Assembly (NCBI GenBank): GCA_963849705.1
Contig: CAWKII010000001.1
Location: 89,681 to 153,680, forward strand
Origin: an uncultured Acidimicrobiaceae bacterium
GTDB lineage: Bacteria > Actinomycetota > Acidimicrobiia > Acidimicrobiales > RAAP-2
DNA length: 64,000 nucleotides
Direction of reading: 5' to 3'
In this document: in pieces, positions 1 to 64,000 of the stretch
How the letters are laid out: every line of letters begins with the position of its first letter
Position numbering within the stretch: position 1 is the first letter of the stretch
Translations under genes and position numbers: made by a program
The notes under the pieces: generated by a model
Told to the model about the DNA's origin: nothing
The model's input: the letters and a program-made list of their open reading frames with translations, nothing else
Databases searched by the model: none

Positions 1-405
1 TTGACCGACGTGAAGGAGGACCAACGGATCCTCGTAGGCCACTACCTTGGGCGTGACGATACCGGCGTTCGTGCGATAGGCCGCCTCCACCATGAGATGG
101 ACCGCGTCGGCTTCGAGGCGGACATCGTCGTGGCAGAAGAGGAAGAAGGCCGAGCCCTCGACCATTAAGGAGGCTTCGTTGCACGCTGCGCCGAAGCCCC
201 GATTCTCTTCGAGCAGTCGTACGAAGGCGTGGGGTGCGACGGCGGCGATGCGTTCGGCGACGAGCGGAGCGTCCCCGTTCGCGAGGACGAGCAGGCTCAG
301 TTCTTCGTAGTCCTGGCCCGCAAGGGAAGCGGCTGCCGCTTCAAGACCGGGCCCAGGACCGGTGGTAACGATGACGGCAACAACGGCCGGAGCACGAGAG
401 TCCAT
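1..405 (-). CDS. Glycosyltransferase family 2, 5' part (runs off the left edge; alternative GTG start at 459)
   Basis: Manual translation, not in the ORF track: MDSRAPAVVAVIVTTG...LLEENRGFGAACNEAS...FFLFCHDDVRLEADA...GIVTPKV. It has the GT2 NxGF motif and a DxD-like HDD, and is co-oriented with the upstream GT genes. Confidence 0.85.
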   Translation of the reverse strand, partial: MDSRAPAVVAVIVTTGPGPGLEAAAASLAGQDYEELSLLVLANGDAPLVAERIAAVAPHAFVRLLEENRGFGAACNEASLMVEGSAFFLFCHDDVRLEADAVHLMVEAAYRTNAGIVTPKVVAYEDPLVLLHVGQ

Positions 406-481
406 CAGTTCTTCAAGGCTAGTTGGCAGCGCCTGCAGCGTTGGGCGCCCCGCGTCCACAAAGACGCGTTGCAGATAATTT

Positions 482-1384
482 TTACCGTTCGCGCCGTCGT
501 TCTTCGAGATCGCTGACAATATCGTCGAGCGACACGTGCAGCGCAATCTGCGGTGCCCAACCGGTGGCTTGGTGAAGTTTGTCGTAGCTGCCGCGTGACA
601 CGGGTAGATCAACCGGGCGAAGCAGCGACGGATCGACCACGAGCTCGACGTGTGGCGCTAATCGCGCGACGAGTTGGTGAGCGATATCGAGGAGTGCAAC
701 GTCGTGGCCGGAGGCCACGTTGTAGACCTCGCCCGAGACGCCGAGCGTCGCGAGCAGGCGGTACGCGCGCACCACGTCGCGCACGTCGCTGAAGTCGCGG
801 CGAGTCGACAGGTCCCCGACCAGGATGCTCCCTTCGCCACGATCGCGTGCGTCTAAGAGCCGGCTCACCAGGGCCGGCACCACGAAGTTCGGCGACTGGC
901 CGGGACCGAGATGGTTGAACGGTCGAGCGACGATGACGCGTTGGCCACGAAACCGCGCCGCGTCACGCGCGACTCGCTCCGCCTCGACCTTGCTGGAGGA
1001 GTAGGGGTTGGCCGGCGCCACCCGGAACGACTCACGCAGCGGCTGATCCTCTTCTCGCGAGATGCCATAGACCTCCGAAGAGCTCACCACGATCGTGGTC
1101 GAGTCCGGCACCGCCTCAAACGACGCGTCGAGCACCCTTTGGGTTCCCACCACGTTGACGCGCGTGAACTCGCTCGCGTTCTCCCACGACTCTCCGACGT
1201 GCGTGAGGGCGGCCAAGTGATACGTGACGTCGGGAAGAAACCACTCGAAGACCTCGCGCATGCTGCGCGCGTCCGTCACGTCGTGCTCGCGATCTATACC
1301 GTGCACGTCGTCGCCGTTATCACGCAGGTGACGAAGGAGGTGGTGCGCGACGAAGCCGTCCGACCCGGTGACCAGGGCTCTCAC
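482..1384 (-). CDS. Extended SDR, GDP-4-keto-6-deoxy-D-mannose reductase (Rmd)-like / GDP-mannose dehydratase family
   Basis: RALVTGSDGFVA Rossmann motif, SSSEVYG, PYSSSK (YxxxK) and RPFNHLGPGQ. The GTG start at 1384 overlaps the upstream stop (GTGA), so the ORF-track N-terminal extension is spurious. Confidence 0.8.
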   Translation of the reverse strand: MRALVTGSDGFVAHHLLRHLRDNGDDVHGIDREHDVTDARSMREVFEWFLPDVTYHLAALTHVGESWENASEFTRVNVVGTQRVLDASFEAVPDSTTIVVSSSEVYGISREEDQPLRESFRVAPANPYSSSKVEAERVARDAARFRGQRVIVARPFNHLGPGQSPNFVVPALVSRLLDARDRGEGSILVGDLSTRRDFSDVRDVVRAYRLLATLGVSGEVYNVASGHDVALLDIAHQLVARLAPHVELVVDPSLLRPVDLPVSRGSYDKLHQATGWAPQIALHVSLDDIVSDLEERRRER

Positions 1385-2508
1385 GAGTACTCCAGCGCCT
1401 CTCGGTAGGCCACCAGGTGTTGATCGACGCAGGCGTCCCACGTGAAGCGCTCGGCCCGTGTTCGAGCGCGTTCGGCGATAGCGATACGTTCGTCGTGGCC
1501 TTCGTTGAGTCCTTCGAGCAGCGACGTCGCGAGGGCCGTGGCGTCGCCAATGGGCACCAGCCGGGCCGCGCCCGAGGCGACCTCGGCCATCACGGTTCCG
1601 TCGGTCGTCACCACCGACGCGCCACAGGCCATCGCTTCGACGACGGGAAGACCGAAGCCCTCTCCCCGCGACGGGTAAGCCACCACGCGTGCTCGCCGGT
1701 AGAGCGCCGGAAGGGCGTCGTCGTCGACGAAACCAAGACGACGGACGCGCCCTTTGAAGGGATGCTCCTCGAGTTGAGTCACGAAGGGCCCCGTCCCCCA
1801 CCCGGCTTGGCCCGCGAGCCACAGCTCGACGTCGCGGTCTTCGCGGGCCACTTCCGCGAAGGCTTCTAACAGCACATCGAGACCCTTCCTCGGTTCCGCG
1901 GTGCCCACGAATAAGACGTACGGGACATCGGCGTTCAGTGAGTGACGACGAAGGGTGCTCTCGTCATCGACGTCGCGAGGTTGAAAGTGCTCAAGATCGA
2001 CCCCGAGGGGAGCGACGACAATGGGCGCGTGGGCTGGCAGAATCTCCTCGAGCAGGCGGGCACTAAAGGCACTCACCAGCACCAATACTCGCGCGTGTTG
2101 CGAGGCGAAGGTGATGGCCCGACGAAAGAACGTCACCTTCGTTCGCTCGTGCCACTCGGGGTTGGTAAAGAAGGTCAGGTCGTGAATCGTTACGACGGTG
2201 GGGGTCGATCCCCGTCGGGGCATCGTGTAGTGCGGTCCGTGCCAGAGCTCGACGTCGCGCGAGGTCTGGCTCGTTCCGAGAACCCACGCCTCGTAGGTCA
2301 GCCTCGCCGCGCGCGCGTTGGGCACGATGTTCGCCAAAGTTGAGTGTGGCGAGCGCTCGCGCCAACGTTGTGCGTCATCACGTCGGGTCACCAGTGTCGT
2401 ATCGAGTCCTCGCTCGGGCAGTCGTATCGCCAGCTCGGAGATGTACCGTCCGGCGCCCGCGATGCGCGGGGGAACGGCCGACACGTCAAGGGCGACTTTC
2501 ACTGCCAT
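1381..2508 (-). CDS. Glycosyltransferase family 4
   Basis: VVTIHDLTF, FVGTAEPRKG and YPSRGEGFGLPVVEAMACG (intact E-x7-E). Start is ATG 2508 or GTG 2502. Confidence 0.9.
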   Translation of the reverse strand: MAVKVALDVSAVPPRIAGAGRYISELAIRLPERGLDTTLVTRRDDAQRWRERSPHSTLANIVPNARAARLTYEAWVLGTSQTSRDVELWHGPHYTMPRRGSTPTVVTIHDLTFFTNPEWHERTKVTFFRRAITFASQHARVLVLVSAFSARLLEEILPAHAPIVVAPLGVDLEHFQPRDVDDESTLRRHSLNADVPYVLFVGTAEPRKGLDVLLEAFAEVAREDRDVELWLAGQAGWGTGPFVTQLEEHPFKGRVRRLGFVDDDALPALYRRARVVAYPSRGEGFGLPVVEAMACGASVVTTDGTVMAEVASGAARLVPIGDATALATSLLEGLNEGHDERIAIAERARTRAERFTWDACVDQHLVAYREALEYS

Positions 2509-3572
2509 CCTTTGAGGTGGTCGAGCGCGACGTTTCGCCACGTCAGAGCCGCCACGCTCGCACGACGCCGCTCACGAGCGACGTCGTCGTTCTCGAGCGT
2601 GAGCGACGTGGCGAGTCCGGCGGCGATTGAGTCGACGTCCGAGGGATCCACGAGCACTACTTCTGAGTTATCGGTCACGCTCGGTGTGGTCACGCTAGCC
2701 ACGACGCGCGCTCCCTCGCGCAGTGCTTCGACCGGCGGCAGTCCCCACCCTTCGGCCCTCGGCACGTAGGCGACCACCGTCGCGTCGCGGTAGAGGCCCT
2801 TCAACATCGAACGCGACACCGATCCCAGCACCACGGCATCGGCGCTGTCCACGCGGCCCCAGCCGGAGGGGCCGACCAACACCAGTGGACCGAGCTCGGC
2901 ACCCTTCGAGCGCGCCTGCGCGTGTGCGGCGACAAGACGGTCCAGATTCTTGCGTGGCTCTCGCGTCCCGGCGTAGAGCGTGAAGGGGCCCGACACTCCT
3001 CGCGCTTCGAGCGCGTCTCGTACCTCGCGGCCGCTGGCACCGACCGTCTCGTCGTCGACGCCGAGACGGACGTCGTGCAGTCGCGATTCGTTGAAACCAT
3101 CGGCGATCAGGCGTGAACGCAAGCCCGGTGCGGCGCAGAAGAGTCGTACGTCTCGATTTTTTAGCATCTCAAGTCGCCGCTCGTGATAGCGAACTCCCCG
3201 CGGGGTACTCGCTTCAGGCTCGTCGCGCCAGAGGAGGTCGTAGAGGGTGACCGAGTGCACGGCGTCGCCACGTCCCCCACTAAAGGGACCGGTGAGCGAC
3301 GTGGCGTGCACGACATCACTAGAGGACGGCACTCCCAAGGGCCAACGATCCCAGAGCAGTGTCAGTACCGCCAACGGCGCGGTGGTGACTCTCTGCAGCT
3401 TCAGATCCTCCACGTCGCGACTTGGCGCACCGCGCGGAACCACCCCGATGAGGCGAAACGACTCGTCTTGTAGCGAGTTCAGCCCCTTCACCAGACCACG
3501 AACGTAGGTGGCGATGCCCCCCGGTTGAGGTCGATAGAACTGATCAAGCGAGAGGGTGATCGTTCGCGTCAC
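2499..3572 (-). CDS. Glycosyltransferase family 4
   Basis: YAGTREPRKNL and PRAEGWGLPPVEALREG. GTG start overlaps the upstream stop. Confidence 0.88.
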   Translation of the reverse strand: MTRTITLSLDQFYRPQPGGIATYVRGLVKGLNSLQDESFRLIGVVPRGAPSRDVEDLKLQRVTTAPLAVLTLLWDRWPLGVPSSSDVVHATSLTGPFSGGRGDAVHSVTLYDLLWRDEPEASTPRGVRYHERRLEMLKNRDVRLFCAAPGLRSRLIADGFNESRLHDVRLGVDDETVGASGREVRDALEARGVSGPFTLYAGTREPRKNLDRLVAAHAQARSKGAELGPLVLVGPSGWGRVDSADAVVLGSVSRSMLKGLYRDATVVAYVPRAEGWGLPPVEALREGARVVASVTTPSVTDNSEVVLVDPSDVDSIAAGLATSLTLENDDVARERRRASVAALTWRNVALDHLKGWQ

Positions 3573-4579
3573 GCTCTCCAGCCTCGCACGACTTCTTGAT
3601 AGAGCGCGACGTAGGCGCGAGCCGCGGTGGCCGGGGCGAAGTCCTCGGCCCTCGACCGACCGGCCGCGATCACGATCGCACGACGCGACGGGCTCTCCCA
3701 CAGTTCATTGAGTAACGGGAGTACTTCATCGTCTCCCTCGGTCAACTCGGCCGCCCCGCTCAGGAGTTCGCGGTTGATGGTCGTGGCGCGCGCGATCGTC
3801 GGTACTCCCGCGGCTAAGGACGCGATGGCGAAGGAAGGGAACCGCGCGCCATCGGAGATGTGAAGTACGACGCGCGCCTCGCCGAGCGCGCGGCGTGCCT
3901 CGGAGCGTGGACACACAACCACGTCCAACCCCCGCGCACGAATCTGCTGAGCCACTTTCTGACTGGCCAGCGCTTCGACACTCGAACCGTGAGTCTGCGC
4001 GAAGCGAACCAGCTCCGGCGCCAGGCGAAGGAAGGGTTTCACCACGCCCGTTAAGTTCACGACCAACTTCGTCCCCTCACGTGTGGGTTCCACCAACGGC
4101 ACCGCGGGCGGGACCACCGCGATGCGTGTGGGCGCGACGTCCAACACCCGTCTCACTTCGCGGCTGGCGCTGCGCGTTGACGCCACGAGTGTGGCGCCGT
4201 GACGAACCGCTCGGCGAAGCTGCGTGATGCGCAGGTACTCGCGTGACTCTCCCCGCAGGGGCCGCAGATCGTCCACGGAGACGATGAGCGGCGCCGACTT
4301 GGTCGGCGGTGTGGCGCGCCCCGCGACGTGCACCACGTCGACATCTCCGAGGAGTCGATCGAGCGAGGGGCCGACGCCGCGACGCCAGAGCGGGGTCCAC
4401 AGCGGTCGCAAGGCGATGCGTGCGTCACCGGGTGAGATGGGTGCCGATCCGGAGTGAAAGCGGAGCAACTCGCACCCGCCCGTCGCGTCGATCGCGTCGG
4501 CCAGGTCGTTCATAGAGTTACCGAGTGACTCTAAAGAGCCATCAAGGTCGAGGGCTACCCGAGGAATGCCCGGGCTCAC
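3569..4579 (-). CDS. GT-B/GT4-like protein with degenerate catalytic motif
   Basis: DVVHVAG, LIVSVDDLRPL and VASTRS resemble the GT4 N-terminal domain. The C-terminal ISDGARFPSFAIASLAAGVP aligns with the EGFGLPxxEA motif but lacks both Glu residues. Confidence 0.65.
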   Translation of the reverse strand: MSPGIPRVALDLDGSLESLGNSMNDLADAIDATGGCELLRFHSGSAPISPGDARIALRPLWTPLWRRGVGPSLDRLLGDVDVVHVAGRATPPTKSAPLIVSVDDLRPLRGESREYLRITQLRRAVRHGATLVASTRSASREVRRVLDVAPTRIAVVPPAVPLVEPTREGTKLVVNLTGVVKPFLRLAPELVRFAQTHGSSVEALASQKVAQQIRARGLDVVVCPRSEARRALGEARVVLHISDGARFPSFAIASLAAGVPTIARATTINRELLSGAAELTEGDDEVLPLLNELWESPSRRAIVIAAGRSRAEDFAPATAARAYVALYQEVVRGWRA

Positions 4580-5385
4580 GTAGCCAGGGCCAACGCCCGC
4601 TGGGCACTGGTCCACTCGGGCCACAGTTTGAGCGCCCAAGCTCCAAAAGGTTCGCTACTGGTGGCCACCAGGGCGATCCCCTCGTCGGCGTTGAGCAGCA
4701 TCATCGAACCGCTCAGACCGAAGTGACCGAAGCTGGTCGCCGGCCAGTCGCCCATCCAATGTCGCTTCTCGCCACGTACCTCAGGACCGATCCCCCACGG
4801 ACAGGGGGTGAATCGGCCAAAGCCGGGCACGATGCCCGCTAGATCGGGCAGGTAGGGGCGGATTAGTCGGTCCCGTGTCGGTCGCGCGATCCCGTCGCAG
4901 CGCAGCCACGCGATCGCCAGGGTGGCGAGGTCTTCGGTAGATCCACTCACCCCCGCCGCGGGGCGTCCGACCAATGACGTCGCAGAGAGCCCGAGCGGTT
5001 CGAAGACCCGATAGGACAGCCACTCGGCCGCGTCGTTATCTCCCACGATGGCCTCGACGGCACGGTCGTAGCCGTAGTTGGAGTAGACCCGCTTGGTGGC
5101 AATGGGAACGACCGGGTCACTCTCTTCGAGCCCCAGGCCGCTCGAGTGCGACAGCAGATGGGCGAAGGTGGCACCGTGCGGCCCCACCTGCTCGTCGTAG
5201 GAGTGCAGTTCCCAATCGACTTCAACACCGAAGGCCATCGCCACCGTCATCTTCGACACCGAGGCCCAGGGTCGTACCTCATCGAGGTCGCCGTACTCGT
5301 TGATCCGAAGCGCGCTCCCACCCTCCAGGCGCAAGGCGATGTACGACGGTGAGCCGGGCCAGTCACTAGCGGCGTCGTTACTCAC
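4576..5385 (-). CDS. Serine hydrolase, beta-lactamase/class C-like family
   Basis: WASVSK (SxxK), LLSHSSG, VYSNYGY (YxN) and SFGHFG. Start is GTG 5385 or 5388. Confidence 0.85.
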   Translation of the reverse strand: MSNDAASDWPGSPSYIALRLEGGSALRINEYGDLDEVRPWASVSKMTVAMAFGVEVDWELHSYDEQVGPHGATFAHLLSHSSGLGLEESDPVVPIATKRVYSNYGYDRAVEAIVGDNDAAEWLSYRVFEPLGLSATSLVGRPAAGVSGSTEDLATLAIAWLRCDGIARPTRDRLIRPYLPDLAGIVPGFGRFTPCPWGIGPEVRGEKRHWMGDWPATSFGHFGLSGSMMLLNADEGIALVATSSEPFGAWALKLWPEWTSAQRALALAT

Positions 5386-5422
5386 CACCCGATGATACCT
5401 ATGCGCCTCTAAGGTTTCGGAG

Positions 5423-6337
5423 GTGATAACGGTTCTCAGCGGAGGGGTCGGGGCGGCTCGACTGCTGCACGCACTCAGCGGCGTCCATGATCCTTCGGAC
5501 TTCACCGCCGTCGTCAACGTGGGCGACGACTTGGTTCTCCATGGTCTGACCATCTGTCCCGACTTGGACACCATCACCTACACCCTCGCGGGACTCAACA
5601 ACGAAGAGCTCGGCTGGGGACTAAACGGAGAGACCTGGCGGGTGATGAGCGAACTCGAAGCCCTCGGGGGCGAAGCGTGGTTTCGACTGGGCGACCGCGA
5701 CCTCGCGACGCACCTCTATCGCACGCAGCGTCTACACGACGGCGCCACCAAGACACAGGTCACCGCTGAGTTAGCGAAGCACCACGGCCTTCGGGTGACA
5801 ATCCTGCCCGTGACCGACGACCCACTCTCGACGGAGTTCCTCACCGACGAAGGGAGGCTCTCCTTTCAGGAGTACTTCGTCCACCGCCACCACGACGTCA
5901 CCGTTCAATCGATTACCTTCGTCGGCGCGGAGGACGCCCGGCCGACGGAGGAGGTAACTGAGGCCCTGCGTGACGCCACTCGTCTGGTGATCGCCCCGTC
6001 CAATCCCCTGATCTCCATCGATCCCATCCTCCACGTTCCCGGAGTGCGGGCGGCCCTTCGCTCTCGATCAGACGACGTCGTCGCGATCTCGCCGATCATC
6101 GCGGGTGCGGCCTTGAAGGGTCCGGCCGATCGCCTCTTGCGTGAACTCGGCCACGACAGCAGCGTCCTCGGGGTCGTCGATTTCTACGAGGGACTTGTCG
6201 GCACGTGGATCATTGATGAGGCCGACGCCTCGCTCGCCGGGGACATTCGCGCCCGAGGCCCGCGCGTCGTGGTGACGACCACCGTGATGGCCGAGCCCCA
6301 GAACGCCCTGCGCCTGGCCGCGGCGGTGCTGGCGTGA
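5423..6337 (+). CDS. cofD: 2-phospho-L-lactate/PEP-guanylate transferase (F420 biosynthesis, CofD/FbiA)
   Basis: VLSGGVGAARL, VNVGDD, ICPDLDTITYTLAG, WFRLGDRDLATH, FQEYFV, IAPSNPLISIDPI and ALKGPA. Confidence 0.95.
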   Translation: MITVLSGGVGAARLLHALSGVHDPSDFTAVVNVGDDLVLHGLTICPDLDTITYTLAGLNNEELGWGLNGETWRVMSELEALGGEAWFRLGDRDLATHLYRTQRLHDGATKTQVTAELAKHHGLRVTILPVTDDPLSTEFLTDEGRLSFQEYFVHRHHDVTVQSITFVGAEDARPTEEVTEALRDATRLVIAPSNPLISIDPILHVPGVRAALRSRSDDVVAISPIIAGAALKGPADRLLRELGHDSSVLGVVDFYEGLVGTWIIDEADASLAGDIRARGPRVVVTTTVMAEPQNALRLAAAVLA

Positions 6338-7044
6338 GCGAACTTCGCCTGGTGGCTCTGGCGTCACGGACGACGGTCCAAAAAGGTGACGACCTCGTCG
6401 CGCTATTTCTGACCGCGCTCGAAGAGGCCGGCGAAGAGTTGCGTCACCACGACCTGGTCGTCGTGACGAGCAAAGTGGTCTCGAAATCTGAGGGCCAGGT
6501 CGTTCCCTACGACGGAAGCGACGACGACAAAGTGCGCATCGTAGAAGGTGAGTCGGTGCGCGTCCTTCGTCGTCGCGGCACGCTGCGCATCACCGAAACT
6601 CGCCACGGGTTCATCAACGCCAACGCCGGAGTCGATCTCTCGAACACCGACGACGGCACGGCGGTGCTGCTGCCGAAGGACCCAGATCGATCGGCCCGGC
6701 GCCTGCGAAGCGAAATCGCACGACGAACCGGCCTCGACGTGGCCACGTTGATCACCGACACCTTTGGTCGAGTGTGGCGTCAAGGGGTGACCGACGTCGC
6801 GCTCGGATCGGCGGGCCTTCGGCCCGTGTTGGATCTGCGCGGCACGACGGACGCCAACGGTCGACTGCTCGAGGCCACGGAAGTGGCCATCGCCGACGAG
6901 ATCGCGGGCGCCGCGAACCTCGTCTTGCACAAAGCGGCGGCCACCCCCTTCGCCTTGGTACGAGGGCTCGATGAGTCCTTCTTTGGGCCCGGGTCGGTCA
7001 ACGAAAATATCGTGCGCTCGAAGAACGACGACCTCTTTCGCTGA
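6334..7044 (+). CDS. cofE: Coenzyme F420-0:L-glutamate ligase, single domain
   Basis: VVTSKVVSKSEG, ANAGVDLSN, LLPKDPDRSA, ITDTFGRVWRQG and IADEIAGAA. GTGA overlap with cofD. Confidence 0.93.
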   Translation: MSELRLVALASRTTVQKGDDLVALFLTALEEAGEELRHHDLVVVTSKVVSKSEGQVVPYDGSDDDKVRIVEGESVRVLRRRGTLRITETRHGFINANAGVDLSNTDDGTAVLLPKDPDRSARRLRSEIARRTGLDVATLITDTFGRVWRQGVTDVALGSAGLRPVLDLRGTTDANGRLLEATEVAIADEIAGAANLVLHKAAATPFALVRGLDESFFGPGSVNENIVRSKNDDLFR

Positions 7045-8076
7045 TTAGACCCCGCCGAGTCGCACGTCGCCCGAGAGGCGCGAGTTCGCCGCCACGCGCT
7101 CCTTCGCTCCGACCACGCAGGTAGGACCGAGCACGGAACCCGTACCGATCACTGCCTCGGGCCCGATGATGGACGAGCGAATCTCACATCCGCTCTGGAC
7201 GACGGCACCGGGTAGAAGCACGGAGTCCTCGATCACGACGTTCGCCCCGACGACGCATCCTCGGTCGACGACGGCGTTCTTCAGGGTGGACGTCGAGTCG
7301 ATGGTGGCAGTGCTGTCGCGCCACGAGCCGTTGACGATCCCTTGAAAGCTGTGTTGAGTGTTGTATCCCTTGAGGACGTCCACGTTGGCTTGGAGATAGT
7401 GCTGCGGTGTGCCCGTGTCCAGCCAGTACGACTCGTCACTCATAGCGAAGAGCTCTCTCGCCTCGGCCAGTTGGGGGAAGGTCTCGCGTTCCACGCTGAC
7501 TCGGCCGACGGCCGCGATGCGGTCGAGAGCCCGGGGCTCGAAGACGTAGGTGCCCGCGTTGATCTGATTGGTGGGCGCCTCGCCGGGCGGTGGCTTCTCC
7601 ACGAAAGCCAAGACCCGTCCGTCCAGCGACGTCGGCACCACGCCAAAGTGCGAAGGGTCCTCGACGGGATGCAGCGCAATCGTGGCTTCCCCACCGTGAG
7701 AGCGGTGAAACTCTAGGAGTTTGGTCACGTCGAGACTCGTCACGACATCGCCATTGACGACCAGAAAGGTCTCCTCGACGTGGGCTTCACCGGCGGCAAA
7801 GCGGATGGCTCCGGCCGTGTCGAGAGGCTCGGACTCCACCGCGTACGTCACCCGCACGCCGGAGATCACGTCGGCGGGATAGGCCTCGGTGAATCGATCG
7901 GGCAGATAGCCCAGTGAGAGGACAGCGTCGGTGACACCGTGACGAGCGAGCGCTTCGAGGACGCACTCGATCATGGGCACCCCGACGAGGGGCAACATCT
8001 GCTTAGGGGTCTCGTAGGTCAGAGGTCGCAGGCGCGTTCCCATGCCCCCGACCAGAATGACCGCCTGCAACCTCAA
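7045..8076 (-). CDS. NDP-sugar pyrophosphorylase, probable mannose-1-phosphate guanylyltransferase with C-terminal hexapeptide repeats
   Basis: ILVGGMGTRLRPLT..PKQMLP, EPLDTAGAI, NGDV, FVEKP, INAGTY, WLDTGTP and an LbH tail. Confidence 0.85.
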   Translation of the reverse strand: MRLQAVILVGGMGTRLRPLTYETPKQMLPLVGVPMIECVLEALARHGVTDAVLSLGYLPDRFTEAYPADVISGVRVTYAVESEPLDTAGAIRFAAGEAHVEETFLVVNGDVVTSLDVTKLLEFHRSHGGEATIALHPVEDPSHFGVVPTSLDGRVLAFVEKPPPGEAPTNQINAGTYVFEPRALDRIAAVGRVSVERETFPQLAEARELFAMSDESYWLDTGTPQHYLQANVDVLKGYNTQHSFQGIVNGSWRDSTATIDSTSTLKNAVVDRGCVVGANVVIEDSVLLPGAVVQSGCEIRSSIIGPEAVIGTGSVLGPTCVVGAKERVAANSRLSGDVRLGGV

Positions 8077-8879
8077 CCCTTCGTGGTAGTGGTTGTACTC
8101 GCGGTGGTGGTGGTCGTGGTCGGTGAGTTGCTCGGCCCGGCGGTCGTCGTGGTGGTGGGTAACGTGGTCGTCGTGGTGGTCGTCGGCGTCACGGTGTCGT
8201 AGACCATCTGGTTGTCGGTCGCCTTCGTGGGTGGAGTGGGCACGACGCCCGTGGGCTCGAAGGCCGCGGTGACGCGGATCTCTTTGGAGAACTTGATCTT
8301 CGCCGGGTTGGTCGTGATGGTGGGCGTCTTTTGCGCGAACGAGGTCCAGTAGGCGTACTCCACCTTGCCGGTCTTACCGGCGTCCGGCGTTCCCGCCGCA
8401 CACGTATCGCCGTTCTTGTAGGTCGTCTTGGGGTTGGCGGTGCCCTTGGCGGTGGGAACGGCGATCTCCGTCTTGCTCAGGGTGAGGCCCTCGTACTCGC
8501 TGGCGAACGTCTTCAAGGTCGCGTTATTGCCCGCGTCGGCGGACGAGGTCGGGCTGAGTCGCACCACATCGTCCGGTCCGACAATGAAACCGATGCCGGC
8601 GCTCGGATCGGATGTCAGATACGGCAGCGTCTTGCCACAGGCCTGAATCGAGAGTCCCGCGTAGAGGATGGATCCGATCTTGGGCGCCACGGTGGCGGCC
8701 GCGGACTTTTTTACGGGATTCTGGTACTCGTAGCGCGAGTAGATAGTGGCCGCTAGCCCCAAAACCACGATGACGGCCAGGATTCCGTAGTAGTTGGCGG
8801 GACGCGCCTTTCGGTAGGTCTTGCCACCGCCCGCGGCCCCAACTCTACTGACCCATTTTCCGGAGTTGCTCTTAGCCAC
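8073..8879 (-). CDS. Hypothetical membrane-anchored exported protein with Thr-rich C-terminal tail
   Basis: Basic N-terminus, one TM segment (YYGILAVIVVLGLAATIY), two Cys and a poly-Thr tail. TAACGT -10 lies 6 nt before the GTG. Confidence 0.75.
   Translation of the reverse strand: MAKSNSGKWVSRVGAAGGGKTYRKARPANYYGILAVIVVLGLAATIYSRYEYQNPVKKSAAATVAPKIGSILYAGLSIQACGKTLPYLTSDPSAGIGFIVGPDDVVRLSPTSSADAGNNATLKTFASEYEGLTLSKTEIAVPTAKGTANPKTTYKNGDTCAAGTPDAGKTGKVEYAYWTSFAQKTPTITTNPAKIKFSKEIRVTAAFEPTGVVPTPPTKATDNQMVYDTVTPTTTTTTTLPTTTTTAGPSNSPTTTTTTASTTTTTKG
8080..8195 (-). repeat. Low-complexity ACN-codon run encoding poly-Thr
   Basis: gtggtggtggtcgtggtc-type runs on the + strand translate to TTTTTTTLPTTTTT...TTTTTTASTTTTT. 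Confidence 0.85.
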
Positions 8880-8919
8880 CCTGCAACGTTACTAAATATC
8901 GTGAAGGACTCCGGCTGCG

Positions 8920-8993
8920 TAGGGGCGAAGGGACTCGAACCCTCACTGGAGGCGGTTTAAGCGCCCTGCCTCTGCCAATTGGGCTACGCCCCC
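8920..8993 (-). tRNA. tRNA-Leu(UAA), short variable loop, CCA not encoded
   Basis: Reverse complement folds as a cloverleaf: acceptor GGGGGCG/CGCCCCT plus A73, anticodon stem GGGCG/CGCCT with loop CTTAAAC, T-arm GAGGG-TTCGAGT-CCCTT. Confidence 0.93.
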
Positions 8994-9083
8994 TCGCAGA
9001 AGAGTCGCGTTGTAACGCTAACGCAAAGTTAGGAATTACGTAAGCGTCCTATTTTGAAAGACCTCGATAACTAGGCTGGTTTT

Positions 9084-10253
9084 ATGTTGCGCGTGCGTCG
9101 TCGGGGCACGACACGAACGACCCCCCTCTTATTGGCAGCAGCCCTCAGCGTGGTGTGGCTGACGGTCCCGACGGGCGCCGGCGCCGGCTCGATCGCTCAG
9201 ACCAAAAAGGCCATCGAGGATCTCTCGGCGGCTCTCTCGCGTCAAGAACAACGCAGCGAAATCACCTCGAACGAGTACGACCAAGACGAAGCCAACCTGG
9301 CCTCGATTACCACCAATATCAAGAGTTTGCAGGGCCAGGAGGTGGCGAAGCGCGCGGCGATCGTGGTGACCTCGAAGAAGCTCGAGGTCGCCGTAGTGCG
9401 AGCCTTCGTGTTCGGTAGTGCCGAATTGCAACTGATCCAACTGTTCAGTCAGAACGTGACCAAGAGCGACCAGACCAGCGTCTATCAACAACTGGTCATC
9501 GGTAACCTCAATGAACTCAAAGACAAGTACCAGCGAGAGAAGACCTCCCTCGACACCACGATCACCAAAGTTGCCGCGCAGCGCGTGAGGGCCCAGCACG
9601 CGACCTACGAGATGAAGACACTGCTGGAGTCGAACATCGAACTTCAAGACCAGACACAAGCGACCCTGGCGACCGTCACGGCGGAGTACAAGAGCGAGAT
9701 CATCAACTACGAAATCAGCGCCGGCGTCGCGGCCGCGCGCGACCACAACACCGCGGGCGAAGAACAGGCCATCACGGCCGCGTCAGCCGTGGGGGGCCAG
9801 TCCGCGGCGAACCAGGTCATCGAGGCAGAACAACAGGCCATCGCGACCCCCACCATCGCGGAAATCGCCGGCACGGCTCAGGGTCTCAAGGCCGTGAAGG
9901 AGGCCGAATCACAGATTGGAGTGCCCTACGTCTGGGGCGGAGAGACCCCGCACGTGGGCTTCGACTGCTCGGGCTTGGTCCAGTGGGCCTGGGCTCAAGC
10001 CGGGATCTCCATTCCTCGCACCACCGAGACTCAGTGGCCCGACATGGTCCACGTTCCGCTCACGCAACTACAGCCCGGCGACCTCCTCTACTACTACAAC
10101 CTCGATGGCGACAACGAGGTGGACCACGTGGTGATGTACGTCGGATCGGGCCCGTGGGGCGTCGACACCACCATCGCGGCCGCCCACACCGGCACCGACG
10201 TGGAGCTCGCTCCCCTCTTCACGGCCGGCCTCGAGGGCGCCGCGCACCCGTAG
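9084..10253 (+). CDS. Secreted NlpC/P60 peptidoglycan endopeptidase with coiled-coil N-terminus (CwlO/RipC-like)
   Basis: Signal peptide, heptad-rich middle region and C-terminal GVPYVWGG..GFDCSGLVQWAW..LQPGDLLYY..HVVMYVG. Confidence 0.92.
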   Translation: MLRVRRRGTTRTTPLLLAAALSVVWLTVPTGAGAGSIAQTKKAIEDLSAALSRQEQRSEITSNEYDQDEANLASITTNIKSLQGQEVAKRAAIVVTSKKLEVAVVRAFVFGSAELQLIQLFSQNVTKSDQTSVYQQLVIGNLNELKDKYQREKTSLDTTITKVAAQRVRAQHATYEMKTLLESNIELQDQTQATLATVTAEYKSEIINYEISAGVAAARDHNTAGEEQAITAASAVGGQSAANQVIEAEQQAIATPTIAEIAGTAQGLKAVKEAESQIGVPYVWGGETPHVGFDCSGLVQWAWAQAGISIPRTTETQWPDMVHVPLTQLQPGDLLYYYNLDGDNEVDHVVMYVGSGPWGVDTTIAAAHTGTDVELAPLFTAGLEGAAHP

Positions 10254-10262
10254 GTCTCCGCG

Positions 10263-11195
10263 ATGACTATCGAACTCTCACTCGTTATTCCGGCGTACAA
10301 CGAAGCGGACCGCCTCGCCACGGGCTTCGATCGCCTCCAACCTTTTCTCGACACCGTGGCCCCCGAGACCCTGGAGATCATCGTGATCGACGACGGCTCC
10401 AGCGACGACACCATGCGTCGAGCGCGCGAGGTGTACGCACACGTGGAGAACGCGCGCTTCGTCCAACAGCCCGAGAACCACGGCAAGGGCGCGGCCCTTC
10501 GCCTCGGCATCGGCCTCGCCACGGGAACGAACGTCGTGACCATCGACGCCGACATGGCGATCAACCCACGTCAGCTACCCCTCTTCTTGGCGTCGCTGCG
10601 CGATAGCGCGCTCGTACCGGGTTCTCGGGCCATCAAGGGACGCATCAACTACGACTCGAGGCTCAGAACGCTCTTCGGCGATGGGTTCAACTACTTGGTT
10701 CGCCTCTATACGCGCACGAGTTTGCGCGACACGCAGTGCGGTTGTAAAGGCTTTCAACTGGCCGAGGGGCGGCTCTTGACTCTTCTTTCCTTCATCGACG
10801 GCTTCGCCTTTGACGTGGAGATTCTCTACTTGGCCAACCAGCTCGGACTGAGCGTTCGCCCGCTGCTCGTCACGTGGGACGACGTCGAAGGCTCATCGGT
10901 GCGGCCGGGTCGTGACGCCCTGGCCATGTTCCTCGATATACGGAACATTCGATCACGGCGCTACGAGAACCCGGTCGTCGAGCTGACGACCGGCATCACG
11001 GCCGAGGAGGTCGCGTCCGTGGCGAGAGAGGCGCGGCTCCACGGCCTGGTGCTGGCGCGCGCCGAGGCGAACACACTGGTGGTTCTCGGCCGTAACGACG
11101 CACCCGGCGGACTAGGCCTCGCGGCTCGACTTAAGGGTTCGCTGAGGACCACCACGATCAGTGAACTAAAGGGCCGACGTTTCGAGGCCGTCTAG
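10263..11195 (+). CDS. GT2 polyprenyl-phosphate glycosyltransferase (DPM1/ALG5-like) with C-terminal extension
   Basis: LSLVIPAYNE, IDDGSSD, NHGKGAA, IDAD, DTQCGCKGF and FAFDVEIL. Confidence 0.88.
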   Translation: MTIELSLVIPAYNEADRLATGFDRLQPFLDTVAPETLEIIVIDDGSSDDTMRRAREVYAHVENARFVQQPENHGKGAALRLGIGLATGTNVVTIDADMAINPRQLPLFLASLRDSALVPGSRAIKGRINYDSRLRTLFGDGFNYLVRLYTRTSLRDTQCGCKGFQLAEGRLLTLLSFIDGFAFDVEILYLANQLGLSVRPLLVTWDDVEGSSVRPGRDALAMFLDIRNIRSRRYENPVVELTTGITAEEVASVAREARLHGLVLARAEANTLVVLGRNDAPGGLGLAARLKGSLRTTTISELKGRRFEAV

Positions 11196-11821
11196 TTGTG
11201 TCGCGGAAGTAGCCAGTTCGACACGAGCTCGGGCGCACGGTCGCCCCACTCCTCGGCGGTGATGGCGTAGCGAGCGTGATCTTCCCACGCGCCATCGATC
11301 TCGAGGTAGCGCTCGGAGATCCCTTCAAAACGAATAGCGAGTTTCTCCACGACCCGCCGCGAGGGCGCGTTGCGCGGGATGATGTTGATCTCGACGCGAT
11401 GGAGTCGAAGCGACTCAAAGGCGTACTGCAACATCGTGACGACCGCCTCGGGCATCAGGCCCTGACCAGCCACGGCCTCGTCGATCCAGTAGCCGATGTA
11501 GGCCGACTGGAGGGGACCACGCTGAATGGAGGAGAGGGTTATCTCCCCCACAAAGCGTCCCTCGACGAAGATGCCAAAGCCAAAGCCCGTGCCGATCTGG
11601 CGCTCTCGTTCGCGAATGGCGCAGCGACTGACGAAACTGCGGTGGTCTTCGGCGAGGTGCGAGGCGTGGGCCGAGCGTGGCTCCCACTTCAAGAGCCAGT
11701 CGCGACAACGCGTGCGCACCTCGTACCAGGCCTCGTAGTCGTGCTCGTTCATGGTGCGCAGCACCACGCGGCGCCCGTGCAAGGAGATGGGCGAGTAGAT
11801 CGCGCTGCGCGTCGTCACCAT
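11192..11821 (-). CDS. RimJ/RimL family GNAT N-acetyltransferase
   Basis: SAYIGYWID..AGQGLMPEAV, LRLHRVE, PRNAPSRRVVEKL and GAWEDH. Confidence 0.9.
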   Translation of the reverse strand: MVTTRSAIYSPISLHGRRVVLRTMNEHDYEAWYEVRTRCRDWLLKWEPRSAHASHLAEDHRSFVSRCAIRERERQIGTGFGFGIFVEGRFVGEITLSSIQRGPLQSAYIGYWIDEAVAGQGLMPEAVVTMLQYAFESLRLHRVEINIIPRNAPSRRVVEKLAIRFEGISERYLEIDGAWEDHARYAITAEEWGDRAPELVSNWLLPRHN

Positions 11822-11858
11822 GAGGCTCTTCCCACCAGTACATCGTTACAGGTCGCTG

Positions 11859-12794
11859 TCAGCGGTGCAATCCTGGCTGGTGCAACGAGGAAACGATCCC
11901 GTCGAGGATGTCGCTTTCAGAACTCAGTAGCTCCTGGACGCCGAGTCGCCCCATGACGGCGTCGAGAATGAAGAGCCCGGCGGTCAACACGTCCTCTCGG
12001 CCCACGACCATGCCGGGATGGGCGAGACGCTCTTCGGGCGTCTCGCCCGCGAGGCGATCGCGCCACTCCTGGACGAGCGCGCGCGTGAGCGTCCGGTGGT
12101 GCACGACGTCGCGGTCGTAGATGGTGATGCCCGCGTCCATCTGTGCGAGCGTGGCCACGGTGCCGGCCAGGCCGATGAGTCGAACGTGTCCCGCTACGAG
12201 AGCAAAATCGGGCACCGCGGAGAAAGCACGGTCCAGTTCCGCCTCGATCATCGAGCGTGCCGCTTCGTCGCCCTCCGGTGTCACCACGCCTCGCCCGAGG
12301 GCTCGTTCGCTCACCCGAACGCATCCGAGCTGCATCGAGTAGCTCTTCAACTCTCCTCGTCGTTTCAGGGCGAGTTCCGTAGACCCCCCGCCGACGTCGA
12401 CGATCATGGTCGGGACGGCCACTTCCTCCACGTCATTCGTCGCACCGGCGTAAGAGAAGGCCGCCTCTTCGGCGCCACTGAGAACCTTGGCTTCAAAGCC
12501 GACCAGGCCGTGTGCGCGCGACAGAAACGTCGATCGGTTCGACGCGTCGCGAACGGCAGACGTCGCGACCAGTAGCCCCGTCGTCACACGGAAGCCGTCG
12601 CACGCCGCGCGATACGTCGCCAGCACGTCGAAGGTTCGCTCCATGGCCTGCGGCGTCAAGGTTTGCGAAGCGTCGACACCTTGGCTCAGACGGGTAATGC
12701 GCATGTCGCGCTGGAGCGCTTTACCATCGCCATCGACAATCAGTAGTCGCGTGGAGTTACTTCCACAATCGATGGCGGCGACGGCGTCACTCAC
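11859..12794 (-). CDS. ppx: Ppx/GppA exopolyphosphatase
   Basis: AAIDCGSNSTRLL, ATSAVRDA, VLSGAEEA, VDVGGGSTE and DILDG. Usual position after DUF501. Confidence 0.92.
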   Translation of the reverse strand: MSDAVAAIDCGSNSTRLLIVDGDGKALQRDMRITRLSQGVDASQTLTPQAMERTFDVLATYRAACDGFRVTTGLLVATSAVRDASNRSTFLSRAHGLVGFEAKVLSGAEEAAFSYAGATNDVEEVAVPTMIVDVGGGSTELALKRRGELKSYSMQLGCVRVSERALGRGVVTPEGDEAARSMIEAELDRAFSAVPDFALVAGHVRLIGLAGTVATLAQMDAGITIYDRDVVHHRTLTRALVQEWRDRLAGETPEERLAHPGMVVGREDVLTAGLFILDAVMGRLGVQELLSSESDILDGIVSSLHQPGLHR

Positions 12795-13265
12795 GGACGT
12801 CGATGACGAGCAGTTCCGGCACGTCGATCTCCCCGGCGACTAGGGCCCCGACGGGATCAAAGGAGCCGACGAGAAAGTTGGCGAGATGCGCGTGAAGACA
12901 CTTGACTCCCACTCGAGTGCCCCCGACTCCCCCGTGCGCGCTGACGGCGCGGTGGTGCACGGTGGCCTCTCGGCGGCGTTGCTCGTACTCGTCGTGCGCT
13001 CGGCGGAGTTCTTCCTGGTCGACCAGCTCCTCGAACCGGTGTACGCCGCCCTCACTCTCCAGGCGACTCACGCTGACGTACAGTTCCGGGTCGACCAGCC
13101 AATAGAGAGTCGGCATGGGCGTGCCGTCGCGCAGATGGGGCTCGTTTTCGATAACGACGGGCCTACCGTCGAGACGTCGTACGACGACGGCGAAGCGCCC
13201 GGACAGCGGACGTTGGAGCAGGGCTTCGACGATCGCCTGATCGTCGGGTGAGGCGTCGCGAAAGG

Positions 13266-13269
<4 letters not shown>
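12787..13269 (-). CDS. DUF501 family protein
   Basis: GTPMPTLYWL, SRLESEGG and GGVGG..VKCLHAHLA. Fits the eno-divIC-DUF501-ppx order. Confidence 0.9.
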
Positions 13270-15036
<1,767 letters not shown>

Positions 15037-16410
15037 CTACGGATGCTCCTCGGCTGTCACGATCTGATCACGAAGCTCGCGAGCACGCTCGCGCAGTGCA
15101 CCTTCGAGATCGACGTCCGCGGCGCTCGCCGCGGCGACGAGAGAACTGAGAGCGTCGCCCCAGGCGCGCTGGGACTCGTCGTACGATCCCGCGCCGTCAA
15201 GTGCGCGCGTCAGCGCAGCGATCGCCTCGAGCGCAGCGGCGAGCGAGGACTCCTCGGACGCGATGGCGAGGTCGGCCAACGCGGCTTTGCGCAGCAACTT
15301 CGTGTACAAGGTCAACGCGGGCATCTGCCAGGCGACGCCGTCTAACACGCTGTCACGGCCTTTTTCTTTTCGCTTCAGCACCTCCCACCGAGCGGCGACC
15401 TCGTCGGCGCTGTTGGCCGCCAGGTCGCCGAAGACGTGAGGGTGGCGATGAATGAGCTTGTCGCGCAACGTATCAACGATCGAGGCAAAGTTGAAGTTCC
15501 CTTCCTCCTCACCCAACTCCGCGTGCAACACCACCTGGACGAGCACGTCGCCGAGCTCTTCTTCGACGTGGGCGATGAGGTCGTCGTCCTGCTCGCCGCG
15601 CTCTTCCATGGCCACGAACACGTCGAGCGCATCGACGGCTTCGTAGGCCTCTTCGAGAAGATGCTTGGTCAAGGAGGCGTGGGTCTGCTCTTGATCCCAG
15701 GGACACTCCGCGCGAAGGCGACTCACCAGGTCCACCAAGTCCGCCGTCGCGACGCCGGCGTCGCGGAACGGCTCCACCCAGAGTGAGGTCAGGTGATCGG
15801 CCTCGCGAAAGGACGCTAGTTCACTCGCCCGAAGAGCAGTCACGACCTGGTCGTCCAGTCCGAGGTGATGAAGCACGTTCACCTGACATTCCGCCGGAAG
15901 TCGGTCCGAGACGCTGGCGAGAATCTCGGGAGAGTACGTCTGGAGGATCAACAAGGGACCGGGGCCGCGAAAGTTGTCGATCGAGTCCAGCGCGTCGACC
16001 ACGCGAAGCCCCGCCGCCATGGGGTCGCGGCCGAGCGCGGCGCAGGCCACGTCAATCACCGACACCGCCGGCTCGAGAATGACCGCCACCTCGGGTCGCT
16101 CCCGCAACAGTTCGACGGTGCGCTCGGCGACCACCGGCGAGCCCGGCACGGCGTAGATGACCTCACGGGGCGCCGCTCGTGTCGCCAGCGACACCAGATC
16201 CTCGACGATGGCTTGATATAGATCGTCAAAGGAGAGCGCACGCTCGTACCACTCGTCATAGGAGGGCACGTCGGCAAAGGCGGCCGCGCTCGGGTGTTCT
16301 CTCGTGCGGAGTCGAGCGACGGACGTCTCACTCAGCAGCGAGAACGTGCGTCGGGTGACGTGATCGAGGGTGCCCGGTCCGAGTCCAACGACCCGTACGA
16401 CGGGCTTCAC
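15037..16410 (-). CDS. mazG: Tetrapyrrole-methylase/MazG fusion (YabN-type nucleoside triphosphate pyrophosphohydrolase)
   Basis: N-terminal VVGLGPG methylase-like domain, then CPWDQEQTH, LLEEAYE, EELGDVL and KLIHRHPHVF. Confidence 0.88.
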   Translation of the reverse strand: MKPVVRVVGLGPGTLDHVTRRTFSLLSETSVARLRTREHPSAAAFADVPSYDEWYERALSFDDLYQAIVEDLVSLATRAAPREVIYAVPGSPVVAERTVELLRERPEVAVILEPAVSVIDVACAALGRDPMAAGLRVVDALDSIDNFRGPGPLLILQTYSPEILASVSDRLPAECQVNVLHHLGLDDQVVTALRASELASFREADHLTSLWVEPFRDAGVATADLVDLVSRLRAECPWDQEQTHASLTKHLLEEAYEAVDALDVFVAMEERGEQDDDLIAHVEEELGDVLVQVVLHAELGEEEGNFNFASIVDTLRDKLIHRHPHVFGDLAANSADEVAARWEVLKRKEKGRDSVLDGVAWQMPALTLYTKLLRKAALADLAIASEESSLAAALEAIAALTRALDGAGSYDESQRAWGDALSSLVAAASAADVDLEGALRERARELRDQIVTAEEHP

Positions 16411-17492
16411 TTATAGGTAGCGGAAGACGACGTCAGTGCCTTGGCGCTGTTGACGTCGCTCTTTGGAGGAGTGGCCGGAGCGAAGACGCCGGGGCCGGCC
16501 GAACTGGCACCCCACACGCCAAAGGCGGGATCCACGTGTACCGCCGCGCGATACAGCAGGTTGTCCTTTAACGCGCTGGCCGACGCGGCGTTGAGACTCT
16601 GCAGATCGGCCAAGACGGCGGGCTCGGCCTTGGCGAACGGGGTCGTCGTGCGACTGGTGACGGCCACGAACAGATCCGCCTCACTGGAGGAGTAGTTGAT
16701 CGTCGACGGCGTGCTGGAGAACGTATTGAGCGCCAGCGACGCCACGTCGGAGCGAACACCGGCGTAGTACTTGCTGCTCGGCGCGTAGCAGCCGTACGCG
16801 CCGCCCTTCGAAGCGGAGGGATCCTCGGAGTACTTCTTCGCCAGAGCCGCCACGCTCAGACCCGAGGCCTGCGCCTGTTCGAAGGCCGTGGCGTTGGCGA
16901 GGGGTACGACGGCCACCGAGACGCACAGGGTGTCGTAGTCCGACGTGTGCGCCGCGTAGTAGCTCTCCATCGACGCCGTCGTTAGTGGGATGGAGTGCTT
17001 GATGCGACCCACCAGGTAGAGCGAGGTCGCCTGCGCCTCGATCTCCGCCGATCGCATCTCCGCGGGCATCTCGGCCAGGGCCGCGGCGGAGGTGCCGGGA
17101 CAGGTCACCGAGCGCGAGGCCGCTTGTTGGGTCATCTCGCTCTCCAAGGAGACCTTGGCCGCCGCGAGTTGGGCCGCGTCGGGGTGGTACTTCAGATTCG
17201 AGGTGACGTACTGATTGATCGCGAAGCCTTCCACGCGGAGATTGGCCCAGGTGGCGGCGCCCGTCGCCTTCATCGAGTCGCCACCGGCGCCCTTCTCGTA
17301 GCCGGTCGAAGGGTCCAGGACGTAGACATAACACAGCAGGGTCTCGTGGTGTTCGATCGCGTTGAGCTCGCTCAGAAAGTCATGCGAGGAGAGCGAGGTG
17401 TGGTTCACCGTGAGCCCCGACGATTGGCCGCTCAACCCATAGATAGTGGCCCCAACCAGAGCGAGGACGAACAGGGCAACGAGGCGACGCAC
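16407..17492 (-). CDS. Exported PrsA/SurA-like protein with degenerate parvulin (rotamase) domain
   Basis: Signal or anchor helix and ALAKKYSEDPSASKGGAYG motif. Lies between mfd and mazG. Confidence 0.65.
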   Translation of the reverse strand: MRRLVALFVLALVGATIYGLSGQSSGLTVNHTSLSSHDFLSELNAIEHHETLLCYVYVLDPSTGYEKGAGGDSMKATGAATWANLRVEGFAINQYVTSNLKYHPDAAQLAAAKVSLESEMTQQAASRSVTCPGTSAAALAEMPAEMRSAEIEAQATSLYLVGRIKHSIPLTTASMESYYAAHTSDYDTLCVSVAVVPLANATAFEQAQASGLSVAALAKKYSEDPSASKGGAYGCYAPSSKYYAGVRSDVASLALNTFSSTPSTINYSSSEADLFVAVTSRTTTPFAKAEPAVLADLQSLNAASASALKDNLLYRAAVHVDPAFGVWGASSAGPGVFAPATPPKSDVNSAKALTSSSATYK

Positions 17493-17515
17493 TTGGTTAT
17501 TCTACCGATCGAGAC

Positions 17516-20500
17516 TTAGGCGACGGCCGGCGCGGCGTGAAGCTCTTCTATCAATAGCGTGATCGCGCGGGGCGTCGTCTGACTGGCCGCGAGCTCCACG
17601 CGAAACTCCTTGGTCGACTCGTTGTAGGCGCTGGAGCCGTACGTGCGTCGCAGGCGGAGTTGCTGGCTCAGGGTCAAGGTGAGCGGCCCCATCTTGAGGA
17701 CCGGCTTGGAACGCACCCCCATGCGAGCCGGGAGCACGGCCACGGACGTAACGGCGTAGGCGAGACAGGTGAGACGAAGTTGGGCGAGGTCGAGCAGGCC
17801 CTTGGTCGGCTCGGGCAGCGCGCCGTAGCGGTCGACCCACTCGAGAGCCAGGTCGTCGAGTTCCGCCTGGCCGCTCACACCGGCCAGGCGGCGATAGGCC
17901 TCGAGTCGCGCGTCGTCGGCCTCGACGTACTCCTTGGGCAGATGCGCCTCGCCCGGCACGTCGAGGTTGACCGGTACCACGTCGGGCACGCGAAAGCCCT
18001 TGGCGTCGGCGACCGCTTCGGCCACCAATTGGACGTACAGGTCGTAGCCGACTGCGGCGACGGGACCCGACTGGTCGTGGCCGAGGAGGTTCCCGGCCCC
18101 TCGAATCTCGAGATCGCGCATGGCGATCTTGAAACCGCTGCCCAAGGCGGTGTTGTCACCGATGGTTCGCAGCCGCTCGTAGGCCGTCTCCGAGAGCACC
18201 TGCTCGGCCGGGTGGAAAAGATACGCGTAAGCCCGCTGGCCGCTTCGACCGACCCGGCCACGGAGTTGGTGCAGTTGGCCGAGCCCGAGACGCTCCGCGC
18301 GATCGACGATCAACGTGTTAACCGAGGGCAGGTCGATGCCGGACTCCACGATGGTCGTACAGACTAAGACGTCGTAGCGACGCTCCCAGAAGTCGATCAT
18401 GACCCGCTCTAGCGTGCCTTCATCCATCTGACCGTGCGCCACGGCGATGCGGGCGTCGGGGACGAGCTGGCCCAGGCGCTGGGCCACGTGGTCAATATCC
18501 GACACGCGATTGTGCACGAAGAAGACCTGACCTTCACGAAGCAGTTCACGTCGAATCGCTTCCACGACAGCCGGTTCGTTGTACTCCCCCACGTGGGTGA
18601 GAATCGGTCGGCGGTCGGCCGGTGGGGTGGTGATCATCGAGAGATCGCGGATACCGGTAAAGGCCATCTCCAGCGTGCGCGGAATAGGGCTGGCGCTCAG
18701 GGTCAGCACATCGACCCCGACGGCGCGCGCCTTGATCGCCTCTTTGTGTTGCACGCCGAAGCGCTGCTCTTCGTCCACCACGAGGAGTCCGAGCTTCTTA
18801 AAGGAGACCGTGTCGCTGAGCAAACGGTGGGTACCGATGACGACGTCGATCGTCCCCTCGCGCAGTCCCGCCAATGTGGTCCGGGTCTCGGCTTCGTCGA
18901 CGAAACGACTGAGGAGCGCAACCTTGAGGGGAAAGCCCGCGAACCTCTCGGAGAACGTCGCAAAGTGTTGACTGGCGAGCAACGTGGTCGGCACCAGGAT
19001 CGCTGCTTGTGTGTTGTCCTGCACGGCCTTGAACACGGCCCGCAGCGCCACTTCGGTCTTGCCGAAGCCCACGTCGGCACAGATCAGTCGATCCATGGGG
19101 CGCGGCGATTCCATGTCCTTCTTCACGTCCTGAATCGCTTGAGCCTGGTCGGCGGTGAGCGTGAAGGGGAAGAGCTCTTCCATCTCGCGCTGCCACGCGG
19201 TGTCTGGACTGAAGGGGTGGCCTTCGGCGACGGTACGCAGCCGATAGAGGTCGACCAGCTCCTGGGCCACTAAGAACGCGGCGGCGCGGGCCTTAGCCCT
19301 CGTCTTTTGCCACTCCGCGCCACCCAGGCGTGAGAGCGCCGGGCCCTCGCCCCCGCTGTAGGGAGTGAGCGCGTCGATCTGTTCGGTAGGCCAGTAGCTC
19401 TTGCCGTCCTTGAACTGCAAGATGAGATAGTCACGCGTCACGCCGTTGATGGCGCGCGTCGTCGTACCTGAGAATCTCGCGACCCCGTGCTGTCGGTGGA
19501 CGACGTAGCTCCCGACGGCCAGGTCGTCAAAGAACCCGTCGACGTTGCGCGATCGCGTTCGAGGGATACGACGTTGACTACGCCGACCGGTGAGATCGCT
19601 CTCGCTCCACACGACGATGGGCGGTGACTCCAGGAAGAACCCCGCCGGCAAGGTGCTCTCGAGGACGCTCAGTCGAGCCTCGAGCACGTGCGTAGGGTCG
19701 GTCGTGACCTCCACCCCTTCGCCACGCAGTTGCTCGGCCATGCGATCAATGGCCCCCGGCGTGGAGGTCAACACCACCCCGCGGCGATCTTGGCTCCAGT
19801 TGCGTACGTGGGCCGCGATCCGGGCCGCGTCGCCCTGGACGACCGGCGGCGAGGAGAGGGATCCCGCGTCGGCGAGCAAGGACGCACTCGACTCCAGGGC
19901 GAGACTCACTCGTCCCTCGATGGACAGGTCGTAGCCGAGGTGCAACAGAGGCACCGGCTCGCTCGCGCGCCACGTCGCCGCGACGACGTCGGTGAGCTCA
20001 CGCTCCTCGTCAAGTAGTTCAGACAGCCTCGCGCGCACCCGCGCCGGCTCCACGACCACGACCCGGGCGTCCGTCGTCTCGTCGAGCAACGTGTGGGCGC
20101 TCTCGACGAAGAGACCCATCCAGCCTTCCATGCCGTCGAAGAGTTGGCCCGTCGAGAGTCGATCGAACGTCGACGACGCCCACGGCGCACTCCGTGAGAG
20201 CAGCTCGGCCTTAGCGCGCGTCGCGGCACCCGGGAGCCACTCACGCGCCGGCGCGACAGTGGCCTCGTCGAGGTCGTGCGTTGAGCGCTGGGTGGCGATG
20301 TCGATGGCCGTCAGTCGCTCGACCTCGTCGCCGAAGAAGTCCAGACGAATCGGTTCGTCGTTTTGGGCCGGCCACACGTCGACGATGCCCCCGCGCACCG
20401 CGAACTCCGCGCGATGCTCCACTAAGTGCTCGCGCCGATATCCGAAGTCCGCGAGACCTTGGATGAACTCGTCGCGAACGATCTCGCTTCCTCGGGCCAG

Positions 20501-20905
20501 CACGAAGGGGGCGACCAGACCCTCGGGAGAGAGCACCTGGGCGACGGAGCGGGCGGAGGCGACGATGACTCGAGGAGCGTTGCCCACATGAATACGCCAG
20601 CGCAAGAGCGCGCGCATGGCCATCACCTGGCTGTCCGGGCTGACTCGTTCGAGAGGGTGCGTGTCCCATCCGGGCCAGAGCGCCACGGCGCCCACTCCGA
20701 GCCAGGCTTCGAGAGCGTCCACGACGTGTTCGGCCTCGCTCGACGTGGGCGTCACCGCCACGGTGAAAGGAACTTCGAGTGAGAGCGCCGCGAGGGCCAG
20801 GGGCGTGGCGTACGAGGACGGTGCAAACGAGCCCGAGGCTAGGGACGCGCGTACGGCGGGGGCGACGACGTCGAGGACTCGTGCTAGTCCGCGGGGTTCA
20901 CTCAC
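17516..20905 (-). CDS. mfd: Transcription-repair coupling factor
   Basis: FAVRGGIVD, VVHRQHGVA (RID), MDRLICADVGFGKTEVA, VVDEEQRFG, LSASPIPRTL and QLHQLRGRVGRS. Confidence 0.99.
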   Translation of the reverse strand: MSEPRGLARVLDVVAPAVRASLASGSFAPSSYATPLALAALSLEVPFTVAVTPTSSEAEHVVDALEAWLGVGAVALWPGWDTHPLERVSPDSQVMAMRALLRWRIHVGNAPRVIVASARSVAQVLSPEGLVAPFVLARGSEIVRDEFIQGLADFGYRREHLVEHRAEFAVRGGIVDVWPAQNDEPIRLDFFGDEVERLTAIDIATQRSTHDLDEATVAPAREWLPGAATRAKAELLSRSAPWASSTFDRLSTGQLFDGMEGWMGLFVESAHTLLDETTDARVVVVEPARVRARLSELLDEERELTDVVAATWRASEPVPLLHLGYDLSIEGRVSLALESSASLLADAGSLSSPPVVQGDAARIAAHVRNWSQDRRGVVLTSTPGAIDRMAEQLRGEGVEVTTDPTHVLEARLSVLESTLPAGFFLESPPIVVWSESDLTGRRSQRRIPRTRSRNVDGFFDDLAVGSYVVHRQHGVARFSGTTTRAINGVTRDYLILQFKDGKSYWPTEQIDALTPYSGGEGPALSRLGGAEWQKTRAKARAAAFLVAQELVDLYRLRTVAEGHPFSPDTAWQREMEELFPFTLTADQAQAIQDVKKDMESPRPMDRLICADVGFGKTEVALRAVFKAVQDNTQAAILVPTTLLASQHFATFSERFAGFPLKVALLSRFVDEAETRTTLAGLREGTIDVVIGTHRLLSDTVSFKKLGLLVVDEEQRFGVQHKEAIKARAVGVDVLTLSASPIPRTLEMAFTGIRDLSMITTPPADRRPILTHVGEYNEPAVVEAIRRELLREGQVFFVHNRVSDIDHVAQRLGQLVPDARIAVAHGQMDEGTLERVMIDFWERRYDVLVCTTIVESGIDLPSVNTLIVDRAERLGLGQLHQLRGRVGRSGQRAYAYLFHPAEQVLSETAYERLRTIGDNTALGSGFKIAMRDLEIRGAGNLLGHDQSGPVAAVGYDLYVQLVAEAVADAKGFRVPDVVPVNLDVPGEAHLPKEYVEADDARLEAYRRLAGVSGQAELDDLALEWVDRYGALPEPTKGLLDLAQLRLTCLAYAVTSVAVLPARMGVRSKPVLKMGPLTLTLSQQLRLRRTYGSSAYNESTKEFRVELAASQTTPRAITLLIEELHAAPAVA

Positions 20906-21519
20906 GATCCGTTGATGCGTTGCTGAGCGTCGGCGAAGTCGTACTCCAACAGTGTCTCGAGGGCGTCCGCGGCGCGAGCCACCTCGGCCTCTCTCGCCTC
21001 GCGTTGCGCGCCGGTGGGGCGACGAAGGACGTAGTTGGCTCCTTGTTCTTTGGACGGTGGCTTGCCGATGCCGATGCGCAGTCGAGCGAACTCTTGGGTG
21101 CCGAGCGTCGAGGCGATCGAACGCAACCCGTTATGTCCGGCGAGCCCTCCCCCGAGACGAAGTTGCAGCCGCCCCGGTTCAAGGTCGAGTTCGTCGTGCA
21201 CGACGACCAACTCCGAGACGTCATCGAGGGAGGTGCGTCGCAAGAGTGGCGCGATCGCGGCACCCGACTCGTTCATGTACGTGGTGGGTATCGCCAAGGT
21301 CACGGGGCCCCGGGGCGTCGCCAGTGTCACGCTCTCCGCACGTTGGCGCCGCTCGCGACTGAACTGACCACCGCGACGCGCCACCACCAGGCGAACGGCG
21401 TCGCCACCCACGTTGTGACGCGACCCTTCATACTCGGAGCCGGGGTTAGCGAGGCCGACCACGAGCAGAGCGCTCTTTTGGCCTCGTCGATCGTTCTCGC
21501 GAGCGCGCCGAAGCGCCAC
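20902..21519 (-). CDS. pth: Peptidyl-tRNA hydrolase
   Basis: VGLANPG..Y..SRHNVG, TYMNESG, VVHDELD, GGLAGHNGLRS and RLRIGIG. Confidence 0.97.
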   Translation of the reverse strand: MALRRARENDRRGQKSALLVVGLANPGSEYEGSRHNVGGDAVRLVVARRGGQFSRERRQRAESVTLATPRGPVTLAIPTTYMNESGAAIAPLLRRTSLDDVSELVVVHDELDLEPGRLQLRLGGGLAGHNGLRSIASTLGTQEFARLRIGIGKPPSKEQGANYVLRRPTGAQREAREAEVARAADALETLLEYDFADAQQRINGS

Positions 21520-21525
21520 GACGAA

Positions 21526-22128
21526 CTACTCCGTGGGAGCGTCGCCGCCGGCCGCCGCGACAGGCTTGGCCGCACGTCCGGCGTGGGTGGCGACGACCGC
21601 CACCGTCGGATCGGCGACCGCCTCGACGCCCTTGGGCAACACGAGGTCGCCGACGCGAATTGAGGCACCCACACTGAGGCTCGAGATGTCGACTTCGACG
21701 AAGTTGGGGATGTCATCAGGACGGGCCAACACTTCGATGTTGAACATCTGCTGGTCGACTTCCCAGTCCGCGTGACGAACTTCCACGGCGTCGCCGATGA
21801 TGTGCAGCGGCACTTCGGCGACGACGGGCCTGTTGCGGTCGACCACTTGAAAGTCAATGTGCGAGACGGTTCCGCGCACGGGGTGGCGTTGGATCTCGCG
21901 AGCCAGAACGGTGAAGGTCTTTCCGTCGGCGTCGAGGGTGATCAAGGAGTTGAGCCCCTGCTCACCCGAGACGGCACTGCGAAAGTCTTTGGCGTTCACG
22001 GACACGGGGAGGGGTGCTACGCCCTCGCCGTAGATGACGGCGGGAATAGCGCCCGTGTGGCGCAGGCGGCGAGCGTTCGACGAACCCTGGGCGCGACTGG
22101 TCGACGCGTGCAGCGTGATCTGTGACAT
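21526..22128 (-). CDS. rplY: 50S ribosomal protein L25/Ctc
   Basis: RRLRHTGAIPAVIYG and EIQRHPV..SHIDF, plus the C-terminal Ctc domain. Lies between prs and pth. Confidence 0.95.
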   Translation of the reverse strand: MSQITLHASTSRAQGSSNARRLRHTGAIPAVIYGEGVAPLPVSVNAKDFRSAVSGEQGLNSLITLDADGKTFTVLAREIQRHPVRGTVSHIDFQVVDRNRPVVAEVPLHIIGDAVEVRHADWEVDQQMFNIEVLARPDDIPNFVEVDISSLSVGASIRVGDLVLPKGVEAVADPTVAVVATHAGRAAKPVAAAGGDAPTE

Positions 22129-22229
22129 GAGTACTCCTCTTGAGAAATGCCGGCGGCCCCAAGGCGACGCACAGGAGAGCCAGTCTACCCGAAATGGCCC
22201 CCTGCTCCCCCGGCCACTTGGCGCGGGTC

Positions 22230-23204
22230 CTAGAGGAGGTTCTCGCCTCCGAAGATGTCCGACACCGACGTGTCGTCGAAGATCGCCGAAATGGCGTTGG
22301 CCAAGATCGGAGCGATCGAGAGGACCTCGAGCTTCTCAAAGCGTTTCTCGGGGCCGAGCGGCAAGGTGTCGGTCACGATGACCCGGCTGATGGGGGCGTT
22401 AAAGAGTCGGTCGACCGCCGGCGGTGAGAAGACGGCGTGCGTGGCCATCACCCAGATCTCGGCCGCACCGTGCGCTTTTAAGAGGTCACAGGCCGCGACG
22501 ATGGTGCCCGCGGTGTCGATCATGTCGTCGATCAAGACACAGTGACGTCCCTCCACCTCACCCACGATGTGGCGGGCCTCGGCCACGTTGACGCGATCAC
22601 GCGGACGGGTCTTGTGCACGAGGGCGAGCTCACAGCCCAAATGCTGCGCGTAGCGTTCGGCCACTTTGACCCGACCCGCGTCCGGGGCCACCACCACCAG
22701 GTCCCGGGGATCGGCGTTCGACTTGAGGTACGCCTCGAGCACGGGAGCCGCGACCAGGTGATCCACCGGAACGTCAAAGAACCCCTGGATCTGGCCCGAG
22801 TGAAAGTCCACCGAGAGAACTCGCGTGGCACCCGCCGTTTGCAGCATGTCGGCCACCAGTTTCGCGGTGATCGGTTCGCGGCCCGCGGTCTTTCGATCCT
22901 GACGGGCGTACCCGTAGTTGGGGATGACCGCGGTGATGCTTTTCGCCGAGGCCCGCTTCGCGGCGTCGATCATGATGAGCTGTTCCATCACCGAGTCGTT
23001 CACCGGCGAGGCGTGCGTCTGCATAATGAAAACGTGCGCGCCGCGAATCGACTCGTCGATGCGACAGTGGATCTCCCCGTCGGCGAACTCGCGAAGATTG
23101 GCTTCGGTCAACTCCACGCCCAGCAACGCGGCCACCGAGGCGGCGAGCACGGGGTGGCATCGGCCCGTGACGATGACGAGGCGACGTTTCGCGAGGGACT
23201 CCAC
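22230..23204 (-). CDS. prs: Ribose-phosphate pyrophosphokinase
   Basis: FADGEI, PNYGYARQDRK, VDFHSGQIQGFFD, APDAG and DDMIDTAGT. Confidence 0.98.
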   Translation of the reverse strand: MESLAKRRLVIVTGRCHPVLAASVAALLGVELTEANLREFADGEIHCRIDESIRGAHVFIMQTHASPVNDSVMEQLIMIDAAKRASAKSITAVIPNYGYARQDRKTAGREPITAKLVADMLQTAGATRVLSVDFHSGQIQGFFDVPVDHLVAAPVLEAYLKSNADPRDLVVVAPDAGRVKVAERYAQHLGCELALVHKTRPRDRVNVAEARHIVGEVEGRHCVLIDDMIDTAGTIVAACDLLKAHGAAEIWVMATHAVFSPPAVDRLFNAPISRVIVTDTLPLGPEKRFEKLEVLSIAPILANAISAIFDDTSVSDIFGGENLL

Positions 23205-23232
23205 GGCGCCAGCGTACAGGTGAACGAGCGGC

Positions 23233-24330
23233 CTAGTGAGAACGTTGTGACAGGGGCGTGACGATTTCGCCCGTCGCGACGTCCGCTCCCGGACTCAACA
23301 CCACGAAGGACGAGACGCGCGCGTCGGCACCGATTCGTGCGCGCGTCGCTTCGACACTTCCGACGTACGCGTTCTCTCCGACCTCGACGTCGCGCAACGT
23401 GGCGTTCGGCCCGATCTGCGCGCCCCGGGCGATGCGACAGTGTCCGCGCAGGATCGTGCCCGGCAGCAGTGACACGTCGGAGGCGAGTTCCACGTCGGCG
23501 TCGACGTAGGTGTCGGCAGGATTCCACATGGTGACACCCCGCGACAGCCACTGCTCGTTGATGCGGGTGCGCAGTACGCGCTCGACGCGCGCGAGTTGGA
23601 GCCGGTCATTCACGCCCGCCGCTTCGCTGGCGTCGTCCAGCATGAGCGATCCCGTCACGTGGCCCATATCGTGAAGCACTCCTACTAAGTCGGTCAGGTA
23701 GTACTCGTGTTGAGCGTTTTGGCGATCCACCCGGCGTAGCGCGGGGCCGAGCAGGCTCTGGCGCACCACCATGATCGACGTATTGATCTCGTTGATCGCT
23801 CGTTCGGCCACGCTGGCGTCACCTTCTTCCACGATGCGCTCGAGTGTGCCGTCCTTCGCGTGGATCAAGCGGCCGTAGCCCGTCGGCTCCTCCACGCGCG
23901 CCCCGAGCACGGTCAGAGCGGCGTTCGTCTCGCGGTGCACCGCCAAGAGTCGCGCCACGCTAGCTCGGCGAAGCAGGGGCGTATCGCCGGGAAGAATGAC
24001 GACATCGCCGTCCGTCTCGCCAATGGCTTCGTCCAGAGCCGGCAGGGCGACCGCGACGGCGTGACCGGTGCCGAGTTGCTCGTCCTGCTCGACGAAGGTG
24101 AGACGACGCGCGACGTGAAAGCTTTCGCCTATCTCCTTCTCCACCCACAGGGCGTCGTGTCCCACCACCACGACGGTGGCCCGGACATTGTCTTGGGCCG
24201 CCGCGTCGAGCACGTAGAGAACCATGGCCCGACCGCACAGCTGGTGCAGCGGCTTGGGTCGAGACGAGCGCATCCGCGTTCCCTCGCCCGCGGCGAGGAC
24301 GACGACACAGGTGGGGCGACTCACCCCCAC
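23233..24330 (-). CDS. glmU: GlmU, uridyltransferase domain plus truncated left-handed beta-helix (365 aa)
   Basis: VLAAGEGTRMRS..PKPLH, EQLGTGHA, GDTPL, PTGYGR, EINT, EYYLTD and GVNDR. Ends after a few hexapeptide repeats, before the usual NFVE/HLxY/NYDG segment. Confidence 0.9.
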   Translation of the reverse strand: MGVSRPTCVVVLAAGEGTRMRSSRPKPLHQLCGRAMVLYVLDAAAQDNVRATVVVVGHDALWVEKEIGESFHVARRLTFVEQDEQLGTGHAVAVALPALDEAIGETDGDVVILPGDTPLLRRASVARLLAVHRETNAALTVLGARVEEPTGYGRLIHAKDGTLERIVEEGDASVAERAINEINTSIMVVRQSLLGPALRRVDRQNAQHEYYLTDLVGVLHDMGHVTGSLMLDDASEAAGVNDRLQLARVERVLRTRINEQWLSRGVTMWNPADTYVDADVELASDVSLLPGTILRGHCRIARGAQIGPNATLRDVEVGENAYVGSVEATRARIGADARVSSFVVLSPGADVATGEIVTPLSQRSH

Positions 24331-24365
24331 ATCTCTAGCAGGAGGAGTGCTCTACGATGCGGGAC

Positions 24366-25253
24366 GTGAGTCACAATTCTTATGACGAGTTTTCCCTCTT
24401 CCACGAAAACCTAGAGGAGTGGGGTCTGAACGTCCCCGTTCCCCCGGTTCAGCGCTTCTACGTCGCGGTCGACGGGCTGCGTCAAGTGAGTGGCCTGCGT
24501 TGGGGTGAAGGTGAACCCGAGCTCGTTCTCGTGCACGGGGGCGCCCAGAACGCCCACACCTTCGACACCGTCGCCCTCGCCCTCCAGCGGCCCCTGGTGG
24601 CCCTCGATTTACCGGGTCACGGCCACTCCGATCCCTCTCCCTTCGGCCACTCGGCCTACGACCATCACGCCCGCGACCTCGAAGTGGCGATCTCCGAGGT
24701 GACGACTCGCGCGTTGCCCCTCGTGGGCATGTCGCTCGGGGGAATGTGCTCCATCGTCGTGGCGGCCGAACGACCCGATCTGGTCTCCTCGCTGGTCCTG
24801 ATCGACATCACCCCGGGCGTCAACTCCGAGAAGTCTCGCCACATCACCGACTTCGTCAACGGGCCGAAGACCTTTGACAACTTCGACGCGCTCCTCGCGC
24901 GCACCGTCGAGCACAACCCCACGCGATCGGTCTCCTCACTTCGTCGCGGCATCTTGCATAACGCCGTCCAGCTGCCTGATGGTAGTTGGGTGTGGCGTCA
25001 TCAACAGCACGCGACCTCGCCCCTCGCGGCACCGACGCCCGGGAACCTGTGGGAGCAACTCGGCTCACTCGCCATGCCGGTCACCTTGATCCGCGGCATG
25101 GCGGGCGGATCGGTGGTTGATGACGAGGACGAGGACGAGCTGCTGCGCCGACTCCCCCAGGCCACGGTCATTCACGTGGAGGACGCCGGACACTCGATCC
25201 AAGGCGACCAGCCGGTCGAACTCGCCCGGCTGTTGCAAGAGGTGTGCGTGTAG
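24366..25253 (+). CDS. Alpha/beta hydrolase
   Basis: LVHGGAQN, DLPGHG, GMSLGG nucleophile elbow and AGHSIQ. GTG start lies 7 nt after a TACGAT -10. Confidence 0.9.
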   Translation: MSHNSYDEFSLFHENLEEWGLNVPVPPVQRFYVAVDGLRQVSGLRWGEGEPELVLVHGGAQNAHTFDTVALALQRPLVALDLPGHGHSDPSPFGHSAYDHHARDLEVAISEVTTRALPLVGMSLGGMCSIVVAAERPDLVSSLVLIDITPGVNSEKSRHITDFVNGPKTFDNFDALLARTVEHNPTRSVSSLRRGILHNAVQLPDGSWVWRHQQHATSPLAAPTPGNLWEQLGSLAMPVTLIRGMAGGSVVDDEDEDELLRRLPQATVIHVEDAGHSIQGDQPVELARLLQEVCV

Positions 25254-25258
25254 GTACT

Positions 25259-25334
25259 TGGCTGGCGGGGGAGGGCTCGAACCTCCAACCTACGGATTCA
25301 AAGTCCGTCGTTCTGCCAATTGAACTACCCGCCA
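25259..25334 (-). tRNA. tRNA-Gln(UUG), CCA encoded
   Basis: TGGCGGG/CCCGCCA acceptor (U1-A72), ACGGA-CTTTGAA-TCCGT anticodon arm, GGAGG-TTCGAGC-CCTCC T-arm, followed by GCCA. Confidence 0.96.
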
Positions 25335-25409
25335 CTGTCGATACTGTGGCAATCTTCAGAGATTCTTAGAGTATGTCTGAGGATGCTTAATACCAACCAG
25401 TCACACTAG

Positions 25410-26141
25410 ATGGTGAACCACCACTCAACGAAAGTCCCCGTGACGACAGTTCCCCAACCTAACTTCTACGTGGCCATCGTCGATGACGACGCGGCCATTC
25501 GTTCGGCACTCGGGCGCGCGCTTCGAATGGAAAACTACGACGTGGAACTCTTCGAGGACGGTTTGAGTGCCCTAAAAGCCGTTCAACTGAGAGCCCCTGA
25601 CGCCATCGTCCTCGACCTCCAACTTCCCGACATCGACGGACTCGAAGTCTGTCGCCGCATCCGTCGCTCGGGCGACACCACGCCGATCTTGATGTTGACT
25701 GCGCGTAACGCCGTGAACGACCGAGTCGAGGGACTCGACGTGGGCGCGGACGACTATCTGGTGAAGCCCTTTGATCTAGCGGAGTTGCTGGCGCGACTTC
25801 GTGCACTGCTGCGGCGCCACAACGTCGGCGACAGCGACGGCTCGGTGCTGCGCTTCGAGGACCTAACGCTCAATCCCCAGACCCGAGAGGTCTATCGAGG
25901 TACGCGACTAGTTGCGTTGACGAAGATCGAGTTCGATCTCTTAGAGCTCTTCTTGCATCACCCGCGTCAAGTTCTCACCCGCGACCAGATCCTGGATCTC
26001 GTCTGGGGATATAACTTCGACTCGGGCACTAACTCCCTCGCCGTTTACATTGGCTACTTGCGTCGCAAACTCGAAGAGGACAACAAGCCGCGACTCATTC
26101 AGACGGTGCGCGGGGTGGGTTACGCGCTGCGCACGACGTGA
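25410..26141 (+). CDS. OmpR-family response regulator, MprA-like
   Basis: IVDDD, VLDLQLP, LMLTAR, GADDYLVKPF, VYIGYLRRKLE and TVRGVGY. Confidence 0.92.
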   Translation: MVNHHSTKVPVTTVPQPNFYVAIVDDDAAIRSALGRALRMENYDVELFEDGLSALKAVQLRAPDAIVLDLQLPDIDGLEVCRRIRRSGDTTPILMLTARNAVNDRVEGLDVGADDYLVKPFDLAELLARLRALLRRHNVGDSDGSVLRFEDLTLNPQTREVYRGTRLVALTKIEFDLLELFLHHPRQVLTRDQILDLVWGYNFDSGTNSLAVYIGYLRRKLEEDNKPRLIQTVRGVGYALRTT

Positions 26142-27493
26142 CGTTTCGCACCCGCGTCATCACCGCGACCATGGCCGCGGCGGCGATCGCTGTCATTCTG
26201 GCCTGTTTCGCGTCGTACTTCACCACGCGCACCGCCCTCTTTCACTCAGTCGATGAGTCCCTGATCCAGGCGTCGGAGCAGGCGCCCAACACCCACTACG
26301 ACGATCGCGTCACCGGTTCGTACTCCGAGATCGTGTTGCCTACCGGTTCGACCCTGCCCACCTCTGACGTTCCCATCGACGCCACGATTTTGTCCGTAGC
26401 CAAGGGCAAGAGTGATCGCGTCATCCGCACCGTCTCCTTCGGCGGGCAGAGCTACCGCGAGCTCATCGCCCCGCTGCCCGCAAACTCACTGGTGAGCTGT
26501 CCCTCGGGAATCTGTCAGGTCTCCACCACCTCGGCGCAGCTCTTCATCGTGGACGTCACCGGCGAAGTGACCGAACTCAGTCATCTGGTGGCGACCCTCA
26601 TGCTGGTGGCCGCGGGCGGCCTCTTGCTCGCGCTCGTGCTGGGACTGTTCCTGGCGCGCCAGGCGCTCCACCCGCTCGAAGAGGTCACCGACGAGATCGA
26701 ATCGGTAGCCCTGACCAACGACCTGCAGTATCGACTGGCCGAAGGCGACGAAGACGAGCTGGGCCGACTCCGGCGCGTCTTTAATCGATTGCTTCGCTCC
26801 GTCGAAAGCAGCCAGACGCTGCAACGCCAACTCGTGCTGGACGCCAGTCACGAGTTGCGCACTCCTCTCACCTCCCTGCGCACCAACGCCCAGGTTCTCT
26901 CGCGCGGCGGGGCGTTCAACCCCGACGAACTGCGCCAGATCACCGACGACATGATCACCCAGGTGGATGAATTGGCCGCCCTGGTGAGCGACCTCGGAGA
27001 ACTAGCCCGCGGCGAGCGCTCCGAGGGAGAGCTCGAGGTTCTTCGCCTCGACGACAGCGTCGACGAGTGCGTCGAGACCGCGCGCACCTACGCCCGTCTT
27101 CGCGACATCACCATTGACGTGGACCTCGAGACCTCATTGGTGGAGGCACGGCACGACCGCCTTACCCGTGCGATCTCGAACCTCTTGACCAACGCGGTGA
27201 AGTTCACCCCCGTGGGCGGACAGATCGTCGTGCGATCCTCTAACGCCACCGTCACGGTCTCAGACAGCGGTCCGGGGATCTCGGAAGAAGATCGCCAGTA
27301 CGTCTTTGATCGCTTTTGGCGCTCTCCGACGGCGAGAGCCCTACCCGGCTCGGGACTCGGGCTCTCGATCGTGGCCCAGGTCGTCGCTGAAGTTCACGGA
27401 ACCGTGACGGTCGACCGAGACCCCCGGCTCGGAGGAGCCCGATTTACGATCACCTTGCCGGAGTTCACTCCGGACTCAAGACCTGAGGACTAA
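26138..27493 (+). CDS. HAMP-domain sensor histidine kinase, MprB-like
   Basis: Two TM segments, HAMP domain, DASHELRTPLTSLRTN, NLLTNAVK, DSGPGI, FDRFWR and GSGLGL. Confidence 0.93.
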   Translation: MTFRTRVITATMAAAAIAVILACFASYFTTRTALFHSVDESLIQASEQAPNTHYDDRVTGSYSEIVLPTGSTLPTSDVPIDATILSVAKGKSDRVIRTVSFGGQSYRELIAPLPANSLVSCPSGICQVSTTSAQLFIVDVTGEVTELSHLVATLMLVAAGGLLLALVLGLFLARQALHPLEEVTDEIESVALTNDLQYRLAEGDEDELGRLRRVFNRLLRSVESSQTLQRQLVLDASHELRTPLTSLRTNAQVLSRGGAFNPDELRQITDDMITQVDELAALVSDLGELARGERSEGELEVLRLDDSVDECVETARTYARLRDITIDVDLETSLVEARHDRLTRAISNLLTNAVKFTPVGGQIVVRSSNATVTVSDSGPGISEEDRQYVFDRFWRSPTARALPGSGLGLSIVAQVVAEVHGTVTVDRDPRLGGARFTITLPEFTPDSRPED

Positions 27494-27882
27494 GCGCCCG
27501 ACGAAGGGGAGACCGGCGCGCCGGCACCAGAGTCGATGATCTCTATTCGGTTACCGACCGGATCGTCGACGTGGCAGCGTCGCACACCGGGGATCGAGAG
27601 GTCGCTGCGCACCTCGACGCCGGCCTGCTCTAATCGCCCCATCAGTTCGTCGTAGCTGTCAACAACGAGGGCCGGGTGTGCCTTCTTCGCCGCTAGAAAT
27701 GGGTTCTCCACACCGAGATGCAGAGTCGCGTCGTCGCGTTGATACCAGCGGCCCCCGCGCACGGCTAGTAGTGGAGGCTTTTCCAGCGTGTCGAAGCCGA
27801 GGAGTCCGACGTAAAACTCATCGCATCGCTCCTCAGAACCCGGGGGAATCGCCAGCTGAACATGATCGAGTCGCCAGGGCAC
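27490..27882 (-). CDS. VOC/glyoxalase family protein
   Basis: LDHVQLAIP, FYVGLLG, LHLG, KAHPA and DDPVGNRIE. GTG start at 27882. Confidence 0.88.
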   Translation of the reverse strand: MPWRLDHVQLAIPPGSEERCDEFYVGLLGFDTLEKPPLLAVRGGRWYQRDDATLHLGVENPFLAAKKAHPALVVDSYDELMGRLEQAGVEVRSDLSIPGVRRCHVDDPVGNRIEIIDSGAGAPVSPSSGA

Positions 27883-27934
27883 GTGCTGACCTCCAAAGGT
27901 AGGACAAGGAAAACCTAGTAGTGTTCTACGAGCC

Positions 27935-28036
27935 ATGGGATCACTAATTAAGAAGCGCCGAAAGCGCATGCGCAAGAAGAAGCACAAGAAGATGCTGAAG
28001 CGGACCCGTTTTCAGCGTCGCGCCGCCGGCAAATAG
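27935..28036 (+). CDS. 30S ribosomal protein bS22 (AURKAIP1/COX24 domain), 33 aa
   Basis: Manual translation MGSLIKKRRKRMRKKKHKKMLKRTRFQRRAAGK matches the actinobacterial bS22 pattern MGSxIKKRRKRMxKKKHxK. Below the ORF-track length cut-off. Confidence 0.93.
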   Translation: MGSLIKKRRKRMRKKKHKKMLKRTRFQRRAAGK

Positions 28037-28042
28037 AGCTCT

Positions 28043-28798
28043 TTACGCCTCGCGGGGCGTCGTGAAGGTCTGGCAAAACTGAACTAAGCCCTCGGGGCCC
28101 ATGACGTCCCAGGTGGCCACGTCACTTTCGAGGTGTCCTTCCACGAAGAGGGTCGACCCCGAGCCGGCGAGGTGCACCCTGTTTCCGAGCGTCGCGCTTA
28201 GCCAGTCCATCGTTTCTCCCAGGCGTGGCTCCACCAGGCGAGCCGCCATCTCGAGGTGATTACGGCCGGACGGCTTCTCTCCGCTCCTCGCCAGCTCGTC
28301 AAAGGCCTGATAACAGGAGCCGGTGTTCACCCCGAAACTCAAAAGGGCGAGCGTGACGGCCCGACGCTCGTACTCCAGGGGCGTCAGCAACTCTCCCACC
28401 CCCTCGACCAACGCGCGCCCGCCCATCTGGCAGAACGGCACGTCTGCGCCCAACGTGAGCGCCCGGAGGTTGCTCACCCCGCCGGCCCAGCGCAGCATCG
28501 CCGCCGCGTCGGCGCTCCCGCCACCGAGTCCCCCTCCGGGGGGAATGATCTTGTGCACCGTGACTCCCGCACGTCGTCCCACCAGAGCGAGGGTCCTCGC
28601 CACCAGATTGCTCTCGTCCACCGGAAGCCCCGAGTAGGGGCCTTCGAGTCTCAGGTAGTCCCCGTCGGGATCGATCTCCAGACGATCGGCGACCTCTAAG
28701 GTCACCATCTCCGAACGCAACGTGTGCCACCCGTCGTCGCGCCGTCCCGTGACCTCTAAGAACCACGTGAGCTTGGCGGGGGCTAGGACCTCAATCAT
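28043..28798 (-). CDS. ispE: 4-diphosphocytidyl-2-C-methyl-D-erythritol kinase
   Basis: APAKLTWFL, KIIPPGGGLGGGSADAAA, LGADVPF and LAGSGST. ATG overlaps the rsmA stop. Confidence 0.92.
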   Translation of the reverse strand: MIEVLAPAKLTWFLEVTGRRDDGWHTLRSEMVTLEVADRLEIDPDGDYLRLEGPYSGLPVDESNLVARTLALVGRRAGVTVHKIIPPGGGLGGGSADAAAMLRWAGGVSNLRALTLGADVPFCQMGGRALVEGVGELLTPLEYERRAVTLALLSFGVNTGSCYQAFDELARSGEKPSGRNHLEMAARLVEPRLGETMDWLSATLGNRVHLAGSGSTLFVEGHLESDVATWDVMGPEGLVQFCQTFTTPREA

Positions 28799-29613
28799 CG
28801 AGCCGCCGCGAGAGCCGCGAACTCTTCGATAGTCAGTTCTTCTGGCCGGCGAGTCTCCGCCACGCCGGAGCGTTCGAAGACGCCGTCGGTGATCCACGGC
28901 GCCAGCGAACGGCGGAGCATCTTTCGACGTTGGCCAAAAGCCATGCGAATCATGGCGAACAGCTCCTCTTCGCTCACGACCTGTGGATCAACACGCACCC
29001 GCTCGCGACGCACCAGCGACACCAGCACCGAGTCCACCTTGGGTTTGGGCAGGAAGACCGACGGCGGAACCTTGCCCACGATCTTGGCGTCGGCGAAGTA
29101 CTGCACACGCAACGAGACCGCCCCGTAGGCCTCATCACCGGCGTGGGCGGCCAGCCGCTCCCCCGCCTCTTTTTGGACCATGACCAGCATGCGCGTAATC
29201 AGCGGCTCGCTTTCTAACAGGTGCAACACGACGGGCGTGGCCACGTTGTAGGGCAGGTTCGCCACCACCACGGTGTTTCGCCCGCCGAGGATCGACGCGT
29301 AGTCGGCGTCGAGGGCGTTGGCGTGATGGACGTCGATTCCCGTGCCCTCGACGGCGTGGCTCAAGGGCTCGATCAAGTAGCGATCGAGTTCGAGAGCGAG
29401 CACGTGGGCTCCCGTTTCGGCCAGCGCCAGGCTCAGTGAGCCGAGTCCTGCGCCAATCTCTAAGACTTGGTCGCCCGCCCCGACGTCGGCCAGCCGGGCG
29501 ATTCGTCGCACCGTGTTGGGGTCGACCACGAAGTTCTGTCCCAGGGCCCGCGAGGGAGTAAGCCCGTGATCCTTCAACAGAGCAATCACGTCGCTACGAG
29601 TGTGGGTCACCAC
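28795..29613 (-). CDS. rsmA: 16S rRNA m6,2A dimethyltransferase
   Basis: LGQNFVVD, VLEIGAGLGSL, VANLPYNVAT, MVQKE and FGQRRKMLR. Confidence 0.97.
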   Translation of the reverse strand: MVTHTRSDVIALLKDHGLTPSRALGQNFVVDPNTVRRIARLADVGAGDQVLEIGAGLGSLSLALAETGAHVLALELDRYLIEPLSHAVEGTGIDVHHANALDADYASILGGRNTVVVANLPYNVATPVVLHLLESEPLITRMLVMVQKEAGERLAAHAGDEAYGAVSLRVQYFADAKIVGKVPPSVFLPKPKVDSVLVSLVRRERVRVDPQVVSEEELFAMIRMAFGQRRKMLRRSLAPWITDGVFERSGVAETRRPEELTIEEFAALAAAR

Positions 29614-30389
29614 GTAACTTTGACACTAATCACGCCCTTCCAGAGCGGGGCTAATTGGGCGAACTGGGTCTCTGAGAGATCGACCACGTGATTGCCGCTA
29701 CGCCACTCGCGATCCGAGATGATGCAGGTGATCGCCTTTCCGGTCGACAGGTCGCGAATGGTGATCCTCGTGCCCTTAGGCAGATACCACGTGGCGCAGC
29801 GTCCGGGGATGTAGTTGTACCACGTGGCGACGCCGATCTTGTAGCCCGCGCCGTTGATGACCGAGCCCGCCGCAACCGCAGGCGGGGTCGCCACCGGCGC
29901 CACCGCCTTGACGGGGGCGGGCTTGCGCATAGCTACCCTCACGGTGATCTCGGCGTGCCACGCAACCTTCGTGCCCGGGGCCACCGACTGGGAGAGAACG
30001 ACCTTCCAGGTTCCGTTGGAACTTCCTGGTCCGGTCGGTAAAAAGTACAGTTGCGCCTGGCGCATGGCGAGAAGAGCTTCGGCGTGGGTGAGGTCGATGA
30101 GGCGGGGCACGGCCCGGGGGCCTCGGGGATTCACGTTAGTGACGGTAAGAGTCGCCTCACCGTGCCACTTGATCTCGACGCCGGGACGAGGAGACTGCGC
30201 GGTGACCTCGAACCATCGATCGACGTTGCTCCCCGGTCCTTCCGTCTCGAAGTAGAGGCCGTTGTTTCGCATGATGCGATAGACGTCAACGCGGCTGCGC
30301 CCGATGAGATCGGGCATGCGAACGGGCGCGTGCCTCCCCCCGGCGCCAGCCGTGTTGGGCGTCAGCAGCACCACCGTGGTGGCCAACAC
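29607..30389 (-). CDS. Exported protein with two PASTA-like repeats and a C-terminal RlpA-like double-psi beta-barrel (start may lie slightly upstream)
   Basis: VRMPDLIG...AQSPRPG and AVPRLID...SQSVAPGTKV repeats, an Ala/Pro linker, then ATWY..LPKGT.I.I..C.ISDR..VVDLS..F..L..GVI.V. Confidence 0.75.
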   Translation of the reverse strand: MLATTVVLLTPNTAGAGGRHAPVRMPDLIGRSRVDVYRIMRNNGLYFETEGPGSNVDRWFEVTAQSPRPGVEIKWHGEATLTVTNVNPRGPRAVPRLIDLTHAEALLAMRQAQLYFLPTGPGSSNGTWKVVLSQSVAPGTKVAWHAEITVRVAMRKPAPVKAVAPVATPPAVAAGSVINGAGYKIGVATWYNYIPGRCATWYLPKGTRITIRDLSTGKAITCIISDREWRSGNHVVDLSETQFAQLAPLWKGVISVKVTW

Positions 30390-30496
30390 GGCCAGCGTGG
30401 TACGAAGTAAGCGCGGAAGAGAAGCCCCGCGTCGTGTTGTACTCAGATACCCGTCCTCCGCCAGGACCGCGAGATTTCCGTGAAACCCGCCTCCTT

Positions 30497-30525
30497 ACGC
30501 TAGGAGAGGGCGCATCCGTCGGCAA
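30497..30525 (-). promoter_or_regulatory. Putative SigA promoter of the PASTA/RlpA gene
   Basis: TTGCCG-N17-TAGCGT on the minus strand, just downstream of the tatD terminator. Confidence 0.55.
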
Positions 30526-30534
30526 CTCATCATC

Positions 30535-30560
30535 AAAAAGCCCTTGAATTACGGGCTTTT
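30535..30560 (-). terminator. Intrinsic terminator after tatD
   Basis: AAAAGCCC-GTAATTCAA-GGGCTTTTT hairpin with U-tract, 5 nt after the tatD stop. Confidence 0.75.
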
Positions 30561-30565
30561 GCCGC

Positions 30566-31360
30566 TCACCCGACGGTCACATTGAAGAGCCGAGCCGAGT
30601 TGGCCGACGTCGCCTCTCGCAGCGCCAGCGGGTCGTCGCCGCGCAGCTCGGCGACGTACTGGCCGACGAGCGACACGAAGGCCGGCTCGTTCTTCTTTCC
30701 GCGATGGGGCACGGGCGCCAGAAACGGGCTGTCCGTTTCGACGTGCAGACGATCGAGGGGAACGAGTCGCGTCGCCTCGCGCACGAGATCCGCGTTCTTG
30801 AAGGTCACGATTCCCGAGATAGAAATGTCGCACCCGAGCGCCAAGCACCCCTCGGCGTCCTCCGGCGTTCCCGTGAAGCAGTGGATCACCGTGCGCGCCG
30901 GAACGCCCTCACTCGACAAGATCGCGAACAGGTCGTCGAAGGCGTCGCGCGCGTGCACGACGAGAGCGAGGTCGAGCTCCGAAGCGAGGGCGATCTGAGC
31001 GCTAAACGCGCGGCGCTGGGCCTCCCGGGGGGAGTGTTCGTAGAAGTAGTCCAGCCCGCACTCCCCTATGCCCACCAGGCGAGGGTGGCCGGATCGAGCC
31101 AAATCCGCCACGGGATCAAGGTCGTCTTTGGCGTCATGGGGGTGAAGTCCGACCGTGGCGAAGATCTCTACGGGACCGGCCAGTTCCGTCAGGCCAAGGG
31201 CCTCGACGGAGCTGCGAAGCCCCGTTCCCACGACGATGACTCGATCGACGCCGGCCACGTGGGCCCGTTCGAGGGTGGCGATCACTTCCTCGCGAGCGTT
31301 GTGCGGGGTGTCGAGGAACTCATCTTGGAGGTGACAGTGGGCGTCCGTCCAGCCGCTCAT
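30566..31360 (-). CDS. tatD: TatD family hydrolase
   Basis: DAHCH, VGLHPH, IGECGLDY, VVHARDA, VIHCFTG and ETDSPFLAP. Confidence 0.95.
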   Translation of the reverse strand: MSGWTDAHCHLQDEFLDTPHNAREEVIATLERAHVAGVDRVIVVGTGLRSSVEALGLTELAGPVEIFATVGLHPHDAKDDLDPVADLARSGHPRLVGIGECGLDYFYEHSPREAQRRAFSAQIALASELDLALVVHARDAFDDLFAILSSEGVPARTVIHCFTGTPEDAEGCLALGCDISISGIVTFKNADLVREATRLVPLDRLHVETDSPFLAPVPHRGKKNEPAFVSLVGQYVAELRGDDPLALREATSANSARLFNVTVG

Positions 31361-32889
31361 TGATCGCTCTGTATACGTGGGAACAGGGACTCGCCCTTGG
31401 ACACGGTGAGGCCCCCTGGGTACCTCCCCCACTCAACGGCCGCCGTAAAAGGCTCGAAGGTCGGGGATCCCCCGAGGCCGAGACGTCGCCAGATCTCCTC
31501 GGCCACACTCGGCATGGCGGGCGAGACCAGTATCGCCACGATGCGAATCGCCTCGAGCGCGTCGCCCATCACCGCGTCGAGGTCATCGCCCGGCTCCATC
31601 TTCCAGGGCGCGTGCGTCTCCAGGTAGGCGTTGGTGGCGCCGATCAGTTCCCACGTCGCCTCCAGGGCTCGCTGGGGCGCGAAGTGCTCCCACGCGTCAG
31701 CGGCGGCGGCCGTCGTCGCGACGGCGACCTGGCGCAGCGACGAGTGGAGCCGGGGCGCCGGACCAAGGCCCTGACACTTTGAGACCACGACCGCGGCCAC
31801 CCGGGCCACGAGATTACCGAGGTTATTAGCCAAGTCGGTGTTGTAACGCGCGGCGATTCCCTCCAGGGAGAACTCGCCATCGTTGCCGAGAGCCGTTTCG
31901 CGAAGCAGGTAGTAGCGAAGAGGGTCGACCCCGAACTCCTGGGAGAGCGCGATGGGCTCGATGTCGGTGATCTTGACCGCGCCCGCGGCCGCCATGGTCT
32001 TGCCGAGCTTCTCTCCCCCGATCAAGAGCCATCCATTCACGTGGACGTGGTGCACGGGATCGAGGCCCGCGGCCATGCACATGGCCGGCCACCAGACGGT
32101 GTGAAAGCGCAGGATCTCCTTGCCGATCAAGTGGTTCGAGTGGGGCCACCAGTACTCGACCTCGTCGTGGTCGCGTCCGTACCCGATGGCCGACAGGTAG
32201 TTGATGAGGGCGTCGTACCAGACGTAGAACACGTGACGCTCGTCCCAGGGCACGGGAACGCCCCAGGTGATCGAGGTACGGGTAATCGAGATGTCGCGAA
32301 GCCCGCCCTTAATAAAGGACAGCGCTTCGTTGTACTTCGTCTCCGGGGTGACAAAGCCCGGGTGGGCCTCGAAGTGGTCGAGCAGTCGGTCCTGAAAGGC
32401 GCTCAGGCGAAAGAACCAGTTCTCTTCTTCCATCTCCGTTAAGACGCTGTGGTGGATGGGACAGCGACCTTCGTCGCTCGCTTCAAGGGTGTAGTAGTCC
32501 TCGCAGCTCACGCAGTAGAGCCCCTTGTAGACGTCTTTGTAGATAAAGCCGTTGTCGTAGATCGTGGAGAGGAACTTCTGCACTGTCTCGTAGTGGCGGG
32601 GCTCGGTAGTGCGGATGAAGTCGTCGTAGCTGATGTCAAGGACGTCCCAAGCGAGCTTGAAGCGCTCGGAGGTTCGATCGGTCCACTCTTTCGGCGAGTA
32701 GCCGTTCTTGGTGGCCGCGTCGGCCATCTTCTGTCCGTGCTCGTCGGTGCCGGTGAGAAACTTGACCTCGTCGCCGGCCAGGCGGTGCCAGCGGGCGAGC
32801 GCGTCCGCGTTTACCGTCGTGTAGGCCGAGCCAACATGGGGAGCGTCATTGACGTAGTAGATGGGCGTCGTCAGATAAAAGCGGCTCAT
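31357..32889 (-). CDS. metG: Methionine-tRNA ligase (short MetRS1 type)
   Basis: YLTTPIYYVN..PH.G, LTGTDEHGQK, CVSCE, YVWYDALINY, GKEILRFH and LANNLGNL. Confidence 0.97.
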   Translation of the reverse strand: MSRFYLTTPIYYVNDAPHVGSAYTTVNADALARWHRLAGDEVKFLTGTDEHGQKMADAATKNGYSPKEWTDRTSERFKLAWDVLDISYDDFIRTTEPRHYETVQKFLSTIYDNGFIYKDVYKGLYCVSCEDYYTLEASDEGRCPIHHSVLTEMEEENWFFRLSAFQDRLLDHFEAHPGFVTPETKYNEALSFIKGGLRDISITRTSITWGVPVPWDERHVFYVWYDALINYLSAIGYGRDHDEVEYWWPHSNHLIGKEILRFHTVWWPAMCMAAGLDPVHHVHVNGWLLIGGEKLGKTMAAAGAVKITDIEPIALSQEFGVDPLRYYLLRETALGNDGEFSLEGIAARYNTDLANNLGNLVARVAAVVVSKCQGLGPAPRLHSSLRQVAVATTAAAADAWEHFAPQRALEATWELIGATNAYLETHAPWKMEPGDDLDAVMGDALEAIRIVAILVSPAMPSVAEEIWRRLGLGGSPTFEPFTAAVEWGRYPGGLTVSKGESLFPRIQSDQ

Positions 32890-32914
32890 GGCTAAAAGAG
32901 GTTAGTAAGTAATG

Positions 32915-33769
32915 TCACTTGTCTTTTCGGGCGTCCAGCGCGAGTTGGTAGACGTCGCGACGAGAAACTCCCAGCGTCTCGGCCACGTAGTCGACGGCGT
33001 CGCGCGTGGTGGCCCCGTCGTTCCACTGCTCGTGCAGAGCCGCGAGCACGACGTGGTCCTCGAGCGCCGTTTCGGGGGTCTCTCCCTCCAAGACGACCAC
33101 GATCTCTCCCACGACGTCTCTCGCGGCGAAGATCGACGCCACCTCTTCCAAGGTTCCTCGTACTAACTCCTCGTGCAGTTTCGTCAGTTCGCGGGCCACC
33201 ACCACGCGGCGCTCGGGATAGATCGACGCGAGTTCGCGCAGTACCGAGGCGAGACGCTGCGGGGACTCGTAGAAGACGACGGTTCGCTCCTCGTTCGCCC
33301 ACTCCCCATAACGCTGTTGGCGTTCGCCCGACTTTCGGGGCAAGAAACCCTCCATCACGAATCGTTCGCTCGACAGTCCACTGATGGACAGGGCGGCAAC
33401 GACGGCCGAGGGGCCCGGCGCGGTGCTCACGCGGAGACCGGCCGCGATGACGGCCGCCACGGCCCGCGCCCCGGGGTCGGAGATGCCCGGGGTCCCGGCG
33501 TCACTGATAAGAACGACCAGCTCGCCCGAGCGCACGCGCGCCACGATCTCCTCGCTCTGGGCGGCCTCGTTGTGTTCATGCAGCGACTGAAGTCTCCGAC
33601 CGGTCGCGATATCGTTCGCGCTAAAGAGCACCCGTGAGTGACGCGTGTCCTCGCAGTAGATCACGTCGGCGTCGCGGAAAAGTTCGAGTGCTCGACGCGA
33701 GAGATCGCCCAGGTTGCCCAGGGGGGTCGCCACGAGCACCAACTGGCCGGCGGTCTTGGTCTCTTCCAC
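32915..33769 (-). CDS. rsmI: 16S rRNA C1402 2'-O-methyltransferase
   Basis: LVATPLGNLGD, CEDTR, ISDAGTPGISDPG, FYESP and ARELTKLHEE. Confidence 0.96.
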   Translation of the reverse strand: MEETKTAGQLVLVATPLGNLGDLSRRALELFRDADVIYCEDTRHSRVLFSANDIATGRRLQSLHEHNEAAQSEEIVARVRSGELVVLISDAGTPGISDPGARAVAAVIAAGLRVSTAPGPSAVVAALSISGLSSERFVMEGFLPRKSGERQQRYGEWANEERTVVFYESPQRLASVLRELASIYPERRVVVARELTKLHEELVRGTLEEVASIFAARDVVGEIVVVLEGETPETALEDHVVLAALHEQWNDGATTRDAVDYVAETLGVSRRDVYQLALDARKDK

Positions 33770-33822
33770 GCTGATTCCCTCGTTTGGCTGGCGACGCGCT
33801 CTAGCCACTAACATTGTCACCT

Positions 33823-33906
33823 ATGTCAAAGCGGACCGTGAAGCGCAAACTACGCGCAAAAAAGAAGGCCAACCACGGCAAAAAGCCGAACTGCGGTCGC
33901 GGCTAG
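33823..33906 (+). CDS. 50S ribosomal protein bL37-like, 27 aa
   Basis: Manual translation MSKRTVKRKLRAKKKANHGKKPNCGRG carries the KANHGKxPN signature of mycobacterial bL37. TAACAT -10 lies 8 nt upstream, and the ORF fills the intergenic gap exactly. Confidence 0.85.
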   Translation: MSKRTVKRKLRAKKKANHGKKPNCGRG

Positions 33907-34760
33907 CTCTCGAGCCGGCCATCCCACGCACAGTCCCGCTCGGCTAGCAACGTCGCGAGCGGTGTCGGTCGATCACTGACGAGTCCGTCCACACCCAGAT
34001 CGAGCAGTCGTGCCATCTCGTCGACCTCGTTGATCGTCCAGACGTGCACCGCGATATCGCAGCGGTGCGCCGCCTCAACAAAGGACTCGGTGACGACGTC
34101 CACCTGGCCGAATGTCGCGGGCACCTGAAAGGCGCACACCGGAGGAACGAGGGGATGGTCGTCAAGGTGGGAGAAGTAGAAAGCGGCCGCCTCTTGAGTG
34201 GCCGCGGAGGTGGCCACCTCGGGCGCGAGCGTGCGGAATCTCTCGATGGCCTGGTCGTGAAAGGACGCCACGATCACCGAATCGGTGATCTCTAAGTACC
34301 GAAGCTGCTCGTAGAGCAACTTCTCGTACGGCTCGACGTCGGGATCGGTGCGTTTGATATCGAGATTCAACAGCACGCCAGGAAACGCCGTGGCCACTTC
34401 CTCTAAGGTCGCCACCGCGAAACGCCGGTCCGTGGCTCCACGATCGCGATGAAGATACGCACTCGCCTCACGCCCTGGCGTGGCCACGTCTCCCTCGATC
34501 CACCAGTACGCGTTATCCATCTCTGCTATCTCGTTCCGCGTGAGCTGCGCGATCTCGCCGTGATGGTTGGTCGTTCGATCGACGGCGCTGTCGTGACAGA
34601 CAACCACCTGGCGATCGTGAGTCGCGTGAACGTCAAGTTCGATGGCCGTTGCTCCGACAGAGAGGGCGTGTTCAATCGCGAAGAGTGTCGACGACGGACC
34701 TTCGAACGATCCGCCTTGGTGCGCGAAAGCGATGACGCGCCGCGCGAGCCAGGGGTTCAC
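33903..34760 (-). CDS. Glycerophosphodiester phosphodiesterase
   Basis: FAHQGG, IELDVHATHD..VVCHD..VDRTT, NLDIK, VHVWTIN and GVDGLVSDRP. Confidence 0.92.
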   Translation of the reverse strand: MNPWLARRVIAFAHQGGSFEGPSSTLFAIEHALSVGATAIELDVHATHDRQVVVCHDSAVDRTTNHHGEIAQLTRNEIAEMDNAYWWIEGDVATPGREASAYLHRDRGATDRRFAVATLEEVATAFPGVLLNLDIKRTDPDVEPYEKLLYEQLRYLEITDSVIVASFHDQAIERFRTLAPEVATSAATQEAAAFYFSHLDDHPLVPPVCAFQVPATFGQVDVVTESFVEAAHRCDIAVHVWTINEVDEMARLLDLGVDGLVSDRPTPLATLLAERDCAWDGRLES

Positions 34761-35083
34761 TTCGCGGGAAGTCCGTACGGGTACAGCCTCAGTCGCATGC
34801 GGTGTTCTAAGTAGAACGCCAGGCCCGGTACGAAACCCGCGAAGAGCATGAGACCCAGCAGGCCCGGGTTTAAACGAAACTTCATCACCAGGTTGAAGCA
34901 CGCGATCATATAGATCGGATAGAGCACTAGGCCGTGTCCAATACCGACGACCTTGACGAAGAGGTACATGTGCTTCCACAGCGTTAGGTCGACGGTGTGC
35001 AAGAAAAGGGTGATGAAGAGAACAATCAACGTCGTTCCGGTTATGTACGACATGGCGCGATAGCGCACGAACGTGCCAGTCAC
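34757..35083 (-). CDS. DUF3817 family membrane protein
   Basis: YRAMSYITG, GIGHG..Y.IY and AGFVPGLAFYLE. Confidence 0.78.
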   Translation of the reverse strand: MTGTFVRYRAMSYITGTTLIVLFITLFLHTVDLTLWKHMYLFVKVVGIGHGLVLYPIYMIACFNLVMKFRLNPGLLGLMLFAGFVPGLAFYLEHRMRLRLYPYGLPAK

Positions 35084-35455
35084 TTAGTGTCCCCAGAGTC
35101 TCTTCTTGGGTTCATGCGAGAGCCGCTCGAGGTGGTCGTTGTAGGCGGCGAGGGTGGGGTCTTCCTCGTCGGCAGCCCGCCGGGCCGCCAGCGCGTCGGC
35201 GCGCATCTTCTCCTCGTACTCGCGACGAGCCTTTTCCTTGTGTTCGCTGACTTTTTCGGCGTTGAGCAGCGAGTACCACCCGAGTACGCCCAGGACGCCA
35301 ATGACCGGCCACTCGATGGAGTAGAGGAAGCTTAGAGAGTTCCCCTGAATCGCTCGGCCCACCTGCCACCACGCCGCCAGGGCGCAGGTCACGATCCAAA
35401 CGATCAGGGCAATGTGCAGTCCGATCGCTCGGAGTGAGAAATACTTAGAGCGCAC
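35084..35455 (-). CDS. Conserved actinobacterial two-TM membrane protein
   Basis: WWQVGRA.QGN.LSFLYSIEWP and a C-terminal DPTLAAYNDHL. Directly upstream of the DUF3817 gene. Confidence 0.7.
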   Translation of the reverse strand: MRSKYFSLRAIGLHIALIVWIVTCALAAWWQVGRAIQGNSLSFLYSIEWPVIGVLGVLGWYSLLNAEKVSEHKEKARREYEEKMRADALAARRAADEEDPTLAAYNDHLERLSHEPKKRLWGH

Positions 35456-35510
35456 TGAGCCATCCTAACGAGCCAATCTCAATTCAAAAGAGGGGTCGTA
35501 AGATGGGTCG

Positions 35511-36350
35511 GTGCCCGACATGTCGAACGCGCCGTTTTCTTGGCACCACCTCAATGAATGGAATTTGGGTGTTATTCCCATCATCCTGATGCTCTGCGCG
35601 GGTCTGATCTATGTCCAGTACGCCCGCAAGGTTCCTACGTGGCCGACGGTGCGCTCGTTCTGTTTTGGGGCCGGCCTCTTCGTGACCTTCATCGCGACGC
35701 AGTCCTTCATCGGGTTCTACGACATGGAGTATTTCAGCGATCACATGATCCAACACCTCTTGTTGATCATGGTGGCCGCCCCGCTCTTCGCCCTGAGCGC
35801 CCCGCTCGACCTCGCCTACGACGCCGGCAGCGCCACGATGCGACGATGGCTCGACAGTAAGTTCATGGAGCGCCTCACCCACCCGCTCGTCGCGTTCGCC
35901 CTGTACTTCTTCTTCATTCCCTTCACCCACTTGACGGGGTTTATGAACCTGATGATGACGCACATGTGGCTCCATCACTTTGAGGAGATCGGCTTCTTGG
36001 TAGTGGGCTATCTCTTCTTTCGTGCGGCCTTTGGACTCGAACGCGGCGTCAAGCTCCACCCGGGCCTTCGCCTGGTCTACGTCATGGCCGCCGTGCCGGT
36101 CGACACTTTTACCGGACTGGTCTTGTCGAACTCCTCGCGTGTTCCCTACTCCAACTTCGCCACGATGGCACCCCGGGGTTCGAGCGCGGCGTGGCGACTC
36201 TCCGACATCAAACTCGGAGGCGCCATCATGTGGATTGGCGGCGACGCCTTGATGCTGCTGGCGTGCATCCCCATCGCCGTCATGTGGGTGAAGTGGGAGA
36301 TGATCCAGACGAAGAAACTCGACGCGATCCTCGACGCGCAAGGGATCTGA
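35511..36350 (+). CDS. ctaG: Cytochrome c oxidase assembly factor (caa3-type CtaG family)
   Basis: FSDHMIQHLLLIMVAAPL, THP, HHFEE..F.VVGYLFF and DIKLGGAIMWIGG. Confidence 0.85.
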   Translation: MPDMSNAPFSWHHLNEWNLGVIPIILMLCAGLIYVQYARKVPTWPTVRSFCFGAGLFVTFIATQSFIGFYDMEYFSDHMIQHLLLIMVAAPLFALSAPLDLAYDAGSATMRRWLDSKFMERLTHPLVAFALYFFFIPFTHLTGFMNLMMTHMWLHHFEEIGFLVVGYLFFRAAFGLERGVKLHPGLRLVYVMAAVPVDTFTGLVLSNSSRVPYSNFATMAPRGSSAAWRLSDIKLGGAIMWIGGDALMLLACIPIAVMWVKWEMIQTKKLDAILDAQGI

Positions 36351-36351
36351 A

Positions 36352-37389
36352 CTACAACAGTCCCGCTTCAATGCCAAGTTCTTCGAGATCGTTCTCCGGC
36401 CGCGCGCCAAAGTGGGTAATGACCTCGCCAGCGCACAGTGAACCGAGTTCGGCCGCTTCGACCGGATCGGCACCGAGAGCGAGTCCGTAGAGAAAACCCG
36501 AGGCGAACATGTCGCCCGCGCCGTTTTGGTCCACCACGGTGTCGACCTCCATGGCGGGCACACTCACCACTCCTGACACCGTGGCGACATCGGCTCCTTT
36601 AGCCCCCCGCGTCACGACGGCCAGGACGCCTAACTCGTCGAGCGCCTCGAAGGCTTGCTCTAGATACTCGAACTGAAAAAGCGCCAAGATCTCCGCCTCG
36701 TTGGCGAGCAGCACGTCGACGTCACTCGTCACCAGGTCGAGGAAGCCTCGGCGGTGCCGGCGCACGCAGAACATGTCCGAGAGCGAAAGGGCCACCATCG
36801 AGTCGTGATCGTGAGCGAAGTTGACGACCTTGCGGATCGACTCCATGGCCGGGGGCAGGTCGAAGAGGTAGCCCTCGACGTAGGTGATCTCCGAGCGAGC
36901 GATGAGGTCTTCTTTGATGTCATCGACGTTCAACTTGTTCGATGCGCCCAGGTACGTGGCCATGGTGCGCTGGGCGTCGCTCGTAATAAAGACGTGACAT
37001 CGCCCGGTTGCTCCTTCGCCGGGCTTCGCTAGGGCCAGGTCGAGTTCCACGCCCAGGGACGCGAGGTCGCTGCGAAAGCGATCCCCGAACTCATCGTCGG
37101 CGACTTTGCCGATGTAGCCGCACGTTCCGCCGAGCGCCGCGACACCGGCGATCGAGTTCGCCACCGATCCCCCGGAGACCTGGATGGTGGGACCCATCGC
37201 GTTGAAGAAGGTCTCGAGCTGCTCCTCTTCGATGAGCGACATGGACGCTTTGACGAGACCTAATCGGTCATACACCTCGTCGAGATCTTCGGTGATGATG
37301 TCGAGCATGGCGTTACCTATGCCCGTGACGGCCAGTCGATGAGGGCCCGGTTTCATGCGCAGCGAAACGGGCGTGGGCGTTGATGTCAC
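36352..37389 (-). CDS. PfkB family adenosine kinase-like protein
   Basis: GIGNAMLD, SGGSVANS, GKVADDEFG, QRTMATYLGA, YVEGYLFD, ANEAE and DQNGAGDMFASGFL. Confidence 0.85.
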   Translation of the reverse strand: MTSTPTPVSLRMKPGPHRLAVTGIGNAMLDIITEDLDEVYDRLGLVKASMSLIEEEQLETFFNAMGPTIQVSGGSVANSIAGVAALGGTCGYIGKVADDEFGDRFRSDLASLGVELDLALAKPGEGATGRCHVFITSDAQRTMATYLGASNKLNVDDIKEDLIARSEITYVEGYLFDLPPAMESIRKVVNFAHDHDSMVALSLSDMFCVRRHRRGFLDLVTSDVDVLLANEAEILALFQFEYLEQAFEALDELGVLAVVTRGAKGADVATVSGVVSVPAMEVDTVVDQNGAGDMFASGFLYGLALGADPVEAAELGSLCAGEVITHFGARPENDLEELGIEAGLL

Positions 37390-37428
37390 TTGGAGAGCGT
37401 AGAGGATTTGGACCTAAAGTGGCCAGTT

Positions 37429-39933
37429 GTGACCGAATCCGCGAACCCCTATCGCCTTGCTCGAACCGTCGTCCCCTCCGCCTATCGAATCTTCCTGACC
37501 CCTGACCTGGAGAAGGCCACGTTCGCGGGGCGCGTGGAAGTGGAGATCGAGATCACCGAGTCCATCAGCGAGATGACGCTGCACGCCCTCAACCTCGAAC
37601 TCGGCGCCGCCACCGTCAGTAGCGACGGAACGAGTTACCGCTCGTTAGAGCATCGACTGGACGAGACCTACGAGACCGTCACGTTCGTGTTCGATCGAGC
37701 ACTGCCCTCGGGTCCGGCGGTGTTCGAGGTCGCCTTCGACGGTACGTTGAACGAGCAGCTGGTCGGGTTCTACCGATCGACCTTCGTCGACGATGAGGGA
37801 ACGACGCACGTGATCGCCACGACGCAGTTTGAAGAGACCGACGCGCGCCGAGCCTTTCCGTGCTGGGACGAACCGATCTTTAAGGCTACTTATCAGGTAA
37901 ATCTCACCATCCCGAGTCACCTCGCGGCCTACTCCAACTCCCCGGTCGACACCGACACCGACCTCGCCAACGGTCAGCGCTCTCTCAGTTTCAAGCCCAC
38001 GATGAAGATGTCGACCTACCTCGTGGCCTTCGTCGTAGGCCCCTTCGAAGAGACCCCCGCTCTCGACGTCGACGGGGTGCCGCTGCGCGTCGTCACCCCG
38101 ATCGGCAAACTGCATCTGACCGATCTGGCCCTCGAGGCGGGAGCCTTCGCTCTTCGCTGGTTTTCTCAGTACTTCGGCATCCCTTATCCCGGCGAGAAGC
38201 TCGACATGATCGCCATACCCGACTTCCCCACGGGCGCCATGGAGAACCTCGGCTGCATCACCTACCGGGAGACGGCGTTGTTGGTGGACCCGGCCACGAG
38301 CTCCCAGGCGGAGATTCAGCGCGTGGCTGAAGTGGTGCACCACGAGATCGCCCACATGTGGTTCGGCGATCTCGTCACCATGGAGTGGTGGCAGGGGATC
38401 TGGCTCAACGAGGCCTTCGCCACGTTCATGCAGTTGCTCTGTACCGACGCCTTTCGACCGACGTGGCGGGTCTGGGTTACGCAGAACACGATGCGCAATC
38501 TGGCCTTGCAGGTCGACGGGCTGGACTCCACGCGTCCCATTGAGTACGAGGTGGTCTCCCCCACCGACACGCGCGCCATGTTCGATCTACTGACTTACGA
38601 AAAGGGCGGCTCCACGCTTCGCATGCTCGAGCAGTACCTCGGTGACGAGGTGTTTCGTGACGGCATACGTCTCTACCTGAAGAGGCACAGCTACGCCAAC
38701 ACGGTGACGACTGACCTGTGGGACGCGCTGGAGGAGAACTCGGGCCAACCGGTGCGAGAGATGATGAACACCTGGATCCTGCAGGGCGGAGTACCGTTGG
38801 TCACCCTGGAGAAGGGGCTCTTGACCCAGGCGCCGTTTCGCTACGGTCCGGCCAAGACCCCGAGCGCTATCGGAGATCACTGGTTGACCCCGGTACTCGT
38901 ACGATCGCTCGACGGCGGTCGGCCCACCAGCCACCTCTTGCGCGACGAAGCCCTCCGCGTGAGCGATCAGGCCCCGGTTGTCGTGAACGCGGGCGGTTGG
39001 GGCGTCTTTCGAACTCGCTACGCCAGCGCCGAACTGACGGCGCTCTCACCTCGAGTGAGCGAACTCGAAGAGATCGAGCGCGCCACGCTGATGGCCGACA
39101 GCTGGGCCGCGCTCTTCGCCGGCGCTATTGCGTGGTCGGACTTCTTTGAAGTCGCCAAGGGCCTCGGCGATCAGGACGAGCCCAATCCCTGGGAGTTCGT
39201 GGCAACGGCCTTCGACATGGTCAAGCGCGCACTCGACGAGACCCAGCGCGACCTCTTGCGCGCCCAGCTTCGTGAACTCTTCGAGCCCCAACTGGCGCGT
39301 CTCGGCTGGGACGCCCGCGAGTCCGACGGAGAGCTCACTGCGCAGCTGCGCGCCATCGTGATAGCGGCACTGGGCGGGTTTGGGGAAGACCCAGCCGTGC
39401 GCGCCGAGGCGGTTCGACGATACGAAGCCGGAGAACTCGAGGGCGACCTGGCTCAGTCAATACTTCGGGTGGTCGCGACCCAGGACCGACCGGGCGACTA
39501 CGAGGCGTTCTTGGAGCACTACCGAACAGCCGCCACACCCCAAGAGCAGCTGCGCTATCTCATCGCGCTCGGCTCCTTTAACGAGGAGCGAGTCGCCCTG
39601 GACGCCGCCGCCAAGGCCTTCAGCGAGTTCCGCACCCAAGACGCGCCGCTGATGCTGCCCCTCTGGACGCGCAACGAGGTCACCGGTCCCGCCGTCTGGC
39701 GCTACCTGAGCTCGCGCTGGGAGGAGGCCACGGCGCGGTTCCCGGTCAACGCACACACGCGCATGGCGGGTGGCGTGACGACCTTCATCAACGATCCTTT
39801 ATTGGCCGACGAGGTGGAGGCCTTCCACCGCGCACACCCGGTCTCCGGTGGGTACCCCATGAACATGGACCAGCAGTTGGAGTTGATGCGCGTCGGCCTC
39901 GCGTTCGCCACGGCCATGCGCCAACAGTTCTAG
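37429..39933 (+). CDS. pepN: M1 family aminopeptidase with ERAP1-like C-terminal domain
   Basis: TQFEETDARRAFPCWDEP, GAMENLG, HEIAHMWFG..WLNEAFA and YEKGG. GTG 37429 preferred to TTG 37390. Confidence 0.93.
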   Translation: MTESANPYRLARTVVPSAYRIFLTPDLEKATFAGRVEVEIEITESISEMTLHALNLELGAATVSSDGTSYRSLEHRLDETYETVTFVFDRALPSGPAVFEVAFDGTLNEQLVGFYRSTFVDDEGTTHVIATTQFEETDARRAFPCWDEPIFKATYQVNLTIPSHLAAYSNSPVDTDTDLANGQRSLSFKPTMKMSTYLVAFVVGPFEETPALDVDGVPLRVVTPIGKLHLTDLALEAGAFALRWFSQYFGIPYPGEKLDMIAIPDFPTGAMENLGCITYRETALLVDPATSSQAEIQRVAEVVHHEIAHMWFGDLVTMEWWQGIWLNEAFATFMQLLCTDAFRPTWRVWVTQNTMRNLALQVDGLDSTRPIEYEVVSPTDTRAMFDLLTYEKGGSTLRMLEQYLGDEVFRDGIRLYLKRHSYANTVTTDLWDALEENSGQPVREMMNTWILQGGVPLVTLEKGLLTQAPFRYGPAKTPSAIGDHWLTPVLVRSLDGGRPTSHLLRDEALRVSDQAPVVVNAGGWGVFRTRYASAELTALSPRVSELEEIERATLMADSWAALFAGAIAWSDFFEVAKGLGDQDEPNPWEFVATAFDMVKRALDETQRDLLRAQLRELFEPQLARLGWDARESDGELTAQLRAIVIAALGGFGEDPAVRAEAVRRYEAGELEGDLAQSILRVVATQDRPGDYEAFLEHYRTAATPQEQLRYLIALGSFNEERVALDAAAKAFSEFRTQDAPLMLPLWTRNEVTGPAVWRYLSSRWEEATARFPVNAHTRMAGGVTTFINDPLLADEVEAFHRAHPVSGGYPMNMDQQLELMRVGLAFATAMRQQF

Positions 39934-39942
39934 GAGTCCCGC

Positions 39943-40527
39943 GTGAACGTAGGGACGTTTCTTGGCATCTTCGCCCTGATGTTCCTCCTCGAACTTCCTG
40001 ACAAGACGATGATCGCCACGATCATCATGAGTACCAAGGCCCGCCCCTCGTCGATCGTCATCGGCGCCTCGGCCGGCTTCGTGGTACAGATGGGGATTGC
40101 CGTCGGCGCCGGCGGCCTCCTCACGCTCCTTCCCGTGCACGTGAAGGACGTGATCGTGGCGGTGCTGTTTCTCGCGGGCGCGGGCTACCTCTTGCTCTCT
40201 CGCGAGAGTACCGCCGAAAAAAAAGGCGCTGAAGAGGCACGCAGCGAGAAACCGTCCACCCGGAGTCGAGAGATTGCCACGGCCTTCGGCGTCATCTTCG
40301 TCAGTGAGTTCGGCGACCTCACCCAGATTCAGGCGGCCAACTTCGCAGCGAAGACCCACGAACTCCTCGGTGTCTTCGTCGCCGCCTCCCTGGCTCTCAT
40401 CTGTGTCTCGTTCCTCGGGGCGTACGGCGGGCAGTTCTTACAGCGCATCGTCCCCGTGACGTGGATACGCCTCATCGGAGGCCTCATCTTCGCCGCGCTG
40501 GGCATCTACACCTTGGTCCGCCTATGA
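39943..40527 (+). CDS. TMEM165/GDT1 (UPF0016) Mn/Ca transporter
   Basis: Two-repeat membrane topology with ELPDKT and EFGDLTQ motifs. Confidence 0.88.
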   Translation: MNVGTFLGIFALMFLLELPDKTMIATIIMSTKARPSSIVIGASAGFVVQMGIAVGAGGLLTLLPVHVKDVIVAVLFLAGAGYLLLSRESTAEKKGAEEARSEKPSTRSREIATAFGVIFVSEFGDLTQIQAANFAAKTHELLGVFVAASLALICVSFLGAYGGQFLQRIVPVTWIRLIGGLIFAALGIYTLVRL

Positions 40528-41165
40528 GCGTTACTCGTCGCAACGAGTTGTTGAACCTGGCCGAGAGAGCGAAGGGCTTCATGCCGCGTGACGAGGGCCT
40601 CGCACTCTTCTCCTTCGCGCTCGAACTGGGTGAGCGCATTCCTTCGAGCACGTGGCTCGAAGTGGGCGCGTGGTGTGGCAAGTCCGCCCTCTACCTAGGC
40701 GCGGCGGCCGAGGCGACCAAGAGCGTGCTCTACTCACTCGATCATCATCACGGCAGCGAGGAGAACCAGGAGGGCTGGGAGCACTTTGATCCCTCCCTCG
40801 TCGACCCGCGTGACGGACGCCTCAACACCCTGCCCACCTGGCAGCGCACAATTGCCGACGCCCGTTTAGAAGAGACGGTGATCGGACTCGTCGGCCACTC
40901 CTCCGTCGTCGCTCGTCACTTCGCCCAGCCACTCGAGCTCCTCTTCATCGATGGCGGGCACGGACACGACGCCGCCTGGAGCGACTACCGCGACTGGTCG
41001 CCCAAGGTGGTGGTCGGTGGAGTGCTCCTCATCCACGACGTCTTCCCTAACCCCGAGGACGGGGGACGCCCGCCCTACGAGATCTATCTGGCCGCCCTTG
41101 AGAGCACGACCTTCGTCGACGTAGCGAACGAGGGCTCGCTGCGAGCCCTACGACGCGTTCGTTGA
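40524..41165 (+). CDS. Class I SAM methyltransferase (Methyltransf_24 type), MMP MeT1-like
   Basis: LEVGAWCGKS, SLDHHHGSEE, LFIDGGH and IHDVF..P.DGG.PPY. ATGA overlap with the GDT1 gene. Confidence 0.85.
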   Translation: MSVTRRNELLNLAERAKGFMPRDEGLALFSFALELGERIPSSTWLEVGAWCGKSALYLGAAAEATKSVLYSLDHHHGSEENQEGWEHFDPSLVDPRDGRLNTLPTWQRTIADARLEETVIGLVGHSSVVARHFAQPLELLFIDGGHGHDAAWSDYRDWSPKVVVGGVLLIHDVFPNPEDGGRPPYEIYLAALESTTFVDVANEGSLRALRRVR

Positions 41166-42236
41166 GCGAAGCGGACAGCCCGGTTCGGGCAGGTCGAGCG
41201 GCGAGGTCAGCTCGCCGTGACGGAAGATTCCCGCCGCCCCGGACGAGGAGGTCAACGCGTCGGCCGCCAAGATTATCGCCGCCGCGGTGTAGGACGTGAC
41301 CTCGTGAGGGGGGAAGGTCACGCCGCCGGGGTAGGCGATGCCCGTCACGTACGCGCCGTCATCGCGTCGATGCAGACGGGTGCAGGCGAAGAGGTCGAGG
41401 GCCTCGCTCGTGTGGCCCAGCGCGTCGAGGGCCAGCACGCACTCCGCCGTTTCGGCGGCCGTCACCCAGTCGTTGGTCGAGACGCAGCGCACGCCGAGAC
41501 CGTCCATCACGTGGCGCTCCCAGCCGTCGCTCAGGCGCTTCTCGCCGCCGGCTCCACGAAGCGCTCCACAGAAGATCGGGTAGTACCAGTCCATGGCGAA
41601 CTCGTTCTTCGGGGCGAACGCTCCGGGGTGATGGGCCACGGCGTGTCCCAGGCGTGCCGCGGCCAGCTCCCACTCGGGCCTCGCCGAGTCGAGTCGCTCG
41701 GCGAGCGCGACGGCACAACAGATCGAGTGAAAGATGGACGACGAACCGCTCAAGAGGGCGTAGCTCTCGGGGTGTCCCTGCGCGTCGAGGGACCAGCGGA
41801 TCGTGCCGTCACCCATCTGCCAGCGCAACACGAAGTCCATCGCCTTTTCCACCACGGGCCAGAGTTGGGCGGCGAAGTCCACGTCGTTCGTCGCCAGCAC
41901 GTAGTGGTAGAGGCCAGCCGCCACGTAGGCGCACACGTTGGTGTCGAGGCGGGTGTCCTTCGGTCGCGCCCCCACGTAGTAGTTGAACCAGCTGCCGTCG
42001 CCGAGTTGGGTGTCGGCCAACCAGCGATAGGCCGCGCGCGCCTCGTTGCGGTAGCCCGTGACCGTTAGGGCCATCGCCACCTCCACGTGGTTCCACGGGT
42101 CGCAGTGTCCGCCCACGAACCAGGGGATCTGGCCGCTGCGAACCTGCAGGGACGCGAGGTAGCGCGCCGTATCGGCCAGCTCCTCGCTCGTCATCACGCC
42201 GGGTACGCCGCCGAGCGATCTCGTGGTTGAGCTCAC
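41148..42236 (-). CDS. Alpha6/alpha6-barrel ('prenyltransferase/squalene oxidase repeat') protein, candidate MMP hydrolase MmpH-like
   Basis: IPWF.GGH.DPWNHVE.AMAL, QLGDGSW, DTN..AY.A.G, FAMDWYYP and WVTAAETAEC. No DxDD cyclase motif seen. Confidence 0.75.
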   Translation of the reverse strand: MSSTTRSLGGVPGVMTSEELADTARYLASLQVRSGQIPWFVGGHCDPWNHVEVAMALTVTGYRNEARAAYRWLADTQLGDGSWFNYYVGARPKDTRLDTNVCAYVAAGLYHYVLATNDVDFAAQLWPVVEKAMDFVLRWQMGDGTIRWSLDAQGHPESYALLSGSSSIFHSICCAVALAERLDSARPEWELAAARLGHAVAHHPGAFAPKNEFAMDWYYPIFCGALRGAGGEKRLSDGWERHVMDGLGVRCVSTNDWVTAAETAECVLALDALGHTSEALDLFACTRLHRRDDGAYVTGIAYPGGVTFPPHEVTSYTAAAIILAADALTSSSGAAGIFRHGELTSPLDLPEPGCPLRSTNAS

Positions 42237-42949
42237 TGGGGTTTTCGCAGGTACAGGACGAGGGACTTACCCATGACGGGCGAAAGGACCTGCTCGGCGT
42301 ATCTCGTGAGGGCGGGCTTTTTCATGATGTCCCAGACCAGCAGCTGGTGGTAGCGCTTCACCAGTGGGTGCTCGTCGTTGGTCGTGCCGACGTAGCACTT
42401 GAGCCACCAGTAGGGGCTGTGCAGGCCGTGGGCGTAGTGGTGTCCCGTGACGACCATGCCGGTCGAGGTGAGACGCTGGGCGAGCACCGAGCGGCGATAG
42501 ATGCGGATGTGCCCCCCGGGCACGCTGTGGTACTCGTCCGAGATCGCCCAGTTGATGAGCTCGGGCCCAAAGCGCGGCACGGTAATGGCCATGGTGCCAC
42601 CGGGTCGAAGAACGCGCGCGAGTTCGCGCATGGCCGAGAGGTCGTCAGGGATGTGCTCTAAGACCTCAGAACAGATCACCCGATCAAACGCTCCGTCGGG
42701 AAAGGGCAGGTGCAGGGCGTCACCCTGGACGACGTGGGCGTGAACGGACCCCTCGGCCAGTTCTCCCGCCTCGAGCATGGCGAGAAACATGGCGGCCACG
42801 CCGTTCACTTCGTCGCGCCCAGCGTCGAGTGCCACCACGCTGGCGCCTCGTCGGGCCGCCTCAAAGGCGTGGCGCCCGAAGCCGCAACCGAGGTCGAGCA
42901 CCTTGTCGCCGCGTTGGAGGCCCAGTCGCTCGTACTTAGCGGTCAGCAT
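42233..42949 (-). CDS. Class I SAM methyltransferase (Methyltransf_11 type)
   Basis: VLDLGCGFGRH, GDALHLPFPDGAFD..ICSEVLEH, LRPGG, GGHIRIY and HGLHSPYWWLKC. Confidence 0.9.
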   Translation of the reverse strand: MLTAKYERLGLQRGDKVLDLGCGFGRHAFEAARRGASVVALDAGRDEVNGVAAMFLAMLEAGELAEGSVHAHVVQGDALHLPFPDGAFDRVICSEVLEHIPDDLSAMRELARVLRPGGTMAITVPRFGPELINWAISDEYHSVPGGHIRIYRRSVLAQRLTSTGMVVTGHHYAHGLHSPYWWLKCYVGTTNDEHPLVKRYHQLLVWDIMKKPALTRYAEQVLSPVMGKSLVLYLRKPQ

Positions 42950-44319
42950 CAGTCAAAGATCATGGAGTCGGGCAGCGCCCGACCGTTCAGAATCGCGTCG
43001 TAACACGCCGCCGTGCCGCGCGCCGTGACCTGCCACGTGAAGCGCTCGATGACGCGCTGACGCCCGGCGGCGCCGAGTCGCTCGCGCAGGTCGTCGTCGT
43101 CGAGCAGTGACCGGATGGCGTCCACCAGTGCTTCGGGGTTATTGGGCTCCACCAACAGACCGGTCTGCCCGCTCGTGCCGACCACCTCAGGCAGGGCTCC
43201 CCCGGTCGTCGCCACCACCGGCACGCCACAACTCATGGCCTCGATCGCCGGGAGGGAGAACCCTTCGTAGAGGCTGGGCACGATGGCGATCTCCGCCTCG
43301 CCGTAGAGGCGCGCGAGCTCTTCGTCGCTGACGCCAGAGATGGTGGTGACGATGTCGGTGAGCCCGAGACGCTCCAGCGCCTTCGCCACGCGCCCTCCCT
43401 TCTGCGGTTGACCGATGACGATGAGATCCACCTCGCGCTCAGCGCGGAGCTTGGCGATGGCCTCGAGGAGCGGTACGAGTCCCTTCATGGGCACGTCGCT
43501 GCTCGTCGTCACCATCAGTCGGCCCTTCTTCTTCACGACGTCGGCGTAGGGCTTGAAGACGTCGGCGTCAACGCCCACCGGCACGACCGTGAGGCGATCG
43601 AGAGGGACACCCATCTGGGCGTGAATGTCCGCTTTGGAGTTATGCGACACCGTGAGGACCGCGGGCAGCTGCTTGAGGACGCGGACCTGCATGCGCAGAA
43701 ATCCGAACCAGCGGCGCGTGGTCCACCGCTTGAATCTCGTTTCAGCGTGATCGAGCGCGATGGAGCGATCGACGGTGATCGGGTGGTGCAGGGTCTCAAG
43801 GAGGGGCCAGCCTTGACGGTGCAACTTCAAGATCCCCGGTCCGATGCACTGGTCATCGTGAATGATGTCGAAGTCACCTCGTCGATGTCGCAACAGTTTC
43901 GCCGCCCGTAACGAGTAGGCAAACGGCTCACCGAAGCCCGAACTCAACATGATGGCGAACTCACTGACGTCGGCGAAGGACGTGAACTCCGAGCGCGCAG
44001 GAACTCGAAACGGGTCGGGGTGGCGATAAAGATCCAGGCCGCGAACCGGGGTGAAGCCCACGCCCTCATCGAGTTCGGGCCACGGGGGACCCGAAAAGAC
44101 CTCCACGCTGTGTCCGAGCGCCACCAGCTCACGAGTCAGGTGCCGGGTGTAGACACCTTGTCCCCCGCAGCGCGGATTGCCCCGGTAGACCAAAAAGGCG
44201 ACGCGGTACTTGCTCGGTTGGGCCGGAGCGGCATCGACGCGAGCGGGCAACGTGAGAGCACGGCTGCGAGCCCACGACGCCTTTGTTTCTGCGATGGTGC
44301 GAGCGAGCGAGCGGGGCAC
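42949..44319 (-). CDS. Glycosyltransferase family 4, candidate MMP mannosyltransferase ManT-like (start uncertain)
   Basis: YRGNPRCGGQGVY, TLHHPITVDR, PVGVD, SSDVPMKG and PSLYEGFSLPAIEAMSCG. Confidence 0.88.
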   Translation of the reverse strand: MPRSLARTIAETKASWARSRALTLPARVDAAPAQPSKYRVAFLVYRGNPRCGGQGVYTRHLTRELVALGHSVEVFSGPPWPELDEGVGFTPVRGLDLYRHPDPFRVPARSEFTSFADVSEFAIMLSSGFGEPFAYSLRAAKLLRHRRGDFDIIHDDQCIGPGILKLHRQGWPLLETLHHPITVDRSIALDHAETRFKRWTTRRWFGFLRMQVRVLKQLPAVLTVSHNSKADIHAQMGVPLDRLTVVPVGVDADVFKPYADVVKKKGRLMVTTSSDVPMKGLVPLLEAIAKLRAEREVDLIVIGQPQKGGRVAKALERLGLTDIVTTISGVSDEELARLYGEAEIAIVPSLYEGFSLPAIEAMSCGVPVVATTGGALPEVVGTSGQTGLLVEPNNPEALVDAIRSLLDDDDLRERLGAAGRQRVIERFTWQVTARGTAACYDAILNGRALPDSMIFD

Positions 44320-44423
44320 GGGGCAACTTTCCTAATTAGAGGGGTCCACCATTCTCCCCGAATTTCTTAAGGGCCACAAATGGCAAGCCCAGCAGCCTAT
44401 TTGGGTGACTACGCTTGCAAATC

Positions 44424-45656
44424 ATGGACCTGACCTACCCCCCAGAAGCTGAATCCTTTCGAAAAGAGATTCGCGCGTGGCTTGAAGAGAACCTGCCGAC
44501 GGGCTGGTTCGAGCCGGGATTCTCCCTGAGCCCCGACGAGCGTCAACAGTTCAACGAGACCTGGACCAAGAAGCTCTTCGACGGCGGATGGATCTGCGCC
44601 GGATGGCCCGTCGAGTACGGAGGCAAGGGGCTGTCGCTGATGGATCAGGTCGTACTCAACGAAGAGTTCGCTAAGGCCAACGCCCCGCTGCGCGCTGACT
44701 TCTTCGGCGACACGCTGGTCGGCCCCACCATCCTCCAGTGGGGCACCGATGAGCAGAAGAAAGAGTTCATCCCCGGCATTTTGGACGGCTCCATCGCGTG
44801 GTGCCAGGGATTCTCCGAACCCAACTCCGGCTCGGACCTCGCGAGTCTGAAGACCTCCGCAGTGCTCGATGGCGACGAGTGGGTCATCAACGGTCAGAAG
44901 GTCTGGACGACGCAGGCCCTGCAGGCGGATTACGTGTTTCTCCTCACTCGCACTGACCCGCACGCGCCCCAGCACGCGGGAATCAGTTACATGCTCGTGC
45001 CCATGCACCAAGACGGCGTGGAGGTGCGTCCCATCACCCAGGTGGACGGCTCGGCCGAGTTCAACGAGGTCTTCTTCACCAACGCACGCTGCCCCAAGGA
45101 CAACGTGGTGGGTGGGGTGAACAACGGGTGGAAGGTCGCCATGACGACGCTCGGGTTTGAGCGGGGATCGTCCTCCACCACCGGATACCGGCGCTTCTTA
45201 AAGGAGTGGGAGTTCATCGTGAAAGAAGCTCGGCGCGTTCACAAGAGTGACGACGAACTGGTGCGCGACGCGCTGGTGAAGGCGTGGTCCAAGGTGAAGA
45301 TCATGGAGATCAACGGCTACCGCTCACTCACCGACGCGCTGAACAACACCCACCACGCCGCACTGCTGGGCGCGTGCAACAAGATGTTCTGGTCCGAGGC
45401 CCATCGCGCCTCGACGGACTTGGCCCTCGACATCGTCGGCATGGAGGCGCAGATCTTGACCGGTACGGGTCGCGTCGAAGGTCCGTCGGGGGTGCTGCGA
45501 CGAGGGCGGGCCGACTACCCCGTCTCGGAACTGCAGGCGGCGTTCTTCTTCTCCAGATCCGAGACGATCTGGGGCGGCACCGCCGAGATTCAGCGCAACA
45601 TCATCGGCGAGCGCGCCCTGGGTCTGCCCAAAGAGCCGAAGCCTCAGCTCGCCTGA
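44424..45656 (+). CDS. Acyl-CoA dehydrogenase (FadE-type)
   Basis: WCQGFSEPNSGSDLASL, INGQKVWT, FNEVFF, GFER and TIWGGTAEIQRNIIGER. Confidence 0.95.
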   Translation: MDLTYPPEAESFRKEIRAWLEENLPTGWFEPGFSLSPDERQQFNETWTKKLFDGGWICAGWPVEYGGKGLSLMDQVVLNEEFAKANAPLRADFFGDTLVGPTILQWGTDEQKKEFIPGILDGSIAWCQGFSEPNSGSDLASLKTSAVLDGDEWVINGQKVWTTQALQADYVFLLTRTDPHAPQHAGISYMLVPMHQDGVEVRPITQVDGSAEFNEVFFTNARCPKDNVVGGVNNGWKVAMTTLGFERGSSSTTGYRRFLKEWEFIVKEARRVHKSDDELVRDALVKAWSKVKIMEINGYRSLTDALNNTHHAALLGACNKMFWSEAHRASTDLALDIVGMEAQILTGTGRVEGPSGVLRRGRADYPVSELQAAFFFSRSETIWGGTAEIQRNIIGERALGLPKEPKPQLA

Positions 45657-45713
45657 GGCGACCGAGCCGGGCGGTACGCTCTCAGCACATACGAGCCGCT
45701 GGCGAGAGGATCC

Positions 45714-46631
45714 GTGGTGTACCGAGTGCCCAATCAAGAAGGAAAGCTCTGCATTGTCACGGGCTCTAACAGCGGCACGGGCAAAGAGGCCGCTCGTCGC
45801 CTGGCTAGCGCGGGGGCGAGCGTCATCATGGCGGTGCGCAACCTCGAGAAGGGTGAGAACGCGCGTAGCGAACTACGGGCCCAGAGTCCCGACGCGCTGT
45901 TGGAGGTGCGCCACCTCGACCTGGCCGATCTCTCGTCCGTGCGCGCCTTCTGCGATCAACTGATCGTCGAGAACAATCCCGTCGACATCCTGCTCAACAA
46001 CGGAGGCGTGATGGCTCCGCCCAAGCGCGCAGTGAGTGTGGACGGCTTCGAACTGCAGTTCGCCACGAACTTTCTGGGACACTTCGTCTTGACACTTCGT
46101 CTCTTGCCCTTGATTCTTTCGGCCGCCGGCCCCTGCGTCACGACGATGAGTAGCGTCGCCGCCCAGTTTGGCCGTATCCGATTCAACGACCTGCAAAGCG
46201 AGCGACACTACATCGCCTATCGTTCCTACGCACAGTCCAAGCTGGCTGACTTGCTCTTCGCACAACAGCTCGCCCGCCTCGCCCACGAACGCAACTGGGA
46301 CCTCATGAGTAACGCCGCTCACCCGGGCCTCACCCGGACCAACCTCTTGAACGCACGATTGAACGTGGGGCAAAGTACCGAGCGGACCTCGATCCAGACG
46401 CGGCTCGCCCCCTCGCAGAGCGTCGAGCAAGGCGTCGAGCCGATGCTGTACGCCGCCACCAGCCCCGACGCCATTAGCGGCGCCTACTACGGGCCCCGGG
46501 GACTCTTCGCCCTGGCGGGCGCGACCACGTTGGTCAAGGCCCCGCGCAGTGCGCGCAAGCCCGAGACGGCGCAGCGACTATGGGAGGTCGCCGAAGCGCT
46601 GAGCGGCGAAAGCCTGCCCGCCGAGTTGTAG
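45714..46631 (+). CDS. SDR oxidoreductase (retinol dehydrogenase-like)
   Basis: VTGSNSGTG, LDLADL, NNGG, NFLGHF, YAQSK and AHPG. Confidence 0.92.
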   Translation: MVYRVPNQEGKLCIVTGSNSGTGKEAARRLASAGASVIMAVRNLEKGENARSELRAQSPDALLEVRHLDLADLSSVRAFCDQLIVENNPVDILLNNGGVMAPPKRAVSVDGFELQFATNFLGHFVLTLRLLPLILSAAGPCVTTMSSVAAQFGRIRFNDLQSERHYIAYRSYAQSKLADLLFAQQLARLAHERNWDLMSNAAHPGLTRTNLLNARLNVGQSTERTSIQTRLAPSQSVEQGVEPMLYAATSPDAISGAYYGPRGLFALAGATTLVKAPRSARKPETAQRLWEVAEALSGESLPAEL

Positions 46632-46633
46632 TC

Positions 46634-46963
46634 CTAGATCTGCCGGTATCGCGGCACGTAGCCGCCCGTACCGAGCAGCGAGGAGTCCTCTGGGTCGATC
46701 GAATCATCGAGGCCACCGAGGACTTGTGTGACCCACGGGAGTCGATCCGTCAAAATTCGCGTGACGCCACCTTGAAGGGTGTCCGTCGAGATGGCGCAAC
46801 TCGAGCAGGCCCCGCCTAGTTGCACCTCGACGACGCCCGCGTCGACGTCACAGCGCACCAATACGAGGTCCCCACCGTCGGCTTGAACCGATGGGCGCAT
46901 GAGTTCAATCAACGCGTTCAACGCCGACAGTCGACTCGCCCGCTCTTGATCGGTCAGTTCCAT
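46634..46963 (-). CDS. NifU/Nfu-type Fe-S carrier, single domain
   Basis: RPSVQADGGD and LGGACSSC (CxxC). Confidence 0.88.
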   Translation of the reverse strand: MELTDQERASRLSALNALIELMRPSVQADGGDLVLVRCDVDAGVVEVQLGGACSSCAISTDTLQGGVTRILTDRLPWVTQVLGGLDDSIDPEDSSLLGTGGYVPRYRQI

Positions 46964-47027
46964 GTCCCTAGTCTGCCGGGAAAAAGTGATGCCGTGCCCG
47001 AGGGAGCTCTATTACTACTATGAGCAG

Positions 47028-48296
47028 GTGACTGAGCCCACGTCTACTCTGAGCCTCAGCGACATCGACGTTTCGTCCACGGATTTTTGGCGACGACCGT
47101 GGAGAGAACGCGACGAGGCTTTCGCCACCCTTCGTCGAGAGCAGCCCATCGGTCACTACGACGAGCCGGTGCTCCAAGATTCTGCCATTGAGTTTCCCAA
47201 GGGCGACGGCTTTTACGCCTTGACGCGCCATCGAGACGTAGCCGAAGCGACGCGCCATCCCGAGGTCTTTCTCTCGGGACACGGCACCGTCACCATGTTC
47301 GACCTTCCGCCGGAGATGGTCGAGTACTTCTCGGGCATGATCTCGACCGACAATCCGAAACACGCGCGACTTCGCCGCATCGTCTCCAACGCCTTTAGCC
47401 CCAAGAACATCCAACGGGTGGAAGAGTCCATCGAACGGGTGGCCGACGAGGTGATCACCCGGGCTCGTCGCGACGGGACGGGCGACTTCGTGCTCGACAT
47501 CGCCGCGCCGTATCCCTTGGAGATCATCTGCACGATGATGGGCGTGCCGAAGAGCGAGTACGCCACCGTCCTTCGCTGCTCGAACACCATCATCTCGAAC
47601 GGCGACCCGGAGTACATTCCGCCGGGGAACGACCCCGTCGTCGCGTTCTTGGAGTCCGCGATGACCCTGACCGGCATCATGGAAGACCTCGGAAAGTTTC
47701 GCATCGATCAACCGATCGACGACGTGACGAGCGCCCTGGTCAACGCCGAGGTGGAGTCGGAGAAGCTCACCCAACAAGAGTTGGCCTCGTTTTTCGTGTT
47801 GTTAGTCATCGCCGGAAGCGAGACGACGCGAACGGCCCTGGCCCACGCCCTGCACGCCTTTAGTGAGTTCCCCGAACAACAGCAACGCCTGGCGAGTGAC
47901 TTCCCCTCACTCGCCAAAACGGCGACCGACGAAATAGTGCGCTGGGCCTCTCCGGTCACCTTCACTCGCCGCACCCTGGCGAGCGACTACACCCTCTCGG
48001 GCTTCGACCTCAAAACGGGCGAGAACGTCGTCATGTTCTACAACTCCGCCAATCGCGATGAAGAGGTGTTCATCGATCCCTTCTCCTTCGATGTCGGACG
48101 GACCCCGAACGATCACTTTGGCTTCGGGGCGCCCGGTCCACACTTCTGCCTCGGCGCGCACTTAGCTCGTCGTGAGATCATGGTCATGTGGCGAGAGTTA
48201 CTCTCTCGCACGCCCGGCATTCACGCTACCGGCGCGCCGGTGCAACTCGCCTCGAACTTCATCAACGGCGTCAAGCACCTCGAGTACAGCTTTTAG
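47028..48296 (+). CDS. Cytochrome P450 (CYP124/125-like)
   Basis: AGSETT, EIVR (ExxR) and FGAPGPHFCLG heme ligand. GTG start lies 6 nt after TACTAT. Confidence 0.95.
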   Translation: MTEPTSTLSLSDIDVSSTDFWRRPWRERDEAFATLRREQPIGHYDEPVLQDSAIEFPKGDGFYALTRHRDVAEATRHPEVFLSGHGTVTMFDLPPEMVEYFSGMISTDNPKHARLRRIVSNAFSPKNIQRVEESIERVADEVITRARRDGTGDFVLDIAAPYPLEIICTMMGVPKSEYATVLRCSNTIISNGDPEYIPPGNDPVVAFLESAMTLTGIMEDLGKFRIDQPIDDVTSALVNAEVESEKLTQQELASFFVLLVIAGSETTRTALAHALHAFSEFPEQQQRLASDFPSLAKTATDEIVRWASPVTFTRRTLASDYTLSGFDLKTGENVVMFYNSANRDEEVFIDPFSFDVGRTPNDHFGFGAPGPHFCLGAHLARREIMVMWRELLSRTPGIHATGAPVQLASNFINGVKHLEYSF

Positions 48297-48643
48297 GCCT
48301 GTCGAGCGGCCAGTGCTTCGTCGAAGACCCGCAACGCCCGCGGTCCCCACACCGTGCCCGGCCCGCCGTTCAGCGTGATCGCTACGCCGATCATCTCGGC
48401 CACCTGTTGACGGCTCACGCCGGCCCGCACACACCCTCGCGCGTGCGCGACCATGCACCCGTCGCACTCTCGAGTGATAGCGATAGCGAGCGCGATGAGT
48501 TCCTTCGTTGCGACCGACAACTCGCCTTCCGCCACGGCGGCCGACGACATCGTCGCGTACGCCTTCATCACGTCGGGAATGAGCCCTCGAAGATCGATCG
48601 AGGGCTGGCGAAGCTCTTCGCGAATCTGATCCATCCCGTCCAT
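48293..48643 (-). CDS. Carboxymuconolactone decarboxylase/AhpD-like protein
   Basis: KELIALAIA..ECDGCMVAH (CxxCxxxH) and GGPG. GAAGGAGG RBS precedes ATG 48643. Confidence 0.88.
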   Translation of the reverse strand: MDGMDQIREELRQPSIDLRGLIPDVMKAYATMSSAAVAEGELSVATKELIALAIAITRECDGCMVAHARGCVRAGVSRQQVAEMIGVAITLNGGPGTVWGPRALRVFDEALAARQA

Positions 48644-48718
48644 ACCTACCTCCTTCTGCGAGCGTAGCGAGTCGCCTGGGGCCACAGGGCCTCGCAGGGA
48701 CTTTCGTAAGATGACTCG

Positions 48719-49213
48719 ATGACCGTCATCGATGAACTGCTCGCGCACAATCGCCGCTACGTCGAGCGACACGGACACCGCGAACTCGCCACCTCGCCGA
48801 AACTCCACCTGGCCGTTCTCACCTGCATGGACTCTCGGCTCGATCTCTTTGGCGCCCTCGGGCTCGACCTCGGCGAAGTCCACCTCGTGCGCAACGCCGG
48901 CGGAATCGCCACGGACGACGCCGTCCGCTCGCTCTTACTCAGTCAACGACTACTCGGCACGACGTCGGTGATGGTGATTCACCACACCCGCTGCGGACTG
49001 GAGACCTTCGACGAAGAGTCCTTGCAGGAGGACCTCACCGCGTCCTTCGGGGTTCGCCCACCTTTTCGACTCGGCGCCTACCGCGACGTGGACGAGGACG
49101 TTCGTTCCACGGTGACGACGCTTCGCGAGAGCCCGTTCATCGACGCCAGCGAGATACGGGGCTTCGTGTTCGACGTCGACGACGGTGCGCTGCGCGAGGT
49201 CTTCGTCCCTTAG
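48719..49213 (+). CDS. Beta-class carbonic anhydrase (short type)
   Basis: TCMDSR, RNAGG and HHTRCG zinc ligands. Confidence 0.93.
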   Translation: MTVIDELLAHNRRYVERHGHRELATSPKLHLAVLTCMDSRLDLFGALGLDLGEVHLVRNAGGIATDDAVRSLLLSQRLLGTTSVMVIHHTRCGLETFDEESLQEDLTASFGVRPPFRLGAYRDVDEDVRSTVTTLRESPFIDASEIRGFVFDVDDGALREVFVP

Positions 49214-49232
49214 TCCCTGGCAACGCCGCGAG

Positions 49233-50630
49233 TCAGGCGCGCGGGTCGATGGGCGTGAGCACGCCCACGCTCTCTTCGATCGCCTCGGCGGCGTCGAGGC
49301 AGAGGTCTTCGCGAAACAGGTCCCCAATAACCTGCACTCCCGTGGGCAGTCCGTCGGCGACTCCGGTGGCCACGCAGGCGGCCGGGAGTCCGAGCAGGTT
49401 CGCCGGGAGCACAAACCGGTAGCCCTCGATGACCTTGCGGGCGGACTCGGCGTCCTGAATGTCGTAACCCAGGGGGAAAGGGGGCTGCGTCCACACCGGC
49501 GCCACGATGAGCGGGTACGTGGTGAGGAACTCTCTCCAGGCCCTCGCGATCTCGTACCGCAATTCGAAAAGCTTCGCCATCGACTCGGTCGACGAGGAGG
49601 TCTCCACCTCCACCAGCTCCAAGAAGCGTTGCCCTCCCTCGCCCATCACCGAGGTGAGCAGCGGCGTGAGGTGCGCGAGACCGGCCCACATCAGTTCCGT
49701 CCAGGCGTTGATGGCCTCGACCACCAAGGGTGGCTCGACCTCTTCCACCTCGTAGCCCGCCTCTTCGAGCGCTCGGCCCGCCACGCGCACTCCTTCGGCT
49801 ACGTAGGGGTGCGTCTCGCCTCCCGGGGGCTCTGGGAGGAGCGCCACGCGCTTGGAGACGGGGCGCCCGTGCAAGGGCGCGTCGAGCGACTGGGGGTCGC
49901 GCTGATGGGCGCCCATCACGACTTCGAGACCGCGTCGCACGTCGCCCACGTGTCGCGCGAGCACTCCCTCCACCAACATCACCTGCGAGGTGAGGGGCAT
50001 TTCGAGCAGTGAGCTGGGGTTGCCTTGAGGAACTCGGCCACGGGAGGGCTTGATCGACGCCACGCCGCAGCAGTAGGCGGGGTTGCGCAACGAGCCGCCG
50101 ATGTCGTTGCCAAGGCCGATGGGACTCATACCCGACGCCAGCGCGGCCGCTTCCCCGCCGGAGGAGCCGCCCGCCGTGATGCCGCGACGCCAGGGATTGT
50201 GAGTCGCGCCGAAGAGGGATGATTCTGTATTGATCCGTAGACCCAGATCGGGCATGTTGGTACGCGCCAGCACGACGGCGCCCGCCGCGCGCATCCTCTC
50301 AACCGGCGGCGCGTCAGCGCTCGCCATGAGGTCCTTTAGAGCCACCGCGCCCTCATTGGTGGCGTAGCCCGCCACGTCAATGTTCACTTTGACCGTGAAG
50401 GGCACACCGTGCAGTGCGCCGAGAGGATCCCCCGACTTCAGCGCTTTGTCCGCGGCGTCGGCCTCGGCGAGCGCTTCATCGGGTCGAACTTCGACCACGG
50501 CGTTGACGTCACCGTTCACCTCGTCGATGCGCGCGAGGTGGGCGGCCACGACTTCGCGCGACGACGTTTGGCCACTTCGAATGAGTTGGGCCAGCGCGGA
50601 GGCCGACTCTTGCCACAGTTCCTTGGACAC
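49233..50630 (-). CDS. Amidase signature family protein
   Basis: LHGVPFTVK, GGSSGG and GNDIGGSLRNPA. GTG start at 50630. Confidence 0.93.
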   Translation of the reverse strand: MSKELWQESASALAQLIRSGQTSSREVVAAHLARIDEVNGDVNAVVEVRPDEALAEADAADKALKSGDPLGALHGVPFTVKVNIDVAGYATNEGAVALKDLMASADAPPVERMRAAGAVVLARTNMPDLGLRINTESSLFGATHNPWRRGITAGGSSGGEAAALASGMSPIGLGNDIGGSLRNPAYCCGVASIKPSRGRVPQGNPSSLLEMPLTSQVMLVEGVLARHVGDVRRGLEVVMGAHQRDPQSLDAPLHGRPVSKRVALLPEPPGGETHPYVAEGVRVAGRALEEAGYEVEEVEPPLVVEAINAWTELMWAGLAHLTPLLTSVMGEGGQRFLELVEVETSSSTESMAKLFELRYEIARAWREFLTTYPLIVAPVWTQPPFPLGYDIQDAESARKVIEGYRFVLPANLLGLPAACVATGVADGLPTGVQVIGDLFREDLCLDAAEAIEESVGVLTPIDPRA

Positions 50631-50690
50631 CTTTGACCCCCGAGTGCTAGTTCTCGGTAAGCCTGTCACGCTCCTCGAGGAGCGAGCCAC

Positions 50691-51527
50691 TCAGCCGAAG
50701 CGGCCCAGCGTGTAGTCGAGCGTGCGCGAGTCGTCGGGGTTGTTGAAGATCTTCTCGGTAGTGTCGAACTCGATAAGCTCACCGGCCCGGTCCTCGCCCA
50801 TCAACAAGAAGGCGCAGTCGTCAGAGATTCGAGCGGCCTGTTGCATGTTGTGGGTCACGATGACGACAGTTACGCGCTCCTTCAACGTCTTCATGAGCTC
50901 TTCGATGTGGAGGGTCGCGATGGGGTCGAGGGCGGAGGTCGGCTCGTCCATCAGCAATACCTCGGGGTCGAGGGCCAAGGCGCGCGCGATGCAGAGACGC
51001 TGTTGTTCTCCACCGGAGAGGTTCGACGCCGCAACTTTCAGTCGACTCGACACGGAGTCCCACAAGGCGGCCGAACGAAGCGAGGTCTCGGCCGACTCGT
51101 CGAGGATGGACTTCTTCTTGATGCCGTTGAAGCGAAGTCCCGAGACGACGTTGTCGTAGATCGACATGGTGGGGAAAGGATTGGGACGCTGGAACACCAT
51201 GCCCACGCGCGTGCGCAGTTCGGTCACCGTGAGGTTGCCGCGATAAATGTCGGTGCCCTCGAGGGTTATCTGACCGGTGACCTTGGCGCCGGGCGTCAAG
51301 TCGTGCAGTCGGTTCAGTGCGCGTAGCAGCGTCGTCTTACCCGAACCGGAAGGACCGATCAGGCTCGTCACGCGATTCTTCGACACATCAAAGGTGCAGT
51401 CACGCACCGCCACGCGGCCGTGAAACGCGACGGCCACATTGTTGAGCTTCATCGCGACAGGCCCGCGTACCATGGGCTCAGTTACCTGGGCCGCCTCAAT
51501 CTTCGTCTCGACACTGGTCGCGGTCAT
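50691..51527 (-). CDS. pstB: Phosphate ABC transporter ATPase
   Basis: [40 protein letters not shown] and VTHNMQQA. Alternative start at 51548. Confidence 0.97.
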
Positions 51528-51551
51528 GATCTCTATCTCTTGTTCCATAGT

Positions 51552-52487
51552 TTAGTTTCTAACCTGCTGCTTTCTCGAGGCCCAAATCCGGGCGGTAAGG
51601 CTCAATATAAAAACGAAGATGACCAGGACTAAGGCGATTCCCCACACCTGAGCCCGCTGGCTCGGCCACTCGGACTTGGCGTTCTCGAAAATCGCCAACG
51701 GCATGGCTGAGACCGGGTTGAAAGGCTGCCACGCGTTGGTGAACCCTCCACCGATCACGAGCAGCACGGGTGCGGTTTCACCGACCGCGCGAGAGATCGC
51801 GAGGATTACGCCGGTCACGATGCCCGTGATAGATGAGGGAAGTACGACCTTCAGGGAGACCTTGTGCGGTTTCGCGCCGAGCGCGAGTCCCGCTTCGCGC
51901 AACGAGTTCGGCACGTTACGAACGGCGATCTCGGTGGAGATGATGATGACCGGCAACATCAAGACGGCTAGCGCGAAAGAGCCCGCAATGGCCGTGAAAC
52001 CGATGTTGAGGTCGTGCACCAGAAACGAGAAAGCGAAAAGTCCCATCAGAATCGACGGCGCGCCCGCCATCGTCTGTGAGACCACGCGAAGCGACGTAGC
52101 CAACTTGGAATCGGTCTCGGCGAGGTACACGCCCACCAAAACGCCGATTGGAATGGCCATGATCGAGGCGTAGATAGTGAGCGCGATGGTGCCGACGATG
52201 GCGTTCGAGATGCCACCCGTGGCGTTCGGCGCGACCAGCGTCGGCGTCATCGGCAGCGTGGTGAAGAACTTCCAGTCGATCTGGGAAAGGCCTTTATTGA
52301 AGAGCTGGTACAACAATGCCACCAGCGGAACGGCCGCGATGAAGAGCGCCACGCCGCACAGCGCCACCATGATTTGCGACCTCAACACACGTCGCGCGCG
52401 CACGCTGTCAGAGATTCGCCGAATCTCGTCCCTCGTGCTGCGACTCGGCTCGAGGGGCGTCTCTTCGAGTTCGATCAGTTCGCTCAT
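51552..52487 (-). CDS. pstA: Phosphate ABC transporter permease
   Basis: GGISNAIVGT, GAPSI, REAGLALGA and ISRAVGETAP. Confidence 0.95.
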   Translation of the reverse strand: MSELIELEETPLEPSRSTRDEIRRISDSVRARRVLRSQIMVALCGVALFIAAVPLVALLYQLFNKGLSQIDWKFFTTLPMTPTLVAPNATGGISNAIVGTIALTIYASIMAIPIGVLVGVYLAETDSKLATSLRVVSQTMAGAPSILMGLFAFSFLVHDLNIGFTAIAGSFALAVLMLPVIIISTEIAVRNVPNSLREAGLALGAKPHKVSLKVVLPSSITGIVTGVILAISRAVGETAPVLLVIGGGFTNAWQPFNPVSAMPLAIFENAKSEWPSQRAQVWGIALVLVIFVFILSLTARIWASRKQQVRN

Positions 52488-53470
52488 ACCTTGGCCAAGA
52501 TCTTTCGCTGACGGTTCACCAGTGCGCGACTAATAAGAGCCAGGCACACGTTCAATAACATCAACAGCACACCGAGGGCCATCAGGGCGGAGATCTCATT
52601 ACCCTGTGACTCTCCGAACTCCGTGGCGATCCACGCCGCGATGGATGTCCCGGGGTAAAGCAGGTGAAATTGCGCGTCGGCCACGCTGCCGGCTACGAGC
52701 GCGACCGCGACGGTCTCTCCCGTGGCGCGAGCCAATGCCAAGAACGTGGCACCGAAAAGGCCAATCTTGGCGGTGGGCAAGACGACCTCGCGGATCATCT
52801 GCCAACGAGTCGCGCCCAGCGAGAGGCTCGCTTCCATGAGGTCTTGGGGCACGACGGCGATAACCTCGCGGCTAATCGCGACGAAGGTGGGAAGAATCAT
52901 GATGCCCAGCACGATCGAAGCGAGCAGCAGCGACGTGCCGAACTCCTGGCCGGGACTGCCAAAGATCTCTTTGGCGAAGGGCCAACTGTTGAGCCACGGG
53001 TTGACCGTGACTTCCATCCACGGCGCGATGACCAAGAGGCCCCAGAGGCCATAGACGACGCTCGGAATCGCGGCGAGCAGTTCGACCAGCGTGGCCACCA
53101 CGGTGCGAAATCGTCGTGGAATGAAAAACACAATCGAGATCGCGGTCCCGAGCCCGATGATGACCGCGATGATGAGGGCAATGAGAGAGGTCTCCAGAGT
53201 CCCCGTGATCATGGCCAAGCCACCGAAAGGCCCGTTTGGCGAGACCCAGCCCTTCCCCGTTAAGAGGGTGAAGCCGTGATGCGCCCAGGTGGGAAAGGAA
53301 CTCCAGAAGATGGTTCCGACGAAGCCCACACTGACGGCGGCGAAGAGAATCGCCGCCGTCAGCAGAAGCCAGTGATACCAGGACCGGGGAGTCGTGGTGG
53401 CGGGCTTATTGTCCGCCACCACCTCCTCGTACTCAAGTAGGCCAGCGTTGGGAATCTGATCCACGCTCAA
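52484..53470 (-). CDS. pstC: Phosphate ABC transporter permease
   Basis: ELLAAIPSVVYGLWG, EASLSLGATRWQ and ARATGET. Confidence 0.95.
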   Translation of the reverse strand: MSVDQIPNAGLLEYEEVVADNKPATTTPRSWYHWLLLTAAILFAAVSVGFVGTIFWSSFPTWAHHGFTLLTGKGWVSPNGPFGGLAMITGTLETSLIALIIAVIIGLGTAISIVFFIPRRFRTVVATLVELLAAIPSVVYGLWGLLVIAPWMEVTVNPWLNSWPFAKEIFGSPGQEFGTSLLLASIVLGIMILPTFVAISREVIAVVPQDLMEASLSLGATRWQMIREVVLPTAKIGLFGATFLALARATGETVAVALVAGSVADAQFHLLYPGTSIAAWIATEFGESQGNEISALMALGVLLMLLNVCLALISRALVNRQRKILAKV

Positions 53471-53506
53471 GCTACGTATCTCCTAGTTGTAGTTACTTCG
53501 TTACTG

Positions 53507-54841
53507 CTACGACGACTGGGTAAGGCAGACGGTGCCGCCTGAGGTCACGGTCTCGAGCTGCGCTCGGGCGTAGGCCTGGATCGCCGCGGGCAGAGGAACA
53601 TACCCTTCTGCCTTGGCGAAGGCACTCTGACCGTAGTGCGACTCCCAGTCGAGATACTTCACCGACGCCTCACACGTGGCCTCGCTCGAAATGCTCTTCG
53701 GCACAATTGCCCAGCTGTAGGTCGCGAAGGGCCACACGTCGTTACCGGGCTCGTCGGTGATGGCGAAGTTGTCCGGCGTGACACTGGTACCGGCCGCCGC
53801 CGCAGCGTTGGCGATGCTGGTCAGGCTGGGCTCAATCCACTGGCCGTTCTTGTCCTGAAGTTGGGCTACGTCGATAGCCGCGTTACCGGGGATCAAGACA
53901 TAGCTGTACTCGACGTAACCAATGGAACCGAGCGTGTTGTCGATTCCTTGAGCCATGCCCGCGTTGTTCGCGACACCGTCGATGTTGGTGGCCTTCCAGG
54001 CACCGCCGGAACCTTCCATCACCGAACCACCACTGGGCGCGATCCCCGAGTTACCGGCCTGGTAGAGCCAGTAGGTGAAGGCCTCGGTCGTGCCGGAACT
54101 TGCTGCGCGGTAGAGAACCTTGATGGTGTTTTTGGGCTCATTGGCAGTACCGAGCTCGGTTAGGGCCTGTCCCATTGTGGAACTCGCACCACCGTTCGTA
54201 GCGACGATCTGCGGGTCGGACCACTTGGTGATCGTGCCGTTGTAGATGTCGGCGACTTCGGCAGCCGTGAGCTTCAAGTTGTTGAATCCACCACCGAGGT
54301 TGTAACCAATGACGGCGCCACCGAGGAGGTACGGCACCTGCGCATAGTTGGACTCAGTGACGCCACTAGGTAGCGTCCCGGCACCTGCGGTCATGGGAAC
54401 GTCAGAGAAGCCGATGTTCAATGAACCGTTCGTAATTCCCGTTCGTCCCGATCCCGAACCACCGGCCGGGTACGCGCTGAAGCTCACTTTGCCCCCCGCG
54501 GTGTAGGCCGAGGAACCAGAGGTCGTCACGCCGACGAGCGGTGCGTCGAAGGACGAGCCGTTAATAGCGAGCGAAACGTTCGAGGGAACGACGAGGTCGA
54601 TGTCGCTCGAGGAGTTCGAGCCTTGTGAACTGGACACGACCGGCGGCTTCGGCTTCGGCTTGTGCTTCGACCAACCCTTGGGGCAGTGGCCGTTGAATCT
54701 GGCCGCCTTGTCCTTGTTAGTAACTAGCCGATAGCAGACGACTTTGTGGGTGGCCGCGCCACTTGCGGGCAAGACCGCCGCCGCCATGAGACCGGTCGCA
54801 GCGAGCGAAAGCGCCGCGATCAATCTGAGTGTTTTCTTCAT
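53507..54841 (-). CDS. pstS: Phosphate-binding protein with extra N-terminal Cys-paired module
   Basis: GSSF, GGSGSG, FSDVP, ITKWSDP, RAASSGTT and IGYVEY. Signal peptide has no lipobox. AGGAGG RBS. Confidence 0.93.
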   Translation of the reverse strand: MKKTLRLIAALSLAATGLMAAAVLPASGAATHKVVCYRLVTNKDKAARFNGHCPKGWSKHKPKPKPPVVSSSQGSNSSSDIDLVVPSNVSLAINGSSFDAPLVGVTTSGSSAYTAGGKVSFSAYPAGGSGSGRTGITNGSLNIGFSDVPMTAGAGTLPSGVTESNYAQVPYLLGGAVIGYNLGGGFNNLKLTAAEVADIYNGTITKWSDPQIVATNGGASSTMGQALTELGTANEPKNTIKVLYRAASSGTTEAFTYWLYQAGNSGIAPSGGSVMEGSGGAWKATNIDGVANNAGMAQGIDNTLGSIGYVEYSYVLIPGNAAIDVAQLQDKNGQWIEPSLTSIANAAAAAGTSVTPDNFAITDEPGNDVWPFATYSWAIVPKSISSEATCEASVKYLDWESHYGQSAFAKAEGYVPLPAAIQAYARAQLETVTSGGTVCLTQSS

Positions 54842-54927
54842 TCTGAACTTTCCTCCTAAAGAAAGGGTTTAACAACTGACTCGACGATTCGACGGTCGAA
54901 TGTTTTGCCAGATGCAACCTAGAAATA

Positions 54928-54949
54928 GAAGGTAAACGGAAGGTGAATA
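54928..54949 (-). promoter_or_regulatory. PHO-box-like tandem 11-nt direct repeat upstream of pstS
   Basis: Minus strand TATTCACCTTC/CGTTTACCTTC, followed by TAGGTT (-10-like, 54916-54921). Confidence 0.6.
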
Positions 54950-55007
54950 GGAACTACGTCCTAGGTGAAATGAAAAAGAAATCGAAGAACTTCGTAAGAA
55001 TTAGGCG

Positions 55008-55178
55008 TCAGTCACAGCAGCTGTCACGCCATCCGCACGAGGCGCAGCGAAAGTGCGCGTGCTCGGCGGCCAGGGACGATCCACAGTGGGGACACTCTTC
55101 GAAGACGGCCCAACGACTCGAGCAGATCTCGCCGACCTCGGAGAGATCTGGGGCGGTGGATGGAGTCTCGAGCGACAT
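55008..55178 (-). CDS. Small Cys-rich zinc-ribbon-like protein (56 aa)
   Basis: CPHCG....EHAHFRCASCGWRDSCCD: two CxxC knuckles plus a terminal CC. Confidence 0.65.
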   Translation of the reverse strand: MSLETPSTAPDLSEVGEICSSRWAVFEECPHCGSSLAAEHAHFRCASCGWRDSCCD

Positions 55179-55264
55179 TGTTACATTCTGCACGAGCAAT
55201 CCGGCTAAAACGGTTCATTAACCCAAAAAAATAGGCATTTCGAAGACTAGGGCAGGGATTTTTT

Positions 55265-55858
55265 CTAGGCGTTGGCGCTCAACTGCCCGCGACGGTAGTG
55301 AGTACGACAGAGAACTTGATAGTGCACCGCCCCTTCACTGACGTCACCGGTGACAAACTGCGAGCCTTGGCGGGCGACAACGCCATCGACCACACGCGCG
55401 TTGCACCGCCCTTTCTTACCGCACCAGCACGAGGACGTAAGCGGTAGTTCATGGGCCCAGTCGGCGATGGCAAAGAGCCGCGCTGAGGCCGGAAAGACGT
55501 TGAGAAGAAAGTCCGACGAGAGACCAAAGGCGTGAACGTCGACGTCGTGGTCGTCCACCAGTTGGGCGAGTTCGTCGATCTGGGAGACGCTTGCGAACTG
55601 AGCCTCGTCAATTACCAGTATCTTGACACCGCGGGCGAGAAGATCTGCCACGTTCTCCTCGAGACTGGCGCCCGGACGAACCGCCTCGGCCGCGGCTTCA
55701 ATGCCGATGCGACTCGTCACCATCCCGTCGTCACTTCGATCGCCGAAGGTCCAGAGCGCCACGTCGCTACGGCCCTCTCGGAGCTGCCAGCACAGTTGCA
55801 ACGCCAAAGTGGATTTCCCCGAGGCCATGGTCCCGTAGGTAAAAGTGAGTTCAGCCAT
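55265..55858 (-). CDS. tdk: Thymidine kinase
   Basis: GTMASGKST, IDEAQF, FGL.SDF, CWCG..NAR and YQVLCRTHY. Confidence 0.93.
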   Translation of the reverse strand: MAELTFTYGTMASGKSTLALQLCWQLREGRSDVALWTFGDRSDDGMVTSRIGIEAAAEAVRPGASLEENVADLLARGVKILVIDEAQFASVSQIDELAQLVDDHDVDVHAFGLSSDFLLNVFPASARLFAIADWAHELPLTSSCWCGKKGRCNARVVDGVVARQGSQFVTGDVSEGAVHYQVLCRTHYRRGQLSANA

Positions 55859-55954
55859 CTCTTCTTCTTTGGACGCTCCACGTTAGCGCCCGAGCACCTG
55901 CTCGACCTTTTCAACTGTCGACTTCGGGCGCGGCACCTCGGGCGCGAAGGGGCA

Positions 55955-56554
55955 CTACGCGTGCTGAAAAGAAGTGCGAGTTTCCCGGATGGCGTAATAC
56001 AGAATGACGTAGCCGGCCACGGGGTCGGCCCACCACCAACCAAGGAACTCGTTGAAGAGCAGCCCCAAAAGCACGGAGGAGGCTAGTACCCCATCAACCA
56101 TCGTGACGCGGCCCTCGGCCTTGAGAACGGCGTTCTCGAGAGACGAGCCCGTCGTCGATTTTCCCCACGCAAGCCCGAACATTGTCAGAGCCGTCAACGC
56201 CGTCCACACGACCCCCAGTGGACTGTGGTGGGGACGAAAGCCCACCGCCAGCACGACCGTACTCTGGGTCGCCAAATACAGAGCCAAGGCCAAGAAGGCG
56301 ACACCAATCATTCTCAGTGCACGCTCCTGGCGGGCACGCGCGACGTCGGCTAACTCCCACAACACCACAGTTGAGGCGCCGATTTCAATCACACTGTCGA
56401 GACCGAAACCCGCAAGTGCGACGGAACGAGCCGCGATCGCGGCGAACGCGAGAACCACGACTCCTACAACGTTCCAGCCGAGGGTGATTGCTTCTAGCCG
56501 GCGCCCTCGCCGGAGCAGAAGTCGACGTCGATTCTCACCGGGACCAAGTTCCAC
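55955..56554 (-). CDS. CDF-like cation transporter, transmembrane domain only
   Basis: SVALAGFGLDSVIE, LKAEG..T.VD and WWADP, with six hydrophobic segments. Confidence 0.8.
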   Translation of the reverse strand: MELGPGENRRRLLLRRGRRLEAITLGWNVVGVVVLAFAAIAARSVALAGFGLDSVIEIGASTVVLWELADVARARQERALRMIGVAFLALALYLATQSTVVLAVGFRPHHSPLGVVWTALTALTMFGLAWGKSTTGSSLENAVLKAEGRVTMVDGVLASSVLLGLLFNEFLGWWWADPVAGYVILYYAIRETRTSFQHA

Positions 56555-56693
56555 TTACACAAACTAAGACCGCGCTCTTCGAACGAACGGTGAATTTGCC
56601 ACCGTATTTTCGTGACGAAGGCCGGTCCTCTACTCGTCGCGCTCTAGGACTGCAGCGAATCACGAGAACTCAATGTCTCGTTAAATTGGTCCG

Positions 56694-57152
56694 ATGGAGC
56701 CACTGATGCGAGTGATCGCTTATGTGCGCAATGAGCGACGTGAACTCGTTGACGACAACTGGGATGACGTTCTCTCCACCGTCGAGTTGGCCGACGACGT
56801 GCCGACGGTCTCTCTGCAAGGTTTGGAGGAGTTCTCGCACGTCGAGATCATCTTCTTCGCTCAGCTCGCCGAAGACGTTCCGCCGGGGCCGTGGCACCGC
56901 CATCCTCGAGGAAACCCCCGGTGGCCGGACGTGGGAATCTTCGCGCAGCGCAACAAGGACCGCCCGAATCGACTCATGCTGTCCGTCGCCGCGGTGGAAC
57001 GAGTCGATGCGCGCTCGCTGGTCGTTCGAGGACTCGATGCGATCAATGACACGCCCGTACTCGATATCAAACCCGTCTATTCCTGGAGCGGGCCCCGAGG
57101 CGAACTTCGGGTCGCTTCCTGGAGTGAAGACCTCGGGAAGGACTACTTCTAA
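56694..57152 (+). CDS. TrmO/TsaA (YaeB-like) SAM-binding protein, single domain
   Basis: LQGLEEFSH, GIFAQR...RPN and GLDAINDTPVLDIKP. Confidence 0.88.
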   Translation: MEPLMRVIAYVRNERRELVDDNWDDVLSTVELADDVPTVSLQGLEEFSHVEIIFFAQLAEDVPPGPWHRHPRGNPRWPDVGIFAQRNKDRPNRLMLSVAAVERVDARSLVVRGLDAINDTPVLDIKPVYSWSGPRGELRVASWSEDLGKDYF

Positions 57153-57159
57153 TCGTCGA

Positions 57160-58092
57160 CTAGTCGCGCGTCTCGACCCACTCTCTCACTTCGTCGCGTG
57201 TAGGACACGTCGCGGGACCCAGCCGGCTGATCGACATCGCGGCCGCGGCGTTCGCCCAACGGGCCGCTTCCAGTACGTCCATCTTTTGAGCAAGCTGAGC
57301 TAAGAAGACGCCGTTGTGGACGTCACCCGCACCATTCGTGTCGACGACCGTCGTATCGAAGCCGTCGACCACTCTCGCGTCGTGGTGATTGATAGCCACC
57401 ACGCATCCCCTGGCCCCATCTCGAATCACCACGTTGAGGCGGTCGTTCATGGAGGCGAGTAACCCAGCGCTCTCCGCGACGTCGTCGCTCTTCGCCAGAT
57501 GCACGCCCTCGCTCGCGTTACAGAGCAGCCACGTCGACGAGACCAGCACCGCTTCGAGGGGCGCCTTGGGTATGTCCACCATGCGCGTCGCCGGATCGAA
57601 GGCCACGGTGACCCCTCGTGGAAGTTGAGTGAGCCAGTCCACGACGATCTCGGAGGAGTCGTGGTACATGATGTTGTAGCCCGAGACCAGCACGAAGTCG
57701 CCGTCGCGAACGTCGAGCGAGTCAAGGTCACTCGCGCGCAGCGTGGCCTCGGCACCCGGCGAGGTGACGAACGAGCGCTCGCCGTCCGGCTCCGAGAGCA
57801 CCACGCAGAGGCCGGCGTCGAGATCACGATTTCGCTCGATGGGAGTGGCGATTCCCTCGCTCTTCAGTGCCGCTTCCGCGATCGACGAGAAGGGACCCTC
57901 CCCGAGACGTCCGGCGTAGGTCACGCGGGCGTCGTGCCGAGCGGCCGCGCTCATCGCGTTAAAGCCCCCGCCGGTCGTAATGAGCTGCTCGCTCGCGAGT
58001 ACGTCGCCCGCGCGCTGTGGAAGCCGTGCAACCTTCAAAACGACGTCGATTAGCACGGTGTCAAGACAAAAGAGACGCGGCGCACTGGTCAT
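57160..58092 (-). CDS. PfkB family carbohydrate kinase
   Basis: GGGFNAM, GERSFV..PGAE and VVDTNGAGDVHNG. Confidence 0.9.
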   Translation of the reverse strand: MTSAPRLFCLDTVLIDVVLKVARLPQRAGDVLASEQLITTGGGFNAMSAAARHDARVTYAGRLGEGPFSSIAEAALKSEGIATPIERNRDLDAGLCVVLSEPDGERSFVTSPGAEATLRASDLDSLDVRDGDFVLVSGYNIMYHDSSEIVVDWLTQLPRGVTVAFDPATRMVDIPKAPLEAVLVSSTWLLCNASEGVHLAKSDDVAESAGLLASMNDRLNVVIRDGARGCVVAINHHDARVVDGFDTTVVDTNGAGDVHNGVFLAQLAQKMDVLEAARWANAAAAMSISRLGPATCPTRDEVREWVETRD

Positions 58093-58221
58093 CGCTCAAC
58101 ACCCTACCGAGGCGATTGTGAATGATCGATCGAGTGACTTGCGATCCGGGGGTCAGTCGACATCAATATTCCTTCTACAATCGACGCCAAGCGACGCACG
58201 AGGTGATCGCAAGGAGGCCCC

Positions 58222-59688
58222 GTGAGCGACGACGTAGCGGAACGACTCGAGATCAGCGCCAGCGCGCTACGCATCGAAGAGAACGGCATCAACATCATTG
58301 CCGAGAACGAGCGCCGGGGACTCCCCCGGGAACTCTTCTGGCCCTGGTTCGGAGCCAACGTGTCGGTACTGGGACTCTCCTACGGGTCCTTTGTCCTGGG
58401 CTTTGGCATCTCCTTCGTCCAAGCGGCGATCGTCGGCCTGATCGGGATCGTCTTTAGCTTTTGGCTCTGCGGAGTTATCGCGACCGCTGGCAACCGCGGG
58501 TCCGCTCCCACCATGGTGCTGAGCCGAGCGGCCTTTGGCGTACGGGGGAATCGTCTGCCCTCAGCGATCTCCTGGCTGCTCTGCGTGGGATGGGAGACGG
58601 CCCTCACCGTTATCGCCGTGCTGGCGACGTCCACGGTCTTTACCCGCATCGGCTGGAGCGGGGGAACCGCCACCAAAGTCGTAGCCATGCTGGTGGTCGC
58701 CGGCCTCATCATCGTCGGTGGCGTCATGGGATTCGACCTCATCATGCGCATGCAGGCCGTCATCACTGTGGTCACGGGGGTCTTGACGGTCGTCTTCATC
58801 GCCCTCACGTTGAAGCACATCAGCTGGCACGCCGTCACCCAGGTGCACAGCGGCTCGTTTCAATCGACCATCGGTGCGCTGGTCTTTGTGATGACCGGCT
58901 TCGGACTGGGTTGGGTCAACGTGGCCGCCGACTACTCGCGCTACCTTCCCCGTAGCACCTCGCCGCGGGCCGTCGTCTGGTGGACGACCTTCGGCGCGTC
59001 GATCGCCCCCATCATTCTGCTCTTCTTCGGCCTGCTGCTCGCCGGATCATCCGCGACGCTCTCGAGCGCCGTCGGCGACAACCCGGTGGGCGCCTTGGCC
59101 AATCTCCTGCCGACCTGGTTTCTCGTGCCCTTCGTCATCGTGGCCATCCTGGGACTCGTCGGTGGCGCGGTCCTTGATATTTACTCTTCCGGTCTCGCGC
59201 TTTTGTCCGCGGGTCTCAAGATTCCGCGCTACGCCGCGGCGGGCGTGGACGGCGCGATCATGCTCGTCGGCACCGTGTACCTCGTCTTCATCAACAAGAA
59301 CTTCCTCGGACAGTTCGAGGGCTTTCTCATTACGGTGGGCGTCCTCATCGCGGCGTGGTGCGGCGTCTTCCTGGGCGATCTCGCGCTGCGCCGCAAGAAC
59401 TACGTCGACGAGGATCTCTTTCGCTCCACCGGCCGCTACGGCGACGTCCGCGTGGCGCCCACCGTCATCATCGTCCTCTCCAGCGTTATCGGTCTTGGAC
59501 TGGTGACCAACACCGCGGCCACCTGGCTGAACTGGCAGGGCTACCTGCTCGGCCCCTTCGGCCTCGGTGGCAAGAGCGGGGCCTGGGCGTACGCCAATCT
59601 CGGCGTCCTCGTGGCACTCGCCCTCAGCTTCGTGCTGACGCTCATCTTCACGCGCACCGACGTCGCGCGCGAAGAATCACTCAGTTAG
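58222..59688 (+). CDS. NCS1 purine-cytosine permease family transporter
   Basis: LFWPWFGAN, SRAAFG.RG, GWET, W...ADYSRY and about 12 TM segments. AAGGAGG RBS. Confidence 0.92.
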   Translation: MSDDVAERLEISASALRIEENGINIIAENERRGLPRELFWPWFGANVSVLGLSYGSFVLGFGISFVQAAIVGLIGIVFSFWLCGVIATAGNRGSAPTMVLSRAAFGVRGNRLPSAISWLLCVGWETALTVIAVLATSTVFTRIGWSGGTATKVVAMLVVAGLIIVGGVMGFDLIMRMQAVITVVTGVLTVVFIALTLKHISWHAVTQVHSGSFQSTIGALVFVMTGFGLGWVNVAADYSRYLPRSTSPRAVVWWTTFGASIAPIILLFFGLLLAGSSATLSSAVGDNPVGALANLLPTWFLVPFVIVAILGLVGGAVLDIYSSGLALLSAGLKIPRYAAAGVDGAIMLVGTVYLVFINKNFLGQFEGFLITVGVLIAAWCGVFLGDLALRRKNYVDEDLFRSTGRYGDVRVAPTVIIVLSSVIGLGLVTNTAATWLNWQGYLLGPFGLGGKSGAWAYANLGVLVALALSFVLTLIFTRTDVAREESLS

Positions 59689-59758
59689 CCTCGAGCGCTC
59701 ATCAAGCAGGCGATCAGACCTACGTAGACTGTTCCTGGGTCTGGTGAAGGAGCAGTGC

Positions 59759-60790
59759 ATGCGTATCGGTGTTCTGACGGCTGGAGGCGACGCGCCCGGC
59801 CTGAACGCCGCCGTCAAGGCCATCGGCGAAAGCGCGCTGCGCGACGGACACGAGATCATCGGTATAGCCAACGGCTGGGCCGGATTGGCCCAGGAGTTTG
59901 ATGGGGTCAATCTCACCGCAAGCGACCTTCGAGGAGTCATCGGCCAAGGCGGCACGATTCTGGGTACCGCCCGCTTCAACCTCGACAATCCCGAAGGCGG
60001 TCGCGACCGGGTACTGAAGGCCATCGACGAGCATCTCGACGCTCTCGTGGCCATCGGGGGCGACGGCACGCAGCGCATCACGGACTGGCTGTCCGAACGT
60101 GGCGCGCCCGTCATCGGAGTGCCCAAGACCCTCGACAACGACCTGCCGGGCACCGACTTCTGCATCGGCTTCGACACCGCCATAAATATTGTCGCCGAGT
60201 CCCTCGATCGCCTTCACACGACCGCTATCTCCCACCACCGCGTCATCGTCGTGGAAACCATGGGGCGTTCGACCGGCTGGGTGGCCGCGTTAGGAGGGCT
60301 CGCCGGCGGCGCCGACTTGATCATGATCCCTGAGTTTCCCGTCGCCATGGATCAGATCGTCGCGCACCTCAATCGACGCCGCGCGGCGGGAATCGTCTAC
60401 TCACTGGTCGTCGTGGCCGAGGGAGTCGATCTCTCCTCTCTTGGAGGAACCGAGCCGAGTGGGCTGTTGAGCGAAGGTATCGGTGGCGTACGCCACGCCA
60501 CCCGGGGGGTGGGACCGTTCGTGGCCGCGAAGATCGAAGAACTCGGTGGATTCGAGGTCCGCACCACCGTGCTCGGTCACCTGCAGCGCGGGGGCAGCCC
60601 CTCGGCGCGCGACCGCATCTTCGCCACGCGCGTCGGCACCGCCGCGTACGACGCCGCCGTCGCTGGCAAGTTCGGCATGATCCCCGTGGTGCGAGAAGAC
60701 AATGTCGTTCTCGTGCCCATCTCCTCCATCGCCACGGGCAAACGAAAAGTGCCGCGAGAGATCTACGATCTCTGTTCGTCGTTCTTCTAG
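59759..60790 (+). CDS. pfkA: ATP-dependent 6-phosphofructokinase (group III type)
   Basis: LTAGGDAPGLN, GGTILGT, IGGDGT, PKTLDND, ETMGR and LGHLQRGG. Confidence 0.93.
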   Translation: MRIGVLTAGGDAPGLNAAVKAIGESALRDGHEIIGIANGWAGLAQEFDGVNLTASDLRGVIGQGGTILGTARFNLDNPEGGRDRVLKAIDEHLDALVAIGGDGTQRITDWLSERGAPVIGVPKTLDNDLPGTDFCIGFDTAINIVAESLDRLHTTAISHHRVIVVETMGRSTGWVAALGGLAGGADLIMIPEFPVAMDQIVAHLNRRRAAGIVYSLVVVAEGVDLSSLGGTEPSGLLSEGIGGVRHATRGVGPFVAAKIEELGGFEVRTTVLGHLQRGGSPSARDRIFATRVGTAAYDAAVAGKFGMIPVVREDNVVLVPISSIATGKRKVPREIYDLCSSFF

Positions 60791-60904
60791 GTCATCCGCT
60801 CCTACACGGAGACCGCGTCAATGTCGCAACGACCCCAACTAGATTGACCTACACGACGGGCCCATTTCGTCGAGGGTGAGACGTAGGCATGGTGACGGAG
60901 GACG

Positions 60905-61621
60905 ATGAGCGTTGAGCAAGTACCGGGACCCATAGCCCTGGTCGGCTCGGGCGAGTATCTCCCCGAAATGGCCGACCTCGAGGCGAGTCTTCTCCACGGA
61001 CGTCCCCCGCGTTACGTGCAACTGGCGACCGCGGCGGTGCAAGACGGCCCGTCGGTCGTCGACCACTGGCATCAACTCGGCGTGGCCCAGGCGAAACGCC
61101 TCGGAGTAGAGCCCGTCATCGTGCCCGTCAACGACCTCCACGACGCCAACAACCCGACCTTCGCCGACATGATTGACGGCGCCGGGCTCATTTATCTCTC
61201 CGGAGGTGATCCCAACTACTTAGCTGACTCTCTTCGAGACTCTCTCGTCTGGCACGCCATCGAAGCCACCTGGCGAAACGGTGCGGCGCTCGCCGGGTGC
61301 AGCGCGGGGGCCATGGCCCTCGGATCGTGGATCCCCTCGCTGCGCCACCCCCGCCGCGGAAGCACACAGGGCCTCGGACTGCTTCCGCACCTGGGGATCG
61401 TTCCGCACTTTGACGCGTTCGCCGCGCGAGTGCCTGATCTTCTCACGCGGTTCGTTCTTCCCGACGAGTCGACCATGAGCGTGATGGGCGTCGATGAGAA
61501 GACCGCGCTGGTGGGGGGGCCTACCGAGTGGACCGTAGAGGGCCATCAGAGCGTCTGGCGTCTGACGCCCAAGGGGCGCGAGCAGTACCCCCCGGGCTCA
61601 AAGGTCACCACTCTCGGCTGA
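60905..61621 (+). CDS. Peptidase S51 / cyanophycinase-like protein
   Basis: LVGSGE, IYLSGGD, AGCSAGA, VPHFD and GVDEKTA (candidate Ser-His-Glu triad). Confidence 0.8.
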   Translation: MSVEQVPGPIALVGSGEYLPEMADLEASLLHGRPPRYVQLATAAVQDGPSVVDHWHQLGVAQAKRLGVEPVIVPVNDLHDANNPTFADMIDGAGLIYLSGGDPNYLADSLRDSLVWHAIEATWRNGAALAGCSAGAMALGSWIPSLRHPRRGSTQGLGLLPHLGIVPHFDAFAARVPDLLTRFVLPDESTMSVMGVDEKTALVGGPTEWTVEGHQSVWRLTPKGREQYPPGSKVTTLG

Positions 61622-61622
61622 G

Positions 61623-62849
61623 CTACACCGCGGCGAGTGAGTCCTTCGCCGCGAGCTTGTCGAGGTGATAGCGGATCTGTATCGACGCCGCAGCGCCCTC
61701 CCCTACCGCAGAGGCCAGTTGCTTGGTCGAACCGCGGCGCACGTCACCGGCCACGAACACCCCGGGCATGCTGGTGCGAAACTGCTCGTCGCTGATGATG
61801 AATCCGCGCTCGTCGAGGCGGAGCCCGCCGTGCAGGAACTCGGTGTTCGGATCAAGTCCGATGAAGACGAAGGCCCCAGTGGCGGCGTGACGGTAACGCT
61901 CTCCCGACACACGGTTCTCCAGTTCGACGCTCTCGAGCTTGCCGTTGTCACCGGCGTGAAAGGCGACGACTTGGCTCGACGTGATCACGGACATCTTGGG
62001 ATGAGCGCGGACCTTGTCTTGAAGAAGGCGACTGCCGGCGAGTTGCTCGGAGTACTCGACCACCGTGACGTGTTCGGCGAACTGAGTGAGAAAGAGCCCC
62101 TCTTCGAGACCACTGTTTCCTCCCCCGATGACGAGAACTTCTTTGGCTCCCCGATAAAAAGGTCCATCGCAGGTGGCGCAGAAGTGAATGCCCGAGCCGA
62201 TGAGATCAGCTTCGCCGTCGGCGCCGGTTCGGCGATAGAGCGAACCGGTGGCCACGAGAACCGCCCGCGCGCGGTACGCGTCGCCCGTGGCGGTCGTCAC
62301 TTCCACCCACTCGTCGCCCGTAGAGACCACGTCCTGTACGGCGACGGCTTGGAGGATCTCGACGCCGTAGCGCTCGGCCTGTCGGCGCATGCGATCGGCG
62401 AGTTCGTGACCGGCGACGCCGTCGGGAAACCCGGGATAGTTGTCGAGCCGCTCCGTCACTCCGGCTTGACCCCCGGGCGCAGACTTTTCGATGATGAGCA
62501 CGCTCTGGTTCTCACGCGCGGCGTAAATCGCAGCCGTCAGGCCCGTCGGCCCACCGCCCACGATGATCACGTCGTAGGTCGTCGACATGGCCGATCGCTG
62601 AAGACCCAGCTTCTCGGCTAGTTCGTCGTTCCCCGGTTCGCTCAGGTGAGAACCGTCGGGGAAGAGAATCGTCGGAATAGTGCGGCTGCCTCCGTTGATT
62701 CGCTCCACGATCTCGGTCGCCTCAGGGTGCTGTTCGAGGTCGACCCAGTCGTAGGGCACCCGTTGTTCCGAGAGGAACGCCTTCGCCCGACGACAGTCCG
62801 GGCACCAGCTCGCTCCGATGACCGTGATCGTGTCCGCTGCCAACTCCAT
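61623..62849 (-). CDS. Thioredoxin-disulfide reductase with N-terminal glutaredoxin/NrdH-like domain
   Basis: WCPDC..IPTI N-terminal domain, then GGGPTGLTAA, HFCATCDG, GGGNSG and FVAGDVR. Confidence 0.92.
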   Translation of the reverse strand: MELAADTITVIGASWCPDCRRAKAFLSEQRVPYDWVDLEQHPEATEIVERINGGSRTIPTILFPDGSHLSEPGNDELAEKLGLQRSAMSTTYDVIIVGGGPTGLTAAIYAARENQSVLIIEKSAPGGQAGVTERLDNYPGFPDGVAGHELADRMRRQAERYGVEILQAVAVQDVVSTGDEWVEVTTATGDAYRARAVLVATGSLYRRTGADGEADLIGSGIHFCATCDGPFYRGAKEVLVIGGGNSGLEEGLFLTQFAEHVTVVEYSEQLAGSRLLQDKVRAHPKMSVITSSQVVAFHAGDNGKLESVELENRVSGERYRHAATGAFVFIGLDPNTEFLHGGLRLDERGFIISDEQFRTSMPGVFVAGDVRRGSTKQLASAVGEGAAASIQIRYHLDKLAAKDSLAAV

Positions 62850-62924
62850 AGAGACCTCCCAGTACGAACTAGTCGGGAGAACCAGTCCGAAGTACTAGTC
62901 CCCCGTGGGCGTGGTCCCGTTACG

Positions 62925-63497
62925 CTAGCGGTCCGTTCGCTGCCGGTACGTCAAGATCACGACCCCTTCTTTGGTCGTCGCGACGTCGCCAAGGTTCCAC
63001 CAGGAGGGGTCGAGACCCGCGTCAAACAGATGGCTCCCCGCGCCCACCACGACGGGATGGATCCAGAGTCGATACTCATCGACCAGATCGTGGCGCTGGA
63101 GATAGCGCACGAGGTCGCGACTCCCTACGACCAGGAGTCCCTGCCCCGGCTGGGCCTTCAGATCCGCCAGGGACTCCAAGAGGTCGCCCTGGAGCAGCGT
63201 CGCATTCCACTCGACCTTTCGAAGTGTTCGTGACGCCACGAACTTGGGCATCTCGTTCAACCGTTCGGCTAGTCCCTGTAGTCCGGTGATGGTCGGCCAG
63301 ACGCGGGCGAAGGCCTGGTAGGTCTTTCGACCGAGGAGCAGCGCGTCGACGCTCGTCATCTGAGCGACCATCACTCGAAGCTGATCGTCGCCGATGAACT
63401 CCGTCTGCCATCCCCCTCGGGGGAACTCGCTGGCGTCTCCGGGTGCCTGCATCACTCCGTCGAGCGAGAGGAACTCCTGCACGATCACCGGTCTCAC
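62925..63497 (-). CDS. RibD C-terminal / dihydrofolate reductase-like protein
   Basis: FLSLDGVMQ, LLGRKTY, PKFVASRTL, LVDEYRL and PVVVGAG. Confidence 0.9.
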   Translation of the reverse strand: MRPVIVQEFLSLDGVMQAPGDASEFPRGGWQTEFIGDDQLRVMVAQMTSVDALLLGRKTYQAFARVWPTITGLQGLAERLNEMPKFVASRTLRKVEWNATLLQGDLLESLADLKAQPGQGLLVVGSRDLVRYLQRHDLVDEYRLWIHPVVVGAGSHLFDAGLDPSWWNLGDVATTKEGVVILTYRQRTDR

Positions 63498-63558
63498 GCG
63501 AGCCCCCTTTGTTCTAGAAGATACTTCGAACCACAGAAGCTGGCCTAGCGTCGCCCTC

Positions 63559-64000
63559 ATGCTCGCCAACGACGACCAGACGAGGTCCTTCGCCTCGTCC
63601 GGGCGCGCCGTCGTCATCTTGGTCGCTCTGGGGCAGATCGCCTTCGCCGCCGGTATCGCCCTTTGCGTGGTCTTGAGTCCTCATCTCGACCTTCACGTCA
63701 ACGAGGGAGGCATCAGCAACTTCGGCGTGCACGCGAAGACGGTCGCGCCCTACACCGTGGCCCTGGCGTCGCCCGCTCTCCTTAGCTATCTCGCGTCACG
63801 ACTGGTCTACCGGCACTCGGCTGAAGGTCACCTGCGGGTCGTTCTTCGCGCGTACAGCGGACTGATTCTCTTGACGCTGCTCACCACGTACACCTACAAG
63901 ATCGACACCCCTCTCAAGATCATCCACGTGGCCGTGGGGGTGGTTCTCACCATCTTTGAGATGGGAGCGTCACTGTGGATGAGTCACGAGATCCACGCTC
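63559..64000 (+). CDS. Multi-TM membrane protein, 3' part beyond the window (DUF998-like, tentative)
   Basis: Manual translation, open to the window edge: MLANDD...VVILVALGQIAFAAGIALCVV..EGGISNFGVH..., with at least four hydrophobic segments. Confidence 0.6.
   Translation, partial: MLANDDQTRSFASSGRAVVILVALGQIAFAAGIALCVVLSPHLDLHVNEGGISNFGVHAKTVAPYTVALASPALLSYLASRLVYRHSAEGHLRVVLRAYSGLILLTLLTTYTYKIDTPLKIIHVAVGVVLTIFEMGASLWMSHEIHA

Follow-up and report, generated by a model that had tools for sequence, protein, structure and literature searches.

Results

The window, by which we mean the whole stretch of 64,000 nucleotides that was analysed, comes from a soil actinobacterium of the class Acidimicrobiia and contains a short glmU gene. 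As far as can be judged from the sequence, its product is likely to be a natural monofunctional GlcNAc-1-P uridylyltransferase that descends from the positional glmU orthologue, with the acetylation carried out by a separately encoded enzyme. The gene is truncated and the truncation is conserved; its uridylyltransferase site is intact, it lies in the orthologous gene order and it is under purifying selection. We propose that, in the ancestor of the class Acidimicrobiia, glmU was shortened by the distal half of the left-handed beta-helix (LbH) and by the C-terminal arm. The remaining 365-aa product would catalyse GlcNAc-1-P + UTP → UDP-GlcNAc + PPi and would be unable to acetylate GlcN-1-P, and in de novo UDP-GlcNAc synthesis the N-acetylation would fall to a separate gene outside the window. 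The GlmU acetyltransferase counts as an essential enzyme that all bacteria share, and in M. tuberculosis (Mtb) it serves as a drug target. Here an entire class in the phylum of M. tuberculosis appears to do without the GlmU acetyltransferase site, even a cultured autotroph whose genome is complete.

The short glmU gene and its neighbourhood

The coordinates of the gene, its parts and its neighbours are given in Table 1. The translation ends in ...GEIVTPLSQRSH*, and Pfam found on it an NTP_transferase domain at residues 10-234 and no more than two Hexapep stretches, with PF00483 and PF12804 both matching the N-terminal domain. The preliminary description of this DNA had placed the stop a few hexapeptide repeats into the beta-helix. 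The truncation is confirmed, and its extent can be stated more precisely: the stub comprises ∼100 residues (265-365) in five to six coils, about half of the beta-helix. A frameshifted remnant had also been ruled out, and this holds, as exactly 28 nt (23205..23232) lie between the stop and prs and leave no room for 130 codons. Within this spacer TGTACGCT was kept in 26 of the 27 sequences compared (the window and related loci), despite the variation between TAG, TGA and TAA at the stop. A scan of positions 23100-24500 for sigma-70 promoters and terminators found neither.

Table 1. Features of the short glmU locus (positions in the window)
Feature	Position	Strand	Basis or remark
Short glmU CDS	23233..24330	-	365 aa, GTG start
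glmU stop codon TAG	23235..23233	-	closes the 365-aa ORF
N-terminal sugar-1-phosphate nucleotidyltransferase (uridylyltransferase) domain, residues ∼1-230, LAAGxGTRM motif	23641..24330	-	Pfam
Long alpha-helical arm between both domains, residues ∼243-263	23542..23604	-	DSSP on AF2 model
Left-handed beta-helix stub, residues ∼265-365, ∼5-6 coils	23236..23538	-	alignment, HMM, AF2
glmU-prs intergenic spacer, 28 nt	23205..23232	-	sequence
Conserved TGTACGCT in spacer, six nt upstream of the prs GTG	23211-23218	-	
prs, ribose-phosphate pyrophosphokinase, 324 aa, directly downstream	22230..23204	-	GTG start at 23204
Remaining co-directional cluster ctc-pth-mfd	17516..22128	-	ORFs, synteny
ctc/rplY	21526-22128	-	
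pth	20902-21519	-	
mfd	17516-20905	-	
Alpha/beta-hydrolase, Rv0045c-like esterase, 298 aa, divergent from glmU	24357..25253	+	Abhydrolase_1

The order glmU-prs-ctc-pth-mfd was found in all short-glmU loci compared, including that of Acidimicrobium ferrooxidans, and the syntenic prs gene in related loci is annotated with the domains Pribosyltran_N and Pribosyl_synth. By this conserved order, the short gene is orthologous in position to the full-length actinobacterial glmU. On its other side, the alpha/beta-hydrolase starts 26 nt from the glmU start and matched PDB entries 3P2M/6WYM at E 6e-60. The hydrolase adjoins glmU in 28/28 close loci, was found near no full-length glmU gene and is absent near glmU in the deeper short-glmU lineages.

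Missing acetyltransferase site

In the alignment the protein ends where the G-x-F-V-E-x-K motif sits in full-length GlmU, near Mtb residue 363 and ∼11 residues before the position of the catalytic His (Mtb H374/E. coli H363). The catalytic His, the NYDG region and the C-terminal arm are absent, ∼130 residues in all. M. tuberculosis GlmU (Rv1018c), the positional orthologue, aligned at its residues 6-349 of 495 with ∼39% identity, whereas its residues ∼364-495, including H374, have no equivalent. Eleven NCBIfam GlmU equivalog models gave matches, each of them limited to model positions ∼3-347 of 430-488 and below its cutoff; the best of these models, NF010932, gave 363.1 bits (cutoff: 611) and TIGR01173 gave 320.9 bits (cutoff: 366.85). 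Thus HMM, PDB and alignment matches all stop upstream of the catalytic His and agree with the earlier statement that the acetyltransferase active site is absent. Inside the retained stub the equivalent of Mtb R344 is replaced in 11/12 short forms and present in 6/6 full-length forms; we take R344 to be the acetyltransferase substrate-site Arg.

The effect of losing this region is known from two full-length enzymes. In Mtb GlmU the exchange H374A or the removal of the C-domain abolishes acetyl transfer and spares uridyl transfer, and acetyl transfer is an independently essential activity of this enzyme (PMC4619583). The E. coli truncation Tr331 likewise lost acetyl transfer and kept uridyl transfer (PMC4358021). 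With respect to a bifunctional GlmU (EC 2.7.7.23 and EC 2.3.1.157), the short protein has the L-x2-G-x-G-T-R-M nucleotidyltransferase domain and the glmU-prs-ctc-pth position, but neither a complete LbH with the acetyltransferase site nor a score above the NCBIfam equivalog cutoff. An intact uridylyltransferase domain and a missing acetyl-transfer site, fixed in the lineage in a gene that is not a pseudogene, would fit a monofunctional enzyme.

Conservation across the class

We then considered whether the stop could have arisen in sequencing or assembly, or whether the gene has recently become a pseudogene. The data refute this and leave it a next to negligible chance, as no observation speaks for it. 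Logan contigs from four soil-metagenome runs of two studies gave identical sequence and showed neither substitutions nor indels across the stop/prs junction. The stop lies at the same alignment column, as TAG, TGA or TAA, in 27 sequences (the window and 26 related loci), prs follows 28 nt on and dN/dS is ∼0.1. The shared column was found in 27 species-representative Acidimicrobiales genomes, including the closed chromosomes OY969907.1 and OY970152.1. An assembly error, which the preliminary description had named as a reason to abandon its reading, is therefore contradicted by the metagenome runs and by the shared stop column alike.

The short form extends far beyond the close relatives. The best 120 homologue clusters (66-94% identity) are all 330-371 aa long, with entries of 413 and 463 aa being N-terminal overcalls, and the clusters inspected end in ...PFSHRSH; counted together, more than 120 clusters of this length have the C-terminus in common. 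Representatives at 38-57% identity are also short and end at the same alignment column. Longer homologues (P0018, P0081, P0121, P0122, P0144 and P0196) turned out to be N-terminal overcalls, frameshifted or chimeras and not genuine full-length forms. Of the two cultured members, Ferrimicrobium acidiphilum DSM 19497 has a GlmU of 365 aa, and the best 120 relatives of this protein are all short; Acidimicrobium ferrooxidans DSM 10331 has one of 364 aa on a complete genome of 2,158,157 bp. The lineages with a short GlmU include marine plankton, and their habitats also include soil and peat. Matches at ≤46% identity from other Actinomycetota are mostly 446-504 aa long. The survey of GlmU lengths across Acidimicrobiia that had been suggested at the outset thus found the short form in all relatives examined, both cultured members among them.

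Purifying selection acts along the whole short glmU, stub included: dN/dS was 0.09-0.14 across the N-domain, the arm, the LbH stub and the tail. These observations also bear on the idea that a second, full-length bifunctional glmU elsewhere in the genome makes UDP-GlcNAc and that the short gene is a redundant or specialised paralogue. Full-length and truncated copies do coexist in some bacteria (Fong et al. preprint). Furthermore, our reading covered ∼±10 kb around each short glmU, and the genome scan relied on query-specific peptide patterns, which would miss a paralogue at ∼40% identity. We nevertheless consider a second copy unlikely. The short gene holds the ancestral position by prs-ctc-pth in every lineage, as expected of the orthologue and not of an extra copy, and it keeps an intact uridylyltransferase site under strong purifying selection. 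For neither query do the 120 nearest relatives include a full-length form, and the acetyltransferase-site Arg in the retained stub has decayed.

Uridylyltransferase half and predicted structure

The equivalents of Mtb R19, K26, Q83, G88, T89, D114, G151, E166, N181 and N239 are all identical in the short GlmU, and the exchange K26A in Mtb GlmU abolishes uridylyltransferase activity (PMC4619583). The AF2 model has a pLDDT of 91.3 with a confident N-terminal domain. Its best Foldseek matches are Mtb GlmU (TMq 0.88-0.92), covering the first ∼360 columns only, and it also matched 1FWY/1FXJ, the Tr331 fragment. The helix H243-263 of the model corresponds to the E. coli arm Leu230-Ala250 (PMC10087520).

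E. coli GlmU-Tr331 resembles the short protein in both sequence and fold, as it consists of the nucleotidyltransferase domain, the helical arm and the first coils of the beta-helix, and it has uridylyltransferase activity only (PMC4358021). Tr331 was made in the laboratory, however, whereas the short GlmU occurs naturally, exceeds Tr331 by ∼20 residues (one coil) and carries a conserved tail, and selection has acted on it over a very long period. The near-invariant residues of the stub in the alignment are Gly, Pro and hydrophobics typical of beta-helix structure. By analogy with Tr331, the helical arm and the five to six coils would most likely serve only as a stalk for trimerisation and stability, and the short GlmU is probably trimeric. 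Uridylyltransferase activity does not need trimerisation (PMC10087520), and hence the selection on the stub is not accounted for by catalysis alone.

The same point could be taken in favour of an unusual activity, in which the short protein either has a re-invented acetyl-transfer site, located in its stub or tail, or converts GlcN-1-P to UDP-GlcN, which another enzyme then N-acetylates. Stub and tail are under purifying selection (dN/dS 0.10-0.14) and a Pro-Phe near the C-terminus is widely conserved. However, the near-invariant stub residues are structural ones, the deeper short-GlmU lineages do not share the terminal His residues seen in the close clade, and the residues of the sugar and nucleotide sites are all identical to those of the GlcNAc-1-P-specific GlmU. 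As truncation upstream of the catalytic His kills acetyl transfer in both E. coli and Mtb, we regard such an activity as very improbable.

Comparison with known systems

The preliminary description had called the truncation an undescribed variation, which does not agree with the literature: GlmU proteins without the acetyltransferase domain are known in Bacteroidetes (PMC4358021), Chlorobaculum (PMC7725333) and Polystyrenella (bioRxiv 10.64898/2026.06.23.733835). The novelty lies in the lineage concerned and in the spread of the trait through a whole class, truncated GlmUs being already known in Bacteroidetes, Chlorobi and Planctomycetes. A literature search on GlmU or UDP-GlcNAc together with the names Acidimicrobiia or Acidimicrobium returned nothing relevant.

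The GlmU of Capnocytophaga canimorsus and many Bacteroidetes (Renzi et al. 2015, PMC4358021) is similar in function, being a natural GlcNAc-1-P uridylyltransferase without GlcN-1-P acetyltransferase function. It belongs to another phylum, though, and is tied to the loss of GlmM and to the foraging of GlcNAc from the host, whereas the Acidimicrobiia are a free-living class that includes an autotroph. Polystyrenella longa (bioRxiv 10.64898/2026.06.23.733835) and Chlorobaculum limnaeum (PMC7725333) have an N-terminal-only GlmU with the same kind of truncation. These cases come from genomes that carry the eukaryote-like uridylyltransferase NagU, whereas the truncation in Acidimicrobiia is class-wide and sits in a conserved actinobacterial operon. 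Fong et al. (2026) concluded that the acetyltransferase completing the pathway remains unidentified (bioRxiv 10.64898/2026.06.23.733835). A missing GlcN-phosphate N-acetyltransferase is implied in Bacteroidota, Chlorobi and Planctomycetes too, as an orphan essential step.

We also compared the protein with other enzyme families. GDP-mannose pyrophosphorylases of the Rv3264c/GMPPB type, one of which is encoded at 7045-8076, have an analogous architecture. They consist of a nucleotidyltransferase domain and a short LbH and to our knowledge have no acetyltransferase activity. They form a separate subfamily and use another substrate: the short GlmU gave 363 bits with the GlmU model and 76 with the Rv3264c-type model. 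The archaeal ST0452 type was rejected: its model TIGR03992 gave 110.3 bits (cutoff: 292.1) over positions 3-296 of 393, and the Foldseek TM to ST0452 was ∼0.5. A eukaryote-like UDP-GlcNAc pyrophosphorylase (NagU/UAP1) was rejected as well, as no match to the UDPGP family was found in Pfam or PDB and all top matches were GlmU. Short GlmU proteins of 360-370 aa are labelled 'bifunctional GlmU' by JGI, UniProt and part of NCBI, and because of these labels the UDP-GlcNAc pathway would falsely look complete when metabolism is reconstructed from Acidimicrobiia MAGs.

Search for a separate acetyltransferase

If the short GlmU cannot acetylate, GlcNAc has to be either made by another enzyme or taken up. 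For the latter, the lineage would be a GlcNAc auxotroph without de novo acetylation that salvages GlcNAc or peptidoglycan fragments by means of a kinase, a mutase and the short GlmU. Soil and peat are rich in chitin and murein debris, and Ferrimicrobium acidiphilum, which carries the short form, lives heterotrophically and is commonly cultured with yeast extract. There is also a precedent in the Bacteroidetes, as salvage was proposed for Capnocytophaga canimorsus (PMC4358021). However, the trait spans the whole free-living class including marine plankton lineages, for which obligate dependence is implausible. Furthermore A. ferrooxidans, with its 364-aa form, is a Gram-positive organism that makes meso-DAP murein and grows autotrophically on CO2 (PMC3035218), with ferrous iron. 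An organism that builds its murein on CO2 makes salvage alone unlikely and implies a separate acetyltransferase, and we consider auxotrophy quite improbable for the class. The earlier conclusion that acetylation must come from elsewhere is strengthened by finding the same short form in this autotroph.

The separate acetyltransferase may be a stand-alone LbH enzyme acting on GlcN-1-P, or a GNAT-type enzyme acting on GlcN-6-P and followed by a mutase. We tentatively suggest, with more doubt than confidence, that the whole class, autotroph included, makes UDP-GlcNAc de novo via an amino-sugar N-acetyltransferase that has no kinship with the C-domain of GlmU. One possible form is a GNAT on GlcN-6-P, with GlmM or another mutase giving GlcNAc-1-P. 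If true, this would be an uncharacterised bacterial route for an essential step, and the same route might also account for the GlmU truncations in Bacteroidota, Chlorobi and Planctomycetes. With A. ferrooxidans and its 2.16-Mb genome, the search for the orphan acetyltransferase becomes tractable.

Six GlmU C-domains were searched by tblastn against the window and 34 short-glmU loci (584 kb) and gave nothing below E 0.08; the positive controls worked, and 584 kb is a small share of any genome. Clustering the neighbourhoods of 29 loci found no conserved acetyltransferase. Several genes of the window, its ordinary acetyltransferase-like genes among them, were considered individually, and none was retained as a strong candidate. 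The alpha/beta-hydrolase at 24357-25253 is an Rv0045c-type esterase, a type that coexists with full-length GlmU in M. tuberculosis, and its absence from the neighbourhood in the deeper lineages also speaks against it as the missing acyltransferase. The ManC-like protein at 7045-8076 (NTP-transferase and LbH) is an Rv3264c-type orthologue adjoining cofD/cofE. The 361-aa protein at 16407-17492 has a signal or anchor sequence and is not an acetyltransferase; other lineages have a rotamase (PrsA-like) gene at the same position. The GNAT at 11192-11821 shares 56% identity with a GNAT encoded ∼9 kb from glmU in a lineage with only 40% identity in GlmU itself. However, it is of the RimJ-like kind, has close mycobacterial counterparts and is best matched by mycobacterial GNAT structures.

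Extent and authenticity of the truncation

The glmU stop is a TAG (23235-23233), and the GTG start of prs lies at 23204, which leaves a 28-nt spacer behind it. Pfam recognised a nucleotidyltransferase domain (residues 10-234) and only two hexapeptide stretches. The GlmU equivalog models of NCBIfam (n = 11) matched strongly, limited to model positions ~3-347 of 430-488, and the protein stayed under the curated cutoff of all 11. M. tuberculosis (Mtb) GlmU aligned over residues 6-349 of 495 (E = 1.7e-68). The protein keeps approximately 100 residues of its left-handed beta-helix (LbH), and ~130 residues are missing. As the ORF, Pfam, NCBIfam and the Mtb alignment all agree on a shortened LbH, the truncation before the acetyltransferase site reported in the preliminary description is correct. 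The absence of a frameshifted remnant, also claimed there, was confirmed: the spacer is too small, and tblastn with six GlmU C-terminal domains found no match in the window and 34 short-glmU loci (584 kb). As a positive control, the same queries matched full-length loci with E-values of 1e-37 to 1e-59.

Features of the window considered in this analysis
Feature	Position	Strand	Description
short glmU	23233..24330	minus	GTG start, 365 aa, C-terminus ...GEIVTPLSQRSH-stop
alpha/beta-hydrolase	24357-25253	plus	divergent from glmU, 26 nt between start codons
GNAT	11192-11821	minus	RimJ-like
NTP-transferase+LbH protein	7045-8076	minus	Rv3264c-type mannose-1-P guanylyltransferase with short LbH, adjoins cofD/cofE
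uncharacterised 361-aa protein	16407-17492	minus	N-terminal hydrophobic anchor, between mfd and mazG
cofD	5423-6337		clusters with cofE and the guanylyltransferase
cofE	6334-7044		clusters with cofD and the guanylyltransferase
MazG pyrophosphohydrolase fusion	15037-16410	minus	457 aa, N-terminal TP_methylase-like domain
PASTA + DPBB protein	29607-30389	minus	260 aa, lytic transglycosylase-like, between ksgA and tatD

The short glmU is neither an artefact nor a pseudogene. Four soil-metagenome runs, drawn from two studies, gave Logan contigs that cover 22900-24700 with zero substitutions or indels over the stop/prs junction. The best 120 homologue clusters (66-94% identity) all measured 330-371 aa except for two N-terminal overcalls, and in those sequences inspected the C-terminus was ...PF(S/T)HRSH. 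Among GTDB contigs (one genome per species) we encountered the short gene in 27 Acidimicrobiales/Acidimicrobiaceae MAG loci, among them the closed chromosomes OY969907.1 and OY970152.1. Every locus readable through the stop encodes 360-365 aa and ends at the same alignment column with TAG, TGA or TAA. The next-best GTDB matches (≤46% identity), mostly Propionibacteriales, Kribbella and other Actinomycetota, were nearly all 446-504 aa long. For 15 close members the pairwise dN/dS was 0.13 in the N-domain, 0.09 in the arm, 0.10 in the LbH stub and 0.14 across the last 25 codons.

Distribution across the Acidimicrobiia

An exhaustive search of 50%-identity representatives yielded many more proteins of 343-384 aa that are 38-57% identical to the short GlmU. 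In an alignment with full-length enzymes all of them end at the G-x-F-V-E-x-K position, where most retain Pro-Phe. Their contigs carry the operon (ksgA-ispE-)glmU-prs-ctc-pth-mfd and are recorded under Acidimicrobiales, Actinomycetota and Tara Oceans plankton. One of these deeper clusters is Ferrimicrobium acidiphilum DSM 19497 (365 aa), whose best 120 relatives are all ≤441 aa and mostly 349-404 aa. They include a 364-aa 'Nucleotidyl transferase' of Acidimicrobium ferrooxidans DSM 10331 (complete chromosome of 2,158,157 bp), encoded upstream of prs-ctc-pth-mfd. Given these deep short forms, their common operon and the Ferrimicrobium and Acidimicrobium cases, the truncation is an old trait that seems to extend across the class, and by position the short gene is orthologous to glmU and no extra paralogue.

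Two homologues differ in other respects. P0159, a 362-aa protein from an Actinomycetota MAG, has degraded uridylyltransferase motifs (LAGGDDGAMRG versus LAAGxGTRM, GRGTRR versus GYGR) and may be an inactive copy. In P0183 (781 aa, JGI metagenome), a GlmU-like part with an LbH ending near the G-x-F position is joined through an extended linker of low complexity to a Sua5/YrdC (TsaC-like) domain.

Earlier reports of monofunctional or truncated GlmUs concern Capnocytophaga canimorsus together with 30 of 45 Bacteroidetes genera, where they were read as GlcNAc auxotrophy (PMC4358021), Chlorobaculum limnaeum (PMC7725333), and Polystyrenella longa and others among NagU-containing bacteria, for which the preprint postulates 'an unidentified acetyltransferase' (bioRxiv 10.64898/2026.06.23.733835). 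To speak of an undescribed variation was thus an overstatement. Full-text searches for GlmU or UDP-GlcNAc together with Acidimicrobiia names gave no relevant result; in view of both, what is new is the class-wide case in Acidimicrobiia, GlmU truncation as such being known. It is notable for falling in a phylum in which the GlmU acetyltransferase is a validated essential function, and for including an autotroph that is in culture and has a small complete genome. In many database records the short forms are labelled 'bifunctional GlmU', which is an over-annotation.

Catalytic sites and predicted activity

At the uridylyltransferase site the equivalents of Mtb R19, K26, Q83, G88, T89, D114, G151, E166, N181 and N239 are all identical. 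In Mtb GlmU, K26A abolishes uridylyltransferase activity, H374A or deletion of the C-domain removes acetyl transfer and spares uridyl transfer, and each of the two activities is independently essential (PMC4619583). The short protein ends at approximately Mtb residue 363. The engineered E. coli truncation GlmU-Tr331 has uridylyltransferase activity alone (PMC4358021). The acetyl-transfer site forms between LbH domains of the trimer, which uridyl transfer does not require (PMC10087520).

The AlphaFold2 model is confident (pLDDT 91.3, pTM 0.87): a Rossmann-like domain is followed by a long helix (residues 243-263), after which short beta-strands run to the C-terminus. Its top Foldseek matches were Mtb GlmU structures (TMq 0.88-0.92), and it also matched the Tr331 fragment (1FWY/1FXJ). 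The Arg of the (L/I)RPG motif (Mtb R344), which we take to be a ligand of the GlcN-1-P phosphate, has given way to another residue in 11 of 12 short forms and is retained in all six full-length forms, in keeping with a loss of acetyltransferase constraint in the distant past. We propose that the short GlmU is a natural monofunctional GlcNAc-1-P uridylyltransferase, in which the arm and five to six LbH coils would serve as a stalk for oligomerisation and stability, probably of a trimer.

Source of acetylation and candidate partners

GlcNAc-1-P would then have to be supplied by another enzyme. The preliminary description held that another acetylation route is needed; this is well founded, if not proven, A. 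ferrooxidans being an autotroph with a 364-aa form. By our own rough weighting, an unrelated acetyltransferase, for example a GNAT acting on GlcN-6-P followed by a mutase, is a possible source, and a stand-alone LbH protein related to the GlmU C-domain an only slightly less likely one. A second full-length GlmU is improbable. Salvage as the sole source is unlikely, and we rate it very low, because A. ferrooxidans ICP, a Gram-positive with meso-DAP murein, is an autotroph growing on CO2 with ferrous iron (PMC3035218), and yet the species carries the 364-aa form. Unusual chemistry by the short protein itself is the most improbable: the near-invariant positions of the stub hold Gly, Pro or hydrophobic residues, among which we saw no new catalytic signature.

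When the ORFs of 29 loci were all clustered, no conserved acetyltransferase emerged. Among ~55 window ORFs annotated with Pfam or NCBIfam, four genes were considered as partners, and none was kept as a strong candidate. The alpha/beta-hydrolase adjoins the short glmU in 28 of 28 close Acidimicrobiaceae loci (L001-L028), while no full-length glmU in the neighbourhoods compared has it nearby. It is, however, an Rv0045c-type esterase (PDB 3P2M/6WYM, E = 6e-60), and it is missing from the glmU neighbourhood in the deeper short-glmU lineages examined. So short a divergent spacer suggests that both transcripts are leaderless. The GNAT was set aside as RimJ-like and the NTP-transferase+LbH protein as a guanylyltransferase. 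The 361-aa protein, without a Pfam or NCBIfam match, is signal-anchored and may be a divergent PrsA-like foldase, since a PpiC-type rotamase gene takes its place in other Acidimicrobiia.

The RimJ-like GNAT is 56% identical to its counterpart in the related locus L083 (18679-19317), the GlmUs of these two Acidimicrobiia lineages sharing only 40% identity; each copy sits 9-11 kb from glmU and adjoins a GT2 glycosyltransferase.

Other features of the window

Within the glmU-prs spacer (23205-23232, minus strand) TGTACGCT occupies 23211-23218, upstream of the prs GTG and separated from it by six nt. Of the 27 sequences compared (window and related loci), 26 conserve it, although the glmU stop and the preceding bases differ. 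The motif resembles an extended -10 element positioned for a predicted leaderless prs transcript; a two-hexamer sigma-70 scan did not flag it. The cofD-cofE-guanylyltransferase group parallels fbiA-fbiB-Rv3264c in M. tuberculosis. The TP_methylase-like/MazG fusion is also annotated in a marine Acidimicrobiia locus (L084), and in another marine locus (L085) a Transglycosylas-domain gene adjoins ksgA.

What the first reader, a model, noticed from the sequence alone, without database searches (positions are those of the whole stretch)
29607..30389. PASTA-PASTA-RlpA protein occupies the RpfB/YabE slot between tatD and rsmA
Seen: order is metG-tatD-[this gene]-rsmA-ispE. The gene encodes two PASTA-like repeats, an Ala/Pro linker and an RlpA-like double-psi barrel retaining the Asp of VDLS. 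It has its own candidate promoter behind a terminator. Established: this slot holds rpfB (DUF348-G5-Rpf) in Actinomycetia and yabE (DUF348-G5-3D) in Firmicutes, a known domain displacement. Inference: this is a further displacement in which both the catalytic and the wall-binding modules are replaced, giving a candidate new resuscitation-factor-like lytic transglycosylase.
Basis: partly seen in the sequence, partly recalled or inferred. Interest (0 to 1): 0.62.

Follow-up and report, generated by a model that had tools for sequence, protein, structure and literature searches.

The report
PASTA-targeted RlpA-type wall enzyme in rpfB slot
This soil Acidimicrobiales bacterium fills the conserved chromosomal slot that holds the resuscitation factor rpfB in mycobacteria with a secreted protein that joins two peptidoglycan-sensing PASTA repeats to an RlpA-type cell-wall-cutting domain; this is an undescribed but evolutionarily traceable variant of a known kind of enzyme.

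Summary
The ORF at 29607-30389 (-) encodes two PASTA units (Pfam E = 8e-15; pLDDT >90), an Ala/Pro linker and a C-terminal RlpA-type double-psi beta-barrel (TM 0.81 to PA4485). It lies in rsmI-metG-tatD-X-rsmA-ispE.

X is the positional ortholog of RpfB/YabE: 80 of 80 related loci keep tatD-X-rsmA. But the DPBB catalytic domain is not a novelty of this gene. Elsewhere in Acidimicrobiia, and in many other Actinomycetota, the slot gene is DUF348-G5-DPBB_1. A domain tree indicates that DUF348-G5 was lost first, giving linker-only forms, and that PASTA was then gained once in one family and expanded to 2-4 copies. The PASTA units most resemble the terminal PASTA of a Ser/Thr kinase in the same genome.

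New points:
- The true start is probably a CTG at 30446, with GGAGG 6-8 nt upstream in 79 of 81 orthologs; this restores a proper signal peptide.
- A promoter (TTGCCG-N17-TAGCGT) and a covarying 5'-UTR hairpin are conserved.
- The stop codon overlaps the rsmA start.

The likely function is a secreted, PASTA-targeted lytic transglycosylase co-expressed with rsmA and ispE. Enzymatic activity and any role in resuscitation are untested. It is a new variant of a known kind.

The parts
29607..30446 (-).
   Evidence: ORF. GGAGG-N6-8-CTG is in frame in 79 of 81 orthologs, and 6 have a stop directly before the CTG.
30444..30446 (-). Probable CTG initiation codon
   Evidence: In the window there is no ATG/GTG/TTG in frame upstream back to the TAA at 30497-30495. 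The first canonical start is 19 codons downstream, inside the hydrophobic core.
30454..30459 (-). Shine-Dalgarno GGAGGA, 7 nt before the CTG; part of the conserved CCTGGCGGAGG block
   Evidence: GGAGG is invariant in 71 distinct leaders. The upstream piece is read in different frames in different loci, so the conservation is at nucleotide level.
30342..30446 (-). Signal peptide M-STTRRGASLPRLLRTTLAVLATTVVLLTPNTAGA (no lipobox Cys)
   Evidence: Read from the sequence. The n-region (RR), h-region and AxA-like site are conserved in orthologs. The cleavage site is inferred.
30120..30323 (-). PASTA unit 1 (residues 23-90 in GTG numbering)
   Evidence: Pfam PF03793, pLDDT >90, Foldseek hits to PknB and PBP2x
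29916..30119 (-). PASTA unit 2 (residues 91-158)
   Evidence: It is 38% identical to unit 1 and 39% identical, without gaps, to the terminal PASTA of the Ser/Thr kinase on contig 5 of the genome.
29841..29915 (-). Ala/Pro-rich disordered linker (residues 159-183)
   Evidence: pLDDT <50. Its length is variable and it is Thr/Pro-rich in orthologs.
29610..29840 (-). RlpA-type double-psi beta-barrel (residues 184-260)
   Evidence: DPBB_1 26.1 bits; model pLDDT 96; TM 0.81 to 4avr_A PA4485; orthologous domains score 39-76 bits for DPBB_1
29679..29681 (-). Codon of D237 ('VDLS'), the putative catalytic Asp
   Evidence: Invariant in 53 diverse sequences. It lies 11 residues after invariant D226, the same spacing as YuiC D151/D162 and MltA D297/D308 (PMC4499186).
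29712..29714 (-). Codon of D226 (aligned with the Asp of RlpA 'DRGP'), the putative substrate-binding Asp
   Evidence: Invariant; alignment to PA4485
30497..30525 (-). Candidate promoter: -35 TTGCCG (30525-30520), 17-nt spacer, -10 TAGCGT (30502-30497)
   Evidence: TAGCGT is invariant in 71 distinct leaders and present in 78 of 80 loci; 75 of those 78 have a TTG -35 at 16-18 nt. TANNNT is the mycobacterial -10 form (PMC6009663).
30469..30490 (-). Conserved 5'-UTR hairpin (GCGGGTTT...AAATCTCGC)
   Evidence: 74.5% of cells paired against 61.8% in shuffles (0 of 500 reach it); covariation 0.373 against 0.184 (0 of 500) and 0.11-0.21 when slid; all 8 pairs show compensatory changes
30535..30560 (-). 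Terminator-like hairpin plus U-run directly after the tatD stop
   Evidence: MFE fold; similar hairpins and T-runs in many orthologs
29607..29613 (-). Overlap of the X stop codon (TGA) with the rsmA GTG start (GTGGTGA)
   Evidence: Sequence. rsmA directly abuts or overlaps X in the related loci.
28043..29613 (-). Downstream rsmA (28795-29613) and ispE (28043-28897), probably co-transcribed
   Evidence: Pfam RrnaAD and GHMP kinase. The order is conserved in 80 of 80 loci. rpfB-ksgA-ispE is a proven operon in M. tuberculosis (PMC6009663).
30566..33820 (-). Upstream tatD (30566-31432), metG (31357-32889) and rsmI (32915-33820)
   Evidence: Pfam; synteny

Best explanation
X is the Acidimicrobiales version of the RpfB/YabE 'slot' muralytic enzyme.

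Expression (inferred from conserved sequence features): it is transcribed from its own conserved promoter, after a terminator that ends tatD. It is translated from a conserved weak CTG start behind a strong Shine-Dalgarno sequence and a structured leader. It is translationally coupled to rsmA and then ispE.

Product: after export through an N-terminal signal peptide, the mature protein is two PASTA units, a flexible linker and an RlpA-type double-psi beta-barrel.

Proposed mechanism: the PASTA units dock the enzyme on un-crosslinked or nascent peptidoglycan, muropeptide stems or lipid II. The barrel then cleaves glycan strands as a lytic transglycosylase, using D237 as the catalytic acid/base and D226 for GlcNAc binding, and releases 1,6-anhydro-muropeptides.

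Evolution: DUF348-G5-DPBB, the class-wide form, lost DUF348-G5 to give TM/linker-DPBB in this order. One family then gained PASTA, probably from the terminal PASTA of a resident Ser/Thr kinase, and the repeats expanded to 2-4 copies.

Shown here: the architecture, folds, orthology, conserved residues, conserved regulatory sequences and evolutionary order. Inferred: export, ligand, catalysis, operon transcription and use of the CTG start.
For: Domains and folds.

Slot orthology: 80 of 80 loci, 20 of 20 class loci and 15 of 20 phylum loci.

Architecture in relatives: DUF348-G5-DPBB_1 with DPBB at 39-76 bits.

Evolutionary order: tree with one PASTA clade (98/89 support) nested in a family clade (100/97), with linker-only forms at the base. 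Repeat counts are x2 in 57, x3 in 12 and x4 in 8. The genome has no DUF348, G5 or 3D domain anywhere, and X is its only DPBB_1 match.

Catalytic residues: D226 and D237, and the Cys pair C198/C222, are invariant class-wide. The D-x10-D spacing equals that of the catalytic pair of YuiC and MltA. The class orthologs' domain matches the RlpA-like protein PA4485 at E = 3.9e-15.

Start codon, promoter, leader: CTG start, promoter and leader.

PASTA origin: kinase terminal PASTA 39% identical and 67.7 bits against the X-PASTA profile, against at most 28 bits for other kinase units. The same kinase unit is present in same-genus genomes whose X lacks PASTA.

Regulatory parallel in M. tuberculosis rpfB: own promoters, 5'-UTR RNA element, TTG start, overlap with ksgA and a tri-cistronic operon.
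Against: - No activity data exist for any member of this family.
- The window's own DPBB scores below Pfam's gathering threshold (26.1 against 28.8 bits) and has diverged from RlpA: 'DREW' in place of 'DRGP', and 'RCATWY' in place of 'TAAHRT'.
- From my own knowledge: some RlpA proteins (E. coli) show no detectable lytic activity, and expansins share the fold and the Asp but are non-lytic.
- PASTA ligand specificity cannot be read from sequence.
- CTG initiation and the promoter are inferred from conservation only.
- The direction of PASTA transfer (kinase to X) is inferred from distribution, not shown by a rooted tree.
Confidence: 0.65

Rival explanations
1. The barrel is non-catalytic. X would be a PASTA-anchored wall-binding or wall-loosening protein (expansin/loosenin-like), or a soluble PASTA 'decoy' that competes with the PASTA kinases for their ligand and so tunes growth signalling without cutting glycan.
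For: After PA4485, the closest folds are expansins and loosenin, which are non-lytic. The DPBB_1 score is sub-threshold and 'DRGP' is lost. The PASTA units are of the same subtype as a kinase's terminal unit.
Against: D226 and D237 are invariant across class and phylum, with the MltA/YuiC spacing. The domain is orthologous to high-scoring RlpA-type DPBB_1 domains in the same slot. The slot holds proven muralytic enzymes in other phyla. Linker-only orthologs have nothing but the barrel, which argues that the barrel carries the function.
Confidence: 0.2
2. X is a true functional analog of Rpf. Its main role would be resuscitation from dormancy by generating muropeptide signals sensed by the PASTA kinases.
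For: It occupies the same slot and has operon logic like rpfB. PASTA kinases are present in the genome. The conserved weak start codon and structured leader suggest tightly limited expression.
Against: The argument rests on position only. The genome keeps a separate Rpf-domain protein. YabE/Sps proteins in the same slot are linked to stationary-phase survival rather than resuscitation. No physiological data exist, and the organisms are uncultured MAGs.
Confidence: 0.15
3. The C-terminal barrel is an SPI-like protease inhibitor (Streptomyces papain inhibitor family) tethered to the wall by PASTA.
For: NCBIfam Papain_Inhib hit at E = 4.5e-4. SPI (5ntb) is among the Foldseek hits. There is a conserved Cys pair.
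Against: The score is 20 bits against a cutoff of 150. RlpA-type PA4485 is a far better structural and sequence match. The slot orthologs are clear DPBB_1/RlpA domains.
Confidence: 0.03

Closest known systems
RpfB (M. tuberculosis Rv1009; DUF348x3-G5-Rpf)
   Same: Same chromosomal slot (metG-tatD-X-ksgA/rsmA-ispE). The ORF overlaps ksgA/rsmA. Both have their own promoter, a structured 5' UTR and a non-ATG start. Both are secreted modular enzymes that act on peptidoglycan glycan strands.
   Different: X has no Rpf (lysozyme-like) domain and no DUF348 or G5. Its catalytic fold is a double-psi beta-barrel and its targeting module is PASTA. The leader is only about 45 nt, not a riboswitch-sized element.
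YabE/SpsB and YuiC (Firmicutes; DUF348-G5-3D / 3D only)
   Same: Same slot. The catalytic domain is also a double-psi barrel lytic transglycosylase of the MltA type, with two Asp 11 residues apart. The family shows the same modular variation (LysM, SH3b, coiled-coil or catalytic-domain-only forms).
   Different: Pfam 3D is not matched (E >1); the barrel is of the RlpA (DPBB_1) subtype. PASTA replaces DUF348-G5. There is no rnmV between X and rsmA.
DUF348-G5-DPBB_1 proteins (for example P. acnes PPA2239; slot gene of most Acidimicrobiia and many other Actinomycetota)
   Same: Orthologous C-terminal domain and, in the loci sampled here, the same slot. These are the direct evolutionary precursor architecture.
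   Different: The wall-binding modules differ. Non-Acidimicrobiia forms have 'TAAH' and lack the Cys pair. Most use canonical start codons.
RlpA (P. aeruginosa, V. cholerae; lipoprotein-DPBB-SPOR)
   Same: RlpA-type DPBB with the conserved Asp. A catalytic barrel is fused to a module that recognises a particular peptidoglycan state (SPOR binds denuded glycan; PASTA binds un-crosslinked stems or lipid II).
   Different: X has no lipobox and no SPOR domain. The domain order is reversed, with the targeting module N-terminal. It is a monoderm protein. 'DRGP' is replaced by 'DREW'.
PASTA domains of PknB-type kinases and class B PBPs
   Same: Same fold and Pfam family. X's units are closest to the terminal unit of a kinase in the same genome.
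   Different: They are attached to a glycan-cleaving barrel rather than to a kinase or transpeptidase. They carry a distinctive 'LYF-T-GPGS---W' insert and a 'WH' motif.

Membership tests
PASTA (PF03793) | Sequence match above Pfam's gathering score | tested here: met
   55 bits against a cutoff of 23.2, two stretches
PASTA (PF03793) | Unit of about 65-70 aa with one helix packed on a three-stranded sheet | tested here: met
   H33-42/E46-50/E61-66/E78-84 and H102-111/E115-119/E130-134/E147-153, pLDDT >90. Foldseek hits to PknB and PBP2x PASTA at E down to 5e-7.
PASTA (PF03793) | Binds peptidoglycan precursors, muropeptides or beta-lactams | not testable with these tools
   Needs binding assays
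RlpA-like DPBB (PF03330 DPBB_1 / TIGR00413 rlpA) | Sequence match above the curated cutoff | tested here: not met
   DPBB_1 26.1 against 28.8 bits; TIGR00413 22.2 against 82 bits. Orthologous domains in the same slot score 39-76 bits, and a class ortholog's domain (L087) matches PA4485 at 3.9e-15, so homology holds transitively.
RlpA-like DPBB (PF03330 DPBB_1 / TIGR00413 rlpA) | Double-psi beta-barrel fold | tested here: met
   Model pLDDT 96; TM 0.81 and rmsd 1.7 A to 4avr_A; all further hits are DPBB proteins
RlpA-like DPBB (PF03330 DPBB_1 / TIGR00413 rlpA) | Conserved Asp of the 'IDLS' motif (catalytic in the MltA/YuiC type) | tested here: met
   D237 is invariant in 53 diverse sequences. 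Its spacing to D226 is 11 residues, as in YuiC and MltA.
RlpA sensu stricto (septal-ring lipoprotein) | Lipobox, and a C-terminal SPOR domain | tested here: not met
   No Cys in the signal peptide. No SPOR hit in Pfam at E <= 1.
RlpA sensu stricto (septal-ring lipoprotein) | Lytic transglycosylase activity on denuded glycan | not testable with these tools
   Needs enzymology
RpfB | Rpf (Transglycosylas, PF06737) catalytic domain | tested here: not met
   No hit in X. The genome's only Rpf domain is in a separate 161-aa protein on contig 4.
RpfB | DUF348 repeats and a G5 domain | tested here: not met
   None in X and none anywhere in the genome
RpfB / YabE positional orthologs | Located between tatD and ksgA/rsmA, with ispE downstream | tested here: met
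   Window; 80 of 80 related loci; literature
YabE/Sps (3D domain, PF06725) | 3D domain match | tested here: not met
   No 3D hit at E <= 1; none in the genome

The most novel reading that the evidence does not exclude
X and a resident PASTA Ser/Thr kinase share one PASTA subtype and therefore one ligand. The lytic transglycosylase would be recruited to exactly the peptidoglycan or lipid II species that the kinase senses, so that cutting it, or competing for it, directly sets kinase signalling. Together with co-translation of rsmA and ispE, a weak CTG start and a structured leader, this would form a compact circuit coupling wall opening, growth signalling, ribosome maturation and isoprenoid supply at exit from dormancy.
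Probability: 0.12. Interest if true: 0.8.

Novelty: new variant of a known kind. Interest (0 to 1): 0.5.

Why it matters
1. PASTA has so far been discussed as a sensor or targeting module of penicillin-binding proteins and Ser/Thr kinases. Here it is fused to a glycan-cleaving domain in at least 139 species-level genomes. That gives a natural test of what PASTA recognises, and shows how a lytic enzyme can be aimed at a particular wall state.

2. The tatD-rsmA slot turns out to be a long-lived 'socket' in Actinomycetota. One catalytic barrel has been combined with DUF348-G5, bare linkers, a PcsB-type coiled coil or PASTA. This extends the Rpf/Sps domain-displacement story and suggests that the RlpA-type barrel, not Rpf, is the common state outside Actinomycetia.

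3. A CTG start conserved across a whole family, with its promoter and a covarying leader hairpin, is a clean case of systematically mis-annotated N-termini. It is also likely evidence for selection to keep expression of an autolytic enzyme low.

Tried and rejected
- Rfam scan of 29300-30900 at E <= 10 found nothing, so there is no ydaO/c-di-AMP, B12 or other known riboswitch.
- The whole-leader fold gave z-score 0.01, so there is no unusual global stability.
- The E. coli-type promoter scan found 0 sites. The promoter was found only by phylogenetic footprinting.
- RNAalifold on the MAFFT leader alignment predicted no pairs. The hairpin had to be tested with a named structure.
- The alternative SD-sequestering helix (alignment columns 34-38 with 44-48) is 77% paired but no better than shuffles, because both sides are conserved. 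It is neither supported nor excluded.
- The full-length AF2 model gave only pLDDT 53-76 for the C-terminus. This was solved by a domain-only model with a broader alignment.
- A literature search for RlpA D157 gave no hit in the searchable library. The equivalence of D237 to the RlpA catalytic Asp therefore rests on the alignment to PA4485 and the YuiC/MltA spacing.
- Searches for PASTA with DPBB or RlpA found no prior description.
- The SPI-like inhibitor reading was rejected on score.
Full report
**1. Observation**

The minus strand carries an ORF at exactly 29607-30389 (260 aa). Pfam finds two PASTA stretches (E = 8.1e-15, 55 bits) and a sub-threshold DPBB_1 match (26.1 against 28.8 bits). 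The neighbours are RsmI, MetG, TatD (upstream) and RsmA, IspE (downstream), all on the same strand. NCBIfam gives only weak PknB-PASTA, rlpA and papain-inhibitor hits.

A full-length AlphaFold model gives pLDDT 85-95 for the two PASTA units, below 50 for the Ala/Pro linker, and 53-76 for the C-terminus. Foldseek's first 26 PDB hits are PASTA domains of PknB, PBP2x, PBP1 and PrkC, followed by expansin, loosenin, PA4485 and SPI.

Re-predicting the last 84 residues with a broader alignment gives pLDDT 96 and pTM 0.85. The best PDB match is then the RlpA-like DPBB protein PA4485 (TM 0.81, rmsd 1.7 A), followed by expansins, loosenin, SPI, kiwellin and barwin.

**2. The slot**

Ravagnani et al. [quoted passage not shown]

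The protein has 308 database relatives. The ones that carry names are 'PASTA domain-containing protein [Acidimicrobiales bacterium]'. A scan of one genome per species found 139 genomes encoding a relative. In all 80 fetched loci the gene lies between tatD and rsmA on the same strand wherever the contig reaches, and 68 show the full rsmI-metG-tatD-X-rsmA-ispE order.

**3. What relatives carry in the slot**

A class-level scan found the C-terminal domain alone in frames of about 210 to 625 aa. All 20 loci fetched from different families have that gene between tatD (or metG) and rsmA.

Pfam shows the long forms to be DUF348(x1-3)-G5-DPBB_1, with DPBB_1 at 39-59 bits. The short forms are a membrane anchor or signal peptide, a low-complexity linker and DPBB_1.

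A phylum-level scan found the domain in 86 of 301 genomes. In 15 of 20 fetched non-Acidimicrobiia loci the gene sits directly upstream of rsmA, mostly as DUF348-G5-DPBB_1 with DPBB_1 up to 76 bits. Two of them carry a PcsB-type coiled coil instead.

The DUF348-G5-DPBB_1 architecture is already noted in the literature for the secreted P. acnes protein PPA2239 (PMC3224659). So the RlpA-type barrel is the usual catalytic module of this slot gene outside the Rpf-bearing Actinomycetia. Only the N-terminal module is special here.

**4. Evolutionary order**

Among the window and its 80 related loci, PASTA copy number is 2 in 57, 3 in 12 and 4 in 8. Two copies look frameshifted.

A maximum-likelihood tree of the barrel separates the window's family (100/97 support, branch length 0.69) from all other sequences. 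All 75 PASTA-bearing sequences fall in one sub-clade (98/89) together with a single long-branch linker-only sequence. The basal family members and every sampled same-order sequence are linker-only.

The simplest history is DUF348-G5-DPBB, then linker-DPBB, then one gain of PASTA, then repeat expansion (and one loss). The tree has only 84 columns, so deep forks are unresolved, but these branches are starred. The genome (95% complete) has no DUF348, G5 or 3D domain anywhere. X is its only DPBB_1 match, and there is one separate small Rpf protein.

**5. Source of the PASTA units**

The genome encodes two PASTA Ser/Thr kinases. The terminal unit of the one on contig 5 scores 67.7 bits against a profile of X's PASTA units, whereas all other kinase units score 28 bits or less. 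That unit is 39% identical to X's unit 2 without gaps. X's own two units are 38% identical to each other. It shares the 'LYF.T.G.G...TW' signature.

The same kinase unit is found in same-genus genomes whose X has no PASTA (G029, G134, G154, G202). This suggests the kinase as donor. That direction is inferred, not proven.

**6. Catalytic machinery**

Across 53 diverse barrels the invariant residues are G186, Y191, C198, A199, G206, C222, D226, D237, F243 and G252.

D226 aligns with the Asp of RlpA 'DRGP', and D237 with the Asp of 'IDLS/IDVS' in PA4485. Their 11-residue spacing equals that of YuiC D151/D162 and MltA D297/D308, where the second Asp is the catalytic carboxylate and the first binds the -2 GlcNAc (PMC4499186). 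YuiC produces a 1,6-anhydro product.

The Cys pair is specific to Acidimicrobiia (canonical RlpA-type sequences have 'TAAH'), and I infer a disulfide. From my own knowledge, E. coli RlpA lacks detectable activity and expansins are non-lytic, so catalysis is likely but not assured.

**7. Start codon, promoter, leader**

Upstream of GTG 30389 the frame stays open and reads ...AEDGYLSTTRRGASLPRLLRTTLAV..., with no ATG, GTG or TTG back to the stop.

In 79 of 81 orthologs a GGAGG lies 6-8 nt before an in-frame CTG that opens the signal-peptide n-region. In six loci a TAA or TAG directly precedes that CTG. The piece upstream is read in different frames in different loci. The first canonical start usually falls inside the hydrophobic core. 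Database N-termini are accordingly inconsistent. I therefore place the start at CTG 30446, giving 279 aa.

The leader alignment shows invariant TAGCGT (-10, TANNNT type) with a TTG -35 at 16-18 nt in 75 of 78 loci, beginning 9 nt after the tatD terminator's T-run.

Between the -10 and the SD lies a hairpin with compensatory changes in all 8 pairs: 74.5% paired against 61.8% in shuffles, covariation 0.373 against 0.184, 0 of 500 shuffles reaching the observed value, and slid controls of 0.11-0.21. An SD-sequestering alternative is possible but shows no covariation. No Rfam family matches.

X's TGA overlaps the rsmA GTG.

This package parallels M. tuberculosis rpfB: TANNNT promoters, a 5'-UTR RNA switch, a TTG start, overlap with ksgA, and an rpfB-ksgA-ispE operon (PMC6009663). 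Outside the PASTA clade, starts are mostly canonical, apart from two same-order forms.

**8. Verdict**

The most likely function is a secreted, PASTA-targeted RlpA-type lytic transglycosylase, expressed at low level together with rsmA and ispE. My confidence in that whole statement is about 0.65; architecture and orthology are near certain, while catalysis and ligand are at about 0.6 each.

No paper in the searchable library describes a PASTA-DPBB fusion. It is a new variant of a known kind. Earlier first-stage notes of this scan from other genomes report the same slot with DUF348-G5-DPBB, bare DPBB and PASTAx4-DPBB; my loci show the same forms independently.

Noticed in passing
window 30444-30459 (-); L003-L082: A non-canonical CTG start with a GGAGG Shine-Dalgarno 6-8 nt upstream is conserved in 79 of 81 orthologs. 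Gene callers mis-start the whole family: database N-termini either begin inside the signal peptide or at 'MPDL', or are extended upstream.
   Followed up: yes
window 30469-30490 (-): A covarying 8-bp hairpin lies in the roughly 45-nt 5' UTR, directly before the invariant CCTGGCGGAGG. It matches no Rfam family. Whether it stabilises the mRNA or acts as a switch is open.
   Followed up: partly
own genome contig 5, 141618-143471 (-): A second PASTA Ser/Thr kinase (open frame of 618 aa) has a terminal PASTA unit of the same unusual subtype as X's units. A canonical four-PASTA PknB lies on contig 9, 294272-296188 (-).
   Followed up: partly
own genome contig 4, 216576-216758 (-); L001 1459-1944 (-): The genome's only Rpf-domain gene encodes a small (161 aa) signal-peptide-plus-Rpf protein, unlinked to the slot.
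   Followed up: partly
L083-L088, L098-L101 (N-terminal regions of the slot proteins): The long DUF348-G5-DPBB forms carry a conserved cytoplasmic N-terminal motif 'R(Y/H)A(L/I)..V(R)PSPAR..APEP..W(L/I)P(I/L)' before the membrane anchor, sometimes duplicated and followed by acidic low-complexity sequence. Its function is unknown.
   Followed up: no
L112 (G332) and L116 (G302): In two small-genome (1.4-1.8 Mb) Actinomycetota the slot gene, between metG and rsmA with no tatD detected, is a PcsB-type coiled coil (PF24568) fused to DPBB_1. This is another module swap on the same barrel.
   Followed up: partly
L090 and L092: Two same-order linker-only orthologs also show GGAGG-N7-8-CTG in frame before a signal-like peptide, so CTG initiation may predate the PASTA gain.
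   Followed up: partly
L057 and L075: Two orthologs have the X frame broken (open frames of 139 and 173 aa) and lack the leader pattern. They are either assembly frameshifts or pseudogenes.
   Followed up: no
L039, L054, L061: Records labelled Acidobacteriota or Candidatus Saccharibacteria carry this Acidimicrobiales-type locus with full synteny. They are probably mis-binned or mislabelled MAG contigs.
   Followed up: no
window 28795-28897 (-): The longest ispE frame overlaps the rsmA 3' end by about 100 nt. The true ispE start is probably further downstream, but the genes abut or overlap in all loci, consistent with an X-rsmA-ispE operon.
   Followed up: no

Follow-up and report, generated by a model that had tools for sequence, protein, structure and literature searches.

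The 64,000-nucleotide stretch of DNA analysed here (the window), from an uncultured Acidimicrobiaceae bacterium, carries contiguous genes for the four protein families ManT, pMeT3, MmpH and MeT1. The locus is very probably the Acidimicrobiales orthologue of the mycobacterial 3-O-methylmannose polysaccharide (MMP) cluster, and most likely runs the same cycle as in Mycolicibacterium hassiacum. In mycobacteria, this cluster corresponds to MHAS_04402-04405 of M. hassiacum and MSMEG_6481-6484 of M. smegmatis (Maranha 2023, PMC9883506). The four genes of the window and the adjoining transporter gene are listed in Table 1.

Table 1. Genes of the MMP-type locus and its transporter neighbour, in window positions
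Gene	Predicted product	Position	Strand	Size and matches
manT-like	GT4 (GT-B fold) alpha-(1->4)-mannosyltransferase orthologue	42949-44319	-	456 aa; Pfam Glycos_transf_1 + Glyco_transf_4
pmeT3-like	Class I SAM-dependent methyltransferase, putative MMP 3-O-methyltransferase orthologue	42233-42949	-	238 aa; Pfam Methyltransf_11
mmpH-like	(alpha/alpha)6-barrel endo-alpha-(1->4)-mannosidase orthologue	41148-42236	-	362 aa; PDB 7qsj match
meT1-like	Sugar 1-O-methyltransferase orthologue	40524-41165	+	213 aa; Pfam Methyltransf_24
GDT1	GDT1/UPF0016 divalent-cation transporter	39943-40527	+	194 aa; Pfam GDT1, two repeats, E=2.5e-32

The mycobacterial MMP cluster is reportedly also treated in work by Ripoll-Rozada from 2019. 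In the cycle proposed for the window, a pre-existing alpha-(1->4)-linked methylmannan in the cytoplasm would be cut by the MmpH-like endomannosidase into defined oligomannosides, and the ManT-like GT4 would re-elongate these primers with mannose from GDP-mannose. The pMeT3-like methyltransferase would then O-methylate the newly added units, and the MeT1-like enzyme would 1-O-methylate, and so cap, the free reducing ends. We infer the enzymatic activities and the nature of the polymer, which is predicted to carry acyl-CoA or hydrophobic lipids, a role possibly tied to cold adaptation. In mycobacteria, MMP is thought to modulate the FAS-I system.

The gene junctions, read from the sequence, agree with the sequence-only reading, which had described three co-directional genes coupled by overlaps of 1-4 nt. 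The manT-like and pmeT3-like genes have 1 nt in common (TGATG), and the pmeT3-like and mmpH-like genes have 4 nt in common (GTGA). The mmpH-like gene converges on the Methyltransf_24 gene, meT1-like, with the 18-nt overlap that had been noticed (41148-41165), and the coupling of meT1-like to the GDT1 gene was also found as described, with the GDT1 stop overlapping the meT1-like start (ATGA, 40524-40527). Public gene calls for the source contig contain the identical five genes. The arrangement manT->pmeT3->mmpH<-meT1, with the first three genes co-directional and tightly spaced and meT1 adjacent and convergent, is the same in the window and in Mycolicibacterium agri (locus L002). The location of the meT1-like gene on the opposite strand, correct as first described, is therefore no peculiarity but the canonical mycobacterial layout. 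An Rfam scan of the window found two tRNAs and nothing else, and a promoter and terminator scan around the cluster found nothing informative. A search for RNA-seq runs containing the hydrolase gene found none, the sequence being present in DNA soil metagenomes only.

Searches against PDB gave a sole match for two of the proteins: M. hassiacum MeT1 (6g7d, E=2e-60) for the MeT1-like protein and M. hassiacum MmpH (7qsj, E=4e-101) for the MmpH-like protein. The ManT-like protein matched M. hassiacum ManT (7qsg, E=1.7e-123), with the runner-up at 1e-25. These similarities to solved MMP enzymes (E 1e-60 to 1e-123) are far above chance. The named PDB matches of the pMeT3-like protein include a D-glucose O-methyltransferase. 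In relation to the M. agri cluster, the four proteins show ~49-54% identity over near full length: 48.5% for ManT, 51% for MeT1 and 54% for pMeT3, the last over 238/238 residues (E=5e-91). The pMeT3-like protein is thus a full-length orthologue of the MHAS_04403 / MSMEG_6483 type, including the C-terminal region past the Rossmann core. Searched back against the window, the M. agri proteins match exactly these four genes, so that the reciprocal search proposed as a check of the MMP reading came out in its favour. pMeT3 is without biochemical characterisation even in mycobacteria (PMC9883506); natural fusions of a pMeT3-type methyltransferase to MmpH (P0247 and P0271) provide independent support for its belonging to the pathway.

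The NCBIfam scan of the four proteins returned no specific model, all matches being far under the cut-off, and the Pfam scan of the mmpH-like protein found nothing over threshold, with SQHop_cyclase_N sub-threshold only; therefore, routine annotation reads 'prenyltransferase' or 'hypothetical'. Such generic or sub-threshold matches, and the general use of GT4 enzymes and class I methyltransferases in tailoring reactions, would also suit a cluster that glycosylates and methylates a small molecule or lipid and merely resembles the MMP genes. This is very unlikely, however, in view of the specific orthology of all four proteins, among them an endomannosidase peculiar to MMP and a sugar 1-O-methyltransferase of an unusual kind, and of the class-wide conservation in a housekeeping context; the neighbours are PepN, PfkB, ACAD and SDR genes, with no biosynthetic core genes nearby.

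Alignments show that the ManT-like protein keeps the GT-B signature and GDP-mannose site residues Gly15, His142, Lys240, Asp293, Glu313-Gly-Phe (Glu313, Gly314, Phe315), Leu317 and Glu321. Lys240, Glu313 and Glu321 are essential in ManT by mutagenesis, and Asp293 recognises guanine (PMC9883506). Leu291, a backbone contact, is changed to Val, as it is in PimA, and the N-terminus is ~37 residues longer than in mycobacterial ManT. The MeT1-like protein shows the DHHHGSEE and IDGGH motifs reported earlier, at residues 73-80 and 142-146 respectively, as well as IHD, and all three are invariant in ~57 Acidimicrobiia-type and 9 mycobacterial homologues. The His expected near residue 146 is His146 of IDGGH; its counterpart in 6g7d is His144, and 60+ homologues all have it. 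Judged by motif conservation, the protein has the MeT1 motifs including this His. Clade-fixed differences in ManT, pMeT3 (three differences) and MeT1 are conservative only.

Aligned to M. hassiacum MmpH, the MmpH-like protein keeps Asp47, Trp49, Asn101, Met215, Tyr219, Glu262 and Glu265, among them the catalytic base Glu262 and the candidate acid Asp47, and shows the changes Asp50->Asn, Phe102->Val, Trp315->Tyr (Asn49, Val101 and Tyr316 in window numbering, where Asp47 is Asp46) and Thr163->Ser. Asp47 and Glu262 are invariant in all tabulated full-length 50%-identity representatives except three divergent ones. The alignment of catalytic residues anticipated in the sequence-only reading thus holds for ManT, for MmpH Asp47/Glu262 and for the MeT1 motifs. 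Positions 50/102/315 are Asn/Val/Tyr in 69 Acidimicrobiia-type loci and in 120/120 close homologues, and Asp/Phe/Trp in all mycobacterial MmpH compared. With 7 of the 11 residues of the described substrate site conserved and Asn/Val/Tyr (NVY) fixed, the protein therefore belongs to the MmpH family but not to the mycobacterial site type. The clade-fixed differences at these three positions count against the MMP reading, and in M. hassiacum MmpH the change of Asp50 to Ala greatly reduced activity; mutagenesis left the general acid open between Asp47 and Asp50 (PMC9883506). Acidimicrobiia uniformly have Asn at position 50, the residue found there most often in the family as a whole, and this natural variation points to Asp47 as the MmpH general acid.

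The pocket bears on an explanation that overlaps with the MMP orthologue and refines it, in which the same machinery would make a distinct methylated alpha-mannan, differing in chain length or cleavage register, in methylation pattern or by extra acyl or acetyl groups as in Streptomyces AMMP. The class-fixed change of the hydrolase pocket lends this variant glycan some support, and two further MmpH positions are also clade-fixed (Tyr86 and Leu282 vs Gln and Gln), while the other three enzymes have only conservative fixed changes. Position 102 varies widely within the family, and some Ilumatobacteraceae-type loci show no meT1 within 7 kb; both may be taken in the same sense. However, MmpH retains Asp47/Glu262 and the 7 conserved site residues, ManT its donor site and MeT1 its motifs, and the pocket changes could be neutral co-variation. 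A distinct product is a tentative possibility, and the orthologous MMP-type pathway, supported by four-protein orthology, layout and conserved residues, is the reading that we retain.

The source contig comes from a soil metagenome. The MAGs most closely related to it, which share 15 kb of synteny, belong to Acidimicrobiales or Acidimicrobiaceae; the Acidimicrobiia-like host proposed from the letters alone is supported by these nearest named relatives and their synteny. MmpH relatives are encoded in at least 600 species-level genomes. Most of the best 80 of those genome loci are labelled Acidimicrobiia (Ilumatobacteraceae, Microthrixaceae and marine Sva0996); the GT4-methyltransferase-MmpH core is kept in nearly all of these 80 loci, with meT1 convergent in most. 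Neither the 80 genome loci nor the 120 top-ranking matches to a sequence profile of Ilumatobacteraceae, Microthrixaceae and Sva0996 included a cultured Acidimicrobiia carrier; this search says nothing of isolates beyond these.

The ~50% identity to mycobacterial proteins is similar to that with distant Acidimicrobiia homologues, as might be expected if the genes had recently been acquired horizontally from mycobacteria; contamination or a chimeric contig would be the other way to a mycobacterial-type cluster in this host. Both are extremely unlikely. The GC content of the cluster (0.655-0.659) matches that of the window, and the flanking ACAD, PepN and PfkB synteny is kept in 26-29 related loci. 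Also against them are the occurrence of the same sequence in several independent soil metagenome runs and of the cluster on the closed MAG chromosomes L043 and L067. A neighbor-joining tree places the NVY-type loci, nearly all labelled Acidimicrobiia or unclassified actinobacteria, in a clade of their own apart from mycobacteria. Recent transfer from mycobacteria was rejected on GC content, synteny, tree and the clade-fixed MmpH residue signature, and the flanking synteny and unremarkable GC point to a chromosomal trait of long standing. A functional link to the acyl-CoA dehydrogenase (ACAD) was also considered and was rejected because PepN and PfkB are equally conserved, which makes it indistinguishable from general synteny.

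Adjacency of GDT1 and meT1 was found in ~17 related Acidimicrobiales loci and in none of the mycobacterial loci among those compared. The GDT1 gene is regarded as an associated neighbour of the cluster, with a putative pathway role at most. An endo-mannosidase with an adjoining transporter gene might also belong to a catabolic locus that scavenges environmental MMP or mannans; this is very unlikely, since GDT1 is a cation transporter and no sugar importer, and a GDP-sugar glycosyltransferase with two methyltransferases is anabolic. Furthermore, the mycobacterial hydrolase is itself needed for MMP biogenesis (PMC9883506).

The sequence-only reading had presented the locus as a complete MMP-like quartet outside mycobacteria. 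All four genes are present; the uniqueness did not stand, as MMP-type clusters or homologues are published for Streptomyces griseus (acetylated MMP), Nocardia, Rhodococcus and Corynebacterium (PMC9883506), and the window is one of hundreds of genomes. In the same publication, 'Acidimicrob...' names stand uncommented in supplementary alignments, with 'Acidimicrobiales bacterium' in the ManT alignment (Fig. S10), and for some of these proteins the JGI pipeline already gives the name 'MMP endo-(1,4)-3-O-methyl-alpha-D-mannosidase'. With non-mycobacterial clusters published and automatic naming in place, the novelty is modest, and the known MMP mechanism is left unchanged.

As a rule, MMP is described as peculiar to nontuberculous mycobacteria, with a single old precedent in Streptomyces. 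The intact cluster is conserved over Acidimicrobiia, in hundreds of species-level genomes; because the same cluster occurs across this class, MMP-type polymers are probably far more widespread than textbooks say. This suggests that methylated polysaccharides which bind lipids are widely shared among actinobacteria and have an ecological function, such as coping with cold or handling lipids in soil and water. A bolder combination, which we consider doubtful, is that Acidimicrobiia make class-wide polymethylated mannans chemically distinct from MMP, dictated by the Asn50/Val102/Tyr315 pocket and with a role unrelated to the FAS-I model. If so, such mannans would be made by abundant bacteria, few of them in culture, that live in soil, freshwater, the sea and sponges. 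The mannans would differ in chain length or cleavage register, methylation or added groups, and there might be a functional connection between the metal-dependent methyltransferase and the coupled GDT1 cation transporter.

Among known systems, MGLP is the other cytoplasmic polymethylated polysaccharide of mycobacteria, proposed to bind fatty acyl chains. NCBIfam and PDB searches found no orthologues of MGLP enzymes among the four window proteins, and the MGLP pathway differs in being glucose-based and acylated, with different enzymes. The inverting glycoside hydrolases GH15 and GH125 (clan GH-L) share the (alpha/alpha)6 fold and the catalytic base position with MmpH (PMC9883506), and the MmpH-like protein has a weak sub-threshold match to TIGR01577 'oligosaccharide amylase'. 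However, these families resemble MmpH only marginally in sequence, and MmpH lacks the -1 subsite Arg/Asp of GH15/GH125; by sequence, the protein is assigned to the MmpH family rather than GH15 or GH125.

The window resembles the mycobacterial MMP cluster in its four families (49-54% identity), in the order and orientation of M. agri, in its tight or overlapping junctions and in the catalytic residues and motifs of ManT, MmpH and MeT1. It differs in the host class (Acidimicrobiia vs Mycobacteriales), the MmpH pocket (Asn50/Val102/Tyr315 vs Asp/Phe/Trp, plus Ser163), the N-terminal extension of ManT and the translational coupling of meT1 to the GDT1 gene; mycobacterial MMP is known as a product, whereas the window cluster is known here from genes alone. 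In Streptomyces, the MmpH site residues are conserved with mycobacteria (PMC9883506), whereas those of the window differ. ManT of Streptomyces griseus is 53% identical to M. hassiacum ManT (PMC9883506), a distance that resembles that of the window ManT-like protein, and the chemically characterised acetylated MMP (AMMP) of S. griseus (Harris & Gray 1977, cited in PMC9883506) shows by precedent that an actinobacterium outside the mycobacteria can make an MMP-type polymer.

The five ORFs that the sequence-only reading had named were all found where it had placed them, and the gene calls of the public source contig agree with them. Direct reading of the junctions showed that the GT4 stop and the methyltransferase start have 1 nt in common (TGATG), that the methyltransferase stop and the hydrolase start have 4 nt in common (GTGA), and that the GDT1 stop runs into the start of the Methyltransf_24 gene (ATGA). 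The 18-nt overlap of the convergent hydrolase and Methyltransf_24 genes was also borne out, and the Methyltransf_24 protein contains both the DHHHGSEE and IDGGH motifs. No NCBIfam model specific to any of the four cluster proteins was found.

Genes of a 3-O-methylmannose polysaccharide (MMP)-type cluster and other features of the window
Feature	Length	Position	Strand	Basis
GDT1 (GDT1/UPF0016 cation transporter)		39943-40527	+	Pfam
Methyltransf_24 gene (meT1-like)	213 aa from ATG	40524-41165	+	Pfam
(alpha/alpha)6-barrel gene, hydrolase (mmpH-like)	362 aa	41148-42236	-	sub-threshold Pfam squalene-cyclase-like match only
Class I methyltransferase (pmeT3-like)	238 aa	42233-42949	-	Pfam
GT4 glycosyltransferase (manT-like)	456 aa	42949-44319	-	Pfam
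ACAD (acyl-CoA dehydrogenase), divergent from adjoining GT4		44415-45656	+	
Two GT4-like ORFs, separate gene group unrelated to the cluster		~1396-3107	-	
CtaG, one ORF	279 aa	35511-36350		

Each of the four proteins was searched against all PDB chain sequences. The Methyltransf_24 protein matched only MeT1 of M. hassiacum (6g7d, 6g80 and 6h40; E=2e-60), and the sole match of the barrel protein was MmpH (7qsj, E=4e-101). To our knowledge pMeT3 is without a solved structure, and the class I methyltransferase showed generic class I matches only, including a D-glucose O-methyltransferase. The best match of the GT4 was 7qsg (E=1.7e-123; runner-up 1e-25), which bears a generic name in the deposit and is the structure of M. 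hassiacum ManT (Maranha et al. 2023).

The cluster of Mycolicibacterium agri was fetched to test the second methyltransferase, which showed 54% identity to M. agri pMeT3 across all 238 residues (E=5e-91), while identities of the ManT-, MmpH- and MeT1-like proteins to their M. agri counterparts were 48.5-51%. In the reciprocal search, the four M. agri proteins retrieved exactly the four cluster genes in the 64-kb window; a further pair of GT4 genes, around 1.4-3.1 kb, shares just 28-30% identity with M. agri ManT. The M. agri gene order is manT(+), pmeT3(+), mmpH(+) and meT1(-), and the window arrangement agrees with it. The opposite orientation of meT1, pointed out in the sequence-only reading, is therefore canonical, not unusual. 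The analysis shows orthology of the four proteins, a shared layout and conserved residues, and the identification of an MMP-type cluster in that reading was correct. The ManT-like protein, with its start codon as predicted, has an N-terminus of about 37 residues that are not in mycobacterial ManT; tblastn query coverage of 98-100% suggests that this extension is conserved in the closest Acidimicrobiales loci.

ManT and MmpH residues were taken from the descriptions in PMC9883506. The ManT-like protein keeps Gly15, His142, Lys240, Asp293, Glu313-Gly314-Phe315, Leu317 and Glu321, which argues for GDP-mannose as the probable donor. Leu291, a backbone contact, is replaced by Val, as in PimA (PMC9883506). 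In the MeT1-like protein, the His expected near residue 146 is the His of IDGGH, at residue 146; its partner in the alignment with the 6g7d chain is His144. No variation in this His, DHH-GSEE-Q or IHD was seen across some 57 homologues of Acidimicrobiia type and 9 from mycobacteria.

The MmpH-like protein keeps the catalytic base Glu262, as well as Asp47, Trp49, Asn101, Met215, Tyr219 and Glu265, and shows four site changes: Asp50 to Asn, Phe102 to Val, Thr163 to Ser and Trp315 to Tyr. Ser163 is rare, being found in one of 120 other homologues. Positions 50, 102 and 315 (M. hassiacum numbering) are Asn/Val/Tyr in all 120 close homologues compared and Asp/Phe/Trp in all 120 from mycobacteria. 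Among the genome loci, 69 show Asn/Val/Tyr and two show Thr or Cys in the middle position, whereas Asp/Phe/Trp is found in all 10 mycobacterial-type loci. The three changes are thus a class-wide active-site variant and not peculiar to the window. Clade-fixed differences between Acidimicrobiia-type and mycobacterial proteins number six in ManT, three in pMeT3 and one in MeT1, all conservative except MeT1 Asn81 versus His; MmpH has five radical ones, three of them within the described substrate site.

Across the MmpH family (332 clusters at 50% identity, E<=1e-30), Asp47, Trp49, Met215, Tyr219, Glu262 and Glu265 are near-invariant; at position 50 Asn is commoner than Asp, variation is seen at position 102, and either Trp or Tyr stands at position 315. 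Published mutagenesis left the general acid undecided between Asp47 and Asp50 (PMC9883506), and this natural variation favours Asp47 as the likely candidate. Given the variation, the product or cleavage pattern may also differ from that of mycobacterial MMP. The family extends to Phycicoccus and one Thermodesulfobacteriota MAG. In two representatives of the family, P0247 (590 aa) and P0271 (606 aa), a pMeT3-like methyltransferase (54% identity to that of the window) and an MmpH domain (44-51% identity) are naturally fused in one chain. Over 15 members of P0247 share its length; they come from independent sources (JGI, ENA, Logan and NCBI, the last an Actinomycetota MAG). These fusions would lend extra support to the coherence of the pathway.

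The window is 99.9% identical to ENA ERZ25039529 contig_87686 (189.7 kb), with no differences inside the cluster, and its sequence recurs across several soil metagenome runs. The 19 differing positions are mismatches and 1-2-nt indels at 31332-36198, 46709 and 47093, and CtaG is called in two pieces in the public record, which suggests indel errors that remain or differences in polishing. A close relative (L004, ENA ERZ25039497 contig_34400) has the same cluster, but its GT4 is called truncated, at 247 aa, and its GDT1 and MeT1 are called as one fusion of 291 aa, probably through assembly indels rather than genuine gene decay.

The best 120 MmpH homologues (75-89% identical) are metagenomic and, where named, are labelled Acidimicrobiales or Acidimicrobiaceae bacterium. 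A scan in which each GTDB species was represented by one genome found at least 600 genomes that encode MmpH relatives. The best 80 of these mostly carry Acidimicrobiia labels (Acidimicrobiales/-aceae, Ilumatobacteraceae, one Microthrixaceae MAG and one marine Sva0996 MAG), and the rest carry broad actinobacterial, Acidobacteria (two) or mycobacterial (about nine) labels. No cultured carrier was identified among these 80 loci and the 120 best profile matches, and a search of RNA runs for the hydrolase gene found none. The GT4-methyltransferase-MmpH core is present at almost all of the 80 loci where flanks permit. In most loci meT1 adjoins mmpH convergently; in some it has moved a few kb or upstream. 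At 11 loci that retain the core, several of Ilumatobacteraceae type (L035, L036, L038, L042, L043, L049, L054, L060, L068, L069 and L084), it was not found in the flanks covered, which reach up to 7 kb; there, either the 1-O-methyl cap is absent or meT1 lies elsewhere in the genome.

GDT1 is the immediate neighbour of meT1 in some 17 related Acidimicrobiales loci (L005-L012, L017, L019, L024, L026-L028, L031, L032 and L062) and in no mycobacterial locus. Since PepN ends 10 nt ahead of GDT1 in the window, pepN-gdt1-meT1 may form one transcript converging on manT-pmeT3-mmpH. The ACAD gene occupies the same place in 26 related loci. As MMP binds acyl-CoAs, this position is suggestive of an acyl-CoA connection, or it may be mere gene-order conservation, because PepN and PfkB are as syntenic. 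In the clade of the window the order ACAD, cluster, GDT1, PepN, PfkB is kept in 26-29 loci, the GC content of the cluster is unremarkable, and a neighbor-joining tree places the Acidimicrobiia-type clade apart from the Mycobacteriales clade. These three observations mark the cluster as an old chromosomal trait and speak against a recent import.

The published MMP cycle comprises fragmentation by MmpH, elongation by ManT, methylation by pMeT3 and capping by MeT1 (PMC9883506), and its operation here is the best-supported reading. The MmpH-like enzyme would cut the mature polymer into primers, which the ManT-like enzyme would lengthen with GDP-Man; the pMeT3-like enzyme would methylate the newly added units and the MeT1-like enzyme would cap the free reducing ends. 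What the enzymes do, which polymer they make and what part it plays in physiology are inferred.

S. griseus produces acetylated MMP, and MmpH and ManT homologues have been reported in Corynebacterium, Rhodococcus, Streptomyces and Nocardia (PMC9883506). Supplementary ConSurf alignments S7 (MmpH) and S10 (ManT) of that study include, uncommented, names starting with 'Acidimicrob'; furthermore, some proteins of Acidimicrobiia type already receive the name 'MMP endo-(1,4)-3-O-methyl-alpha-D-mannosidase' from the JGI pipeline. No paper in the searchable literature was found whose text combines methylmannose with a word beginning Acidimicrobi. MMP-type genes beyond mycobacteria are therefore already in the literature and the window cluster is not a new system; it brings with it the class-wide active-site variant and a distribution wider than discussed so far.
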